Of a stretch of 63,477 bases of DNA, positions 1 to 63,477 are shown one piece after another (within the stretch, counting starts at the first letter, position 1; each line of letters begins with the position of its first letter). Source of the stretch: Hydrolagus affinis (taxonomy: Eukaryota); contig JAAILG010001698.1 in NCBI GenBank assembly GCA_012026655.1, positions 1-63,477 on the forward strand, read 5' to 3'. The position numbers were made by a program, and so were the translations under genes. A model generated the notes under the pieces. It made no database searches. It saw nothing but the letters and a program-made list of their open reading frames with translations, and was not told the origin of the DNA.

Positions 1-82
1 CTGTCTCTCCTGCCTCCCTCCCTCCCTGTCTCTCCTGCCTCCCTCCCTCCCTACCTACCTGTCTCTCCTGCCTCCCTCCCTA
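1..82. repeat. Pyrimidine-rich tandem repeat (CTGTCTCTCCTGCCTCCCTCCCTCC-like units)
   Basis: Three directly visible imperfect copies. Probably internal to the DNA element that ends at 183. Confidence 0.8.
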
Positions 83-185
83 CTGCCGGCAATTTCATCG
101 AAAATGCTTCCATTTTTTTTCACCAATCAAAAGTGGGGGGTGCGCCTTATACGCGAGTGCGCCTTACACGCGTGTATTTACGGTA
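83..185. mobile_element. Right end of a Tc1/mariner-superfamily (Tc2/pogo-like) non-autonomous DNA transposon
   Basis: Repeated GTGCGCCTTA(T/C)ACGCG subterminal motif, terminus ...TATTTACGG, then TA (184-185). CCGTA-type ends with a TA TSD are typical of Tc2-like elements. The left end is outside the window. Confidence 0.55.
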
Positions 186-946
186 GTCCCTTGTATAGCG
201 GACCATATATTGTGGAACTAAAGGGCTGTTTGCTCTAAAAGTGGATTTCTTATGGAATATAGAAATTCGGATCATTCACAGGTTTTGAACATTTAAAACT
301 CTTTTTGGGCTCTTTGTTTGTATTATGTACTAAATAGGTATTTGATTTGGAAAAGCCTTTTCATGTTTAGAACCTTATAGTTTACTTCGCAGTGTAGATG
401 GAGCTGATGGTGTTGATAACCAGACTGATAATTCATCCTCTTAAGTGTTAGTTCTATTAAGTTTTTATTTGGTGTGGGGATGGGGTAGGTGGTAGTGGAG
501 TTACAGGCGTTTCTCAGCCTGGAAGAAGAAAGAATTGAAGAGTGCACAGTGTGGTGAGATGTATAAAAGTGGAAGGAAATTCAAACAGAATTCCCAGAAA
601 ATAACTGAATTTGGCAGATTGAATCTGTATAGGATTGAACATGCCGTTGTTCAGGCTATTCTGATGTGTAATTGTTTTTTTTTACAGTTGTATTGGGCCT
701 ACATACCATCACTGTCGACCACATTTTTCTTCTATCAAATATAATTCTCTTCACCTCCTTATCGATTACTAATGATGAGCTCAGATACACATTTTAATTT
801 GTTCTGAAAATTATCTCACAGTCACTGTAATTTTACAAAATCTGGAGTCAAAATTAACTTTCTCTAATTGAAATTAACTTTCTAATACAATAACAACTTA
901 CATTTGTATAGCTTCTTTCACGTTACTAGGATATATCAAGGCTCTG

Positions 947-1250
947 GATAATAATAATAATCCTTGCATTTGATGTAACGCTTTTCACATCCTCTAGACG
1001 TCTCAAAGCGCTTCACAGAATATACTGTAAAGCGAATTGAATGTATATATTGTGGGCAAAACGCAGCAGTGGTGTTCCATAAACAGTCATGGATTGAGAT
1101 GACCAATTTTTTTTATTTGTTTATTTTTGGAGGGATTATTATCAGGCATGTGAAGTAAGGAAACTTGCCCAAGATTTTGTCCCGCCTGGAATTGAACCCA
1201 GATAGATCTCTCACTTGCAAGGCAAGTGCTTTAACCACTGAGCTACAGAA
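947..1250 (-). mobile_element. tRNA-derived SINE (dominant family)
   Basis: Reverse complement reads GTAGCTCAGTGGTTAAAGCAC (A box)...GGGTTCAATTCC (B box)...CAAATGCAAGGATTATTATTAT tail, shared with many copies in the window. Confidence 0.9.
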
Positions 1251-2968
1251 CTTGTCAGGGATTTGGATTGGGTGGGTGAGAGGCTGCCTAGTCTGCTTCC
1301 AGCTTTCCACCTTCCAAGTTGATTAACCATTGATTTCAGAGATGGATTGCCACAATCTGTCTCTGGAACTCTCTTGCGTAGATGCGATGCATGGAATTCT
1401 CAACTTGGTTTGGATACTCTTAAGCAAGGTGATAGGTTTCTGCATGTGTCAGATACTCATCTGACCCCCCAAAAATTGATTGCTTGTTTACGTAAAGTTG
1501 CTGCCTCGAGGCAACTGGACTCTTTCCAGTAGTTTGTTTGGACAAGTGCCCAGATAAGTGAGCTGATTATACAAAACTGTAACTGGCTTCAGTAATTAAA
1601 TCTCACTGTTCAAAACACAGCTGATAAATACATTCCTATCAATCCCTTCCATTGCCCTTTTTCTAGCCCACAGTACAAACACACGGTGAAAAGTTATATC
1701 CTCATAAATTTAGCAGCATTGTTGATGATTATGTTGGTAATCATTGTTGATGCCACATGTGCCCTGACAATGAGAGTGTCATTGAGATTACTCTGGGACG
1801 AACTGATGAATTGAAACCTCAAGCATATGAGCTTGATTAGCAAACTTCAGCTCGTCACCTCTACATCTCCCAAAAACTATGGGAAAGACTTTTCTGCTTC
1901 ACCGACCCCTGTATTTTAAGTAAAAGATAACGGAACTCAAGATATAGTGTTCTCGAACCAGGGTCTTCCTAATGATTAGTTAAGTAAGGCTACAATGTGT
2001 ATGTTAAGAAGGATTCAGCTCACACAATGCAGATTCTTACTCTGTACAAAATGCAACCGCAGTTCATTACCTGCTAATTCCTCTACATTAGATACACAGT
2101 TGAAATTGTTAATTGATCAAGGGATGAAAATGTTTTTTTGTACATTTCCTGCAGAGTTTACCCTAAACCATGATTTGGAAACTGTTGGTTTGTTTTTCTG
2201 TTTCAGCTGATTTCATGGAAATAATCGCATCATCTCTGCGGAATCTACCCCATGCTAAGTTTTAAAATGCTGTGTAAAGCAAACATAAAATCTTTAACAT
2301 GGTGTTAAATTCTGTTTGGTGTTGCAGATAGCATTTTTAACTGCCACTCTAGAAATAGCCATCAGTCCTATCCAGTCAATTAGTTCAAAATGATGGCTTC
2401 TGAACAAGTTGAACGGCCATCTGGTCTATTATGAATTAAAAGTGGAAGTCAAAATCTTATCGACCCTGAGGCTTTAGTCAATAGTCAAGCTCTGGTTAAT
2501 GCCAGGTCATAGTTTGGCCCCCATCTGTTAATGAATCAGATATGCACCTATATAAAGACAGTGGGTGCTCAGCAAGGCTAAGCTGAATAATTAGTGGATC
2601 TATTTGTACAAGTCTTGGCACTTACCGAAAGTTTCGTAAGTCTGTATTAGGATTGCCTCTCATTTTTTTGTAAAAACAAATAGTAATTGAAAATGAGTGT
2701 TTGATGCATTACAGGTGAAACCTGAAGTGTAGCTACCATTTCTTTTGGATTCATGTTGACTGCAGCATTTTTGACTCGGTAACTTGGGGATCTGTCCTTG
2801 ATCCAGAGAGAGTGATTTATAAGGATTCTCTGTTAATGAAGAAATATAAAATTAATTTGAGATTTCTTATTATGCGGATAGTCCTATCTTTGCATTGACT
2901 GCACAGTTGAATATGTCCCTGGTAAAAAGAGCAAATTGTAAATTCGGATGGTAATCGCATATATTAGT

Positions 2969-3254
2969 GGAGTCCTGCAGTTCAGTGGTTAGAGCAGTCG
3001 CCTTACAAGTGAGAGACCTGAGTTCTATTCCAGGCAGGGTGAGACCTTGGGCAAATTTCCTTAATCCACAAGCCTGATGATAATCCCTCAAGGAAAAAAA
3101 AAAAATTGGTCATTTCAATCCACGACTATTTGTGGGATACTGCTGTGTGCAGTTGGCTGCTGTGTTTCGCCCACAAATATACGATCAGTTCACTTTACAG
3201 CATATTTATCCAGAAGATATGAAAACTGCTGTATCAAATGCAAGGATTATTATT
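2969..3254 (+). mobile_element. tRNA-derived SINE (dominant family)
   Basis: GGAGTCCTGCAGTTCAGTGGTTAGAGCA head, GAGTTCTATTCC B box, CCTTGGGCAAATTTCC body, CAAATGCAAGGATTATTATT tail. Confidence 0.9.
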
Positions 3255-3629
3255 CATGTCTGTGTACATATGTGCAAACATGGGGTGTTTCCATTTAAAC
3301 CTTACTAATGTTTCTGGCTCAAGCTTTAACACGATTATTTTTCAAATTTGCCCGAAACCAGTTTCTGCTATTTACAGGAAGGAAATTGTAGAACTCGTAT
3401 GCTCTATAATTTCAAAAACACAATTGCAGTAAATTGAACCATCTGTGAGAAATTTTAATGTGACTCGATGAACATGAATTTAAGGTGACATCATGCAATT
3501 AAGCAGCCAAACTGTTTCTGGAAAGTTATTGCAAGGGTTTAACTTGGAGTGAAATGGTGAAACGGAAATTATAATTTTAGTGCTTTTCCTGCTTTTGGTG
3601 TATCTTGTACACTCATATATGAATTGAGG

Positions 3630-3838
3630 TTTGGGATCTTTTAACACCCACCTTAACTGGCAGATGAGATCTCGGTTTAACGTCTCATCCAAAGCATGGC
3701 ACCTCCGACAATGCAACACACTCCCAATGCTGAATTGGAGTGTTGGCTTAGACTTTGTGAAACCAAATTCTGATGTGAGGCTTGAACCCACTACCTTTTG
3801 ACTCAACAGTAAGGGTGCTACCACTGCACCAGGCTGAC
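3630..3838 (-). mobile_element. Older Deu-domain SINE (SacSINE1/AmnSINE1-like)
   Basis: Reverse complement has a tRNA-like head followed by TGTCGGAGGTGCCATGCTTTGGATGAGACGTTAAACCGAG...AAAGATCCC, the recognisable Deu core. Confidence 0.8.
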
Positions 3839-4332
3839 CAATGAGTATGTGCTGAGTGCCACTATATCGGATTGATATGAAGTCTTCACAGCACATCTGA
3901 TTTCAGTTCTTGCACATTTAATGTTTGTTATTACTAAAGAAGAATTGGTGACAAAATGACTTTTTAAAAAAGGTGTGAAAATTCAGAAGTAGCTTATTTA
4001 TAAGTACCGGTATCACAGCACCGCCACCACATACAAAAAGAAGAGTTTCTTTTGACTTAAATAAATTATCTGATGGATTCTCTTCATCAATTATTTAGAA
4101 ATAGACATTATGCGAGGTGAAGAACTATAGCAGGAGAAAAATTCACATCATGCTGTGAATATTTGGGTGGGCAGTTTTCTTTCTCCTTTCCTCTATCCTT
4201 CAGCGGCGACTCAAACCGACGTTGATCTTATGAGTTGAGGACTTGCAAGGCCAAAGACTCTTCTAGGATTCTGAGAGATAATGCCTCTAAAGATATGTGG
4301 AAGATATTTAAGTATTTTAACCACACACAATA

Positions 4333-5067
4333 CAGTAAAAGCCCATTTATCCAGCACCCGTGGGACCTGGTCAATGCTGGTTAAAGCGCCTGCCAGATAT
4401 TCGGGTGGCCCGTGGCTGAAAACCCACCACAAAAAAATTTAAGTTCTTTTAACACACACCATACACACCAGAATAAATAATAACAGATAATAATAGAATA
4501 TTATATTGGTACTTATTATTAAAATTACTCTCTTGCACTTCTCACTGTTATTGATTGAGGTTTACAGTCCAGCGATTCTTTTTTAAATGGAGGACGCCAA
4601 GCGGGTGAAAAGAACGGCAGCGCGATTTTAAAGTCTCGCAACTGCTAGCGACAAGCCGATAACCCAGACCCTACTAGCAGCAAACCAAAATACTGAACCT
4701 GCGTGACAATGTGGGTTATTGGCTAGCGTTATCGGCTTGCCGCTAGTATGGCTTTAAAATCGCGCTCCGTTTTTTTCACCCGTACAGCATCCTCCATTTT
4801 AAAAAGAATCGCTGGACTATAAACCTCAACCGCAGCATCATGGCTTCAAGTACAGCATCTACTAGCAAAGGTGAGAAGCGCAAGAGAGTAGTTTTAACGA
4901 CAAGTACCAATACAATATTCTGTTATTGTGTTATTATTTATGAATTTACAAATGCTCCATGGCTATTGTTCCAGATAAGTTCCGGTTTATCGAATGGGGA
5001 CTTTTTTTTTTGGCGTGCCTTTTATCAGTGCCAGTTCATCGAGTCACGGATAAACAGGCTTGTACTA
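4333..5067 (+). mobile_element. Tigger/pogo-like MITE, copy 1 (fold-back)
   Basis: TA|CAGTAAAAGCCCATTTATCC ... GGATAAACAGGCTTGTACTA|TA imperfect TIRs, a large internal inverted repeat, and a remnant peptide KGEKRKRVVLT. Inverted homolog of 12703-13443. Confidence 0.85.
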
Positions 5068-5469
5068 TATTAACTGGAATGTTACAAAAGGCAAAATACT
5101 GCAGTTGCTGGAAACCTAAAATAAAAACAGAAGTCTCCAGGAACACTCAGTGGGTTAGGCAGTGTCTATGAAGCGGACAAAGAGAGTTTTGTATATACAA
5201 TATTCTCATTTTTCAAATACTCTTTCCTGCATGACCTGTTTCCTTTTCGATCGTGTCTTCCGCTGCCCTCCCACCTCTCCCTCCCCTCCCCACTACCCTG
5301 CAGATTTTTCTGTTTGTGTCATTATAATTTTGCAGTTGCAAATTTGTCACATTTTTGTTTCGGATTTCTTGATGTTAAAAGATTTTGTCTCAAGGTCAGA
5401 ATTTCAGCCACGCTTTGACAGTTATCAGATCTCAGATCAAGATTATTTTGAATTATGTAGGTTATTACT

Positions 5470-5830
5470 CTGAAGTCTCAAATTGAGAAAGAGATGAGGA
5501 AGATTTTTCCCCACAAGCTAGTGGATGTATGGAAACAACAACAACAACTTAAACTTATAAAGCGCCTTTCACGTCAGGAGGACGTCCCAAGGTCTCCATT
5601 TGACCTAGACAATGAGCATGGATTTGAGACTAACAAACTCAAAACGTGTGAGATTAGCAGAAGTGTTTTCCCTCTCAGCATAGCGCATATGTGGAACGGA
5701 AACCTCGAAAAAAAAGTTGGTGGTTTATTGATTAACTCCTTTCAAAAAGGAAATGGATCAAGGTTTGCTTAAAAACCATACTGTACAACGTAGTGGTTGG
5801 TGCAGAATAAGGTGAATGAATCTTTGTGAA
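5470..5830 (+). mobile_element. Degenerate CR1 LINE 3' fragments interrupted by an L2 tail (about 5535-5595)
   Basis: GAGATTAGCAGAAGTGTTTTCCCTCTCAGCATAGCGCATATGTGGAAC resembles the CR1 ORF2 end (RRNFFSQRVVNLWN-like). ACAACAACAAC...GCGCCTTTCACGTCAGGAGGACGTCCCAAG is the reverse L2 tail. Confidence 0.55.
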
Positions 5831-6697
5831 ACAAGTTATTTCTGTAATCCAGCAGGGGCTGGAAAGAACAGTCATTTTATCGCTGCAGAACACTGGTAAA
5901 TTAATTGCATAGCAGCACTCTACCCATTAGGGCTTTGGCTTTGCACGTTATTACCTGCAGAAGCATGGAAAGAATCCCAAATCCTAGGTTTGCTTGTCTA
6001 AGCCCTGCCAGTGAGCCAGGCTGGCAAGTCTATAATCAACAGTTCCCTACAGCGCTGCACCCTGCCTGATTTAGGTATGGAGCTTGTGAGACAACCACAG
6101 AATCAATTTTGTTCTTGTCTTCCATTTAGCAGGGATGTCAACGGGAGCCAACTTCACCCCTAAAAGAAATATAATTATGGTTTGTTGCATTACAATTGTG
6201 ATCATCCAGTTGGGATTGCCTTTTGAGAGCAGTGTTTAGTGAGATTCTACAGTGTGCGCTGATTTAAGAGCACTTTATTGCTTAAAAAAAGGGCCTGATC
6301 TTGAGTGTTTCAAGGTTAAATAAACTGCTGTCTGCAATAATGTCAAAGGACTGATTGAGGGTCTTCTGGTGTACCAGGCAAGGGATGTCAACATTCGTTC
6401 ACTAATGTTGTCAGTGCGACATTTTAGATTTACAAGTCTCAGAATAAGGCCAGAGAATTTTAAAAAAAATTCTGGCAATCTCAACTTCATATAAAATGTA
6501 CTCTTCAGTCTGTGGTCTCTGGAGATCAATATGCGATTCCAAGAGATTACAGCTGTTTTCCTTAGTCCATCTTATGCACATCCCTGTCCTGTGTAATAGT
6601 ACAGTTGACAGTACATCTCAAAGTTTAATTTTCCACACTGATTAATTTCCAATGAATTTTCAGTTACATTCTAATATTGGAACTTGATGCATGACTC

Positions 6698-6979
6698 AAT
6701 AATAATAATATTTGCATTTGATATAGTACTTTTCATTCCTTCTAGACATCTCAAAGCGCTTCACAGAATATACTGTAAAGTGAATTGACTGTATATTTGT
6801 GGGCGAAACGCAGCAGCCAACTGCGCACAGCAGTGTCCCACAAACAGTTGTGGATTGAAATGACCAATTTATCTTTTTTTTGAGATTATTATCAGGTGTT
6901 TCGTCCTGACCTGCCTGGAAATGAACCCTGGTCTCTCACTTGTAAGGCGAGTTCTCTAACCACTGAGCTACAGGACTCC
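6698..6979 (-). mobile_element. tRNA-derived SINE (dominant family), near full length
   Basis: Full match to the other copies, from the AATAATAAT tail to CTGAGCTACAGGACTCC. Confidence 0.9.
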
Positions 6980-7639
6980 ACAAATGAGCAGTATCATCCT
7001 CATTACGAAAAGATTGTGTGACAAATATTTTGATTTGAAGAGGGAACTGAATATGCCTGGCCATCTTCATAATGTTTAAATCAACCAACAAAATACAATT
7101 GACTTCTGCAGTTTACCCACACAATATACAATCAATTCACTTTATATTATATTCCGTGAAGCATTTTGAGATGTTTCGAAGACGTGATTAGGTGCTATAT
7201 CAAATACATGAATTAGTATTATTATATTTCCTATTAAATGTTGCATGTCAAAACAAAATATTGCTTGAGTGGGTGGCCTGACATGTCTACGTGGTTGACA
7301 CAACAGCACACAAAATCAGCTCTCACCTGTTGAAACTTGTGTAGAACAGGCTGCTTGCAAACTGCTGGCTTTGTTTTATTGTTTGTTTGATGGTTTTAAG
7401 TATGTAAGAAAGATCCAGTCTTTTAGGAAACCATCATACGGGGATTTATTTGGAAAGAAAACATTTATTTAAATTGAGGGGCTCTTTTATACAACTGCAG
7501 TTTGTTGAATACTCTATTATAATAGTAATTTATCTAATATATAATTTATATGATAATTATATCACAATAATATATAATTTATACAATGATAATCATAATT
7601 ATTCATACATTAATATGATAATAATAACATTATTATTAT

Positions 7640-8795
7640 ACTCTGCTTGGCTCAGTTTGGTTTGTAGTACTATTGCCTCTTGAGTCAGAACGTTGTGAGT
7701 TCAAGCCCCCACAACAAGACATTCTTCCCCATATCTGTGCCGTGACTAGCACTGCCTTCCACCACCTCCACAACATTGCCCAACTCCACCACTGAAAGGC
7801 GCAATGCAAGTGTATTTTGTTGTTGTTGTTGTTGTTGCCTCATCCCTCAGGCTGACGAAACCCTCATACGCATATTTGTTACCTGAAGGTTCGACTACGG
7901 AAATTCCCTCCTTGTTGGCCTCCCTAACTCTTTCATCCACAAACTGCAGATCATCTGCAGCTCGTGCCTTCTTCCGCAGCATGCTCCACGACCCCATTAC
8001 CCCCACCTACGCCCCACTCCACTGGCTCCCATCCCTCAGACGATAGAATTCAAGATCCTTTGCCTCATTTTCAAGGACCCCCACGATGTTTCCCCCTCCT
8101 CTCTGACAAGCTGGTCCCCTCTCAATCTGCCCGCTCCCTCCACTCATCAGGCTCTGACCTGCTCTATGTCTCCCACCTAAGCCTCCTACCAGTGGCGGCA
8201 GGGCTTTCTGCCTCTCTGCCCCCACTCTTTGGAACTAACATCCCACAATCCCTTCACCTTGCATCCTTCAATGCCCGACTCAGGACCCTCCTTTTTGTCT
8301 ATGCCTTCAGCCCCGCACCACTTCACTCCCCTTCATCATCCCAACTCCGCTCACCCACCCATGCTTGATCCTGATCCCTGACTATTCATCATCTTGGGAT
8401 ATCCTCCCGACGTGAAAGGCACTCTAGAAATGTAACTTTGTTGTTGTTGTTTGTGCTCACAGTCTAGGCTGACACTGTTGGTGAGGGAGCGCTGCATTGC
8501 AGAAGATGCCATCCTTCGGATGAGATATTAAACCGGGCTACCTTTTTGGGTGAAAGTTCAAGATCCCATGGCACCATTCCAATGAGAAGGAATTTTTTCT
8601 TGGTATTCTGGCCAACAATTCCCCCTGATAACAAGTTGGGCATTCATTTCACGGTTTTTGTGAAACAATTTATGTGCAAGTTCACTGCCATGCCCGCCTA
8701 CAAATAGTCACTTCCCATAACACAACTGCGAGGCACTTTGAGATGTTTTGACATAGGGCGCAATATCACATGGAAGGAAGTTTATTATTATTACT
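7640..8795 (+). mobile_element. Deu-SINE split by two nested L2 LINE 3' fragments (about 7721-8451)
   Basis: tRNA head at 7640-7720 (GCTCAGTTTGG...GAGTCAGAACGTTGTGAGTTCAAGCCCC). The SINE resumes at about 8452 (TCTAGGCTGACAC...TTCGGATGAGATATTAAACCGG...AGATCCCATGGCAC). The insert has two GAAAGGC(G/A)C...(TTG)n tails near 7795-7836 and 8413-8451. Confidence 0.8.
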
Positions 8796-9477
8796 AGTTA
8801 CTTCTCTAAATCTGCGTACAACTCCGGTGTTGAGTGTTCAGTGGAGACTTTGAGACACTAAGTGAAAATATGTATCTTCAGCCACGATAAAGATCCCTCC
8901 CTTGAGCTGCTATGCAGTTCTTTTTCCTTGGCCTCTGATATAAGTTCTTCAATATTCCGGCATTGAGAAAACCTAATGGCACTTAGCATTCTAACCCTTT
9001 ACACATTACAAATGCATTGCTTCAGATACTAGTATACCATCAACTTCAGCCTTGTGAATTCAAGTCTTGTCAGTCTTTGTAGCTTTAGTCTCAGTCAGAC
9101 TAGCACTAGTAGTTGATGAGCTATAGTTAATATTGCATGACGACTGGTGTCCTTACACTTCATCCCAAGTTTCTTACAAATGTGTTGACAGAATCACATT
9201 TGCAGCAAGACCTTGCTTTTTCCCCTTTCTCTCCTCATAATTCTGATACAGAAATACATAACATGTATGCCAAAGTTTCAATCTTGCTGTTTGACCAGAA
9301 CAAAGCCGCTTTGTAGGACTGGCAGCTGGTGTGCTCTATGGGGCACTTAGTATTTCCAAAGGTTGTTGAATATATACAGTACTGCACTCTATTACACTCC
9401 TTTGAGTAAATTAAAAGCTCATTTAATGACTCACTACATGTAGACACTTCCATTTTATTGGCGTAAAATAGAATTGT

Positions 9478-9830
9478 GGTATCCTGTAACTCAGTGGTTA
9501 GAGCATTTGCCTCGGAAATGAGAGACTTGGGTACTATTCCCGGCAGGGTGAAATAAAGTTTCCTTACTCCACACCCCTCTGTTTATCTAGCAGTTAGCAG
9601 GAATCTGGTTGTTAGTCGATTGGCGGATCGCTTTTCCGGCAATAATAATGCTTGAAGCAAAAAAGTAATGATTTGGTCAGGCAATCCACGACTGTTTGTG
9701 GGACAGTGCTGTGCACAATTGGCTGCTGCGTTTCGCCCACAAATATACAGTCAGTTCACTACAGTATATTCTGTGAAGCACTTTGAGAAGGCGTGAGGAG
9801 CACTACATCAAATGCAAGGATTATTATTAG
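9478..9830 (+). mobile_element. tRNA-derived SINE, long subfamily with an extra CORE-like segment
   Basis: Same head and tail as the dominant SINE, plus the insert CCTCTGTTTATCTAGCAGTTAGCAGGAATCTGGTTGTTAGTCGATTGGCGGATCGCTTTTCCGG, which is also seen at about 39620-39680 and 55600-55670. Confidence 0.85.
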
Positions 9831-10695
9831 ATCCAGATAGAAGTTGTCAATCTGCACCAAGTTATAGTTTCTGGTCAAAAATGTCTTCAGCTTCAGCTGG
9901 ATATTAAGTTCCTGATGCTTGGTACAGTACAACCATCATCATCATAATAATAATCTTTGAATTTGACATGGCGCCTTTTACTTTGGGAAGATGTCTCAAA
10001 TGCTCTCAAAGCGCTTCACATCGTGATTTCTGTAGCAAATGGGAATGAAGGGTTCCTTGCATGTTTGACTTGGATTTTCCTCAGAATTGGGTGCCATACA
10101 GTTAAATTTCAGTGATTAATTTATGATGGGGCTTGGTGGATTATGGGGCTATCTGTGCACATGTCCTCATTGGATTCTCGGAGTGCTGGGGCAAGTTGCA
10201 TCAGCCAGTTTCCATCAGGAAAAGTGTATTTTCCGTTTTTGGAATCAAACCATAATTGTTATGGTTTCCTAAGCCACAGTAACTATGGCATCAGCTTCTA
10301 GTATTTTACTGTATTTTGCCTCCCCGGCATTAACTGAGAGTGCTTTTCGAATTAAGTATGCACGCTGCAGTCGCTTTGTTGATGTTGAAATGCTGGGATA
10401 TGACGGTGAGTGGAAAGGTTTGTGCTGGTGCCGAGTACAGGAATTACTGTCAGGTCAGCCTCCCATTGTAGAGCTGGGGAATGGCAGTATTTCAGCTACC
10501 AATCTCTATCCACCTTTATTGCTTACAACACTGCCTTGGTTTAAGCAAAGTCGTTGAATTTAATTCAGAACCTTTCACCTCGTTTTGCTATGAACATGTT
10601 TTTGCAAATTAAACACTGGAGTAGAATAACTGAAAGGATGATGTACAAATAGATTTTTGGGGGGTAAACTTTGATGGTTTTATTTTGTTTTCCAG

Positions 10696-10801
10696 ATGAT
10701 GTGCTGAGTAAGGATGCTGGAGAATGTGTAATCTGTTTGGAGGAGCTTCTGCAAGGAGACACAATAGCTCGGCTTCCTTGTCTGTGTATTTACCATAAAA
10801 G
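10696..10801 (+). CDS. ZNRF1: E3 ubiquitin ligase ZNRF1, RING-H2 exon (DDVLSKDAGECVICLEELLQGDTIARLPCLCIYHKS)
   Basis: TTTTCCAG acceptor, AG|GTACG donor, 106 bp, phase 1 to 2. ECVIC, LEELLQ and HKS match ZNRF1 rather than ZNRF2. LDHD is adjacent, as in human. Upstream exons were not found in the window. Confidence 0.95.
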
Positions 10802-11784
10802 GTACGAGATCTGAGTAAAATTGAAGTAAATGTTATTGAACAAAGATTTAGGTGCAGTTTTTCGAATGTGGATATTGTGAGTTTTTTTGTCAGCTGGTTG
10901 TCTGACACACGTGCAAACCCATCTTAAATTTACAAGTATCCAAACCAGAGAGTTCCACATATGCATGGAAATTTCCTTTTGTCTTGGATCAAGTTTGTAC
11001 ATTCCTAGAAAAGTATGCCGCAGATTGACAAGACGGACTCCAGCACTGACACTGTTATGTTATTTAATCCGAAATACAATGTAAATTCACTCAGTCCCTC
11101 AATTGCAACTTCACAACTCAACCTCTTTCAAATCTGGCTAGTCACTCTTCCCAGAATCTTTTTATCCTTGCATCCTCCATATTCAATTGCCACTTAGGTC
11201 CTTAAAGCAATGTGCAGCAGTGCGCTCTGGGGTGCTACCTGAGTTTAACCAGCTGAAACTGCAGCTTTCCAAATGCTTTGCAAAGGCTGTCTTGCAAGCT
11301 TTCCAATGCTTGTCCAGCAAGCATCACCATACCCATTACGGCTTTGTGCGTGTGGTTAACAGAGGCCGAGTAGAAATAATCCCTGCTCTCTGCAAATGAG
11401 AGATGAAGGATTTTAATTACCCAGACTGGCATTGTGAAGGAAATAGTTCAGAACAATTATTTGTAGCAATATTGTTGTGCTGCACCTTTTGGCTATAATT
11501 CAATCTAATCTCAGAATGGGGAGTGAGGTGAAGAATTCAGTGGTAGTGCTTTGAGAGCTGGTTCAAATGATTCATCACCGGCACTAAAAGTAGAAATCTG
11601 TTTGCAGCTGATTACATTAGTGAAGCTGATGTGTCTCTATCCTGCAACACAAATCATTCAATTATGAACTCATGAAGTTTTATTAATGTGTTTAGAAAAC
11701 ATGCTGATGTATACAGAACAGAGTCTGTAACCTGTAACAATTGGTTGTTGCGTTTCGGCCACAAAAATGCACAGTCAATTCAGT

Positions 11785-12025
11785 TTGTGATGAGCGAGCC
11801 TTCAGCCCCTCTGTCCCCACCTTCTGGAACGCCATCCTGCAGGTTTGCCCCCTCCCTTGCCTCCTTCAAGACCTGTCTCAAGACCCTCCTTTTGACCATG
11901 CCTTCAGTAATCCTTCCCCCTGCCCTCCACCCTCACTGATTCGATCCCCAGCTCCAATCCAAATCACTGATTTTCCGGTGCCTTGGGATGTCCTCCTGAC
12001 ATGAAAGGCACTAATCAAATGTATA
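11785..12025 (+). mobile_element. L2 LINE 3' fragment
   Basis: GAGCCTTCAGCC...CTTCTGGAACGCCATCC...CCTTCAAGACCTGTCTCAAGACCCTCCTTTT (RAFS...LWN...FKT.LKT.LF-like L2 ORF2 end) followed by a GGGATGTCCTCCTGACATGAAAGGCAC tail. Confidence 0.75.
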
Positions 12026-12109
12026 AACATTATTCTTTAAGATTAACAAATTATTTCTTCAGGTAGGGGAAGGACTCAATATGGAAGATATTTGTCTAGT
12101 GTCATTGAA

Positions 12110-12308
12110 AAAAATATATATATGTGTGTGGGTGAAATGCAGCAGCAGCCAATTGCACACAGCAGTCCCACAAACAGTTGTGGATTGAAATGACCCATTT
12201 TGGGGGGGATGGATTGTTATCAGGCATGTGGTGTATGGAAACTTGCCCATGGTTTTTCCCTAACCTGGAATCGAACCCAGGTCTCCCACTTGTAAGGCGA
12301 GTGCTCTA
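12110..12308 (-). mobile_element. tRNA-derived SINE, partial
   Basis: Body and B-box region match the dominant family. Confidence 0.8.
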
Positions 12309-12702
12309 TGCTTCTATGAAATCTTCTGTCATTTTGGAAGAAGGAGTGGTCCTAATGTGGCCAACATGAGTACTGCCCCTCAAGATCTTGGAATTAATTC
12401 ATTGTCTTTCTGCTATACTTCCTCTAACAACTGAATATCGTATTCAAAGTACGATTTGAAAACTATTCAATATTACTGATTGAGCCAAACTGACATCCTT
12501 GTAAATCATTGCAGTACTTCTCTACTTTCATAATATAAATATAAAATCGATATAACCACAGACAGGAGAGCATGAATCTATGACTGCTGAAAATCTGAAA
12601 TAAAACCAGAAGTCCAGGAAATATACACAAAATCAATGTCTAAAAGGGGACATCAAGTTACCGATCTGAATATGGCACTTCATCACCAAAATATAACAAA
12701 TA

Positions 12703-13443
12703 CAGTAGAAGCCCGTTTATCCGTGACTCGGTGCACCGGCACTTCCATATAACCGGCACGCCAAAAAACAAGTCCCCATTCGATACACCGGAACATATCT
12801 GAACAATAGCAGTGGAGCATTTGTAAATGCATAAATAATAACATAATAACAGAATATTGTATTGGTACTTATTGTTAAAACTACTCTCTTGCGCTTTTTA
12901 CCTTTGCTGGTAGTTTCTGCACTTGAAGTCATGATTCTGCGGTTGAGGTTTATAGTCCAGCGATTCTTTTTAAAATGGAGCACGCCAAGCGAGTGAAAAA
13001 AACTGAGCGCGTATGACTTTAAAGTCATACTAACGGCAAGTCGATAACGCTAGCCGATAACCCACATTGTCACACAGGTGCAGTATTTCGGTTTGCTGCT
13101 AGTAGAGTCTAGGGCTTCGGCTTGCAGCTAGTAAAGTCGTGCAACTTTAAAATCGTGCTGCTGTTTTTTTCACCTGCTTAGCGTCCTCCGGTTAAAAAAG
13201 AATCGCTGGACTGTAAACCTCAATCAGTAAAGGTGAGAAGTGCAAGAGTAGTTTTAACAATAAGTACCAATATAATATTCTGTTATTATCTGTTATTATT
13301 TAGTCTGGTGTGTACAGTGTGTGTTAAAAGAACTTAAATTTTTTTGTAGTTGGTTTTTGGCCGCTGCCCGCCCGAATATCTAGCAGGCGCTTTAACTGGC
13401 ATTGGCCAGGTCCCGCGGGTGCCGGATAAATGGGCTTCTACTG
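12703..13443 (-). mobile_element. Tigger/pogo-like MITE, copy 2 (fold-back)
   Basis: TA|CAGTAGAAGCCCGTTTATCCG ... CGGATAAATGGGCTTCTACTG|TA near-perfect TIR with TA TSD, an internal palindrome, and a remnant KGKKRKRVVLTI on the minus strand. Confidence 0.9.
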
Positions 13444-16194
13444 TATTGAGTTTTATGTGTTTTTCTAATAATTTTCTGCAGCACATTCAATTTCTTTTCC
13501 TGCCTTTTCCTCAGGAAAAGCTGCAGTTGAGGTCTGCCAAACCACAGTCCTCCCTCTATCTGAGACTCACATCATAAGGTTTTTTTTGACACCTCTTCCA
13601 GAGGGAAAAAAAACTTTCAAATTTGTCAGAACAGCTGAATGGAAAAGTAAAGATTGAATGTAAATGTGTGCTATAAGAAATATATATAATATATACAGTA
13701 TTTATATATATATGCAACACCTCAACACAGACCCTAGGGTATGGCCCAGTTATTTGTTTGCATTTTCCACCAAGATCTACCTTCACTCACCCAAAGCAAA
13801 TTCCTCTCTTACTTACCAGTTAAAGCTGAAGCAATGGTGTCACAATCATTAATCTTCTCTTGTGAATGTCACTGCTTATTAAGATGACGGTGCACACTGA
13901 CAATATCTACACTGACAGCCTCTCCTGACATAAGAGCTGACCAAAAACAGAATAAAGCTCAGCATAATATTGAAGCAGGATTATAAATAATAAATGATGG
14001 GAATGATTTTAAGGTATTTTCTGTTAAGCTAGTTAAAATTGTTCAGGCTTTGCTGTCGGTTTATTGCGTCATCTGGATTAGCATTGTGTTTGCTCCCAGG
14101 TAAGCAATAGAGTTGCCAGAGTTACCTCGTTCATAAGCAGAGTTATGCACATTTGTAGGAAAGGAAACCTTTATTTGGAGTTCTTGGTAATTATATTCAT
14201 CAACGCTGTGATTCTATCACAAATAATGCAAAAACCTGTGCATCATTGGAAGGCCTGTCTTTTTGAATGTAGGGGCTGAGTGGGCTCAACGCCACATTCC
14301 ACCCCACCTACAGCCTCACCTTCATTCCACCCAGACACATGGCATTTTCATTATTGTTTGCGTCTCTCACTATCTGACAGTTTGGTGGGGGGGAGAGTGC
14401 AGCAATATAAATTTACATTGGTTTACTTAAACACATTCTTTTTAAGGAAAGAAGAGCCATTGCATTTGTACTTGAGATATTAAAAGAGCTAGATGATTTT
14501 TTCGACAAAGTAACTTTCAATTTGTGTGCGTCTCCTAAAAATACTAATGCTTGAATTAATTACCGCTTTCCAAATTATTTTCCTATTTTGACCACCTTAA
14601 ATGAACAGTCCTCAGGGCAAGATGATAGTTGAATAAAATGTGATGTGATATGTGCATTTAGCTACAGCAGCACAGTGGATTAATTGTGTTTAATCTGCAA
14701 AGAGCTATGTTGGGTTTCTGGTCAGGTGAATGATGCAGGGGTGTGCCCATTTGATGTAGTCCAGTCAGAATAGTGATCCCAGGCATCAAAAGGCAAAGGA
14801 ATTTTGCCTAATCAGGGAATGAAATCGTGACTTGAGTTCTGAAGTATGGAATGCTAATTCTGAAAATCGATTGAAAATCTTTAATCCCAAATTACTGTCA
14901 TAATGTTGACTCGCCATTTTAAAATGAAGTGAAGTAAAGCGGGAGAAGGAAAATATTAAGTCTAAGTGTTCGGTGTCGGATTTTTGTCTTAGCATTCTGG
15001 CAACCTGCTTGAAAGGTAGATTGTCCAGTTCAAAAAAACTGGATTGCCTGGTGCAAAACGGCCAAGAGGGCCATGGGTGAAATAGTTGAGAGTCTTAGGT
15101 AAAATAGTTAGAAACTGAGAGAACAATTTAAAGAAGTTGACATTTAGGCTTTTTTTTAATAACTGTGCACGTCACCCTTCCAAGTTTCCGGTTCCAGCAG
15201 CAATTAATTTTTGCATTTCATTTATATGATGAAGACCGGTTTAGCAGTAACTATTTTCCACTTTCCATCCGATTACAGCTATTAATTGTGAAGGAGCTGC
15301 TATCCATGGTGATGTATTGCTAACTAAGAGACATCTATAGTTCGCAAGCATAAACATAATTTTTTTCCCTTGCTTTCTTCTTCCTTCCAGGAATGTATTT
15401 ATATAAAGATTATTTTAATATAAATCTGCAGCAGCATATGCTGACCATTAATCTTGTCTCCCAGGAATGCTCTTTGTACTCCTGTGAAAATGATGAGCAT
15501 TTTATAGCTAGTCCCTAAAGTGTATCTTCACATGCTTCCATTTTTCATTCTGAGGACGGAGGCAGGTTGTTTTTAATGATGTGCAAACCAATTACTTGAT
15601 GTGTAGCTAAAGCTACACAGTCCATGAAACACCGTTGCCTTTGCATTGGAAGTTAGGGTCCCCACATACCAGAGACACTGTAAAAGATTTCATGTTCTAA
15701 TAATGAGGTGGCATAGGAACAAGAGGTAGCTATTTAGCTTGGTGAGCTTGTTCTGCCATTCTGTTAGATCATGGTGGATCATTTAATCATGTCCATATCT
15801 TTTCTCCTTCAATATCCTTACTCACTTAAGATGTAAGTCATTCCGTTATGTGGGTTGCATTGAATTTAAATCCGAGACAGTTAAAGGTTTGCATTTCTTC
15901 AGATGTTCCACGTTGGTTTTCAAAGTCTGAATATTTTGCTAATTTATTGGGACGCTCATTTAAAAAAAAATATGAATCATCCAAATATCAATGCAAGAAC
16001 GAATTCAGACATGGTTTCGTAACTAGTCCTGCCAGCCTGCTGTTGAATGCTGATTGCTGAACTGTTAGCTGGAGATAGGCACAGCCTTTCCATTGTCACC
16101 GACATTCCCTTTTGTTTGCGTAGGTCAGGTGGTGACCATAGAAACGGGAGTTCTGTACTGTGTTGTTAGTGTCTGCGCGGGTAAATAGATGGTG

Positions 16195-16211
16195 TACTGC
16201 CATCTACTGTA
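16195..16211 (-). promoter_or_regulatory. Candidate CTCF site
   Basis: Reverse complement TACAGTAGATGGCAGTA resembles the CCAGYAGRKGGCRS consensus. Motif match only. Confidence 0.3.
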
Positions 16212-17133
16212 ATTCTCAGAAAGGCAGGTAAAAATTCTGATTGGGTTGATTTCACACAAAGTGCCACACAGCTGTAGAAGTGAATAGATGGATCAGAATT
16301 CTTGTCTGCAAAAAATATAGGATCTTTCATCGATGCCTGCAGATGGTTTGCGCAGCTGACCCTAAATGACAGTGAAACATTTTAAGAAGATTTTGTTGAG
16401 GGATTAAAAATTCCAAGTCCGTTGACTTGGGAGATAGGTTCCCCACAAAAAATGTTGTTCAGTATATATAACGAACATCTGCTTCCAAAGAGAAAACGGT
16501 GGAGTTTTGGAGACTTTTGGCTCCATTTTCTATGACCCTCGACAAGAATAGTGTTCTTTACTGGTGGTATCAGCATTAATCATTTGACTGAGCATGTGAG
16601 CTTCAGCTATCAGCTGTGTTCTAAGATGGGCTGGTCTTCAGCAATATGTCCACAGTTATGTTCACCTTGTTTGTGGGCATAGGGAAAGAGTAGCTATATT
16701 TCTGTATGCAATTGTTGTCTCTTGGGGCTGAACAATACAGAGGACAGATGCTTTGTGTAAAGAAGGGGACTTTGGAGTCAGGTATAACTGTGTCCTTTCT
16801 CAGAACATCCAGCTTCTGTCAAGTTTTTCATCCAAATGTTCTTGTGTTAGTAGCCTTAAGCAAAAACAGGTGTGGGTAGTGGTTTGGAGGTTCAAAGCAT
16901 ACCAACTTGTACCTTGAACATCAACTGTTTTTTAACAGCATTTTATCTTTGGAACTGTTAATATGCAAAGAATTCACAAATATCTCGGCTATCTATTTGT
17001 GGCTGACATTGGAGCTAGGCCAATGTCAAATATGTGAAACTCCACATGATGCTGGCTGGGATAAGGCAGATTCCTCAGCACAAAAGATCGGAAAATCCAC
17101 GAGAACATAATAATAATCCTTGTGTTTGATATA

Positions 17134-17285
17134 CAACAACAACTTGAATTTATATAGCGCCCTCCATGCCGGGCGGCGTCTCTGAGCGCTTCTCAATGGC
17201 AGAGCCCAAGGTCGAGCCAAGGGGATGGGGAAGGTGACCGTAAGTGCAGTCGAAGAGGTATAGTGCCTTAACATATCATTGAGAC
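17134..17285 (-). mobile_element. L2 LINE 3' end (second L2 family), nested in a SINE tail
   Basis: ACAACAACAACTTGAATTTATATAGCGCCCTCCATGCCGGGCGGCGTCTCTGAGCGCTT is shared with 44565-44975 and about 40957-41025. The flanks are SINE tail sequence. Confidence 0.75.
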
Positions 17286-17819
17286 TCCTCAAATGCTTCA
17301 CAGAAAATATACCGTAAAGTAAATCGATTGTATACTGTGTGGACAAAAGCATCAAAGGAAACCTCAGTGTTTCTTGTTCGCCATTGTTAGCGGTGTAGAG
17401 GTTTGATATTTGTGCAGAAAAAGTCTCCAAGCAGGGAATATCTGTACGGGGGAAAAGGGGGTAAAGTTACTGTACTCACATTATTTGCCTCTTTAGTCAA
17501 ACAATAGGCCAACAAAATTGGAAGTTCTTTGTTCTTTTGTAGACAAAATATTTTGTAGATAAAACCAGTATCTTTCTATGAATGTGTACAAACACTTACT
17601 TCCATATTTATTATTTCACAAGCAACTAATATTCGCTTTATTAAAAAAAATACAGCTACTCATTATCTACTTATCCAGGTAGGGTTTATCCCATTTGAAA
17701 TAATCAGAAATAATTCTTTTTCCCAGGACATGTGGCCACAGCTGACCCCGACTTGCGCAGTTTCTTGAAAGCCGTTACTGCTAATGAGAGAAATAAATAT
17801 TTATCCTTCTAATTAAAAA

Positions 17820-18320
17820 AAACAGCAACAAAGTTACATTTGTATCGTGCCTTTCACGTCGGGAGGACATCCCAAGTCAGTGTTTCAGACCCGAGCTGAG
17901 GTCGGGGAAGGTGGAGGAAGAGAAGGGGAGAGGAGGTGACCGATGGGACCCTCAAAGAGGAGGGTCTTGAGGCGGGACATAAAGGAGACCAGTGAGGGGG
18001 TGAGGTGGAGAGGATGAATTTGGGATGAATTTCAGAGGTTGAGGGCAGAGTGGCTGAAGGCTCGCCCGCCAATAGTGAGTTAGGTGGGTCGGGGGACGTG
18101 GACCAGCCCGGAGCCCGCTGAACGGAGGGAACGGGCAAGTTAGTAGGGGGGTTAGGAGGTCACAGCGGTGGGCAAGGCCATGAGGGCTTTAAAGGTGAGG
18201 ACCAGGATCTTGAATTGAATCCTTTCGGTGATAGGGAGCCAATGGAGTCGGATGAGAATGGAGTGTAGAACAACAACAACAAAAAAAATTACATTTATAA
18301 TGTGCCCTTCACATGGGAGA
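17820..18320 (-). mobile_element. L2 LINE 3' fragment(s)
   Basis: Reverse L2 tail (TTACATTTGTATCGTGCCTTTCACGTCGGGAGGACATCCCAAG) followed by purine-rich antisense ORF2 (GGATCTTGAATTGAATCC...GGGAGCCAATGGAG = LHWLP...IQFKIL). Confidence 0.8.
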
Positions 18321-21300
18321 AGCGGTATAGAAGGATGGAGTGGTAATTAAATTATGTGTTTAGAACATATATGATGCTTGATGAGTGTACTATGTTCTGT
18401 GCTCATAAGTGCAAAAGTAATTTGCCTTTACTTACTCTTTAAATTCCATTGTTATTGGATGTAAACATGCATGCCTGAATTTGACCAGAGACATATTTGG
18501 GAAAGGGGAATAATTCAGAGACTAATTACGTATTAACACCAATGTTTAATTATCTTCAATTAGATTAATTCAGTACTGAAACTAATGGACAGAATCCTAA
18601 GGAAAGGAATTAAATGCACAGGGCATCCCGAGAGATTCAAGACAGTTCAGAAAAATGACTTCCTAATGTACTATGACCGGTGCTGTAAAGTGTTCACGTT
18701 ATTGATATTGCAGCAAACTTCTTACTGCAAATCCTCAGGCACAAGGGACTATTAATGTGACTCTTTTAAGTCAGCGGAGATATATTGATGCATCTCCAGC
18801 GTGTCAAAACATGGTATGGCCAACAAGTTGTTATGATTTCTACATCTATTAAAGAATCCAAACAGCAATATTTGTAAATACCCTGAAATGTAACCTTGCA
18901 GTGATTACAGTAATATAAACACTGCTCACTGGGAATGCAGTTGTTCCATTCACTTTTGAGCAGTGTACTGTGCCCAACCACGACATAACTAACCAGTCTG
19001 AATAATATTAATACGGATTGTTCAGGGCAGTAGAATGCACACGCTTTGAGATCATTCAAGCTTATTCAATATAATGTCATGGTATGATGTAGATCCTATT
19101 TACTGTGCTCCCAAGATGCTATCCCAATGAAAAAAAGTCAAGATGTTTATCAGTGAACTGTGGAATAGCTACCAACCTACAGATCAACAATTTTTAACTT
19201 TCAATCAAAGAGAACATAAATTAGATTTACAAATAACAGGAGTTGCTAATACCCATAATATGGGAGTGAAATCTGATGGTTGTCATCATTACTACAACAA
19301 CACAATTACATTTGTGTAGCGCCTTTCACATCGCGAGGACATCCCAAAGCGCTGAATAGTGGTGGATCAGCAATTATGAGAGCAGTTGTAATAATTAATG
19401 AGGACAATTGTGCATTGTGCTAAATTATACTGTATACTGGATTTTTTGTACCTACTTCTGTACCTATTGAAACCTAGATGTATTTTTTGGAGAACTGTTT
19501 ATATAGGTCAGGAATTAGCTGCAGTCCATGGTTTTGCCCATAAGCACTTTTAAGTAATGTTCATCTCTAACTTTACAGTTCCCCTGCAAAACGTTATGCT
19601 TAGTCTGTGAACTTGCTCCAACGTGCGTCAATGTACATCTATACAACTGCACTGCAGATGCATAGCATCACTCAGTGTGTGAAATGAATAGATGTTTCAA
19701 ACTTACTTCTAGAATTGTTTGTATTTTCAGAATGTTTGTGTATCTACACCCTGACCAGTTGAATTTGGAAAATCAGCATTGTGACTGTTTCTTTTTACAT
19801 TTCAATTGACAACTTACTCTTGCACTTTGGGGGAATATGCATGCCTGAAATAGACCATTGGAACCTAAAGTTTGAACAATGCCACTCCTTAATCTATTTC
19901 TTCTTATATTACCTATTGCATCCTGTACCTCAAGTATCTAATTAGCTCCTTGAATTTGTTGCTGTTCAGTCCAGAGCTGCACATGAATCCTTTGTAACAG
20001 TTACCAACATTACGCTTTTTCTATGTATCTACTGTCATCAACTGACTCACATCAAGAGCGCCTCCAAAACCTCCCTCCCAACTCACTGTTTATTGAAAAG
20101 GCGTCCTTTCACGTTGAATATATAATGGATACGAAGATGTGCAGCCTATTGTACTAGCAACGGAAATCACTTTGATGGGTGAGACTCTTTGCTGTTGGTA
20201 CTGTCAGTCACTGTCAGTTCTCCTGCCAAGCTGAAATAAATAGTACACCACAATTTGCTAAAAGGGAAAGAGCGAAGCCAAGAAACCGAAGTGAAAAGCG
20301 GAGGTAGTAGAAAATGTGGATTTATGTAGAGTCTGGCAAGCAATATTATTGGGAAAATGGGGGAAAATAAGGAAATACAGATAGAATGAGACCCTTGACT
20401 AAATGGGACAATGGGAAGTGGAAAGTCCAAAATAGAAGATGAAGATTCAAGGTAGATACAGCATAACATTGACTGGCATGGGTGAGATTTTTATTGACTT
20501 CCTGAACTTGTGTTGTTTCATTGAAATGATTTCCAAGAAATTTGCACACACAAATCATTCAAAACCCAGGTTTAAAACTAGATGGGGTAGACTGGAATCT
20601 TAATATTCACCTATTTTGTTAGTTATAACCATGTAATTGCTCCCAATATAATACAGCTGGATCCTTTTATTGTTTAGTGAGATATTTATAACTGACATGT
20701 GAACAATTCAAAGGTGACAATTCACATGCATACACAAAGCAATGGCTTTCATCACCTGGGTACTGCATCACTGCAGGGAACCTTTCAATAAAGCCAGAGG
20801 ATGGTGTTGAACGCTATGCAGCTTTTTACTGGAACAACAGTATTGATGGCCTTAACATTACAAATTACCATTGTTTGCTTAAGTAACAAAATGGTATCCA
20901 CTGCTAGTAAAATGCCAGCCAAGGTTTATACAATACAATTTGCATTTATGCAACGTCTTTCATGTCAGTTTTCCATGTTTGAAAGCGCTTAACGCTGCTG
21001 GCTGCACATCCGAGCTGGGGGTGGAAGCTGAAGAGGGTGGGAGCTGAAGAGGGTGGGGAGGGAAAAGGTGACTAAAAGTGCGGGAAAAGAGGCACATTTC
21101 AAGACTGGGCTTGAATGAGAGGTGAGTGGAAGCACATCAGAGGGACTCTAGGATGGGTGGGGGCAGAATTGATATCAAATTAGATTGAGTTTTCTGAAAC
21201 AAAACATCACTGTTTCAATGAATGCTCGGAACAGCAAAAAAGCATAATTGCCTATTCTGTGTTTAGTGGGAACTTTGGTAAAGTTTAAGTAGCCTGTGAT

Positions 21301-21346
21301 AGTTCTTATTTATATCTGTAACAGTATTTTATTATCCTCTCTCCAG

Positions 21347-21404
21347 CTGTATAGATTCATGGTTTGAAGTGAATAGATCATGTCCGGAACATCCTTCAGA
21401 CTGA
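21347..21404 (+). CDS. ZNRF1: ZNRF1 last coding exon (CIDSWFEVNRSCPEHPSD*); the exon continues as UTR to the donor after 21444
   Basis: CTCTCTCCAG acceptor, phase 2 start compatible with the previous exon, TGA at 21402-21404, AAAG|GTAATT donor 40 nt after the stop. Confidence 0.95.
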
Positions 21405-22009
21405 CCTCTCCTGGCCTGCAGCTGCTTACAGCCTTTGGTTAAAGGTAATTCCCGACTGATTGATGGACCTTTTGATCCAACAATCAAGGACATTTGACGT
21501 GTACATTTTGTGTTGTTCCAATGATTGAGGGCATTTGACTTGTAAATTGCAGTCTGTTCCAATATTCAACTACATTTGACTTGTAAATTATAGCTGTGGT
21601 GAACAGCCATGATATGCCAGAAACAGTTCAGGTTTTGCTTGTAGAGGCTCAGTAATAACTCTTTTGAAATTGGGATTTCAGAAGCGAGTGGCACATTGCT
21701 GTGCCTAACTATTAGTTATATTCATAAGGGGCAAGAGCAATGCAACAAAATGCTTTTAATCCTTACCTTATTCAGATAAATACCTAAATAATAAAACAAA
21801 TAGATTTCATAGAATTGTGACACCTTTACTTTTATATTGAATGGATGCTATAGACAATCCCCTCAGATTGCACAACAAATTAGGAAAATATTGTGGCATG
21901 GTTGAGTCTTCAAAGGTCAGTTAAATGGGTTAAAACGGGGAACTTGTGGCAGCTGTCAGGCAGAGAAGAGCAATGAGGCCTACTCCCAGTGTTGAACGGT
22001 TGGGTTAAG

Positions 22010-22840
22010 ATGAGGGGATGCATAAACTGAGGCTTTTCATCCTTAAAAGACACAACTCATAGGGGACTGTGATAGAACTTTATAAGGTGCTGAATGAGAT
22101 CGAGAAGAGAAATCCAGAACAATACATGTGGATCAATCAACCAATCAATCAAACAATCAATCAATCAATCAAAACTTACATTTATATAGCGCCTTTCAAG
22201 TCGAGAGGACGTCCCAAGGCGCTGTACAGTTAGGTAGGGTGGGACAAGAGCAGGGGAGGCGGGGTCGGGGCAGGTTGAAGAAGAGTAGGAAAATTTACTG
22301 TATATTTGTGGGCAAAACGCGGCTGCCAAATTGCGCACAGCAGTGTCCCACAAACAATCACAGAAATGGGATTAAAGGAAAAGGGAGGGAAAGATGGCAA
22401 GGGGAGGGTTCGGGGTAGGGGGAAGGAGAGCAAGAAGCCGACTATACTTGTGGGCAAAACGCAGCAGACAAATTGGATGTGTTGAGATTGAGGATTTCCC
22501 CCTCCCCCTGGCTCAGCCCCGCGATCCGTTATTGTAAAGCGCTCTGAGACGCATGGAGAGCGCTATACAAATCCAAGTTGTTGTTGTTGTTGAGATGGCA
22601 GGATGGTGCATATAATGCATAACAGATTGAAAGTAATGAAGAGCAAGTCCCGGACAGACACCAGGAGATAATTCTTCACACAGAAAGTAATCAGCAGCTG
22701 GATGGTTGAAGCCAGGACAGCAATCTTATTTAAGAACCTACGTGATGCTGTAAAAAGACAGTAGGCTGGAGGGCTGCTGCTCTGGAAGGATGAGATCAAA
22801 TGGACTGAATGGAATCCTTCTTTCGTGTTGTACACTTCTT
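22010..22840. mobile_element. CR1 3' fragment interrupted by (CAAT)n, L2 and SINE pieces
   Basis: CR1-like GGCTTTTCATCCTTAAAAGACAC...ATAGAACTTTATAAG at 22030-22100 and TTCTTCACACAGAAAGT...GGACTGAATGG at 22670-22810. (CAAT)n at about 22134-22171 and L2 tails lie between them. Confidence 0.6.
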
Positions 22841-23325
22841 GAAGGTAGTATATCTTCCGAAGGTAGAACACACTTTCTCCGAGCGATGTTTTGTGTCACT
22901 GGCCGCAAATCAACATAGGATGTACCGTTGCTTCTGGTACAACTCCCCAGTTCACCATCTCTGGGTTTTGAACGTTTAGTACCGTCACAGTTGCAAACCC
23001 ACTGATACTTTTAAACTTCATCAACAACAACAACAAAATTACATTTGTATAGCTCCTTTCACATCGGGAGGACGTCCAAAAGTTAAGTTGCCACCTATAT
23101 TGTTTAACTGCCAGCTGATTGAACCGTCAGTTGCTCTTACCTGTTCTCCATTCCCAGACACGTGCTGGCCAGACTCTTGTAAGCCCCACAGTACACCCAC
23201 ATTTGCATTCTTTCTTTGGCTGCTCGACATGGTGTGAAAATAAGAGAGCCCTAGGCTCCCAGGCTGCGATTGTTGCCACTGATTCCTGAAAGTGGAGTCA
23301 GTGGTTAGAGAACTCACCTTACAAG

Positions 23326-23665
23326 AATAATAATAATCCTTGCATTTGATATAGCACTTTCCACATCTTATCAATGTTTCAAAGCACTTCACAGAATATA
23401 CTGTAAAGTGAATTGACTGTATATTTGTGAGCAAACCTTGGGTAAATTTCCTTACACCACACGCCTAATAATAATCCCTCAAAATAAAACAATAATAAAA
23501 TTGGTCATTTCAATCCACGACTGTTTGTGGGACACTGCTGTGCGCAATTGGCTGTCAAGTTTTGCCCACAAATATATAGTCAATTCACTTTACAGTATAT
23601 TCTGTGATGTACTTTGAAAAGATGTGAAAAGCACGAAATCAAATGCAAGGATTATTATTATTATT
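23326..23665. mobile_element. Inverted SINE pair: minus-strand tail (23326-23435) fused to plus-strand body and tail (23436-23665)
   Basis: AATCCTTGCATTTGAT...CACAGAATATACTGTAAAGTGAATTGACT is followed by its reverse complement AGTCAATTCACTTTACAGTATATTCTGTG...ATCAAATGCAAGGATT. Confidence 0.85.
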
Positions 23666-26600
23666 CGAGTGGACACCATGAGGTGCCAAGACGTGCAGGA
23701 TAAATATCTCTTTTGCTTAGTGCCTCCCCACCTGATGTGGCTCAGTTCAAGTTTGCATTCACTTGTCCTCCGTGATGCAGCATTTATGTGCTTACCATCG
23801 TTGCCACTTTGTCAGCCCCCACTTTCATTTCAGTTCTCGTTTACTGCCTCTTTGTGAATTAGGCACTTTACCATAAGGTCCCATCTGGATCAGCCTTTAC
23901 TGGCACATGTTCTCACGGAGATACTGAAGTGGGATTTGAAGGTGCAAGCACATTTTGCGTCAACGCATGTGAAAATACTCCTTTTTATAGCGATTGAAAC
24001 TCAAATCATTTGGTTGGTAGGTATAAAGTATAGCATTTTGAACTCTGTTTAGAATGGCAGTTAAATTAACTGAGGTGAGAAAGATGCTGGAAATCTATAT
24101 CAGAACGAAGGTCAGCATCTGGAAGAGCAATGATCAATTCAAGCATGTCCTGAATCAGTCTGAGATAAACCTGTTGTGTTGCAGATGCAAGCTGATGGCC
24201 CCAGTGCCTCTTAAATTTATCTTCAATTCAAAATTAAGCATCTGTGAATCGTGATCTCTGGAGGCTCTTCGCTCGTGTTGTTTTGTTTTGGCTTCAGATT
24301 CAACATTATTATGCAAAGCTTCGTTTAAACAGCGGGAACAACTCTCGGTGGCGATTCTCAAAACAAAGGAGCAGTATACAAGTTTAACCATGAGTGCACA
24401 TCAGAAAATCTATTGAAACATTGACACAGCAACTACTGGCAGAAATTGCTGTGAATTACTGTTTTGCTGAAGCCTCTGAAAGTTGAAGTAATTGATGTGG
24501 TGAATCCTGTCAATGTCATGAGTTGCTGCTATTAGTACCCGAGTGCAGGTCACACGAGAATGTTGACTTTCACTTGGGAGCAAAGACATTTTGAATTTAG
24601 ACCAGTTCACTCATAAACTAGAAAATCTTAACTTATTTTATAGACTGTGGCTTTACAGAAATTTCAAGTGAGATTGGAGCACTGACTGTACAAACAAGAT
24701 TAGCGGAACCATGTAAATCCCACTGACAATGTGTCAGTTTCCATTTGGGAATTATTAACTGGAAACCGATAATCATTGATTAAGAGCACACAGACTGTTA
24801 CAGTAGCTGTAGGCTACTGTGATAAAGTCAGTATAAGTTATGGAATGGCCATTTCTAAACAGTAGTGCTTGATCTTTGCTCGTATCTTTATAATCCTTGC
24901 AATTGAAATAGCGCTTTCACTATATGTCCAGGCAGCCTCTAATTTTTTTCCCATCCCGTCTTATATATATTTTAAAAATATTTGTGTAATTGTGGCTGTG
25001 CTATCGTGAGGAAGCTGGTGCTTTCACACAAGGAGAGAAGTTCACTGTGATCTGTACATCTCCTGCCAATTGGTGAGAGAGTGCCTTGGCAGTGGCCTGA
25101 TCAACAATCACTAACTCTGTCATCTGCTGTGGAGATGAAAGAAAGATGGTGGAAAATCCCTCAAAACTCTTGGTGCTTTTAGTGTTTTTCTTCTTCTTTG
25201 TCTGTTTCTATTGCTTTCATCAGTTTTGATTGCGTCTTTCAAGGAACTAGCATTAAGGAATTACTGTACTGAGCCCAATTTTCAAGATTGTTTAGCAACA
25301 TTTTTCTGTGAACTGCTCCTGGGTCTGGTTGAAAGCTAACTGTGTTCTCCTGTGACCTACATGGGAAAAAAAGGAAAGAGGAGAATGGAAATCTGTGAAT
25401 GTGGCAATGTTTCTGTTTAATAATGAATATTGCCTGTCAAGTGAGTCACTATTTATTTATTCTGTAAATTTACATAGCAAAAGGCCACTCGAAACATACA
25501 GCTTGTCAAGTGCAATAGACTAACAAGAGTAAAAGTTTTTTTTAAATGTTAAAAATTTGTACTATGAATTCTGCTTCAGAGCTGATTCATGAACCAGTTT
25601 AACATTCCGGCTGCATCTGTCCTGTCCTTTTCTTCTGAAAAGTGCTGCTCTTCCCACATATCTGATTTAGCGACACATCAAAGCAGTTCTGTGATATCTA
25701 CAAGCTTTCATATAACTCAGAGATGGGAGGTCAATCCTATCTTTATTTAAATAAAAATACACTGTTGCAGACCCTTTGCAGTTTAGTCCAAGGAGCCAAT
25801 CCGTTTCAATAGTTCCTGGTCTACTCTGATCGCATCCAAAGCCGCATTTGTGGGGAGGGGATTAATCGACCATTGACTTACTGATCTGTATACCGGTCAC
25901 TGTGCTGGAAAGTGCATGTGTGTGGATCATAGGATTCGACGGCTGAGCCACTGTGCGGTTGAGAGCTTGTCAACACCCTAGAGAGGCTACCACCAGAGTT
26001 ACAGCCTATGGGGAGATGATCCTGTGGACCGTTCGTTACATAGCAAAATAAATTAAAACATCTTCTGCAGGGAGAAAGGTTGGCAACAAAGTGAGTGGGA
26101 GATTGAAGAGCATTTGTAGGTTCATATGCCAAGCCGAGTAGTATCACATTGGTTACTTTCTGTCACTGTTACCTGACTGTCTGACTGATCTACTTTGTTT
26201 TCCTTTTCCTCAACAGGGCGCTTTGCTCACTTTGGCTAAACCCTTACCTGGAGTTTAGGAACCTGATACGCTCGAAGTTTACCCAAAAAACTGAAATTTT
26301 CAGCAATGCGTTAAAAACAACAAAACATACAAAAAGCACCAATCGAAATTTCTGCATCGCATACTTGAATAAAGAAGGCTGTCCGGAACACTCGCCAGGT
26401 AGTAGGAAATTATAACCTTGGCCCCAGAACAATGGAATTACTGTACGAATTTGCAAAGCTGGTCTGGAGTGCAAAAGGGACTAGCCAAATGGAGCACGAT
26501 TGCTTTTTGGGTTTGAGGATGTTGTGCATAAAGACTTGTCCACAGATGAGATTCAAGGCGGCAACACAAATGGCGTAGAAGCAAAAGGGGGAGTAGAATT

Positions 26601-29068
26601 TCAGGTGTGTGGACAGAGTTCTGCAGATGCCAGAATGTAAAAGCTTTGAGTATCGGTGGGCTTGTAGTTGTGTCCATGGTGTGTTTTACACAGTGTCCAG
26701 TGTAGCCGGCGTGTTCTTGCTGATGTGTGTACTGACTCAAGCACGCTCCTGTTTTCTCCATCCCACTTTGTGACAGATGTTGCCAAAATTAAAAACAAAA
26801 CAAAAAACGACTCCCTCTCGTACTTTGGGGCCATGCTCCCTGTCAACTATTTTCGGACTGAGGGTTTCTCTGCACTAACGTTTAAATATGGACCCTGTTT
26901 CCTCAAACTCTGCAACCCTGTGACTATACCCCAGCACAGGCATCCTACAGGAACATCTAGAATCTTTTTTCAGGATCCTGGTGGAATTTTTATGGCTGAA
27001 GTCTCCTCTAAGTATCTTTTTACTCTGTCCCGCTGTTTAAGATATCCACTTTACTTCAGCATGTTATTTAGCCTGGATGTTCAGGTTGGTGTGTTAGTAA
27101 CAGCTGGAGAGAGAGGGGGAGAGAAAAGGAGAGAGAGAGAGAGTGTGTGGGTGGGGAGGTGGTCCTTTTGATTGTTGAGGTGTTTTGATATGGTGTATTA
27201 CGATGTTCAATAAACTGTTGAATTAGCATTTACATTAATTTGTATTAGATGAATGTGAACAGTTTTAAAAACAAATCCCTTTTCTAATTTTGTTTTTGAC
27301 AAATAGTCTTCACACATTAAAATACAGCACGGTGTGAGATTCTTACCACTCGCATTGACAACGACAACAAAATTATGTTTGTACAACGCCTTTCATGTCG
27401 GGAGGACGTCCCAAGGCGCTGAAACTGGCTTCTAGCAAGTCTCAGGAAATGGAATGGCTGAGATGTGGGGTTAGGTTGCCACTTTTATTTTACTGGCAAC
27501 ATTGATCTTAAACAGCCAGATTATAGCGGTAAGAGTTCTGGCATGTATCCACCCTCAATTGAGGTACTGTTGCTGCTATTCAGTGATGTGTTTACAGGTT
27601 GACAGGAATAACATAAGCCAGGGTTCAAAGCACTCAACTCTCCAGTGATCTCAGATAGTGCCAGGAAGCTTTCACTGGGGATGATCCTGACAGCTTGGTA
27701 GAGATGCCCAAATTGAAACATTTGGGATTGAATTCCCTTCCTCGCTGCAGCGTTTGCTGGTTAAACAAAACAGTTTATTTTAACTGGCGTTTGATTGTGA
27801 GCGACCGATTAAACAAAGTGACTGACTGACTGACTAGAGGTAGTGTTTTAAAAGAAGGGGAAACATTTTTGGGATAGCAAATCAGTTAAGTGAATGATGA
27901 CCACTTGTCACCAGCATATCCCAAGTGGTGTTCGGTAGTGGTTTTCAGAATTATTAAACCCGAGTTTGCACTAGTGGTCAACGAACATATATTTGGAACT
28001 GCTGGCAGCAGCATTGGGTAATTCAAGTCACTGCATGAACGGTCTCAGTTCAAGAGCAATGCTTTTTTTCCCCCCTGAAATGTGAGTAGACCATAGGACT
28101 TCTTGGAAACTGTACAGTCATTGTGAAATTAATGTGTTGATGTGATGGGTGGCGGGGTTTCTCATGTTAGACAGCAATTGACTTGCAAAGCAGGGTGGTG
28201 TCGCGGCTGTTTTGCTGTGCGTTTTTGTTCTGGTCTGCTTTACACTCCTCTATTTCTGTAAGCATTTCATGGTCTATCGTGTCTTTAAATGACTTGGGTT
28301 AGAAGGTCGCATTGATAAAGTAAGTCCCGTGAGGTGATCGGTCTTGGATTGAAAGATGTTCACATTTCAGGTATATACAGTATAAACAGTGAAGCAGGAA
28401 TTTACTCCTTTTTTTTTAAACTTGGATTTCAAGATGTTGGATGATGCACAGTACATTCAGATTGCACTTTTTATTATAATTTTTTTGTATATATATTTTT
28501 CAGGTGACTGAACGCTTTTGCACTTCTTTAATCCGATGCAGATTCTCACCTGGCTCGATGGCCTTTTTAGATTATTTTCCCCCCAAGACATCACACCCAG
28601 CTCCTTGCTCACTCTTAATGTTTTAACATCCAATTCTGGAGTCATTTATATTCAGTCTCTTTGGGTTTTGCTGTCATAGTGCCTTGAGTTCAAACAACAT
28701 TTTGATTTTTTTTATTGAGCTTTGAGGAAGGTAATGGTGGTGCGATTGGTGGGATTGTAATGGTGGGATTTCATTGTGGTCAGATCTCAGTCACCTCTCC
28801 CTTTTATTTTTTTTCAGCCCATATCAACCTAATGTTTCCAGAAATGGAAACCTAATAATTCCTTAATAATAACTTCCATTCGGAAGGTCAACGGTAGGAA
28901 TCCCATCCCCACTCATTCCCTGCCCCTCACAGATTGTTTCCCAACCATTATCTGGCCAGTAACTGCTGAGAAGATGGTCACTTGTGTTTTTCTTTCAAAC
29001 AGTTTGCTTGAACCATGAGCCACTGCCCAGATTGTTATCCAGGCTAAACTGGAGCATGTACAGTATTT

Positions 29069-29310
29069 GGGGGGCACTCGATAGTCCGAAAGTTCGATAG
29101 TCCGAACAAACAAATTTCCTATACCCGAGGCGGTTACCGTGGTTACCGCTCGATAATCCGAACCGGCAATGAAATAAGGTTCGTTAATCCGAACATTTGG
29201 TGCAATTGTCCGAAGATTCATTAGTCCAAAGTTTAGGGTTAAGGGACTAACGAACCTTTGGATTAATGAACCTTCGGACTAATGGACCTTCGGACTATCG
29301 AGCGGTAACC
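29069..29310. mobile_element. Small non-autonomous TIR DNA transposon (MULE/Merlin-like), copy 1
   Basis: Flanked by the 8-bp direct repeat CAGTATTT (29061-29068 and 29311-29318). Subterminal inverted CTCGATAGTCCGAA/TTCGGACTATCGAG, about 15-bp tandem units, internal TTAGGG-like motif. Confidence 0.85.
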
Positions 29311-29334
29311 CAGTATTTAACTGCTTGTCTACAA

Positions 29335-29352
29335 GGGCGCCACCTGGTAGTT
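29335..29352 (-). promoter_or_regulatory. Candidate CTCF site
   Basis: Reverse complement AACTACCAGGTGGCGCCC matches the CTCF core. Motif match only. Confidence 0.35.
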
Positions 29353-32300
29353 CAGTTTGGTAAAGGTTAGTCTCCACTTCAGCGTAGTTTGTTCAAACCA
29401 TGTTAAAACATGTGGTTGTTAAAACAGATTAATTGGGTTACACCGCGACACCATTCATAAAATGTACATGGTGTAGATTTTAAAAGGGTGGGAGTTCTAG
29501 TAAGCCTTTAGAACTAGGTAACTTCTTAAGCAAATCTTTAATTAGTTTGAAATACTGGCATGAAATGAGAGCCTGAAGCGCGAGTAGCATTGAGTCTTTA
29601 CAGGTGAGGGAGGTTTCACAAACACTGCAATGTGTGAAATAAACCCAGCGGTGCCCAGAGTGAAGCCTTCTGCAGATACGCGTGACTATATTTTTTTAAA
29701 AGGAAGTAGTGAAATAGCAACATTACTTATATCAATTAGCTTTGCCAAGTTTCTCTCTTTCCTAAAGCCATTTGACTACTTTCCCTTCAGGCTGAGGTAT
29801 GGTTCGATGGCTAGAAAAGCGCTCCAGTATCTCATTCAACTGACCATTCCTAGAATTATAGAAAGGTACAGCACGGAAACGGGCTGTTTGGTCCTATGCG
29901 AAAACCTTTTCCAAGAAGGGTTTAATTTCTAGTAGAGACTTGAATTTGTCTTCCGAGCTAACACAGGAAGAGAGTTTGTGGGGGCAATTACTGTTGCTTA
30001 AACCTCACTCGATCTGTGCAGGTGTCAGTTGTGTCTGCAAGGTGACAACGGTTCTTATTGTCATTGGTGAAAACGAGCAGTGAGAGGCTGAGAGATCCTG
30101 CCCGTAGGTTTGGGGGGAGGAATGCAACTTGCATCCCATTATGAATTCAGATTTTAATGATATTTGGATAGCGCCGTTCACGTCGGGAGGACGTGCCAAG
30201 CCGCTGAATGAAAGTGGCCAAACTAGAGTAACTTTAGTAACCAGAGGGATCCCTCCTAAAGCTATAGAATTCCACCACAGACCACGTTCCCCCCCCCACC
30301 CTCCACCCCCCCTCCCCCGCCCCCCCCCCACACACAAATACATGTAGGTCCGACCCCAGAATCCCCAACATGGTTTCTTAATCTCTGCTGGACCATCAAA
30401 CCAGAGCAGAGACTGGTCATTTTCCCCCACAAGAAAGGGAGTGGAGATAGCACATCGTGGACGCAAGCCCTCGTTCATGTACGTCAGGAGCAATTGTGCC
30501 TAGAGAATGGTGCACATGGTAGGGACACCTTCAGGAGAAGTATTAAGTGGAAAATCTATTAATAATTAGCCATAAAAGCTGTGCTCAAGTGGTGGAAAAT
30601 GCAATCTGAACACCACATGCATCACCACCTTTACTAACGTGTTTTCTCCCTTAACGTTTTGTTCGTATAACAATTAATTTATAAAGGCGGTTTTGATCCC
30701 TGATGCACTGAGTAATCCTGATAGACGGGAGTGTGAAATGCGCAAGTAGTTTATTGATGAAAATTCAGTTCAGTCAGCTTTCTATTTTAAGTTTATTTTC
30801 ATTATTTTGCTGTCTTCCACACAAGTGACTGGCCTTATGTGGCTCTTATCTGTCCCTAAGGCTGTCATACTTACAGTCTGCAATTACCATCAGTTTCGCA
30901 GAAACCAAACCTGCATTGAGGTCTAAGGCACTTGTGGGTTTTTTTTACACATCCGTTCTATACATTCAGGGCTCCTGACTTAACGGCATGTATAGCAATG
31001 TATCCAGGACACCAATGGGTTGGAACCCAAACTGACCACTGCAACGACTCCATTTTATACATTTGTCATTATCTCGCTGCTCCAACAAGCACCATAAGAA
31101 TGTCAATAGATAGGGGGGGAGTGTGTGGGGGTGGGGGAGGAGAGAGAAGAGGGAACAGCAAGTTTCCATCAGTCAGAACTATAAACAAGGCATGTGTTCA
31201 ATGGATTTGCAGTGTCTGTGCTGTGACAGTGATGCTGCCTTATTTAGTAATAGTGTTAATATCCATGTCCATCTGTGGCCCTCCTCTGAAATAAATGATG
31301 AGTTGGACGTGCTCTCCTCTCCCCCTTCGCCAGGTGATTGTCTGCATCCGATTAAAAACCTAGATCCTAGCCTTTTCAGACTAACGCTTAAGAAATACGG
31401 AACGGTTGCTTGGATTTTAAGCGGTTTTTTTTCTCTCAAGAAAACAGAACAGCGGAATCGAAAGTGGACTTTTCGAAGATGAAATGCTGTATCATTACTG
31501 TGTGTCATTATTTGACCTGAAAGTCAATTTTTTAAAAGACTTGAATAAAAAGGGGGTTAATAATGTTTAAACGAACAAGTGTATTTTACACTATGCACTG
31601 TCAGCCAGCCAGCCAGCAGGCTTTCACCAAGTTCCAATGTGGACAGATTGGATTTTGTTTGTAATGCAGTTTCTTGAACAATGTTATATGTTTACAGGCA
31701 CATTTATTGCTTTTTATATTAAATTTACCGAGTGGACGTTGATCTGAGATTAACACCAAAAAAAATTCATTTGAAACGGACAATAACCTGTATGTTGATG
31801 TAAAATATGTATTTCAAAATTATGGAAAATAAAATCTACACAACATTCCCACAATTACATCGTAAGCTTTATTGTGAAGTTTTGGAGTACGTTAAACCCA
31901 ATTTGTTTCTTTCTCCCGTTCAAAACAAAATTCCTGTTAATGTGGCTTGGTGTTATGGTGTGGATCAACTTTTATATCTCGCTTAATGTTGTTTGTTCAT
32001 TCCTTGTCGATTGGGAGACGAGATCGCCTAAATCAAACACCACGTGACCTGGCCTAAAAGGAGACATTTTACCTCCATACTTGGAGGATTGAGGTACCAC
32101 TGAGATGGGAGATACTGAAAGAGATGAAACAACATGCTGGCAGACCAAGGTGCTGAATTGTGGAGCACTGGGACACAGGCTCATTGTTTTCCCAGAGGGT
32201 GAGTTCCTTGCCTCTGTTATTACAGGGAGACAAGCCTCACTGCTAAATAAAGATCAACCCAGGAACATCCATTGCTAAATTCAAGCTTCTTTTCAGTAGA

Positions 32301-33405
32301 AGCATTACATAAAGTTAACTAAGGTAAGTACACTTCAAAGTAGTTGCTATAAAGGCATTTGGACGTGGTGAGGGAGTGTAAAAATACAAGTTCCTAGTCG
32401 ATTCCCAATTTGTTTTGCACCATCTTTAAAATTCTGAACTTCCAAAGCTTGAATCGTCCCATAAAACTCCTGTGGTGATCAATGTGAGGGGCTCTCTCTC
32501 CAGCACTGAATACTGAAGTGAAGCAGTTGAGGAGGACCTCGTCCACACAGGAGTAAAGTCCTGTTTAGACACGGTTCCAGCTGCCCGTAAATGCAGTGAT
32601 GGAAACCAACTGCGCAATTAAATCAGTCGACTGGGCTTATTTTTATAATTCTTGATATTTCACATCACACACAGTTGAATTATTGGAACTGTTTCAAAGT
32701 ATTTTTTGCACATTGGATGCCACCGATGTGAGCACAACGATGCCATTGTGTCAGCACCTCCTGACTCAGGCAGGACTGCTACCAAGTGAGTTGCCTGACT
32801 GACATATGTAAACGAATATTCAAAGCTTCCCATTGTAAGAGACGGCATTGAGAAGTCAGCAGTCACAAAGGGATGGAACAACAATAATTTCTGCTGCTCG
32901 CTGCTTCGACTTCTCACACACTCGAGTTACTATCTTTAGATGTATGTATGTAGGCGTTCAATGTGTGCAGTCGGATGTGGCCACGGCAAAAGAGTAGACT
33001 GGACACACTTAATACATTTAATATCTACAATCAATGGAAGTACAATTAGTACCAGTTACTGCGCTGTGCTTGTGTGCGGGTGGAATAATAGATGCTACAT
33101 TTCTATTCATTTGTCAGTGAAACGTTAAAAACCCCCAGTAAATCAGTGCAATTGCATCTGCACTACCATCACATCGTGTGTCTTTCCTCTTGGTCTTTGA
33201 CATAGTTTTGATTTGGAGCAAAAATCTGTTCCGAATTGAGCCATTTCCAAAGAGAAACCCTTTTTACTGGACTTTTAGTGTACGGTATTGAACTTTAGGA
33301 GAGATCCCTTTCCAATCACCCTTTTCTCGACTTTGGGTGTGATACAACCAGCAAGTCAATTAATAGATAAACCAAATCAAATTTGGTAACTTTTCAAATG
33401 AGCAT

Positions 33406-33411
33406 TTTATT
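33406..33411 (-). terminator. Candidate proximal LDHD poly(A) signal (AATAAA on minus); distal alternative at 31868-31873
   Basis: TTTATT on plus, about 260 nt past the LDHD stop. Confidence 0.45.
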
Positions 33412-33419
33412 AAATGGTC

Positions 33420-33570
33420 AAATTTTCAAGGCTGAGGTGGATAGAGTTTTGCGAGGTAAGGATATCGGGGGATGTGGGGCGAAAGTGGGTAATTGGGGTT
33501 GAGGTACACATCAGCCATGATCTCAGGCTTGAGGGGCTGAATGACCTAGTCCTGTGCCTATGATACGTAA
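33420..33570 (+). mobile_element. CR1 LINE 3' end inside the LDHD 3'UTR (antisense to LDHD)
   Basis: TTCAAGGCTGAGGTGGATAGA...ATCAGCCATGATC...GGCTTGAGGGGCTGAATGACCTAGTCCTG, the same tail as 38925-38980 and 48920-49170. Confidence 0.75.
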
Positions 33571-33671
33571 TAGAGAACAAATCAGTGCAGTTATAGTTAG
33601 TGGATTGTGGTGATTTGAGTTGGCAAGAAATAAACTTATTAACGCGTGGATTCAGTATCGTTCCAAATGTG

Positions 33672-33855
33672 TCAGCATTCTGAAGCAAGCTTCAGCACTT
33701 TCCCAGGATTCATGATGTTCTTGGGATCCAGTGTGGCCTTGATGTCGCTCATGACCTGCACGCCGATGTCCCCCATCTCTTCGATAAGCAGCTGCTGCTT
33801 GCCCAAGCCTATGCCGTGCTCCCCAGTGCAGGTCCCGTGCATTGCTAGAGCTCGC
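33672..33855 (-). CDS. LDHD: LDHD exon 11 ([19 protein letters not shown]...[13 protein letters not shown])
   Basis: CACGCAG acceptor, 184 bp to TGA, contains the GEHG metal-binding motif. Confidence 0.95.
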
Positions 33856-36800
33856 CTGCGTGTGTGAGTGTGTGCGTGCAAGAGAGAGAGAGGGAGGTGA
33901 TAAAAACGGAAGGTGACATTTAAGTCAAGAATTCAGTCCACGTGTATTTGCAGCTATGCTGGTATGCGAACCAACAGTCCTCAAGGCAAATTGTTTGCTT
34001 ACTTTGCAGCCATTTGGGGGATCTTGCGTTGTGCAAACCTGCTGCACTTGCCAACAATTCCACATGTAAATGTAATGATTTGTTACACCCCAGAGAATTG
34101 TGCAATCATACGCCAGCGTAATTTCACGCATAATATTTTCAGCTGCATAATATTACATAGGTATGTAATGGCCAAACTGCCTGATACCTCCCCCTCTCCG
34201 TCTCTCTTCCTGTCACTCTCTCCGCTGACTCCAGAATGCGACAGGAAGAGAGCGGATATGGCAACGGAGATATGACTCCTAAATAAAAGCATATAAATAA
34301 CAGTAAAGCGAAGTATCAATAGAAAATGGATGAAAACTGGCCTCCATGTCTTTCAAAAGAGGCTACAGTAGTGTTATCTGTATCGAAATGTTTTTAAAGT
34401 GTAATGTTTGCACAATCTTCATATCATTTTAAATTTTTCTGCGCAGGATTCCCTGAGGGATAGACTTGTCTCAGTACCTGGCCAGTCTGCTGGTGAACTC
34501 TTGCACCCGCTTGCTCTCCCCCTCATCCTCGGGATCCAGCAACATCAGGCAATGGAAGTTGCCATCTCCTACGTGGCCTGCGATGGGGCCTGGGGTTGTG
34601 AATGAGAGGGTGTTAGCAATGGACGTTAACATGGGAGACAGAGACACGAGTGGGAGCTCGTTCCGATGGCTTTTAATGAATTTATTCAGTGAGCGCTGCT
34701 CCTCCTCTCCATCCCCCTCAGTGAGAGCTGCCTCTTGACAACAGCTTATATTTATTTGTATAAATTGTATTGAAGCATTGCCCTGCCCCTCTCACAGTGT
34801 TTCCCCCACCAACACCCCTCCATCACCCCACCCATTGAACAGTATCTCTGACTAACTGACCTGTAAGCTTTGACTTCACCAAATCTTCTTTTGTAGCTAC
34901 AATTATTTCGGGCAGTTTGGAGAGTGGGACACAGACATCTGTTGAGTAAACCTGAAAACAAGGAAAACAGGTTATATTGTGTACCATGTGTATCATAATA
35001 ATCCTTGCATTTGATATATCACGTCTCCGAGATGCCTCAAAGCGCTTCACAGAATATACTGAATATGTAAAGTGAATTAATTGTATATTTTATGGGTGAA
35101 ACATGGCAGCCATTTGCGTACAGCAGTGTCCCACAAACAGTCAACGATTGAATGACCAAATTATTCTTTTTTTAAGGGATTATCATCCCCGGAAAAGCGA
35201 TCCACCAGCCAATTACTGCTAGTGAACAGAAGCATGTGGAGTAACGAAACTTGCCCAATGTTTCACACTGCCCGAGAATCGAACCCAGGTCCTATCGCTT
35301 GCGCGGCGAGTGCTCTGACGACTGATCTACGGGTTCCAAGGGTCAGATTCTGGCGTGTGGCTCTGGCCGGGCGGGTGGGGAATGTGGCTGGAGGGCCGAG
35401 CTCACCTTGCAGCCGGGCCTCAGGGCCAGAGCAGAGTACAGGGCATTGTGCCGAGCCTGCCACAGCCTGCTCCGCGTCTCCACGTCCCGCGCCCAGGAGA
35501 AGTCTGAGCCGCTGTTCTCTTTCACTATTCTCTCTGCGGGAGGAACACAGGAAGAGGCAGGAAGAACAGTGTGTAACATAGCAGGTGAGGTAGCATTTGT
35601 CCTACATGCTAAATCTAGTGTCTAATTATCTCTAAATTTCTTCCCTTTGGCACATGCCGCCCTGACTCTATAGTGGAGGGTAAGCCTTCTCTCTCCCACC
35701 CGCAGACACGGCATAGACTGGGATTTGAACCAGTGAGTTCCTGGGTTTGTGAGCTGAAGTTCTACCCCCTGCACGATGGTTAAATGTTCTTTACTGAGTT
35801 TCCCACGGCTTGGGCAATGAGTGGATCATCAATGGTTACCGCAGGACTTTCTGTCTAATGGTCCTGGGTACAGATGTGAGGCGTCTTCCACCATCCACTC
35901 TGTCCTTGCTGATGAGCTCCAATGAAATAGAGCTGTGATCACCTAATGGGAGTGTCTGTAGGGTGAAGACGGTTTCTATTAGATCTCATCAGATCTCACG
36001 AGATCACGGGATTGGTCTGGATGAAAAAAGCCTTTCGACTCAAACAATCTCATTATTCCAGAACCACCCACTCTACTGTCGTTCTCCCCCACCTCCCCCC
36101 CTTCACATCACTGGGCAATCTATTGCAGGCATTAATCAATCTCTCGGTGAAGCAGAATTTCCTGATGTCTGTCCCGAAATTGCCCTTTGCAACCATAAAC
36201 CTGTGTCCTCTTGGTGTCTGCTATCTTGGTGCACAGGGAAGCAGGGGAAGGGGCACGAAGAGGGGAGGGGGCACACAAGGAGGGGAGGGTGAAGAGGGGA
36301 GGAAGGCAGGAGAGCAACTAGGGACTCTAATCCTGTGTAGAGGGTCCTCAGCCAAACGTACAGAGCCTTCCACATCAGAAAGACATCCGAAGTCGCTATA
36401 GCAGCTAAGAGAGCATTACTCCACCTGTCACATGGATTTGATCTTCCAAGCTCCTCTCTGTCCCGTGGAATTCCAGGAAGAGCGTGGAGGTCTCGGTGTA
36501 GTTGAGATTGCTGTAGGTGTTACAGGCCCCAATCATCACATCATCCAGGAACTCTGAGGAGCAGAGAAACTGCAGCCTTCAGTCAACCCACTTGATTTGC
36601 AAGCTGCCTTTCTACCAGGTAAAGATACAGTCGTGTCTGCGTGTGACACTCGTTGATAGTCTTAGTCCCCTCTTCCATTCCAAGTCAGCCATGGCATTCC
36701 GATGTGCCAGACGGAAGAGCATCGAGTGAATGGGTTTCTCTATCCCAGTTTGCAACAAGCAGCACTGCTCCATTCGATGGTGTTCAATGCTACGGATTAG

Positions 36801-39800
36801 AGAGAATAACCAACCCCCATGGCAAGTGCACAGAGGCCTTGGCTGTGTTGTGATTTTGATTTACCAATCTCTTAAAGGGGTTTAAACAGATATTTCAAAT
36901 CTTCCCGATTGGGGAAAAATAAATGTTTTGATGGCAACTAGTTGCCATAAATCCATAATTAACACCCCCCCACCCCACTATTCACAACACTTCATCACAA
37001 GCCGAGGGAGGGAGGGAGGGAGGGCAGGTTTCCTTCTACTAAAATGAAGGTTCTATTTTTTATCTTCTTTTCCATCAGCCTGTTAAGGAAGACCTTTGGC
37101 TTTGCATCATTCCCAGAATTTAATTGTTTATCTATGGTTGACAGACACCCTGAGGGTGAAGGGGCCTATTCCGAGCCTTTAACATGACATTCATTGAAGG
37201 ACATTGGAATCACTATCAATTGGCATCATATCTCTGTGTGTAATTCCGCAAACCTGATGTGTGCTCGTGCCGGCTTATTACCTTTGTCCCTTACCTACCG
37301 ATCCTGGCTATCGGGACCCCGCTCTGCATGGTCTGCACGGTGCTGTCCACAGCTGCCTGGACGGTGGGGAACGAACAGACGGCAGAAACGATGCCTTCCG
37401 GCCTACCATGGAGACGCAGCGTGACCTGGGTTATTAGCCCCAGAGTTCCCTCTGACCCCACAAACAGATTGGTCAGGTTGTAACCAGCCGCCGTCTTCCT
37501 GTGTCACAGAGATTACAACTGGCGTTGGTGTTGGTTTGTCTGTGTCTCTGTGTCTGTGTCTGTCTACCTCTCAGTGCGTGCGCAGACGATTCCTCTTGTG
37601 TTTGCATGTGCGTAAACTTGTGTGTGCTTGTGTACGATGGTTGAACAAGTGTGTGCGAGAGAGATATGTTTGCGTTCACAATTCGGCACACACAAGCCCA
37701 TTTCTGCACGTGTCATCTCCTCCCTTCTCCTGACTTGGTGTTGGGCTCCGTCCCCGTTAAGCGGCTCTGAAACACTGCCCTGTTTGAAGGTCAATATTTA
37801 ATAATAATAATAATCCTTGCATTTGATTTTACGCTTTTCGAGTCTTGTAGACGTCTCAAAACACTTCACAGAATATACTGTAAAGTGAATTGACTGTATA
37901 TTTGTGGGCAAAACGCAGCAGCCACAGCAGCGTCCCACAAACTGTGGGTGATTTCAATTTTCACATAGATTGGGAAAACAAATTGGCAAAAGTAGGTTAG
38001 AGGAGTAGTTCATAGAATGCATTAGAGATAGTTTTTCTAGATCTGTATATGCCGAGGAACCAACCAGGGGACAGGCGATCCTAGACCTTGTTTTGTGTAA
38101 CGAAACAGGACTAATCAGCAATATAGATGTTAAGGCTCCTCCAGGGCAGAGTGACCATAACATAATGGAATTTAGCATTAAGTTTGAGAGTGATGTGGTG
38201 AAGTCCAAAACAAGGGTCTTAAATTTAAATAAAGCCAACTTTGAAGGTATGAGGGAGGATTTAGCTAAAATAGCCTGGGGAACTAGACTAAAGGATATAA
38301 TAATAGACCAACAATGGCAAACGTTTAAAGATATAGTACATACAACAACAACAACAAAATTACATATCTAGAGCACTTTTACGTCAGGAGGACATCCGAA
38401 GGCACATAATTCCCAACAGTCACATATTCCATTGAGAAATAAAAGTATTACAGGGAAAGTGGTTCGACCATGGCTAACTGGAGCAGTTAGAGAAAATATA
38501 AAATGAAGAGGTCTATAATACTGCCAAAAAGAGCAGTAAACCTGAGGATTGGGAGGGCTTCAGGGACCCACAAAGAAAAATAAAGAAACCGATTCAAAAG
38601 AGGGTTTCAAAAGAGGTGACTGATGAGGTAGTGGATGCCTTATGTTTGATCTTCCAAAATTCTCTGGATTCTGGAATGGTTCCCATTGATTGGAAGATTG
38701 AAAGATCGCAAACGTAACGCCACAATTTAAGAAGGGTGGGAGAGAGAAGATGGGGGACTATAGACCTCTTAGTCTGACATTGGTGGTAGAGAAAATTCTA
38801 GAATCTTTAATTAAGGATGTCTTAATGGGGTACTTAGAAGACTATAACATGATTAGGCAGAGTCAACATGGCTTTACAAATGGGAAATCATGCTTAACAA
38901 AATCATTTTAGAGTTTTTTGAGGATGCAGGCTCGAGGGGCCAAATGGCCTACTCCTGCTCCTTATTCTTATGTTCTTATACAATAAGGCTCTATATCTAT
39001 TGCAAGGATTATTATGATTATTATTATGTATGTGAAACCATATCTTGAGACACATTAAATAGTTTGGGACATGACGTGTGCAAGCGACTGCCAGATTGGT
39101 TGAAGGTGAACTGGATAGATCTTGGTCTTCTTTTGCCTTGCAAATTCTGATGTTCTGGTATGCATTTTATTTATATATGGTATAAACATGCATTATTTCT
39201 GAGTCTATGATATAAACTGTTGTTGTGTTTGTGTGTTTGTATGTGGCCCAGGCTACCCCCCCTCCCCCCCACCCCCCGTGTTCAGTACCTGAACCTGCGC
39301 TGTTTCCCTGCGGTGTGCACCACTCTACCGTCCGCCAGCACTACCTGCAGGTTGATGACGTTCTCCCTCATGGTGCCGTAACGCACTGCGTTGGTGCCCG
39401 AGGCACTGGTGGCTGCCATTCCACACAGCGAGGCATCCGCACCCGGGTCTGCAAAACAAATCCGCTCATTTCCCTCGCAAAGTCTGCCGAACACCAGCGC
39501 TGTAAGCGAACCCGCTTGACCCTGTTAGCGCACTCGACCTCGCAAGCGAGAGGACCCGGGTTCAATTCCTAGGTAGGGTCGGAGCGAATCCTTAGGCAAG
39601 TTTCCTGACTCTACACTCCTCTCTTTACCGAGCAGTAAGTAGGAACCTGGTGGTTAGTCGATTGGCAGGTCGCTTTCCAGGGGTAATAAACCCTCCCAAC
39701 CCCCCAAAAATAAATCCGTCATCGAATCCTTCCACCTCGCCCACTCCCTGGCCTCCTTCAAGGCCAGTCACCTTTCATCATGTTTTCAGACATACTCCCA

Positions 39801-42800
39801 TCTCCCCTCCTCTCCACACTCTTGATTCCCTTCACTGTCCAGTGGTTTGGGACATCCTTCCGACATGAAAGGTGCTCTTTCTATGTTGTTGTTGTTGTGG
39901 TGGTGGTGGTGGTGGTGGTGGTGTCCTCTGTAACCAAGCCAGGCGTGCAGTGTTCCTCCAATAGATCACTGGCAATGCTCGACTGGCTCACATTGTACCA
40001 AACTCACCAATCGGAAACCAGAGGCCAGTGTCCCGGAGATAATAATTCAGGCCTTTCCTGGTGACGCCCGGCTCCACCGTAACATCAAAATCCTCGGCAT
40101 TGACTTCTACGACTTTATCCATCCTGGTGAGGTTAAAGCACACGCCACCCTGAGGAGTGAAGACAGCGATGAGGGTCTGAGGAGGGACACACAGAGCGCA
40201 GTACTGTCAGCACCTGAGAGTCTGTAACTCTCATGGTAGCTGAGCGATTGGAACAACTTGATAACACTGGATAACACTGAGATAAGTCAGGTACAGTTGG
40301 GAGAGGCAGATAAATCTAGCACAGATGTTTCCAGTTTCTGTCCACTACGTACACACGTTCCTTGTTAACTTGCTCAACCCTGTCAATGCTAACCTGAGAT
40401 TCCCCCACAACTCAGTAGTTATAATCCTTATAATAATAATAGTAAATAATAATCCTTGCATTTGATACAACGCCTGATCCAAAAAGTATATTGACTGTGT
40501 AGTTGTGTAATATGGGAGTAATAATCCATATAACTTTAATGATCCTTGCGTTTGATGTTGTGTCTGCCTTTCATGTTGGGAGGACGGTATTTTGTAGGCA
40601 AACGCGGCAGCCAACTTGCACACAGCACGAGAACAGGGAACGGGGGCAGCCAAGCGCTATCGGTTTCAAGCCAATAGTCGAGTCTTGTTGTAACAACTTC
40701 TGTTTTGTGAATGGAATTACTGAAATCACTGTGATGCTCAGCAGAGCAAGTTGTTGTGTCCCAGGATTGGCGGGCGAGCTTTCAGCCATTCTTCCCCCCA
40801 CCCCCCTCTGCTTCCTAGGACTCCATCCCGGACTCCCTCCACCTCACCTTTTCCCTACTCAGCTTAAAACCAGCCTAACCCCGACTGATGAAACCTTACT
40901 GACTGTACATTCTGGACTTCTTAATAAATAATCTTTCCATTTAATAGACTGCCTTGAACAACAACAATTTTGATTGATATAGCGCCCTCCACGCCGGACG
41001 GCGTCTCAGAGCGCTTCACAGTAGCGGATCCCAGAATCAATACCAATCATTACATTTGATATAGCGCTTTTCACGTCTTCTAGCCGTCTCAAAGCACTTC
41101 ACAGAATATACGGTAAAGTGAACTGACTGTATGTTTTGTGGCCGAAAGACGGCAGCCAATTGCACACAGCAGTGTCCCACAAACAGTCATGGATTAAAAA
41201 TGACCATTTTTGTTTTGAGGGATTATCATCAGGCGTGTGGAGTAAAGAAACTTGCCCAAGGTTTCACCCTGCATGGAATCAAACCCAGGTCTCTCCCTTG
41301 CTAGGCAAGTGAGCTCCTGTGGCTCGGTGGTTAGAGCACTTGTCTTACAAGCTGGGGAGACCAAGCTGGGGAGACCAAGCTGGGGAGACCAAGCTGGGGA
41401 GACCTGTGTTCGAATCCAGGCAGGTCAGGGCAAAACCTTAGGCAAGTTTCCTTACTCCACACGCCTAATAATAATCCCTCCAAAAAAAACACAATAATAA
41501 AATTGGTCATTTAAATCCACGACTGTTTGTGGGACACTGCTGTGCGCAATTGGCTGCCGCGATTCGCCCACAAATATATACAGTCAATTCACTTTTATAG
41601 TATATTCTGTGAAGCGCTTTGGGACGTTGATAGGATGTGGAAAGCGCTATATCAAATGCAAGGATTATTATTATATAAGTGCTCTAAAAGGGCTCCGTGT
41701 GTGGACATGTGATGTACAGTATTTGACACTCAAACTAACCAAGATTCCTGCCGTGTACATCATGCTGGGCCTCTCCGGCGACCGTGTAACCATGGAAACT
41801 TGGAAGTCTGATGTACTTTGGAGCTATCCTGTGTGTCTGCCTGGTGCACTCTCGCCTCTTGAGTGGCAAGGTTTGCGTTCAAATACCATGTCGCGACTTG
41901 GAATCACATAATCTGGGCTCAACCTCCAATGAAGCGCTGAGGGTGTGTTGAATTGTCGGAGGTGCACATGTGATAAGGCGCTGTACCAAATGCAAGGATA
42001 ATGATGATTATTATTATTAGAATCGTGAAGTTGTTCCTGAAGTTATCCCATCATGAATGGGATTTGAACCACAATCTTGTAATGGTGTCTTTAACCTGTG
42101 TTTTGTTGTCTAAGATTGACTGTGCGCAGTGAGTGACGGGGGAGATCGGGGATGATCCACAGCTCGATGGGTTGAAAAGCAAATATCCTCATTGCACGTT
42201 TATGTAGTGACCACAAGAACCTACTGTACTGATCTGAGCAATGTCATTCAGGTCCACAGACTGTAAAACTTGCCTTGAATTCACAGCCTTTAACAAAATG
42301 TCTCAAAACACTTCTCCGTAAATTGTGGTGATTGTCTGTGTATTTGTAAGCAAGCAAAGGAATAATATCAGGCACTTGGGGGTAAGGAAACTTACCCAAG
42401 GTTTCACCCTTACAGGAATTGAACCCAGGTCTCTCACTTGCAAAGCGAGTGTTCTAACCATTGAGCTACAGGACTGCACAAAGCACCTACCGTCCAGGCA
42501 ACGACTCCTCCCTCCAACCCTGTGCCTGTGCCAAAGGGGATGATTGGGACGTTGTATCTGCAGCAGATTCTGGCTAGACTGCTGACCTGCTCCGTGCTCT
42601 GTGGCCACACCACCACGTCAGGGGGTTGACACCTGTTCAACACAAAGCCACCAGCTCAGAGTCCAAACCATCATCCCAACTTGTAACTGCATCTCCTCTA
42701 TGATTTGTCCACGTCTCCTCTGGGATAATGGCAAACTATAAGGGAAGTGTTACATTTGCTGGGAAGAGGGAATGAGTCAAATTAGCGAGATTACTGCCTG

Positions 42801-43028
42801 TCATTTCCGCGCATTGGGAGGGGAGGTCCTCCAGGTGTGAAAGGTGCTACGCGACTGTAATTTGTTGCTGTGAGGTTACTGTCTCACTGTGTGTGTGTGT
42901 GATTTACTGCCTTACCTGTGGGACGACTCATCTCGCCCATGTTGTTCCCGAACTGCTGCCGACACAGAGAGCCCTGAGCTGCCCGTCACTGCCTCGAGAG
43001 CCTGGATCACCTCGCTGCTCAACATCCT
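33672..43028 (-). CDS. LDHD: Mitochondrial D-lactate dehydrogenase (FAD-linked, VAO/PCMH family), exons 2-11; spliced 1401 nt = 466 aa plus stop; exon 1 not located
   Basis: Ten GT-AG exons in consistent phase. Motifs [81 protein letters not shown]. Confidence 0.97.
34478..34589 (-). CDS. LDHD: LDHD exon 10 ([37 protein letters not shown])
   Basis: 112 bp, AG/GTACTG boundaries, phase 1 to 2. Confidence 0.95.
34861..34951 (-). CDS. LDHD: LDHD exon 9 ([30 protein letters not shown])
   Basis: 91 bp, TTTTCAG acceptor, GTCAGT donor. Confidence 0.95.
34995..35325 (-). mobile_element. tRNA-derived SINE (long-subfamily-like)
   Basis: Tail, body and B box (GGGTTCGATTCTC) match the family, with a partial extra segment. 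Confidence 0.8.
35406..35533 (-). CDS. LDHD: LDHD exon 8 ([42 protein letters not shown])
   Basis: 128 bp, CCCGCAG acceptor, AAG|GTGAG donor. Confidence 0.95.
36425..36553 (-). CDS. LDHD: LDHD exon 7 ([42 protein letters not shown])
   Basis: 129 bp, CCTCAG acceptor, GTGGAG donor, phase 1 to 1. Confidence 0.93.
37299..37498 (-). CDS. LDHD: LDHD exon 6 ([30 protein letters not shown]...GVPIARI)
   Basis: 200 bp, CACAG acceptor, GTAGGT donor. Confidence 0.95.
37960..38980 (+). mobile_element. Internally deleted CR1 LINE (endonuclease C-terminus, RT start, 3' tail)
   Basis: Translates [20 protein letters not shown]...SDHNIMEF and [24 protein letters not shown]...[13 protein letters not shown], then jumps to the GCAGGCTCGAGGGGCCAAATGGCCTACTCCTG...(TTCTTATG) tail. 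An L2 tail is inserted at about 38342-38410. Confidence 0.9.
39289..39448 (-). CDS. LDHD: LDHD exon 5 ([54 protein letters not shown])
   Basis: 160 bp, TTTGCAG acceptor, GTACTG donor. Confidence 0.96.
39520..39925 (+). mobile_element. SINE head (long subfamily) followed by an L2 3' end with a (TTG)/(TGG)n tail
   Basis: GGGTTCAATTCC B box, CCTTAGGCAAGTTTCC, extra segment; GGGACATCCTTCCGACATGAAAGGTGCT...GTTGTTGTTGTGGTGGTGG. Confidence 0.7.
40008..40149 (-). CDS. LDHD: LDHD exon 4 ([47 protein letters not shown])
   Basis: 142 bp, CCTCAG acceptor, GTGAGT donor. Absent from the ORF track but clearly in frame. Confidence 0.96.
41048..41673. mobile_element. Head-to-head inverted SINE pair; the plus copy has a 4x14-bp tandem expansion (CAAGCTGGGGAGAC, 41348-41403)
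   Basis: The minus copy at about 41048-41310 abuts the plus copy at about 41311-41673. Confidence 0.9.
42325..42478 (-). mobile_element. SINE 5' part starting about 12 nt from the LDHD exon 3 donor
   Basis: GGAATTGAACCCAGGTCTCTCACTTGCAAAGCGAGTGTTCTAACCATTGAGCTACAGGACT. Confidence 0.8.
42491..42632 (-). CDS. LDHD: LDHD exon 3 ([47 protein letters not shown])
   Basis: 142 bp, AACAG acceptor, GTAGGT donor, FAD phosphate-binding loop. Confidence 0.96.
42916..43028 (-). CDS. LDHD: LDHD exon 2 ([38 protein letters not shown])
   Basis: 113 bp, CCACAG acceptor, GTAAGG donor, [10 protein letters not shown] motif. Confidence 0.95.
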
Positions 43029-44564
43029 CTGTGGAGCGAGACAAGAACCAATTAGAAATGATCGCAGAAATGACTGGTCTGCCCCAGCAAATGCTTTTGG
43101 CAAGTGATCAGGGCAGCCATTGACACACAGAGGTGATCCCCGGTATAGCCACTGTAAGTCTATCTGGACAATTGTTGGCGAGGACTTTCTCTCATTGACG
43201 AATGTCACCTGATATTTAACATGCACCTAAAAAACACGAACACACTACGCGACCTCAGTTTAACAACAACAACAACAACGACAGGAATTGAACCCAGGTC
43301 TCTCACTTGCAAAGCGAGTGCTCTAACCACTGATTCCGAGCCGTGGGAATGGGAAGGTGGCTTTAGGCACGGTCATAGAGGAAGGCCTTCAGGAGCAATC
43401 CATCACATACTGAAGATGGGGAAGGGAAGGGCAAGGCAGAGAAATAAAGGAGGGTTAGAGTATCAGGGCGTAGTGGCTGAAGTCGCAAGTTGCCAATGTT
43501 GGAACGAAGGGCACGAGAAAAGTGCAGAAGAATGGGACCAGTTGAGCGGGGGCAGCGGGGGCTGTGGGATAAACAGGTCGGAGATGCAGGGAGGTGCCAG
43601 GGCATGAAGGGATTTTGAAAATGAGTGAGAAGATCTCACGAACGACAGCACCTCATTCATAGTTATCAGCTCCAATCCAATGGTGTGGCTTTAACCCCAA
43701 ACCCTCAGACCCAGAGACGGGACTGTGACTGAGCCAAGCTGATCCCAGCCAGAATCAATGACAGTGACAACCTGCATTTATAAAGCACCTTCATATAGCA
43801 TGGTGTGAATGCTTGACCACCCTTGATGGGTTGGGTTGGGTTGGGTGAGGGCACAGCAGGTAGGGCGAGTGCAGGGGTGGGTGGTGGGGAAGCTGGGGTT
43901 GATACAGCTCAGGGTGATGGCTGCTTTCACACCCTCACAGCTGGTCTGGCTGAGGTGAACGAACTTGACATCACACACGAAGCAGTAACTTTATTAACCG
44001 TGCCTTCAGAAAATTCTTCTATCAGTAACAGTGTAGCTCGCCAGGGACTGAGTGTACTGTGCGCACTAGCCCGTGGGAGAAGCTCCGGCAAACAGCAGTG
44101 AGGTCAGTGATCAACTGACTGCTGGCCAGACCACTGCACTCCAGCACTATATCAAACACAAGGATTAATATTATTATAATTATTATTATTAAGGAGAGGT
44201 GAGGTGGAGGGGCTCCGGGATGGAGTTCCAGAGGGTGGGCCCAACCTACGGGGTACATGGGGTATGGCAATGTGTGCTGAGCAGAGAGAGTGGACAGATT
44301 GATAGGGATTTAGGAGGTCACAGAGGTAGGGAGGAGCAAGATTATGGAGGGCTTTGGCTCACGGAGGTTAGTGGAGGGTCAAAACGTCGAAATCCATTTC
44401 AGTTTATTCCTCTTTAGAAGCTCACGTCATGATGCACAATCCATTGGCATGTTTATATAAATACATAAATAGCTGCCAAGGTTGAAGCATGGTTTAAAGC
44501 TCCCAACAATTGCACAGCTAGATCAGGGAGAGGAGACATGTTTATTGTGGGGAAATCTACTATT

Positions 44565-44975
44565 ACAACAACTTGCATTTAGATAGCGCCCTCCATGCCT
44601 GGCACCATCTCAGTGCGCTTCCACAATGGCGGAGCCCGAGGCCGAGCCAGGGGGAGGGGAAGGTGACCGTAAGCGCGGTCGAAGAGAAAGGCGCGACCTG
44701 AAGATGGGAACGGAGGGGGTGAGACAAAGCGGTTGAGGGAGAGGTTTCCAATGTTTCGGGGCGTAGTGGCTGAAAGCACGATGGCCGATGGTGGAACGGA
44801 AGATTCAGGGTACAGGGAGGAGGCCGGACCCAATAGAGCGGAGGTCGCGGGTACTGCTGTGGGGAGAGAGGGGGTTAGAGAGGTGGGGGGATGGGGGTGG
44901 GGGGTGGCAGTGGAGGAACTTAAACACAAGAGTGAGGATCTTGAAGTGGATCCGCTCGGTGACAGGGAGACAGTC
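44565..44975 (-). mobile_element. L2 LINE 3' fragment (second family)
   Basis: ACAACAACTTGCATTTAGATAGCGCCCTCCATGCC tail; antisense ORF2 end (GAGGATCTTGAAGTGGATCCG = RIHFKIL). Confidence 0.8.
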
Positions 44976-44979
44976 CATT

Positions 44980-45190
44980 AGAGGTATTTAAGATTTAAAA
45001 AAAGGCTTGATAAGGTTGAACGATAAATCAGCTGGTTGGGGAGTCTGTAACCAGGGGGCGCAAATCTAAAATAGCAATGAGAGGATTGAATAGGGATTTG
45101 GAGTGGAACTACTGCACACAGAGGGTAGTGAGATGGCGGATCTGGTTGCCTGAAGCAGTGGTTGTGACTTGCGACAGTCTCACTCATTAT
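44980..45190 (+). mobile_element. Degenerate CR1 fragment
   Basis: AGAGGTATTTAAGATTTAAAAAAAGGCTTGATAAGGT...ACCAGGGG...CAGAGGGTAGTGAG resembles the CR1 ORF2 end. Confidence 0.5.
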
Positions 45191-45344
45191 CGTACTGGAG
45201 AATTTTAGTAACTTTTACGTACTAAGTGGCCTCCAGTCAATTGCAACTCTGTCAGTGTGAGGCCCTGCTCAAAGGTGTCTCAACTGAGTCAGAATCAAGT
45301 TACTCACAGCTATTCCCAGTAAATGCCCAGACATCATAATACTA

Positions 45345-45654
45345 CTACTGATAATAATCCTTGCATTTGATATTATACTTTTCATGTATCCTGGACGTCT
45401 CAAAGCGCTTCACAGAATATACTGTAAAGTGAATTGACTGTATATTTGTGGGCGAAACACAGCAGCGAACGGCGCACAGCAGCGTCCCACAAACAGTCGT
45501 GGATTGAAATGACCAATTTAGTATTGTTTTATTTGTTATTTTTTGAGGGACTATTATTAGGCGTGTGGAGTAAGGAAACTTGCCCAAGGTTTAACCCTGC
45601 CTGGAATTGAACCCAGGTCTCTCCCTTGTAAGGCAAGTGCTCTAACCACTGAGC
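45345..45654 (-). mobile_element. tRNA-derived SINE (dominant family)
   Basis: Near full-length match to the other copies. Confidence 0.9.
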
Positions 45655-45952
45655 AGTTGCTGTACATACGGCCAATGTTGCTGTGACCACTGTTTGCTAA
45701 CTGCCTATCATTCAAGCCCAGATATCGTTGCAATGGGGGCACCTCAGCTTCTCTTGCAAACAGCTGTTTCTTCACCAAAATCTAACTGAATGGACAGGGT
45801 TAAATAATATTATATAGGTGTACATTTTACTGAGGGTTCTAGCAACAGGTAACCGTGACAGACACAATGAAGAGGAAGCTGGATTTTCACATGAGTGAGG
45901 GGAATGGAAGCGTATGGGGGTGGGGTGTGTAAGGAGTGTGGATGTTTTAAAT

Positions 45953-46176
45953 GGGGGGCACTCGATAGTCCGAAGGTTCGAAAGTCCGAACACACAAATT
46001 TCCTATGCCCGGCGCGGTTACCGTGGTTACCGCTCGATAATCCGAACCGACAATGAAATAAGGTTTGTTAATCCGAACATTTCCATCCTTAGGGTTAGGG
46101 GAAGCTTTGGACTAATGAACCTTCGGACTAATGAACCTTTCGGACTAACGAACCTTCAGACTATCGGGCGGTAACC
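45953..46176. mobile_element. Small non-autonomous TIR DNA transposon, copy 2
   Basis: Homologous to 29069-29310. Flanked by the 9-bp direct repeat GTTTTAAAT (45944-45952 and 46177-46185). Contains TTAGGGTTAGGG. Confidence 0.85.
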
Positions 46177-46274
46177 GTTTTAAATACCACACACTGGCTG
46201 GGCTGAGGGTCCTGTTTCTGTGTAAATCTTTGTAAATGGTGCTCGCCACAGCCCGCAGCCAGTTATTCTGTTTA

Positions 46275-46374
46275 NNNNNNNNNNNNNNNNNNNNNNNNNN
46301 NNNNNNNNNNNNNNNNNNNNNNNNNNNNNNNNNNNNNNNNNNNNNNNNNNNNNNNNNNNNNNNNNNNNNNNNNN
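46275..46374. other. Assembly gap (100 N)
   Basis: Run of N. Confidence 1.
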
Positions 46375-46656
46375 TGTTACTGTACACACACAGGCTGTTA
46401 CTGTACACACGCAGGCTGTTACTGTACTCACACACTGTTACTGTACACACGCAGGCTGTTACTGTACACACAGGCTGTTACTGTACACACACAGGATGTT
46501 ACTGTACACATGCAGGCTGTTACTGTACACACGCAGGCTGTTACTGTACACACACACTGTTACTGTACACATGCAGGCTGTTACTGTACACACAGGCTGT
46601 TACTGTACACACGCAGGCTGTTACTGTACACATGCAGGCTGTTACTGTACACACAG
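46375..46656. repeat. Minisatellite, about 19-21 bp unit TGTTACTGTACACA(C/T)GCAGGC
   Basis: More than a dozen directly visible copies abutting a gap. Confidence 0.95.
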
Positions 46657-46859
46657 ACTATGTTGAGTGTTGTCAGGCTGGGGGCTGGGGATGCTGCTGT
46701 ACCTGTGTTCGCTGCAGGAGACAGTGTGTCCAGGTGACTCTGCGTTTGACAGCGATGTAAGTGGAGAGTCTGAGAATGGCTGTGTGAGGAGCCATAACTA
46801 AACCTCCCTACTTACTGCTTGCTGATCGCCTCAGAGCAAGCGACAGAGAGCAAAAGAGA

Positions 46860-46991
46860 NNNNNNNNNNNNNNNNNNNNNNNNNNNNNNNNNNNNNNNNN
46901 NNNNNNNNNNNNNNNNNNNNNNNNNNNNNNNNNNNNNNNNNNNNNNNNNNNNNNNNNNNNNNNNNNNNNNNNNNNNNNNNNNNNNNNNNNN
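46860..46991. other. Assembly gap (132 N)
   Basis: Run of N. Confidence 1.
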
Positions 46992-47245
46992 CCCGAGTTA
47001 CTCAGTGTTGATCAAGGATTGTATGTGAAGCCTTTACAGTGGTTCACGTAACACACTGTACAGCAATGGGAAAAGGCTTTCAACTCTGTCCACCAATCAC
47101 ATCATTATCATCTGGCATTTGCTGCAGCTCCTGTCAGTCACACTGAAAAGTCTCAAAGCACAGATTTGAGACGTGGAATTGCTGTTTAGTGTAGTAACTG
47201 TGTGTTTAGGTAAATGAGCGAGGCAGGTCCATCTGCACGAAATGG

Positions 47246-47658
47246 GGCAGCCAATTGCGCACAGCAGTGTCCCACAAACAGTCGTGGATTGAAATGACCA
47301 ATTTTATTATTTGGGGTTTTTTTTTGGACGGATTATTATTAGGCGTGTGGAGTAAGGAAACTTGCCCAAGGTTTTGCCCTGACCTGCCTGGATTCGAACA
47401 CAGGTCTCACGCTTGTAAGGCGAGTGCTCTAACCAGTAACCACTGAGCTACAGGACTCCATTTTCTTGATACCTGAAGAGGATGGAAACTCTATGGTACA
47501 AAGCCCACACTGGTATAGATTGTGCCTGTGTAAGTTACTGTGTGTGTATGAGGAGGTGGGGGAATTGAAGAGTTCTTTCCTAACTAAAAACTCTGACTCC
47601 AAGGCTTGGTGAGACCTGGACCAGAGTTCCAGGTGACTCCATTGTATGCCATTTCACA
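47246..47658. repeat. Local duplication, copy A (SINE part plus about 200 bp of non-SINE flank); copy B at 54883-55313
   Basis: Near-identical sequence, including the diagnostic CTAACCAGTAACCACTGAG and the flank TTTTCTTGATACCTGAAGAGG...GGTGACTCCATTGTATGCCATTTCACA. Confidence 0.9.
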
Positions 47659-48919
47659 GGTCTCATGCTTGTAAGTGGCGAGTGCTCTAACCACTGAGCT
47701 AAAGGAGCTCCAGAGTTAACTTAGAGTTTTAAACACAGACACAATGTCCCAAATCCACAGTCCTTCTCCAGTCTGGCAGAAGTCGCTGACCTCTCACTCG
47801 ATGGGAAAATTCTTTCTTCCTAGCATCTCATCAACGTCTCCGTGACTCCATTGGCTCAGTGTACCCAATGTTCATAACAACCAGGTCGGGTTTCAAGCCA
47901 TTGGTTTTGGGATGATTGTCTCTATTACCACTTGTGGCTCGTACTGTTGGCATCAATTGGCATTCGTCAAGTACTCATGAACTCTTCAACCAATGAATAT
48001 AAAAGTACAGTAAAAGTCCAATAAAGAATGCTTAACATTATATGAAAATTTTTTGCTCTCCCCTCTCTGCTCCTCCCCTCTCCTTCCACAAGCTCCAGTT
48101 ACCTCCTCCAGTTACCTGACCATGCATTGTTTAAGACACTAAGTTTGACATTGAGTTGGGGCCAGGCTGTCTGACAGTCACATCCCAGTCCTCACCCCCA
48201 TTCCAGGACCTGCACACACAGTCAGCAGAGGCTGGCACACCACTAACTGTACAACTCTGCTGCACCCGGACTGTGAACAGTTACCTCTACTCAGTTAACT
48301 CAGATCTTGGCTTGGTTTTGGGACATCTGTCCTTTGGATGAGATGTTAAACTGGGGACCTGTCTGCTTGTACAAGTGGGCATGAAACATCCCACAACACT
48401 GTTGGTAATTATATGACAAGAAAAGTTAGATTATTGGTTGTTAATCCCTCTCGTAGCACTTAGTTTATCCGGACAAGTTTGGACTTGCTGTATTGTTGCA
48501 GAAGATGTGACTGTGGCAACGCCGAAATCAAACAGATTTGGAGACCAACCACACCCCACGGGAAACATCTCGACTGAGTTGAGGAAGCGTTTGCAAACTC
48601 ACTGAAGCAGACGGTGGTCCCAAAGTGAAGGAGTGACAAGGTAGGAGATGAGGATTGTTCACAGTGTCTGCTTCTGCTGGTGGCTCCAATATACCTCTGG
48701 GGAGACATCTGCCCAGACTTACTTTTCAGTTCCAATTGAAGGTGCATGGTTCCCTGCAGCAGCAACAGCAGGGAAGCGACCTGAAAGAGCTTTGTTAAAC
48801 ATGTGTTTTTCCATGTGTGAAATTAACTTTTTACTTTACGCTTCACATTAACTCGTTACTTTTACTGCACAGAGCCTAAAGTGCAAGTGTTATAGTTTAT
48901 ATATTAAAGAATCACAGTT

Positions 48920-49170
48920 TTAAGATTAAGGGTCAGCCTTTTCAAACAGAGTTGAGGAATTTATGGAATTCTCTACCCCCAAAAGGCTCAGTCTTTGAAT
49001 ATTTTCAAGATTTAAATCGATAGATTTCTTATGCATAGAGGGATTAAGGGATATGGGGATAAGGTGGGCAGATGGAGTTAGATTAGAAGATCAGCCATGC
49101 TCTTACTGAATGGCTGGGCAGGTTCGAGGGGCCAAATGGCCTACTCCTGCTTCTTATTCTTATGTTCTTA
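48920..49170 (+). mobile_element. CR1 LINE 3' end
   Basis: GATCAGCCATG...GCAGGTTCGAGGGGCCAAATGGCCTACTCCTGCTTCTTATTCTTATGTTCTTAT. Confidence 0.85.
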
Positions 49171-49363
49171 TCAGTGGTATGGGGTGGGGGAGGAGAAAAA
49201 TGACCAAAGGATACAGTCAAAGAGGTAGGTCTTGAGACTGACCTTGAAAGAGGTGAAGGATGAATCTGGTTGAAAAACATGTTGTCACAAGTATTGGAGT
49301 GAACTGAGCAAAGCAAAGAATGTACATTTTTACCTTATTTTCTGTTTCTCTTAAAGTGCCAGT

Positions 49364-50293
49364 ATGAGGCTATGCAAGAGGAGAGTGCTGTGTCTGTTGG
49401 GCCTCCTTGGATTGGCTTCCCTTGTCTTATGTATGCAGACGCTTTACAACTACGGGCCCAAGGTGCCTTTGAGAAGAAGCCAGGACACAGTTGGGGTTGG
49501 TCACCAGCGACCTCTTCTGCCACACAGCAAATCCCAAACTAAGAGGCTGAATTCTGTGGAGATTATGGAGTCCAACCTGAACCACTTAAAGGCCAAATCT
49601 GCCAGAAAAAAAACACTCAAAGCTGTGGTGAGGCTGTTAGGAAACGATAATGATATTGTAGAGCTTCCTGAAGCTGCACGTAATTCAGCTCTGTTCAAGA
49701 GAAAGGCAAAGTCCGGCCCGTGGTGTCCTCAGTTGGGTTGGTTTGACTCCACGGATCTTCTCAAAGGGTTGGCCTCCAATGGTCCAGTCACCTGGTTCAG
49801 TCAGAAAGACAAGGAACTGTTGAGGTTCCTGACCCAGGGATCTGTCCAGAAGATGGACTATCTCACCAGACATAGGCAGATGGTTCGAGTCATCCTGGCC
49901 ACTAACACATCTTCCCCTGTAGATGGCAGTAGAGACCACTGCAGAGCGGGAGTTTGCGCGCTTGTGAGGGAGCTCACCAATCTGAATGAAGTGGCAGCTT
50001 TCCATTTGGACAGGATCTTGGGCTTAAACGTCAGCCAGCCCGTGGTGTCTCGCCAGCTGACCTCCTGGCTCCTGCCCCACAGATTTACCGACGGTCACGC
50101 CAGGCCAGTGCTACGGTGGGACCCGGGCATCTCTCTGCCCCAAGGTGCCAACCAATACCAGGATGCCTACTTTGCCCGCATGGTCCAATACCCGTCCATC
50201 TTCAAACTGTGCGGCACAAGGAGCGACGGTGTGTGTCACCAGAACACTAGCCCGGAACTGCAGAAGATTAAACTCTTAGATTATTTCCTCCAG
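49364..50293 (+). CDS. FAM198/GASK1 (Golgi-associated kinase)-family protein, large first coding exon (310 aa)
   Basis: N-terminal basic plus hydrophobic signal anchor. TWFSQKDKELLRFLTQGSV, CRAGVCALVR, EVAAFHLDRILGLN, FTDGHARPVLRW and LLDYFLQ match FAM198A/B blocks as I recall them. Acceptor TTAAAG just before the ATG, CAG|GTAAGA donor (phase 0). Confidence 0.9.
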
Positions 50294-50739
50294 GTAAGAG
50301 AGAACGTGTGTTTATGGAGCCACTGATCACGTCTCAAAATAGACATTCGCCCACCTCAATTCCTCACTCCATAGGCTGCAGATCATCCAGAACTCTGCAG
50401 CTCATGTCCTCTCGAGGCTCTGCAAATCTTTCACCCCCATTCTCGCCCAACGCCACTGGCTTCCCATCACACAGAGGATTCAATTCAAGATCACCTTCAA
50501 GGCCCTCCATGGCCTTGCCCAATCCTAGCTCTGTGACCTCCTAAACCCCTACCAACACTCCGTTCCCTCTGCCCCTCTCTTGCTCGCTAACATTGTCTTC
50601 TTGGTTCCCCTCTATTCTTGGTAGGTTTTTACTATCTTCTATGGTGAAGACAGTCCCTCATTTGTACCTTTGATTTTACTTTGGTTCACCTGTACCTCGA
50701 AGGATTTTACTTTGAAGTGTAGTGACTGTATTATGTGTA

Positions 50740-50900
50740 GGGGCAACATCCCACAAAACAGCCATGTTATCTGGGGGATTGTTGATCAGGATGCCTGGAG
50801 AAACTTGCTTGTCTTTTTATATAGCGCCATGGGATATTTAACAGGCACAGATGGGAGCCCGATTTAATGTCTTATCTGAAAGACGGCACCTCCGACACTT
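50740..50900 (-). mobile_element. Older Deu-SINE fragment
   Basis: GCCATGGGATATTTAAC...CGATTTAATGTCTTATCTGAAAGACGGCACCTCCGACA is the reverse Deu core. Confidence 0.7.
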
Positions 50901-51453
50901 ATCGAGTTCAGGGTCAGGCACAGTATTCAGATAGAAGACACAATACAAAAGAAATTGCAGGAAGTTGTGACTGAATTTTACACTCGAGCTTATGTGGCTT
51001 TTAACCACAATAGTGTTGGGGCTGCAAACTGCCGCGTTTCTCTTTGTGAGCAAATCGTCTCTTTGAGTCAAGGCAGAATTAGGTCATCTTGTGTAGTCTG
51101 CGCTGTAGCCTCTCATATCACTGTCTGTGATGGTGTAACACAACAGAAACCTCGCCTTCTCGCTCAGACATCCTGTGCTGTTCAAATATCATTCTCGTCA
51201 TCCCTCCCCTCGACTGAGCCCCTGGTAGATGAGTTGTCTCAAGCTCAAGGCGATACATGCCTCTTCAGTGTCTCACTAACTCTCTTGCCTCCAGCCGCAG
51301 TCGGCTCCATTTCACCTCTGTGTTTTTCACTGATTCTCGCTCTCTGCCCCCCTCACCCACGACAGCATACCTGCCCTCTGTGAGGAAAAAGTGTGTGAGG
51401 CAGTGCATTGTCACTGAATCCGATCAGTCCTCACAGATGCACCCAAACCCAAA

Positions 51454-51563
51454 GTGTGTGTGTGTGCATTTGGATGTGTGTGGCGTGTTTGAGTGTGTGT
51501 GTGTGTGTGTGTGTGGTGTGTCTTTGTATGTGTGTGTGGGTGTGTTGTGTGTGTGTGGGTGTG
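51454..51563. repeat. Imperfect (TG)n microsatellite
   Basis: Directly visible. Confidence 0.9.
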
Positions 51564-52234
51564 TTACTGGGTAACAACTTGCATTTACGTGGGGTAGAGT
51601 CCCGGAGTAATACTATAATATTACTAATATTATAGTACTGCAATAATATTTGCTTCTCTAAGTCCCACAGTTGAGACTGGGATGTAATGTCATCAGCAAT
51701 GCCCTGTAGAACTGCAGACCTGTTCAGCTCAGGAACTGCTACCGAGGTTCGACTCGATTCCGACAGTCAGTTGACAGAGCACATTCAGTTGGGTTCGCTT
51801 TGTGGGAGACACCGTTTACCTGCCAGCTTGCCTGCTCCCCGACAACCCCCAACAAGGAAAAATCTACTAATTCAGGAGAGGATAGTAATTATAATGCTTG
51901 CATTTGTTACAGTGCCTCACATCACGTCTTCTAGACGTTTCAAAGGGCTTCACGGCATGTACTGCAAAGTGTATGTTTCGTGGGCGATGAGAAAATCATT
52001 GGAATCAAATCTTTTGTTCTACGAGGTAATCACTGTGTGAGAGGCAGCGAGGTTTTTCAGTCTTGCGAGGGCTTCGGAGCTGATTGATCTTAACTCTCGG
52101 CAGTGGAAGGGTTAGCTGCTTTTACGTTTGAGATCTGCCGTGAGAGATAACCTCGTCACTGTTGCTGGCTGCTGTACTGATTAATCACTTTCTCCCAGCG
52201 CAATCTCGGCCTGTCAGTCACAATCCTGTTGGCA

Positions 52235-52334
52235 NNNNNNNNNNNNNNNNNNNNNNNNNNNNNNNNNNNNNNNNNNNNNNNNNNNNNNNNNNNNNNNNNN
52301 NNNNNNNNNNNNNNNNNNNNNNNNNNNNNNNNNN
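52235..52334. other. Assembly gap (100 N) inside the FAM198-like intron
   Basis: Run of N. Confidence 1.
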
Positions 52335-53789
52335 ATGAAAGGAGGGAGTCTAGGACACAATTATACAGGCTCAAGTACACATTTTATCTTTTGACTATTG
52401 GATAACAAGGGGCTGGAGACTGGGATGTGGTGGGGGGGAAGGGGGTGGGGGGGTGGAACGCAGTCTATTTTTATATCCTTGTCTGACAGCCTGAGATTGT
52501 ATTTTTAAAGCCCCTGAACACCCCACCACCACCTCCACCACACACACACACACACACATACACACACACAGTGTGAGTTGCTTTCTGCAGGAGTGACTAT
52601 TTAAAGGTCTTTATTGAATTACGAAAGTCTCTGCAAAAGGTTTGACCTTAATCCCAGAGGTTTGAACTAATCTCTCTGCCGCTTCATTACTGCCGCTTTA
52701 ATGGTCTGCCAGCGACTTTGCAGTCTCACAATCTGACAAGCTGCATTCTGGAAGGAGCTGGTCTGATCTCAGTCAGGTAGAGTTGAGCCAAAGCACTGAG
52801 CCTCTCAATCCCGAGCCTGACACGGAATAGGATCAATGCCAACCAGAGCAGCTTGAATCTATACAGCGCCCTTTAAGCAGGATAGGATACCCCCTTTGAT
52901 TTTATTCTTCCAGAATACCCACCCAATACTGTCCTCCCATTACAATATTAGGCCACGTCTTAAATGAGTCCAGCTTTCTTTAGCCACCCTTCCTGGTGTC
53001 TGTCCTCACAAATTGCACTCATAACCTTGATTGTCTAGTCCTATCTGACAGTATAGTTCCAGGTTTCCTACACCCCATCAAGCATTATGTTGTACAGGGC
53101 GATCAAAATGTTGTGAATCTATTGCAATGTTTAATAAATCTTAAAGAAATGATGATAATGTATATATTTTTAGATAGCAAGGTAGCGTCACGATTTTTTA
53201 CTCACCCTGTCTATTCTTCTGGTGACTTTGAGACTTCTCTTTTCAAGGATAAATCACCCTAGCTCTATCCAGTCACTCCTCTTAGGTCATTCCTTTTAAC
53301 AATGGCCATTATCCTCATTGCTCTCTTCTGTTCTGTCTCGAGTGATACCCGCTTAACTGCACACACACACATTGTTCCAAGTGCTGCACTCTACAGCTTC
53401 AGCACGACGTCTGGGGTTCTCAACTCAACTGATTTGGCAACCTCGTCCAGCTTTGTTTGCCTTGTTCACTATGGCTCACAGTGTTTTCTATGTGTTGAGG
53501 GACAAGTTAAAGTACACCCTCAAGTCCCTTTCCCTTGCCAAGCGTTAGCCCACCCAAGCAGTCAGTGTTGTTGCAGTCCCAAGGAGAGACAAAGAGCTAA
53601 AGGCAGGAGATGAGCAGTTGATCATTGATATCCAGCAATGAATTGGAGAAGAGCGTTTTGCCAGGGAGTTAATTAACTCCACCATTCACCATTCACTATT
53701 CACCATTCATCTGTACTTGCTGATTCTTCAAGGTCTGGTACCAGCAACTTGCGTTCATATACCGTTGTGCCTTTCAAATTGGATGATAT

Positions 53790-54103
53790 TAACAATCCTT
53801 GCAAGTGGTATAGCACTTTTCACATCTTATCGAGGTCTCAAAGCGCTTCACATAGCTTATTGTAAAGTGCATTGACTGTATATTTGTGGGTGAAACGTGG
53901 CAGCCAATTGCGCACAGCAGTGTCCCACAAAGAGTCGTGGATTGAAATGACCAATTTTATTGTTGTGCGTTGTTTTTGGAGGGATTATTATTAGGCGTGT
54001 GGAGTAAGGAAACTTGCCCAAGGTTTTGCCCTGATCTGCCTGGATTCGAATACAGGTCTCACGCTTGTCAGGCGGGTGCTTTAACCACTGAGCTACAGGA
54101 GCT
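53790..54103 (-). mobile_element. tRNA-derived SINE
   Basis: Near full-length match to the family. Confidence 0.9.
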
Positions 54104-54344
54104 CAGCAGATATTGTATAACAGAGAGCACTGAGCAGGAAAATGGAAATTTAAGGATCTTGATCCCAAAATCTTGGTCAAAGAAATATGTTTTGAAGAAG
54201 GTTTTGAATGCAAGAAGAGAAGAAACAAGCCAACGAGATTTTGGCAGAGCCTTCCAAAGGTCAAAACTCAGCCACTAAAAGTAGGAGTTGACATTAAAAC
54301 CCTTTTTGTTGTCAGCTAACTTGTTTTTCTTATTATTCTCTCAG

Positions 54345-54418
54345 GAAGATGAGATGCTTTCAGCCGGTTCTGACCACAAAAAGGATCGGAATTCTGTGAC
54401 CTTCGTAGGTTTGGATTG
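54345..54418 (+). CDS. FAM198-like penultimate exon (EDEMLSAGSDHKKDRNSVTFVGLDW)
   Basis: CTAAC branch point plus TTGTTTTTCTTATTATTCTCTCAG acceptor, TG|GTGAGT donor. The 74 bp run phase 0 to 2 and exactly bridge the flanking exons. FVGLDW|LP aligns with family LEGIxx|FP. Confidence 0.75.
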
Positions 54419-54782
54419 GTGAGTGTAAGTGCAAGGGTGTATGAGAGGTCGACTGGCATTTACAGAGTAGACAGACACCAACTCCTGGCAATAAGACAAC
54501 AGAGTAATGCACAGAGAGTCTCACTCCAGGAAAGGAAGGGTGGGATAAAGCTGGAATGGCGGGAGAGGGGTTTGGGAGGAGGTTAAGTGAGGAAGAATGA
54601 GTGATGGAAGAGTGACTGAGATACATTGCTAGGCCAAGGGGTGTGTGGGCGCAATGAGGAAGTGGGTGACAGTGTGGGTAATGACTGGAGTAGGGTGTGT
54701 GTGAGGTGGGGAAATGCCAAAGGGCAAATTAAGTCAAGGTAGGGCAAGGGGCACCCAGTTCTCCCCTTTAGGGTCATTTCTT

Positions 54783-55091
54783 AATAATAATCCTTACATT
54801 TGCTATAGCGCTTTTCACGTCTCAAAGCGCTGCACAGAATACGCTGTAAAGTGAATTGACTGTATATTTGTGGGCAAATCGCGGCAGCCAATTGTGCACA
54901 GCAGTGTCCCACAAACAGTCATGGGTTGAAATGACCAATTTATTATAGTTTTTTTTTTGAGCGATTATTATTAGGCGTGTGGAGTAAGGAAACTTGCCCA
55001 GGGTTTTGCCCTGACCTGCCTGGATTCGAACACAGGTCTCACGCTTGTAAGGCGAGTGCTCTAACCAGTAACCACTGAGCTACAGGACTCC
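54783..55091 (-). mobile_element. tRNA-derived SINE (part of duplication copy B, which extends to 55313)
   Basis: Full-length family match. Confidence 0.9.
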
Positions 55092-55389
55092 ATTTTCTTG
55101 ATACCTGAAGAGGGTGGAAACTCTATGGTACGAAGCCCACACTGGTATAGATTGTGCCTGTGTAAGTTACTGTGTGTGTGTGTGTGTGTGTGAGGGGATG
55201 GGGAGTGGGTGGGGGAATTGAAGAGTTTCTTTCCTAACTAAAAACTCTGACTCCAAGGCTTGGTTGAGACTTGGACCAGAGTGCCAGGTGACTCCATTGT
55301 ATGCCATTTCACACAGATCCAGCAGGTGGAGCTATTAATGGGGATGTACTGCTGCCATTCACTGTTACAAGCTCTTGGGCAAGAGTTAA

Positions 55390-55772
55390 TATTAATAATC
55401 CTTGCATTTGATACAGCGCCTTATCACGTCTTCAAGACGTCTCAGCGTGATTCACAGAATATACTGTAGAGTGAATTGACTGTGTAGTCTATAACGCGGA
55501 TGAAACGCGGCAGCCGATTGTACACAGCAGTGCCCCATAAACAGCTGTGAATTGAGTGACCAATTTATTTGTTGTTTATTTTGGAGGAGTTTTTACATCC
55601 GGAAAAAAACGATCTGCCAATTGAGTAACACCCAGGTTCCTACTTCGTGCTAGGTAAACAGAGGTGTGTGGAGTAAGGAACCTTGCCCAACCTTTTGCCC
55701 TTGTGGGAATCGAACCCAGGTTCTCTCGCTTGCCATTCATGAGTGCTCTAACCACAGAGCTACAGGACTCCA
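55390..55772 (-). mobile_element. tRNA-derived SINE, long subfamily
   Basis: Contains the extra CCAGGTTCCTACTTCGTGCTAGGTAAACAGAGG segment. Confidence 0.85.
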
Positions 55773-55929
55773 ATAATAATAATAATAATAATCCTTGTGT
55801 TTGATGCCTTAACATGTCGTTGTTCAGTTACTGAAGCTAGCAGCAATCAAAAGTCCTGTGAGAAAAGGAACAGCGGTCAGATTCATATTGATTTGTACAT
55901 TTAACGCCATATTTTTTGTTTGAGCTCAG

Positions 55930-56128
55930 GCTGCCTCGCAAAACTCTGGAGGTTATTTCCTCGGGGTGTCTGCCTGGATCGCTGGTGCGCTCTCTGTATG
56001 GAGACCAGGAATACTGGCTCAGCAAGAGCCCACGCGAGGTGGGCAACCTGGTGGAGAGAATCGGCAAAAGAGCCAACGCGTTTCTGAAGCGCATCCGTGA
56101 AAGGCAACGGAAGAAGGCGTTGGTGTAA
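55930..56128 (+). CDS. FAM198-like last coding exon (LPRKTLEVISSGCLPGSLVRSLYGDQEYWLSK...KKALV*)
   Basis: CTCAG acceptor, phase 2 start. SGCL..L..SL..D..YW.S matches the FAM198A/B C-terminal block. TAA stop. Confidence 0.85.
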
Positions 56129-56399
56129 ATCATCTCTCAGGGGATCGGGGGAAACGGGGACAAGGCTGGAGATGTGACTAAACGGGAAGAGCCAGCTCAG
56201 GCACGGTGGGCCACGAAGATTCCCTTTTGTGCAGTAACTGTCCGTGGTTGTAATCGAATTCAAGTTGGAACTGTTGGAATGGTTTGCTCTGGAGCCCCTC
56301 TGGCGAGAGCAGATGTCTCGCTCGCTGGTGACCAGGAAACGTCAGCTAGCTTTGGTCACAAAGTTCCATCTCGCAGGTCAGACATTCCACACATGAGAG

Positions 56400-56716
56400 A
56401 TAATAATAAGAATCCTTGCATTTGATATAGCGCTTTTCACGTCTTCTAGATGTCTCAAAGCACTTTGCAGAATACACTGTAAAGTGAATTGACTGTATAT
56501 TTTGTGGGTGAACACGGCAGCCAATTGCTCACAGCAGTGTCCCACTGTGGATTGAAATGACCAATTTATTCTTATCTATTTTTTGGAGGGATTATTATCA
56601 GGCGTGTGGAGATTTCACCCTGAACTGCATGGAATCGAACCCAAGTCTCTTGCTTGTAAGGTGAATGCTCTAACCACAGAGCCACTTGACTCCACACAAT
56701 GAGCTACAGGACTCCA
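56400..56716 (-). mobile_element. tRNA-derived SINE with a duplicated head tip
   Basis: Family match. GAGCCACTTGACTCCAC followed by GAGCTACAGGACTCCAC. Confidence 0.85.
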
Positions 56717-58481
56717 CATCCGTGTCAGCTGTTTCAGTTGTTGCCGTAGGAGGAAGCAGTGCCTCATTTGTGTGTGTAAGTGTGTGGGGGGTGGTGGGGG
56801 GTGGGGGAGCGAGGAGGGGAGAATGACCTTGTTATGATAATTGAGTGGATTGACAGCAAGGCAACTCAGTGAGGAGTGGCTGCTTTCACCGATGAGATGA
56901 CCTTACAGCAGCTGAGGGAATCCCCTCACGTGTTATATTAATGGTGAGTCATCCCAGTTGCCTACCTGTGTGACCTGTGCCCTCGTGTCAGGCACCTGTC
57001 AGAGCATGTGAAACCCAAAAACGTTCAATGCGATACATGCAGGCGTTTTTCACGTCAAGAGGACATCCCAAGGCACTTAGGAGTTCCTGGCTGGGCAACT
57101 GAGATGGGGGTTGGGTGGGAGCCGAGGGGGCGGGGAGAGGAAAGATGTCTGAAAGCGCGGGCAAAGAGCTAGGTCTTGAAATGGACCTTGAACGAGGTGA
57201 GGGAGGAAGCGAGCAAGTCAGAGGGACTATGGGATGAAGTTGTAAGAGCAGATGGTGGGTTGGTTAGGGTTGCAACAAGCATGTGGAACCCAGGTTGTTT
57301 AATGGATTGTGACCATCACTCCTTCCTAGCTTCCCCCCGTTGAGATGAACGAAAGTTTTGCACATGCTGAGTTCCTTAACGTGCGTTGATTTCTAATTCG
57401 ATTCATGAATTGATTCGTGAATCTAATGGCAACTCTTCCCTGTGACGGGAATTAACCCCTCTTTCTCCCCCTCACTCCTTCTCCCTTTGATTTTGTTTTG
57501 AAGGTAGATATAGCGCCTTGGGACGTCCTCCCAACGTGAAAGGAGCTATATAAATGTAATTTTGGTGTTGTTATTGTAGATGGTACCAGGTAAGTGTTGC
57601 ATATCTAGGATTTCCTTATGGGAAGATCCCATTGAAATTGTTATATGTGTGGAGTGCAAGGTGTTTAAGTCGATGCCAAAGGGTGCTGTGTTGGGGGCTC
57701 TGTCCAGTCTGCGCCCTGGGTCTGTCTGGTCCTCAGTTCATGAGATCACTAGATTAGAATGGTTTGGATGAAGAAGGTCTTTAGTCCATCCGATCAAATC
57801 CCTCCAGAAACAACCCCCCTACCCTGCCCATCCATGCATCACAGCATTGAGTGCTTCTTAAATGAGCCCAGTGTCCTGGCCTCAACCATTCAAGATGGCA
57901 ACCTGTTCCAATCGTTAGTTCGAATCGTTAGTTCGAATCGTTAATTCCCCTCTGGGTAAAGATAGCGAAATCCCAGTCGGCGCCGGTACCTCAGTGAGAC
58001 AGGACTATTGCCCAAACTGGGAATGACGGGGGTTGAGGCAGGCAGCGGCTGAGTGCCCCTGTCTATGTGTTTCCTTTACTATAATAACAGAGCATCTAAC
58101 TCGTGAGAGGAGATACGAAAAACAGCTTCATAGCAAAACACACAACCCAGGGATCAATACTTGTAACAACAAGGCAATAGCTTGTCATTTCTGAATAAAA
58201 TAAGGACCCAATCATCAAGGATTACAACAGCGCTCGGGAACATGTTGAATTATCTTGTGTGAGCTTTCGGAGAGAGAACAATGGCCCATTAAAGCACATC
58301 AGGCCACAGAGGCTATTTTGGGTCAGTGTTTCTGTCTTATCTGAAGCCCTGCAGTATGTGTGTCTCAGCGCAGAGATGCTTTCATTGGGGATGAGTCAGC
58401 TGCCAACCGAGCATTCTATTTTGGTGTGTTTTCTGATATATCCCAAGAGCCTGAATGGAACATGTTTTCAGGAACTATCAG

Positions 58482-58855
58482 TCACACACTCTCACACACA
58501 CACTCACCCACAGTCTCTCGCACACTCATACTCACTCTGCTGCACTCCCAAATACACTCACACACATGCACGCTGACACACTCTCCCACACTGTCTCTCA
58601 CACACATACACCCACTCATACTGTCTCTCACACTCACGTGTGCACACACACTCACTGTCGTTTGCACACTCAAACACACTCGTGCACTCACACTCGCTCC
58701 CAAACACATTCACACTCACAGTCTCTCACACACTGTCTCTCACACTCTCTGATGCACTCTCATTCACATACACTCACTCAAACACAAACACACAATCTCA
58801 CGCACTCAGACAGACAGACGCACGCACGCACGCACGCACGCACACTCTCTCACAA
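58482..58855. repeat. Degenerate (CA)/(CT)/(CGCA) microsatellite tract
   Basis: Directly visible. It explains the His/Thr-rich ORFs. Confidence 0.9.
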
Positions 58856-60959
58856 AAATTTCTGAGATATTGTTGTTGCTGTCGAAGCGGGTTACACCGA
58901 GTGGTTTTGAGGCAGAGAGAAGACCCGAGAGAGCCAAGCTGTGACCCAGATTACCTGTTACAGGCACGTGTTGGTGGCTTTAAGCCACAGGCTGGTTGCA
59001 TAAGAACAGAGTGACACTTGTAGGATTCGGGAGGCAGCCAATATAGCTGTGTGTCCGCAGTGTCCTCAGGTGCCGAAACACAGAGCTCGGTAAGGTGCTA
59101 TGATAATAATAATTTATTGATACAGTGCCTTATCATGTCATCAAGCATCTCAAAGCCCTTCACAGGGTATATAGACTGTCAAGTGAATCGACTGTGTATT
59201 TTGTTGCCTCAAAGGGCTGCACGTTAATGGTCCGTGACACCTGCCCAGCCCACCCAGATGGAGGATCTGAAACGTATGTGGCGTGTGGCGAGGTGACAGG
59301 TTTTAGCCGCGAGGCATATTAAAGGATTATGGGGTGAAGACTAAATTAAAATGGGATTCGGGTTAAGAGGGGATTAAACCAGGCCAAGGAGGGTTGGAAA
59401 ATAAAAGTGACATTGCTGGAAAGCCACAAAGCAGTTTGCATAAGGAGAGTGAGAGAGAGGGGGAGAGGGAAGGAGAAACCGTTACTCATTACACTGAGAA
59501 GCAGCTGGAGCGTTGGCCAGGGATATGTATATATCACTATCTCTCTCTCTCTCCAGCATCAATTATTGCTCACAAAATATACAGTCATTTCACTTGATAG
59601 TACATTTCTGTGAAGCGCTTTGAGGCGTCTCAAAGATGAGATGAAGCGCTTCAATCAAATGCAAGAATTATTATTATTACTCGACACTCACCCCAAGGTG
59701 GTTGGGCTGTGGTGGGGAGGGGGTATAGGCAGAGGGTGGAGACGGTGGGCAGCGGGAGTGGGGTGCCCTCTGTTAGATGCCATCCGAATCGATCAGATGA
59801 AGAAGAGACGCATTCTTAAGCATTATTTCTCCAGAGGAAGAGAGGGTAATGGATATGTATATGGATATGTGGGTGGGAGGGGAACTGTGCTGCCTCTTTG
59901 CATGAGTGTTTGCACGGTGTTCCGTCGCTAAGGCAGAAACTCATCCATGGCAGACAGCAAAGCCAGTATTCAGGGCTGACAGATCTGTGTGAGAAGACAG
60001 AGAAAAACTAGCTGTTATCTCCTCCCTCCCCGCCACCCCACCCCGCACACGCTCACACACGTTAACCTTGCTTTTTTCAGGCAGGGAGATGCATCTTTTA
60101 TAAAAACCCATGCCGGCAGCTTGTGGGACATGGATCCTTGTGATCGCCCACAAGTGATGTGGCTGCACTCGGTTTGTCAAGTCAAAGGAGTGAACAGTGA
60201 CGGGGATGTCAGTGTAGAAAATCAGCCCTGCGCGCAGCACTGGATGGTTCGGATGCAGATTAGATGTGAAGCTGAATCATCCGCAGAGCGGAATGTTTTA
60301 CGGCTGACAGTCCATTAAGGACAACGTGTCACTTATGCCGCAGATTATTTGTAACTCGGGAGTGGAGCAGAGGGAGGGAGAGGGGATTGTAGCATCTTCC
60401 AGATCTTCAGCTTCTTTCAAACAGTGTCATGGGATTTATCACATCCACCTGACAGTGGTGGGGTGGGGGGGTGGGTGGGGTGGGGTGGGAGGGTGGGTGG
60501 GGTGGGGGGAGGGGGGTTGGGTGCGGGGGGAGGGGGGGTTGGGTGGGGGGTGGGGAATGCATGAAGGGCGCTATATGAATGCAAATGCTGTTGAATAAAG
60601 CCTTGGCAATTTAGCAACTGATCCACAGGCCAGCGGCTTGGATAATGTTAACTCCCCCAGCACTGGCATGGGCAAGTCAACCTAGGCTTTGAGCTGAAAT
60701 TTGCCTCCAAGCCGCAGCGGTGGGGAGAATATCTGCTGGACACTGCACTAGAGGGACACACAGCTCTTCAAAATCCAAAGGGGGAGTGGACAGATGGTAC
60801 AGAGTGGAGCTAAATAGGATGAAACTGTATCCACATGGATCCCTGATGTACTGACTAAGTGAACTATTCCATTGTCAGACTGGCTTTTCAATAATGAATG
60901 AGGTCAAACTAGTTGAGCAGTTGCACTCGAGACCAGAATAAGGCACAGTGGGAGATACA

Positions 60960-61345
60960 TCATCATTAGTCAAGTAAATCTTGCATGCGATTATCTAAAG
61001 CAATCTTTGATATTAAAAGACATTTGCATATCACACTGCAGTTCCCCCTACGCTCTATCAGCATCAGCAGCCGCGTGCACAGTAATATCCCACAAACAGC
61101 CACGGAGGGAGAGAACAATTTTATTTAGGGGCATTTGTTGGCCAGGACAACAGGAGAAACCAGGATTTTTTTTAGCGTCCACCGACATAGGCGGACAGGA
61201 ACTCTGTCATCCAAAGGACGGCACCTCCAACAATGCAACACACCCCCAGCTTTGCATTGAAGTTGTAGCTTAGATTATGTGATTCCAAGTCCTGACTTGG
61301 GGCTTGAATCCACAACCTGTTAACTTAGAGGTGAGAGTGGCTGAC
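60960..61345 (-). mobile_element. Older Deu-SINE, degenerate
   Basis: TCATCCAAAGGACGGCACCTCCAACAATGCA...TAGCTTAGATTATGTG...GGGCTTGAATCCACAACC, reverse Deu core plus head. Confidence 0.7.
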
Positions 61346-61359
61346 ACAATACTTATTAT

Positions 61360-61676
61360 AATAATAATAATAATCCTTGCATTTGATACAGTGCTTTTCA
61401 CGACTTCTAGACGTCTCAAAGTGCATCACAGAATATATTGTAAAGTGAATTGACTGGATATATGTGGGTGAAACGTGGCAGCCAATTGCACATGGCAGTG
61501 TCCCACAAACGGTTGTGGATTGAAATAACAAATTTATTACTGTATTTTTTGGAGGGATTATTATAAGGCATGTGGCGTATAAGGAAACTTGCCCAAGGTT
61601 TCACCCGGCCCAGGAATTGAACCCAGGTCTCTCACTTGTAAGGCGAGTGCTCTAACCACTGAGCTACAGGACTCCA
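61360..61676 (-). mobile_element. tRNA-derived SINE (dominant family), full length
   Basis: From the tail to CTGAGCTACAGGACTCC. Confidence 0.9.
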
Positions 61677-62112
61677 CAAGATATAAGATATAAACACTCC
61701 CACTCCACGTAAGAATGCACACAAACCGCATCATTTATTCTGAGACTGTGAATCCTTTCATTTCCTGGTTGGAAAGAGTAATAATCTCTGTGTTCAGAAA
61801 AAGGAATCAAATTCTGTTGCCATCTACGACCTCCCCTTTCCTCTCCTCTCCCAGTGCAGAATATGTGTTTGCTGAGCATGCAGTTAGACTGTATCGATCT
61901 GAGACACCGCCTGGCAGTGTGCCCGTGTACTACCACACAAGTCATTCTCTCCCAAACATCAGGAAGGAAGAGAGCGGGTGGAGGGGAGTAGAGAAATTGA
62001 ACCTTCTGAGAGGATACTGCCAGTTCTCCCACCCCTCCCACACCAAACAGAGAAGAGAAACTTCTATAAGATATTCAAGAAAGGGAAGTGGTATTATTTC
62101 TACACAGTATAC

Positions 62113-62300
62113 TAATAATAATCCTTGAACTTGATATAGCACCTTATCGCGACTTCCAAACGTCGCAAGGCATCTCGCAGGATATACTGTAAAATTAATT
62201 GACTTGTGGCACGATTTGTGGGCAAATCGTGGCTGGTAATCAATTGTGCGCACAGCAGTGTCTCACAAACAGTCATGGATCGAGTGTCCAAATTATTTTT
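62113..62300 (-). mobile_element. SINE 3' half
   Basis: Tail and Deu-like segment match. Confidence 0.75.
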
Positions 62301-63477
62301 TTCATTATTATCATGTCCTCGGTATTGGTGTGTGTGAGGTGTTGGAATAGAATTGACTGAGGGCATTTGATACAGAACTGGACAAAACCTACACAGAAAG
62401 GACATTAGCGGGTACAGGGAGATGCGTTTCAGATCATAATCCAGCACGGTGTTGGGAGGGGAATTTGCATTGCTATAGGTGTTGTCCCTCACTTGAGATT
62501 TTAACCAGTGACCTAATCTACTTGATTAGGTAGCTGTTAACGATCCCATGGTGGTATTGCGAAAAGGAAAGGAAGTTTCTTCTTGTTTCTCCTCGTTTCC
62601 AGATCAATAATCCTCCAGATAGAATTGCTAATAATTTATGGCTGAATGCTACAGGACATTGATGTGTGCAAATTAGCTCCGCGTTTGCCTACAAATACAG
62701 TATTTCTAGTTTGCAACAGTTCATCGTGAAATGCTTTGATGACTTTACAGGCATTATATCAAATACAAGCCTCATTATTTTCTCTCTCTTATGATCTTGA
62801 TTCATTTACAATGAATCGCCGTCCCTGGTGCCAGATCTCACTTTTATGGCTAAAATACAGTTAACACACACAGAGACCGTTGTTAATCACAACGTCCAGT
62901 GAGATAGAACTACAATTGTACTTAACTTTTGATAAGGGGTGGTGGGGTGTGTGTGGGGGGGGGGGGGGAGGGTGGGGGGAAAGCTTTGAACCTTTTGAGA
63001 AGGTTTTATAACAAAATGTTTTGCATAAAATGAACTCTGTGGCCAAATGAGAAAAATAGATTGATAGTGAAAGCGCAGAGGGAGGCAGGCGGAAATCTAT
63101 TGGATGACAAATATAAGGAACGGATTGATGGGCGGCCAAAGTAACAAGCTCCGATTTCACGGTGCCTGGAAATCTGAGGTTTTGCAATATTCACCAAGAC
63201 ATTTGTGTCTGGGAGCTGTCGCCTCCTGGGTGATTAGAATAAGTGGATATTCAGACCCTGGGCGAGTACACTGATGCTGTTGCCAACCATCACTCAGAGA
63301 GTAACTTCCATTTCCAAGTAATTGCTGCGAAAAACACCAAATCCACATTATCCGATTTCCAGATTGAGTGAGGGGGAAGCATAGGCTTGATAGCCGTAAA
63401 AGCTGAAAGGGGTGGGGGAGGGGTCGGGAGGGGGAAGCGAGAGAGATAGGGAAGGAAGAGAGAGAGAGAGAGAGAGA

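Follow-up and report, generated by a model that had tools for sequence, protein, structure and literature searches.

Examination of a 63,477-nt stretch of DNA from Hydrolagus affinis (the window) points to a third jawed-vertebrate paralog of the GASK1/FAM198 family, which lacks a 51-residue segment with the predicted catalytic and metal-binding aspartates and is probably a secretory pseudokinase that would function through a binding partner. One review names only FAM198A and FAM198B (PMC7948968), and the gene has so far been annotated merely as "GASK1A-like."

Gene structure and flanking genes

The gene for this short paralog has three coding exons on the forward strand. The first (positions 49364..50293; 930 nt, 310 aa) encodes a signal anchor, a low-complexity basic stem, the kinase N-lobe, and the first half of the C-lobe, and ends with LLDYFLQ at a phase-0 donor. 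The second (54345..54418; 74 nt, 24 aa plus 2 nt) encodes a short linker, predicted to be disordered, that replaces the IDN-bearing exon, and the last (55930..56128; 199 nt) encodes the C-terminal helices, the S-x-C-L and D-x-x-x-W motifs, and the stop codon. At the predicted junctions, the exons join in frame to 1,203 nt (400 aa plus stop), as an earlier note on this DNA had proposed (930+74+199 nt); both introns have GT donors and pyrimidine-rich AG acceptors, and all three exons were recovered by tblastn with the Callorhinchus milii ortholog as the query (79% identity for exon 1). As judged from these sequences, the three-exon model is real, and the same short form, with an open reading frame, is found in database models of 17 named species. 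A pyrimidine tract and AG directly 5′ of the ATG (49325..49363, forward strand) suggest a likely acceptor for an unlocated upstream non-coding exon.

The anchor and the FAM198 blocks reported in the earlier note were also borne out. The most hydrophobic 17-residue window begins at residue 8 (mean Kyte-Doolittle value, 2.7) and is preceded by a basic N-terminus, consistent with a type II signal anchor or signal peptide at residues 8–24 (49385..49435, forward strand), although the topology itself is predicted; the corresponding peak lies at residues 7–11 in 14/14 aligned short-paralog sequences. Against Pfam FAM198 (PF15051; cut-off, 25 bits), exon 1 matched positions 11–178 (E-value 7.9e-27, 94.4 bits) and exon 3 matched positions 255–314 of 321 (E-value 1.1e-8, 34.7 bits), and exon 2, searched alone, gave no Pfam match. 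The FHLDRILGL motif (50000..50026, forward strand), which lies past the alpha-C glutamate, is common to Fam20 kinases. The Pfam match, the N-terminal anchor (predicted topology), and a Fam20/four-jointed-type fold (in a model of an ortholog) place the protein in the FAM198/GASK1 family.

Sequencing runs were compared over positions 49200–51400, a range that covers exon 1 and the first part of intron 1. A related DNA run (X1) was continuous across the exon 1 donor, and RNA runs from another organism (X2–X4) gave partial matches near the HLDR motif only, with at most 27 reads, which speak neither for nor against the junctions. To the left of the gene lie LDHD-type exons in a head-to-head orientation (33675..42655, reverse strand; motif scan), presumably of LDHD, as judged from sequence motifs together with FAD-oxidase_C matches, and two RING exons (10668–10811 and 21303–21401, forward strand; motif scan), presumably of ZNRF1, likewise from motifs.

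Species range and phylogeny

Besides chimaeras, orthologs were found in sharks, rays, coelacanth, sturgeon, gar, two bowfins, and axolotl. The earlier suggestion that the gene was kept in cartilaginous fishes thus holds for sharks, rays, and chimaeras, but its restriction to that group was too narrow. Mammals had no representative among the eight short-type clusters of 118 matches, and the same cluster search returned no short-type cluster from teleosts, frogs, or amniotes. Together with the review that names just two family members, this suggests a loss in mammals, as the earlier note had supposed. A search with the axolotl protein (4 matches) added no further short-type member, and a profile search gave 6 matches among 7999 scored candidates; both methods require shared words and have low sensitivity. 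The ESM Atlas returned FAM20A and GASK1A clusters only (0.92 and 0.89) and nothing new. NCBI models named "Golgi-associated kinase 1A-like" (for example, XP_007905799, XP_064414841, XP_015223429, and XP_069460348) are orthologs that had already been predicted automatically; the labels in use ("1A-like," "uncharacterized," and, for Amia, "1A") mark neither a separate paralog nor the missing catalytic segment. In the open-licence literature, we found no paper on such a separate GASK1/FAM198 paralog, although gene-loss tables in bioRxiv supplements could list one.

In the phylogenetic tree, the short paralogs formed a clade with support of 100/100, on a long stem, and grouped with GASK1A (100/97); the monophyly of GASK1A was weak (62/40). 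GASK1B grouped with an amphioxus gene (100/98), indicating an older split. A duplication restricted to chondrichthyans was rejected (p-AU 8.5e-5), and a grouping of the short paralog with GASK1B was weakly rejected (p-AU 0.034). The short paralog and GASK1A occur together in five species (C. milii, Cetorhinus, Latimeria, Lepisosteus, and Ambystoma), and the former is therefore not the GASK1A ortholog; gar has GASK1B as well, and in Latimeria, Ambystoma, and Cetorhinus the short paralog and GASK1A lie on contigs of different sizes. The short-paralog and GASK1A groups each include cartilaginous and bony fish lineages, so the duplication predates their split. As far as sequence comparison can tell, the gene is therefore a third, ancient GASK1/FAM198 paralog nearer to GASK1A than to GASK1B, much as originally proposed.

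The short paralog shares with GASK1A/FAM198A (PF15051) the signal anchor, the stem, the fold, the exon boundary after LLQ, and the C-terminal exon, and C. milii GASK1A is 33% identical to it over the domain; with GASK1B/FAM198B it shares family and fold at 25% identity. It evolves much faster than GASK1A, with 41% identity between C. milii and coelacanth versus 65% for GASK1A, and 30% versus 59% between C. milii and gar.

The gene likely originated in a vertebrate genome duplication, a reading that leans on the human positions of GASK1A and LDHD. In the portion of the paralogon table considered here (PMC8040251 supplement), two neighboring genes fall in paralogon 10: column B holds BCAR1 (human 16:75.2 Mb, gar LG23), and column D holds LIMD1 (human 3:45.6 Mb). 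TRAK1, which also lies near GASK1A, is instead assigned to paralogon 1, and FAM198, GASK1, and ZNRF1 are absent from that portion.

Absence of the predicted catalytic segment

What the earlier note missed is that this is no intact kinase: all 14 aligned short-paralog sequences lack the catalytic segment. The interval from LLQ to the following L/F-P spans 77 aa in 12/12 GASK1A sequences, 77–78 aa in 3/3 GASK1B sequences, and 73–91 aa in nine invertebrate sequences, whereas it spans 24–27 aa in 13/14 short-paralog sequences and 50 aa in the remaining one, from the ray Hemitrygon. A 41-residue exon is missing altogether, and what remains of the exon after it is short and no longer recognizable. 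The GASK1A-type model P0032 skips exactly these 41 residues, indicating that they constitute one exon. Compared with GASK1A (575–650 aa), the 400-aa short paralog has thus lost a 51-residue segment, and with it the HDR Asp, the RLD Asp, the CCG cysteines, and the IDN motif (12/12 GASK1A versus 0/14 short-paralog sequences).

The aspartate of the IDN motif presumably corresponds to the metal-binding D478 of Fam20C, an equivalence that the spacing suggests; this predicted metal-binding residue is found in 12/12 GASK1A and 0/14 short-paralog sequences. The GASK1 stretch FDFLLQVHDR aligns to FDFLIGNADR of hydra Fam20 and, when the alpha-C Glu is used to set the numbering offset (22), the HDR Asp corresponds to hydra Asp299, described as the catalytic base (PMC5865150). 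This catalytic Asp (Fam20C D458, hydra Asp299) occurs in 0/14 short-paralog sequences. For the Lys-Glu ion pair (K285 and E311), the Glu is kept in 13/14; the presumed beta-3 Lys, whose position is set by alignment to GASK1A alone, is Lys in 8/14 and Arg in the Hydrolagus gene. Since the segment is missing, catalysis is likely absent, and the product is likely a dead enzyme, namely, a secretory-pathway pseudokinase of a deletion type.

It is highly improbable that the protein is instead an active kinase whose catalytic exon was hidden in a gap or missed by gene models. Intron 1 (50294..54344, forward strand), where the 41-residue exon of GASK1A would lie, does contain a 100-N gap (52235–52334), and the splice junctions are predicted from sequence; moreover, this junction holds an additional exon of 31 aa in one older C. 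milii model and an insert of 24 aa in rays. However, independent models from 17 species lack the segment, the IDN motif is lost even though the exon following the missing one is present, and both inserts score below 0 on a profile of the missing exon. The 31-aa exon matches positions 52708–52776 of the window, where an upstream stop and the lack of a full-length acceptor led us to reject it as coding. No relic of the missing exon was detected in intron 1: the profile reached at most 4.8 bits across the window, versus 57–65 bits on canonical proteins. A sequence sister to the short clade appears to retain the segment, and the loss would therefore fall on the jawed-vertebrate stem.

Fold and conserved features

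The remainder of the protein is predicted to adopt a Fam20-type kinase fold. A model of the C. milii ortholog, of moderate confidence (pLDDT 64.7, from 15 sequences), best matched Fam20 (Z 12.7, rmsd 3.5, 203 aligned residues), as compared with Z 18.6, rmsd 3.3, and 246 aligned residues for a GASK1A model; it has a helix at residues 5–29 and a pLDDT below 50 at residues 315–329.

The Arg of NRSLP, the Trp of EW, and the NDQNS motif, active-site and substrate-side features of GASK1A, are also altered or lost in the short paralog. This would suit a role apart from kinases, in which the emptied fold offers a surface for binding glycans or matrix proteins, or the protein is shed to become an extracellular ligand; the basic stem could be cleaved, and FAM198A reportedly matures from a precursor and is secreted (PMC9941534). 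We nevertheless regard such a role as unlikely, as we found no new conserved motif or domain, and FAM198 is the only Pfam family above the cut-off.

A slowly decaying leftover, expressed but weakly constrained and repeatedly lost, with no specific job, would account for divergence roughly twice that of GASK1A and for the absence of clusters from teleosts, frogs, or amniotes. In the Hypanus model, the Asp of HLDR is replaced by His and the anchor is lacking. Between run X1 and exon 1, five of eight codon differences are non-synonymous (three synonymous), one of them at the otherwise invariant Arg217, but eight codons make too small a sample for an estimate of selection. Against decay, the open frame, the 24–27-aa linker, the anchor, four cysteines, HLxR, and D-x-x-x-W are kept in chimaeras, sharks, coelacanth, holosteans, and one salamander, and neutral sequence would not keep an open frame over such a time. 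We therefore consider decay quite unlikely.

Proposed role and significance

We favor a secretory pseudokinase that would act by binding a partner. A vertebrate genome duplication would have produced the third GASK1 gene, and an exon would then have been lost on the jawed-vertebrate stem; because this exon is in phase 0, its loss would have kept the reading frame. The signal anchor would direct the protein into the secretory pathway, where it would perform no phosphotransfer and may bind a partner, most plausibly a GASK1- or FAM20-type kinase, in the way that FAM20A regulates FAM20C; that the partner is a kinase in particular has, in our estimate, a little less than an even chance. Losses in teleosts, frogs, and amniotes would have followed. 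The model for this role is FAM20A, a secreted pseudokinase that arose in vertebrates as a duplicate of a secretory kinase and no longer catalyzes (PMC4421793). FAM20A keeps the equivalents of D458 and D478 and is disabled by a single Glu-to-Gln change, whereas the short paralog belongs to another family and lacks the whole catalytic segment. More tentatively, the third GASK1 gene, born in an early vertebrate genome duplication, may have turned into a pseudokinase when the catalytic exon dropped out along the stem of the jawed vertebrates, with the intact enzyme surviving in a sister lineage, perhaps the cyclostomes; the gene may since have acted as a regulator dedicated to a secretory kinase, forming a second FAM20A-like module that was lost in teleosts and amniotes.

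The short paralog has persisted for some 450 million years. In the four-jointed/Fam20/FAM198 group, the one pseudokinase studied in depth is FAM20A, in which a single residue abolishes activity, and the loss of a whole exon would be another route to the same state. The database labels "GASK1A" or "1A-like kinase" are corrected for these genes, and the paralog occurs in axolotl, gar, sturgeon, and catshark, in which its role is testable. Kinase activity of GASK1A is disputed, with none ascribed to it in one review (PMC7948968) and activity asserted in another (PMC13170776). With the substrates of GASK1A and GASK1B, and indeed their activity, still under debate, a naturally occurring, likely dead paralog would show which surfaces of the family are conserved without catalysis.

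Gene structure and genomic neighborhood

The three forward-strand coding exons that the earlier note had proposed for the GASK1/FAM198-like gene (49364–50293, 54345–54418, and 55930–56128) proved to be correctly placed: they have GT donors and pyrimidine-rich AG acceptors, encode 400 amino acids in 1203 nt, and were all recovered by tblastn with the Callorhinchus milii protein. Exon 1 covers positions 11–178 and exon 3 positions 255–314 of the 321-position Pfam FAM198 profile, so that 76 profile positions are bridged by exon 2, a 24-residue exon with GT/AG borders. Among 9 matches from 2447 candidates, a C. milii model of 404 aa was nearest, with 79% over exon 1, and six shark proteins labeled “Golgi-associated kinase 1A-like” came next at 42–46%; this ranking points to a chimaera as the likely source of the window. 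The middle part was equally short in the C. milii and shark models.

To the left lie exons of ZNRF1 and LDHD type, named by their motifs, the latter oriented head to head with this gene. A tandem repeat with a tgttactgtacaca-type unit, flanked by two assembly gaps, occupies 46375–46660, and this region could be the site of a promoter shared with LDHD. Several AATAAA/ATTAAA hexamers at 58194–59405 (+), 2.1–3.3 kb past the stop codon, are candidate 3′ end signals. The intronic stretch 52708–52776 (+) is conserved (65% over 23 aa) with an exon that only an older model of the C. milii gene includes, has an upstream stop here, and may be a conserved non-coding element. A short interspersed repeat occurs in many copies (47200–47660, 53730–54100, 54790–55330, 61370–61680, and others), of which 47240–47660 and 54880–55320 appear nearly identical. 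An open stretch behind a good AG acceptor (60085–60318, +) weakly matched a Mind bomb SH3 repeat (21.7 bits against a cut-off of 24; E = 2.5e−4) and nothing in an Atlas search; it may represent a different gene's exon or a chance match.

Phylogeny and distribution of the short form

The separate third paralog suspected in the earlier note was borne out, and placed nearer to GASK1A than to GASK1B, by trees built without FJX1, FAM20, and named lamprey sequences. In the main tree (37 kinase-domain sequences, 264 columns; 21 of 58 sequences excluded as partial, near-duplicate, or long-branched), the proteins of this type, here called the short form, formed a single clade (support 100/100) that grouped with GASK1A (100/97), while GASK1B grouped with an amphioxus gene (100/98) and GASK1A monophyly was weak (62/40). 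A quick tree of 49 sequences gave the same picture. An origin of the short form by duplication within cartilaginous fishes was rejected (p-AU = 8.5e−5), and a link to GASK1B was weakly rejected (p-AU = 0.034); the exact attachment of the clade is unsure because its stem is long.

Searching every 50%-identity representative with a profile yielded 118 matches, eight of which favored the short-form over the canonical profile (one further repetitive match was false). These came from C. milii, Chiloscyllium, Hypanus, Latimeria, Acipenser, Amia, Lepisosteus, and Ambystoma, and cluster members raised the total to 17 named species. Retention in cartilaginous fishes, as the earlier note had it, thus holds for C. 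milii, sharks, and rays but is not exclusive to them. Nor is the short form a species' only GASK1A ortholog, since full-length GASK1A accompanies it in C. milii, Cetorhinus, Latimeria, Lepisosteus, and Ambystoma, and GASK1B is a third family member in gar. No teleost, frog, or amniote occurs among the named short-form species; because representatives conceal cluster members and names were retrieved for 30 of the 118 matches, we only infer loss in these groups. Databases already predict this gene as “GASK1A-like”; we found no description of a third GASK1 paralog or its deletion in the open-access literature, nor any mention in the main text of bioRxiv 2025.07.03.663111.

Deletion of the predicted catalytic segment

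Counted from LLQ to the following L/F-P, the predicted catalytic segment has 77 residues in all 12 GASK1A sequences, 77–78 in all three GASK1B sequences, and 73–91 in nine invertebrate sequences, and 24–27 in 13 of the 14 short-form sequences (Hemitrygon, 50). The first 41 of the 77 residues behave as one exon, because a GASK1A-type model (P0032) skips precisely these; the other 36 are reduced to 26 in the short form, and their profile match is gone. The HDR Asp, RLD Asp, CCG pair, and IDN are absent from all 14 short-form sequences. GASK1 FDFLLQVHDR aligned, in weak local matches, with Fam20 FDFL(I/M)GN(A/M)DR, and since the alpha-C Glu fixes the offset, the hydra Fam20 residue aligned to the HDR Asp is Asp299, which PMC5865150 names as the catalytic base. 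Fam20C requires D458, D478, K285, E311, and E306 (PMC4421793), and the GASK1 IDN probably corresponds to D478. The presumed beta-3 Lys position is Arg in this gene. A profile scan of the window outside the 100-N gap of intron 1 found no relic of the missing exon (best 4.8 bits); concealment of the exon within that gap is unlikely, given the orthologs.

Two ray models (P0011 and P0127) carry a 24-residue insert at the exon 1–2 junction, dissimilar to the lost exon, and those of sturgeon, bowfin, and gar (P0130, P0132, and P0026) show a second deletion of about 20–30 residues ahead of the first C-lobe cysteine. In teleost-type GASK1B (P0059, P0047, and P0085), Asn or Gln aligns with the Fam20 catalytic-base Asp, and IDN is changed to INN or similar in two of the three; judged by these residues, GASK1B itself may be a pseudokinase in some lineages.

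The predicted C. milii ortholog structure (pLDDT 64.7; below 50 in the stem, 31–120, and linker, 315–329) best matched Fam20 structures (Z 12.7, rmsd 3.5, 203 aligned), and the coelacanth GASK1A domain model (pLDDT 92.8) gave Z 18.6, rmsd 3.3, and 246 aligned. For these models of unequal quality, the shortfall of ~40 aligned residues fits the deletion.

Proposed function and constraint

The protein would most likely enter the secretory pathway, be incapable of phosphate transfer, and act through binding. By analogy with FAM20A–FAM20C (PMC4421793, PMC7948968), its partner might be a kinase, a suggestion we make tentatively. Reviews disagree on the kinase activity of GASK1A itself (PMC7948968, PMC13170776; for further related literature, see PMC10870513 and PMC9941534). 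Two observations speak against strong constraint: the short form evolves at about double the rate of GASK1A, and five non-synonymous and three synonymous codon changes, one of them at Arg217, separate this gene from a related DNA run.

Origin of the short form

The gar short-form gene lies on an 18.06-Mb contig, a size compatible with LG23. LDHD presumably adjoins BCAR1, and we take GASK1A to lie near human 3:43 Mb. Among the rows listed in the curated ohnolog table of PMC8040251, BCAR1 (human 16:75.2 Mb; gar LG23) is placed in column B and LIMD1 (human 3:45.6 Mb) in column D of paralogon 10, columns that diverged at the first duplication, and TRAK1 (human 3:42.0 Mb) in paralogon 1. Because of TRAK1, the paralogon 10 fit for the short form and GASK1A as ohnologs is only suggestive.

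A 594-aa protein model, P0045 (G+A+R+P, 50% of the first 380 residues), was sister to the short-form clade (99/96; 36 sequences, axolotl excluded, with only 45% of columns filled for P0045). The model's tail is frameshifted, and reading it one base over would accommodate a full catalytic segment; the shifted tail scored 243 against 63–99 in 12 shuffles (58 of 91 positions). On this reading of the sequence, P0045 seems to keep the catalytic segment. Its composition and tree position suggest a cyclostome protein; if so, the duplication would be older than jawed vertebrates, and the deletion would have occurred on the jawed-vertebrate stem.

Follow-up and report, generated by a model that had tools for sequence, protein, structure and literature searches.

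Few kinase-like proteins of the secretory pathway are as poorly understood as those of the FAM198/GASK1 family; according to a 2021 review, kinase activity had not been ascribed to intact FAM198A or FAM198B (PMC7948968), which counts against the interpretation given below. FAM20A retains both its catalytic and its metal Asp as well as the ion pair, its sole change being one Glu-to-Gln replacement (PMC4421793); it binds ATP without metal (PMC7948968) and docks on FAM20C via a long beta3-alphaC loop at the dimer interface (PMC5865150). A pseudokinase paired with a paralogous kinase is already known from this family (PMC4421793).

Here we describe a gene in a stretch of 63,477 nucleotides from the chimaera Hydrolagus affinis (contig JAAILG010001698.1; the whole stretch is hereafter the window). 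It resembles GASK1A (FAM198A, PF15051) in its Pfam match, its signal anchor and its big first coding exon ending in LQ, and differs from it in lacking about 51 residues (DRLD..CCGF..HIL plus LVYIDN) and four cysteines, in a shorter stem with its own motif, and in faster evolution. Like FAM20A it has a FAM20-type fold, as modelled, and is a vertebrate paralog of a kinase-like gene without catalytic residues; unlike FAM20A, its whole catalytic loop is deleted, leaving it far more stripped. The explanation that we favour, with considerable confidence, is that it represents a third jawed-vertebrate GASK1/FAM198 paralog, a clade without the catalytic-loop exon and IDN motif, encoding a likely dead, membrane-anchored Golgi or secreted pseudokinase that probably binds lumenal proteins, with GASK1A as the most likely putative partner. 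We propose the name GASK1C for what, judged from its sequence, is likely to be a conserved secretory-pathway pseudokinase, predicted to be inactive.

Gene structure

The gene has an open frame of about 400 aa over three coding exons (Table 1) and extends beyond the end coordinate of the initial annotation, to a last exon not included there. PF15051 scored above its curated cutoff of 25 in two of the exons, the two blocks of Table 1 being the only profile positions covered; Pfam scans of the window took in 296 of its 523 ORFs of 50 aa or more. The first coding exon, whose acceptor AG lies at 49355-49356 or 49361-49362, ends in LLDYFLQ followed by a gtaaga donor at 50293 (phase 0), and is 79% identical to that of the Callorhinchus milii (elephant shark) ortholog. 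A helix at residues 5-30 in the model of that ortholog (pLDDT 79-97) agrees with the position of the signal anchor. The protein carries three N-glycosylation sequons, and the third codon of its short exon encodes Glu (54351-54353).

Table 1. Features of the GASK1C candidate gene in the window
Feature	Position	Strand	Remarks
First coding exon, 310 codons	49364..50293	+	Signal anchor, stem, kinase N-lobe, start of C-lobe; Pfam FAM198 94.4 bits, profile 11-178
Predicted type II signal anchor/transmembrane helix, aa 8-26	49385..49441	+	Kyte-Doolittle 19-residue mean 2.19
Clade-specific stem motif, LLGNDND in the window	49634..49654	+	WLGEDNE in most orthologs
beta3-alphaC segment	49955..49990	+	Arg202 for family Lys, Asn206 for family Asp, Glu209 kept
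Intron at the site of the catalytic-loop exon (VHDRLD..CCGF..HIL in intact paralogs)	50294..54344	+	No relic of it detected where sequenced
Assembly gap, 100 N, true size unknown	52235..52334	.	Inside that intron
Short exon, 24 codons + 2 nt	54345..54418	+	Phase 0 to 2, good acceptor and donor, without IDN motif
Last coding exon, C-terminal helices	55930..56128	+	Pfam FAM198 34.7 bits, profile 255-314; stop TAA 56126-56128

Loss of the catalytic segments

Three features reported in the initial annotation were found again. CALVRE (49955-49972) stands in place of the family Lys motif, its Arg (AGG, 49967-49969) replacing the Lys of 39/39 intact FAM198 proteins; taking the beta3 Lys, the Asp at -3 and the alphaC Glu together, the window reads Arg/Asn/Glu and the intact set K/D/E (39/39). 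No RLD/CCGF exon follows LLDYFLQ in the sequenced intron, whether sought with an exon-3 HMM, by motif scan or among candidate exons, and the exon that does follow fits in phase and lacks the IDN motif. The exon-3 HMM, built from the intact segment of 43 sequences, gave 73-86 bits on three intact controls, all of them in its training set, and at best 4.0 bits anywhere in the window in six frames with stops read as X; RLD..CCGF was absent by motif scan and from the seven candidate phase 0-0 exons of the intron. The xxDRLDxxCCG(F/Y) catalytic-loop segment is absent from the sequenced window DNA (the 100-N gap being unread) and from 27/27 ortholog records, and the LV(Y/F)IDN metal-binding motif is likewise missing, with no [IVL]DN in the window short exon or in those records. 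An exon-4 HMM gave no positive score on clade controls.

The residue aligned to the catalytic Asp of FAM20 lies in the lost segment. In the alignment, hydra Fam20 SIFDFLIGNADR stands opposite the intact motif LFDFLLQvHDR, and its Asp at chain residue 277 would correspond, by a numbering offset of 22 that we infer, to Asp299, described as the catalytic base in PMC5865150.

Orthologs in jawed vertebrates

DRLD, CCG and [IVL]DN are absent from all 27 orthologous protein records, from 22 species; these are predicted gene models in which RNA support is not visible, a point against the favoured explanation. Annotated counterparts without the catalytic-loop segment occur in sharks, rays, coelacanth, axolotl, sturgeon, gar and bowfin, and none was found in teleosts, frogs or amniotes. 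The same direct join of an LL(D/N)YF(F/L)Q-type end to the short exon is present in 24 of the 27 records; the other three carry inserts at the join, of 31 aa in the 2014 C. milii model and 24 aa in two stingrays. The 31-aa insert was rejected as the missing exon, having no CCG or DRLD and no exon-3 HMM match; it maps to window positions 52401-52424 (without an AG acceptor) and 52714-52776. Four records left out of the count, P0011 and P0014 (truncated) and P0134 and P0140 (alternative C-termini), were inspected by reading and contain none of the motifs, and P0126, which scored closer to the clade, was discarded as a repetitive non-homolog.

The initial annotation had described an intact but catalytically dead homolog. 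That description is well supported, since the loss is common to orthologs across jawed vertebrates; the Lys-to-Arg change offered in its support has to be dropped as a defining lesion and treated as a side detail, because the family Lys is kept in 18 of the 27 records (Arg in 8, Trp in 1). The alphaC Glu is kept in 25/27. Other features are held within the clade: the short exon has 23-26 residues in 14/14 orthologs examined, compared with 35 in five intact proteins (about 10 codons shorter); the stem motif occurs in 24/28 clade sequences, the window included, and in 0/46 intact full-length FAM198 proteins; and among nine aligned clade rows five cysteine columns are kept in 9/9 and four lost in 9/9. 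Against the favoured explanation, 10 of 15 sequences place an acidic residue in the register of the lost Asp, three positions past the conserved Gln; the remaining five have Ala, Gln, Lys, Pro or Gly there.

Phylogeny and rate of evolution

The orthologs form one side of a single branch with support of 100/100 in two trees, and with the middle exons excluded the clade falls inside GASK1A plus lamprey (100/99); in the 32-row tree the last-exon block is missing from 12/32 rows. The lamprey gene, whose composition is biased, joins the clade weakly (82/93). An intact GASK1A gene, distinct from the clade gene, is present beside it in five species (C. milii, coelacanth, gar, axolotl and basking shark). 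Identity between species is lower for the clade than for GASK1A in 6/6 pairs (28-42% vs 56-64%), which counts against the favoured explanation, and between chimaera and basking shark it is 53% for the clade gene and 74% for GASK1A. The window and C. milii proteins differ at 92 of 398 aligned residues with no stop, where about 5 stops would be expected under neutrality at 0.056 nonsense per missense change (hand estimate, P(0) ~0.006). At least eight exon differences were listed (five missense, three synonymous, no stop), too few for dN/dS.

Structure model

In a comparison of predicted structure with FAM20, a check proposed in the initial annotation, the C. milii ortholog model keeps the FAM20-type fold (Z ~13). 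The mean pLDDT of this model is 76.6, and FAM20 structures are its closest matches, with Z 11.9-13.1 across about 200 residues (12.3-12.5 against FAM20A). The underlying alignment is rich in intact paralogs and biased toward their fold, again a point against the favoured explanation, and a model from eight clade-only rows reached a pLDDT of 32. On the modelled fold the protein is a pseudokinase, combining a predicted kinase fold and an intact frame with the loss of the catalytic residues.

At beta3-alphaC the model has a strand (200-204) and then a helix (210-221). The intervening loop is six residues long in FAM198 proteins, and the Lys-Glu spacing is 7 in the window gene compared with 26 in human FAM20C (K285/E311, PMC4421793). 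The analogy with a FAM20A-type allosteric regulator would be structurally loose, and we give it no weight.

Origin and alternative explanations

Under the favoured explanation, a GASK1A-type gene would have been duplicated and, before the split of cartilaginous and bony fish, a single event would have removed about 51 residues (one exon and about 10 codons of the next). Phosphotransfer would then be impossible because the catalytic Asp and the four insert cysteines are gone. Selection would since have kept the signal anchor, five cysteines, the beta3/alphaC core, the C-terminal helices and the new stem motif, which may together form a folded binding surface. As annotated counterparts across jawed vertebrates also lack the segment, the protein is likely dead and has been kept, from early in jawed-vertebrate history, for a binding or regulatory job. 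A more specific version, that GASK1C is a hitherto unrecognised genome-duplication paralog of GASK1A which lost its whole loop when jawed vertebrates arose and has acted ever since as a dedicated partner controlling GASK1A in the Golgi, is doubtful. If true, it would add a second secretory-pathway pseudokinase-kinase pair, made by exon deletion and not by point change, with GASK1C surviving in sharks, coelacanth, salamanders and non-teleost fish and gone from teleosts and amniotes. A variant of the favoured explanation in which the partner alone differs, the same dead protein acting independently of GASK1A as a ligand that is shed or secreted or by binding matrix or glycans, is a serious possibility, a little short of even. 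The stem motif missing from intact paralogs, the three sequons and the shortness of the loop that docks FAM20A on FAM20C are consistent with it; the family precedent for paralog pairing (PMC4421793) weighs against it.

The remaining alternatives dispute either the loss or its consequence. We give almost no credence to the view that this is a normal, intact GASK1 gene whose catalytic exon falls inside the assembly gap. The gap, a 100-N placeholder, does lie in the intron where that exon would be expected; contigs end at both its edges, and it was bridged by none of four sequencing runs, the mapping of which to the window was flooded by repeats at 90% likeness; however, the segment is absent from 27/27 orthologous records of other assemblies, and since the sequenced short exon also lacks IDN, one hidden exon would not restore that motif and two would be needed. 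Slow decay of a functionless pseudogene is also very unlikely. It would fit the evolution faster than that of GASK1A, the apparent absence from teleosts, frogs and amniotes, the intake of intact models only by protein databases, and the single RNA sample, in which no exon reads were obtained. It is at odds with the open frame and canonical splice sites in the window, the full-length frames in 22 species across jawed vertebrates, and the constancy of short-exon length, five cysteines and stem motif. In that RNA set (single-cell, one sample of unknown tissue, two runs, 27-30% read), neither the short nor the last exon had any coverage and no read spanned an exon junction, a result that also counts against the favoured explanation. 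Inside the big exon, off its repeat-overlapping edge, the sole depth came from reads differing at 50002 and 50006; as these differences were in all such reads (6/6 and 27/27) and in neither DNA run, the reads probably derive from another locus. It is unlikely, if somewhat less so, that the protein is an atypical enzyme or nucleotide-binding sensor with an active site rebuilt from the short-exon acidic residue and the N-lobe Lys/Asp/Glu. Retention of Lys and Glu in most records, the acidic residue in the Asp register, and metal-free ATP binding by FAM20A (PMC7948968) point that way, but each position varies (Arg and Asn in the window, Trp and His in axolotl, no Glu in bowfin), five sequences have other residues at the acidic position, and that region is a low-confidence coil in the model (pLDDT 58-69).

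Implications for the family and its annotation

Persistence across jawed vertebrates of a paralog without a catalytic loop makes a non-catalytic function in the family likely. Residues invariant in intact copies only (catalysis) can now be told apart from those kept in both (folding or binding), a split that provides a ready mutagenesis map for GASK1A/B. In at least 22 species, clade genes bear a kinase label that needs correction: the RefSeq models called 'Golgi-associated kinase 1A-like' in sharks, rays, coelacanth, axolotl and gar are orthologs of the window gene and carry the kinase name from automatic annotation. The literature searched held no account of the gene, nor of those models as a paralog or pseudokinase, and one supplement of PMC13450315, the part searched, gave no match. 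The clade gene is testable in laboratory animals, namely catshark, axolotl and gar.

Gene model and genomic context

The GASK1 (FAM198)-like gene has an open frame of ~400 amino acids over three coding exons. Pfam FAM198 matches the first (94.4 bits, profile 11–178) and last (34.7 bits, profile 255–314) exons, the short exon having no Pfam match, and residues 8–26 are hydrophobic. The closest protein is that of the elephant shark C. milii (79% identity), with which it groups at 100/97 in trees; full-length shark matches reach 42–46%. This makes a chimaera-type fish the likely source. One adjoining gene is LDHD-like, on the - strand and oriented away from the GASK1-like gene; among solved structures it best matches a mitochondrial D-lactate dehydrogenase (E 1.9e-20). 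The other neighbour, a RING gene, we take, from its motif, to encode a ZNRF1/2-type ligase; ZNRF1-LDHD is presumably the human 16q23 pair, in a region assumed to have paralogs near that of GASK1A, and we treat a genome-duplication origin as a lead only.

Features located in the window
Feature	Position	Strand	Remarks
ZNRF-type RING gene, two last coding exons	~10700–10800, 21350–21400	+	convergent with LDHD-like gene
LDHD-like D-lactate dehydrogenase exons	33675–42655	-	FAD_binding_4 and FAD-oxidase_C
LINE-type element fragments	38009–38908	+	within LDHD-like gene; weak RVT_1 match 38702–38908
Tandem repeat	46375–46660		unit ~20–22 nt; next to assembly gap
Abundant short interspersed repeat, several copies	47240–47640, 53790–54100, 54780–55770		dominates DNA and RNA read depth
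GASK1-like first coding exon	49364–50293	+	ATG at 49364; 310 codons; ends LLDYFLQ, then gtaaga donor
GASK1-like short exon	54345–54418	+	74 nt; canonical splice sites
GASK1-like last exon	55930–56128	+	canonical splice sites; closes open frame

Missing catalytic motifs

Orthologs were collected by sequence searches and name look-ups, giving 27 full-length records, all predicted gene models. With duplicates within species discounted, these cover 22 species: elephant shark, 13 sharks, a skate, two stingrays, coelacanth, axolotl, sterlet, two bowfins and spotted gar. The initial annotation had proposed that no RLD/CCGF exon follows LLDYFLQ and that the short exon lacks IDN, and both observations hold. 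The sequenced intron contains no DRLD/CCGF exon, a profile HMM of that segment reaching at most 4.0 bits across the whole window compared to 73–86 bits on intact controls taken from its training set; IDN is missing from the short exon; and DRLD, CCG and [IVL]DN are all absent from 27/27 orthologs. The remaining lesion in that annotation, CALVRE in place of the motif with the predicted ATP-binding Lys, is correct for this protein (Arg202, at 49967, versus Lys in 39/39 intact FAM198 proteins; Asn206 versus Asp; Glu209 retained), but Lys is kept in 18 of the 27 orthologs (Arg in eight, Trp in one) and the substitution is therefore a lineage detail.

Contigs from two DNA runs left the 100-N gap at 52235–52334, which the initial annotation had hoped to close, unbridged. 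Whether it hides a catalytic exon is settled, at the level of predicted models, by the orthologs: in 24/27 the conserved Gln/Lys runs directly into the short exon, and the other three hold unrelated inserts at the join that give no score against the lost segment. Alignment with intact proteins places the loss in a single block of ~51 residues. The short exon encodes 23–26 residues in 14/14 orthologs examined versus 35 in five intact proteins; four cysteines of the lost insert are gone and five others retained, each in 9/9 clade rows. At the third position of the short exon, which lines up with either lost Asp, 10 of 15 sequences carry an acidic residue; the other five have Ala, Gln, Lys, Pro or Gly. 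The missing-motif feature is real.

We take LVYIDN to be the counterpart of the FAM20C metal-binding Asp478 motif. PMC4421793 names D478 and D458. In the profile of intact proteins, LFDFLLQvHDR pairs with hydra Fam20 SIFDFLIGNADR; a significant EIAAFHLDR match anchors this second, weak stretch. Its Asp has position 277 in the chain. If the alphaC Glu, at chain position 135, lies five residues past Asp152, the numbering is offset by 22 and residue 277 would be Asp299, named as the catalytic base in PMC5865150.

Two side observations concern the exon join. Stingray records P0015, P0139 and P0140 share a 24-aa insert there, unrelated to the lost exon and possibly a new one. Window positions 52401–52424 and 52714–52776 match the insert of 31 aa present in the C. 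milii model from 2014 (8/8 and 15/21 residues); the latter is flanked by credible splice acceptor and donor sites (phase 2 to 0), the former lacks AG here, and they may represent either a minor exon or intronic conservation.

Origin and distribution

The orthologs form one side of a 100/100 branch in both a 45-row tree and a 32-row tree built without the middle exons. Rooting the latter on invertebrate deuterostomes groups them with GASK1A and a lamprey gene (100/99) and separates them from GASK1B; their stem measures 0.9 changes per site. Intact GASK1A is recorded in C. milii, coelacanth, gar, axolotl and basking shark. The clade is a third GASK1 paralog in jawed vertebrates, apparently not described before, its catalytic loop probably lost by exon deletion; a literature search that lay mostly outside subscription journals found no description of this paralog, and one supplement of PMC13450315 held no match.

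In one search the clade comprised 8 of 118 representatives, a ninth candidate being rejected as a repetitive non-homolog. No teleost, frog or amniote is among the named members and no mammalian counterpart was found, in searches of limited reach where absence of a match is not proof of loss. Lamprey P0036, named GASK1A, has all catalytic motifs; its weak attachment (82/93) to the stripped clade may reflect either intact orthology or a long-branch artefact. The intact-type GASK1A record P0035 skips precisely the catalytic-loop exon, in frame; such a skip is possible in the parent gene, although this may be a prediction artefact.

Selection, predicted structure and expression

The clade has evolved faster than GASK1A, as expected once catalytic constraint is lifted. 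Between the window protein and C. milii there are 92 differences in 398 aligned residues and no stops, compared to ~5 expected if neutral (hand estimate). A stem motif of WLGEDNE type occurs in 24/28 clade sequences versus 0/46 intact.

The structural comparison with FAM20 proposed initially was made with an AlphaFold2 model of the C. milii ortholog (mean pLDDT 76.6), comprising a transmembrane helix, disordered stem, N-lobe (beta3 then alphaC) and C-terminal helices, with the short exon as low-confidence coil. Its top matches are FAM20 structures (Z 11.9–13.1, rmsd 3.2–3.9, 202–212 residues), followed by PI4K2 (Z ~10). As the 87-row alignment was rich in intact paralogs, the model indicates compatibility with the fold, not proof that the deleted protein folds; a clade-only alignment gave no usable model. 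The suggested 50293–54345 junction was not recovered: in two runs of one single-cell RNA library (near-identical organism, tissue unspecified, <1/3 of each run) depth on the short and last exons was zero, with no exon junction among the joints listed.

Function

The frame is intact without the motifs, the exon join is shared among orthologs, and the monophyletic clade coexists with GASK1A. The proposal of an intact but dead homolog stands as to frame, motifs and conservation in 22 species, and its lack of phosphotransfer is predicted from sequence. We consider a functional pseudokinase likely, which would reside in the Golgi or be secreted and may act by binding through its retained core and stem motif. 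GASK1A as partner of such a pseudokinase is a more doubtful suggestion. The analogy with FAM20A offered initially survives as a loose model, since FAM20A retains both Asp residues (PMC4421793) and docks via a beta3-alphaC loop (PMC5865150) that has 6 residues here versus ~25 in FAM20C. According to PMC7948968, GASK1 proteins had not been assigned any activity, and PMC13170776 describes phosphorylation of matrix proteins by GASK1A.
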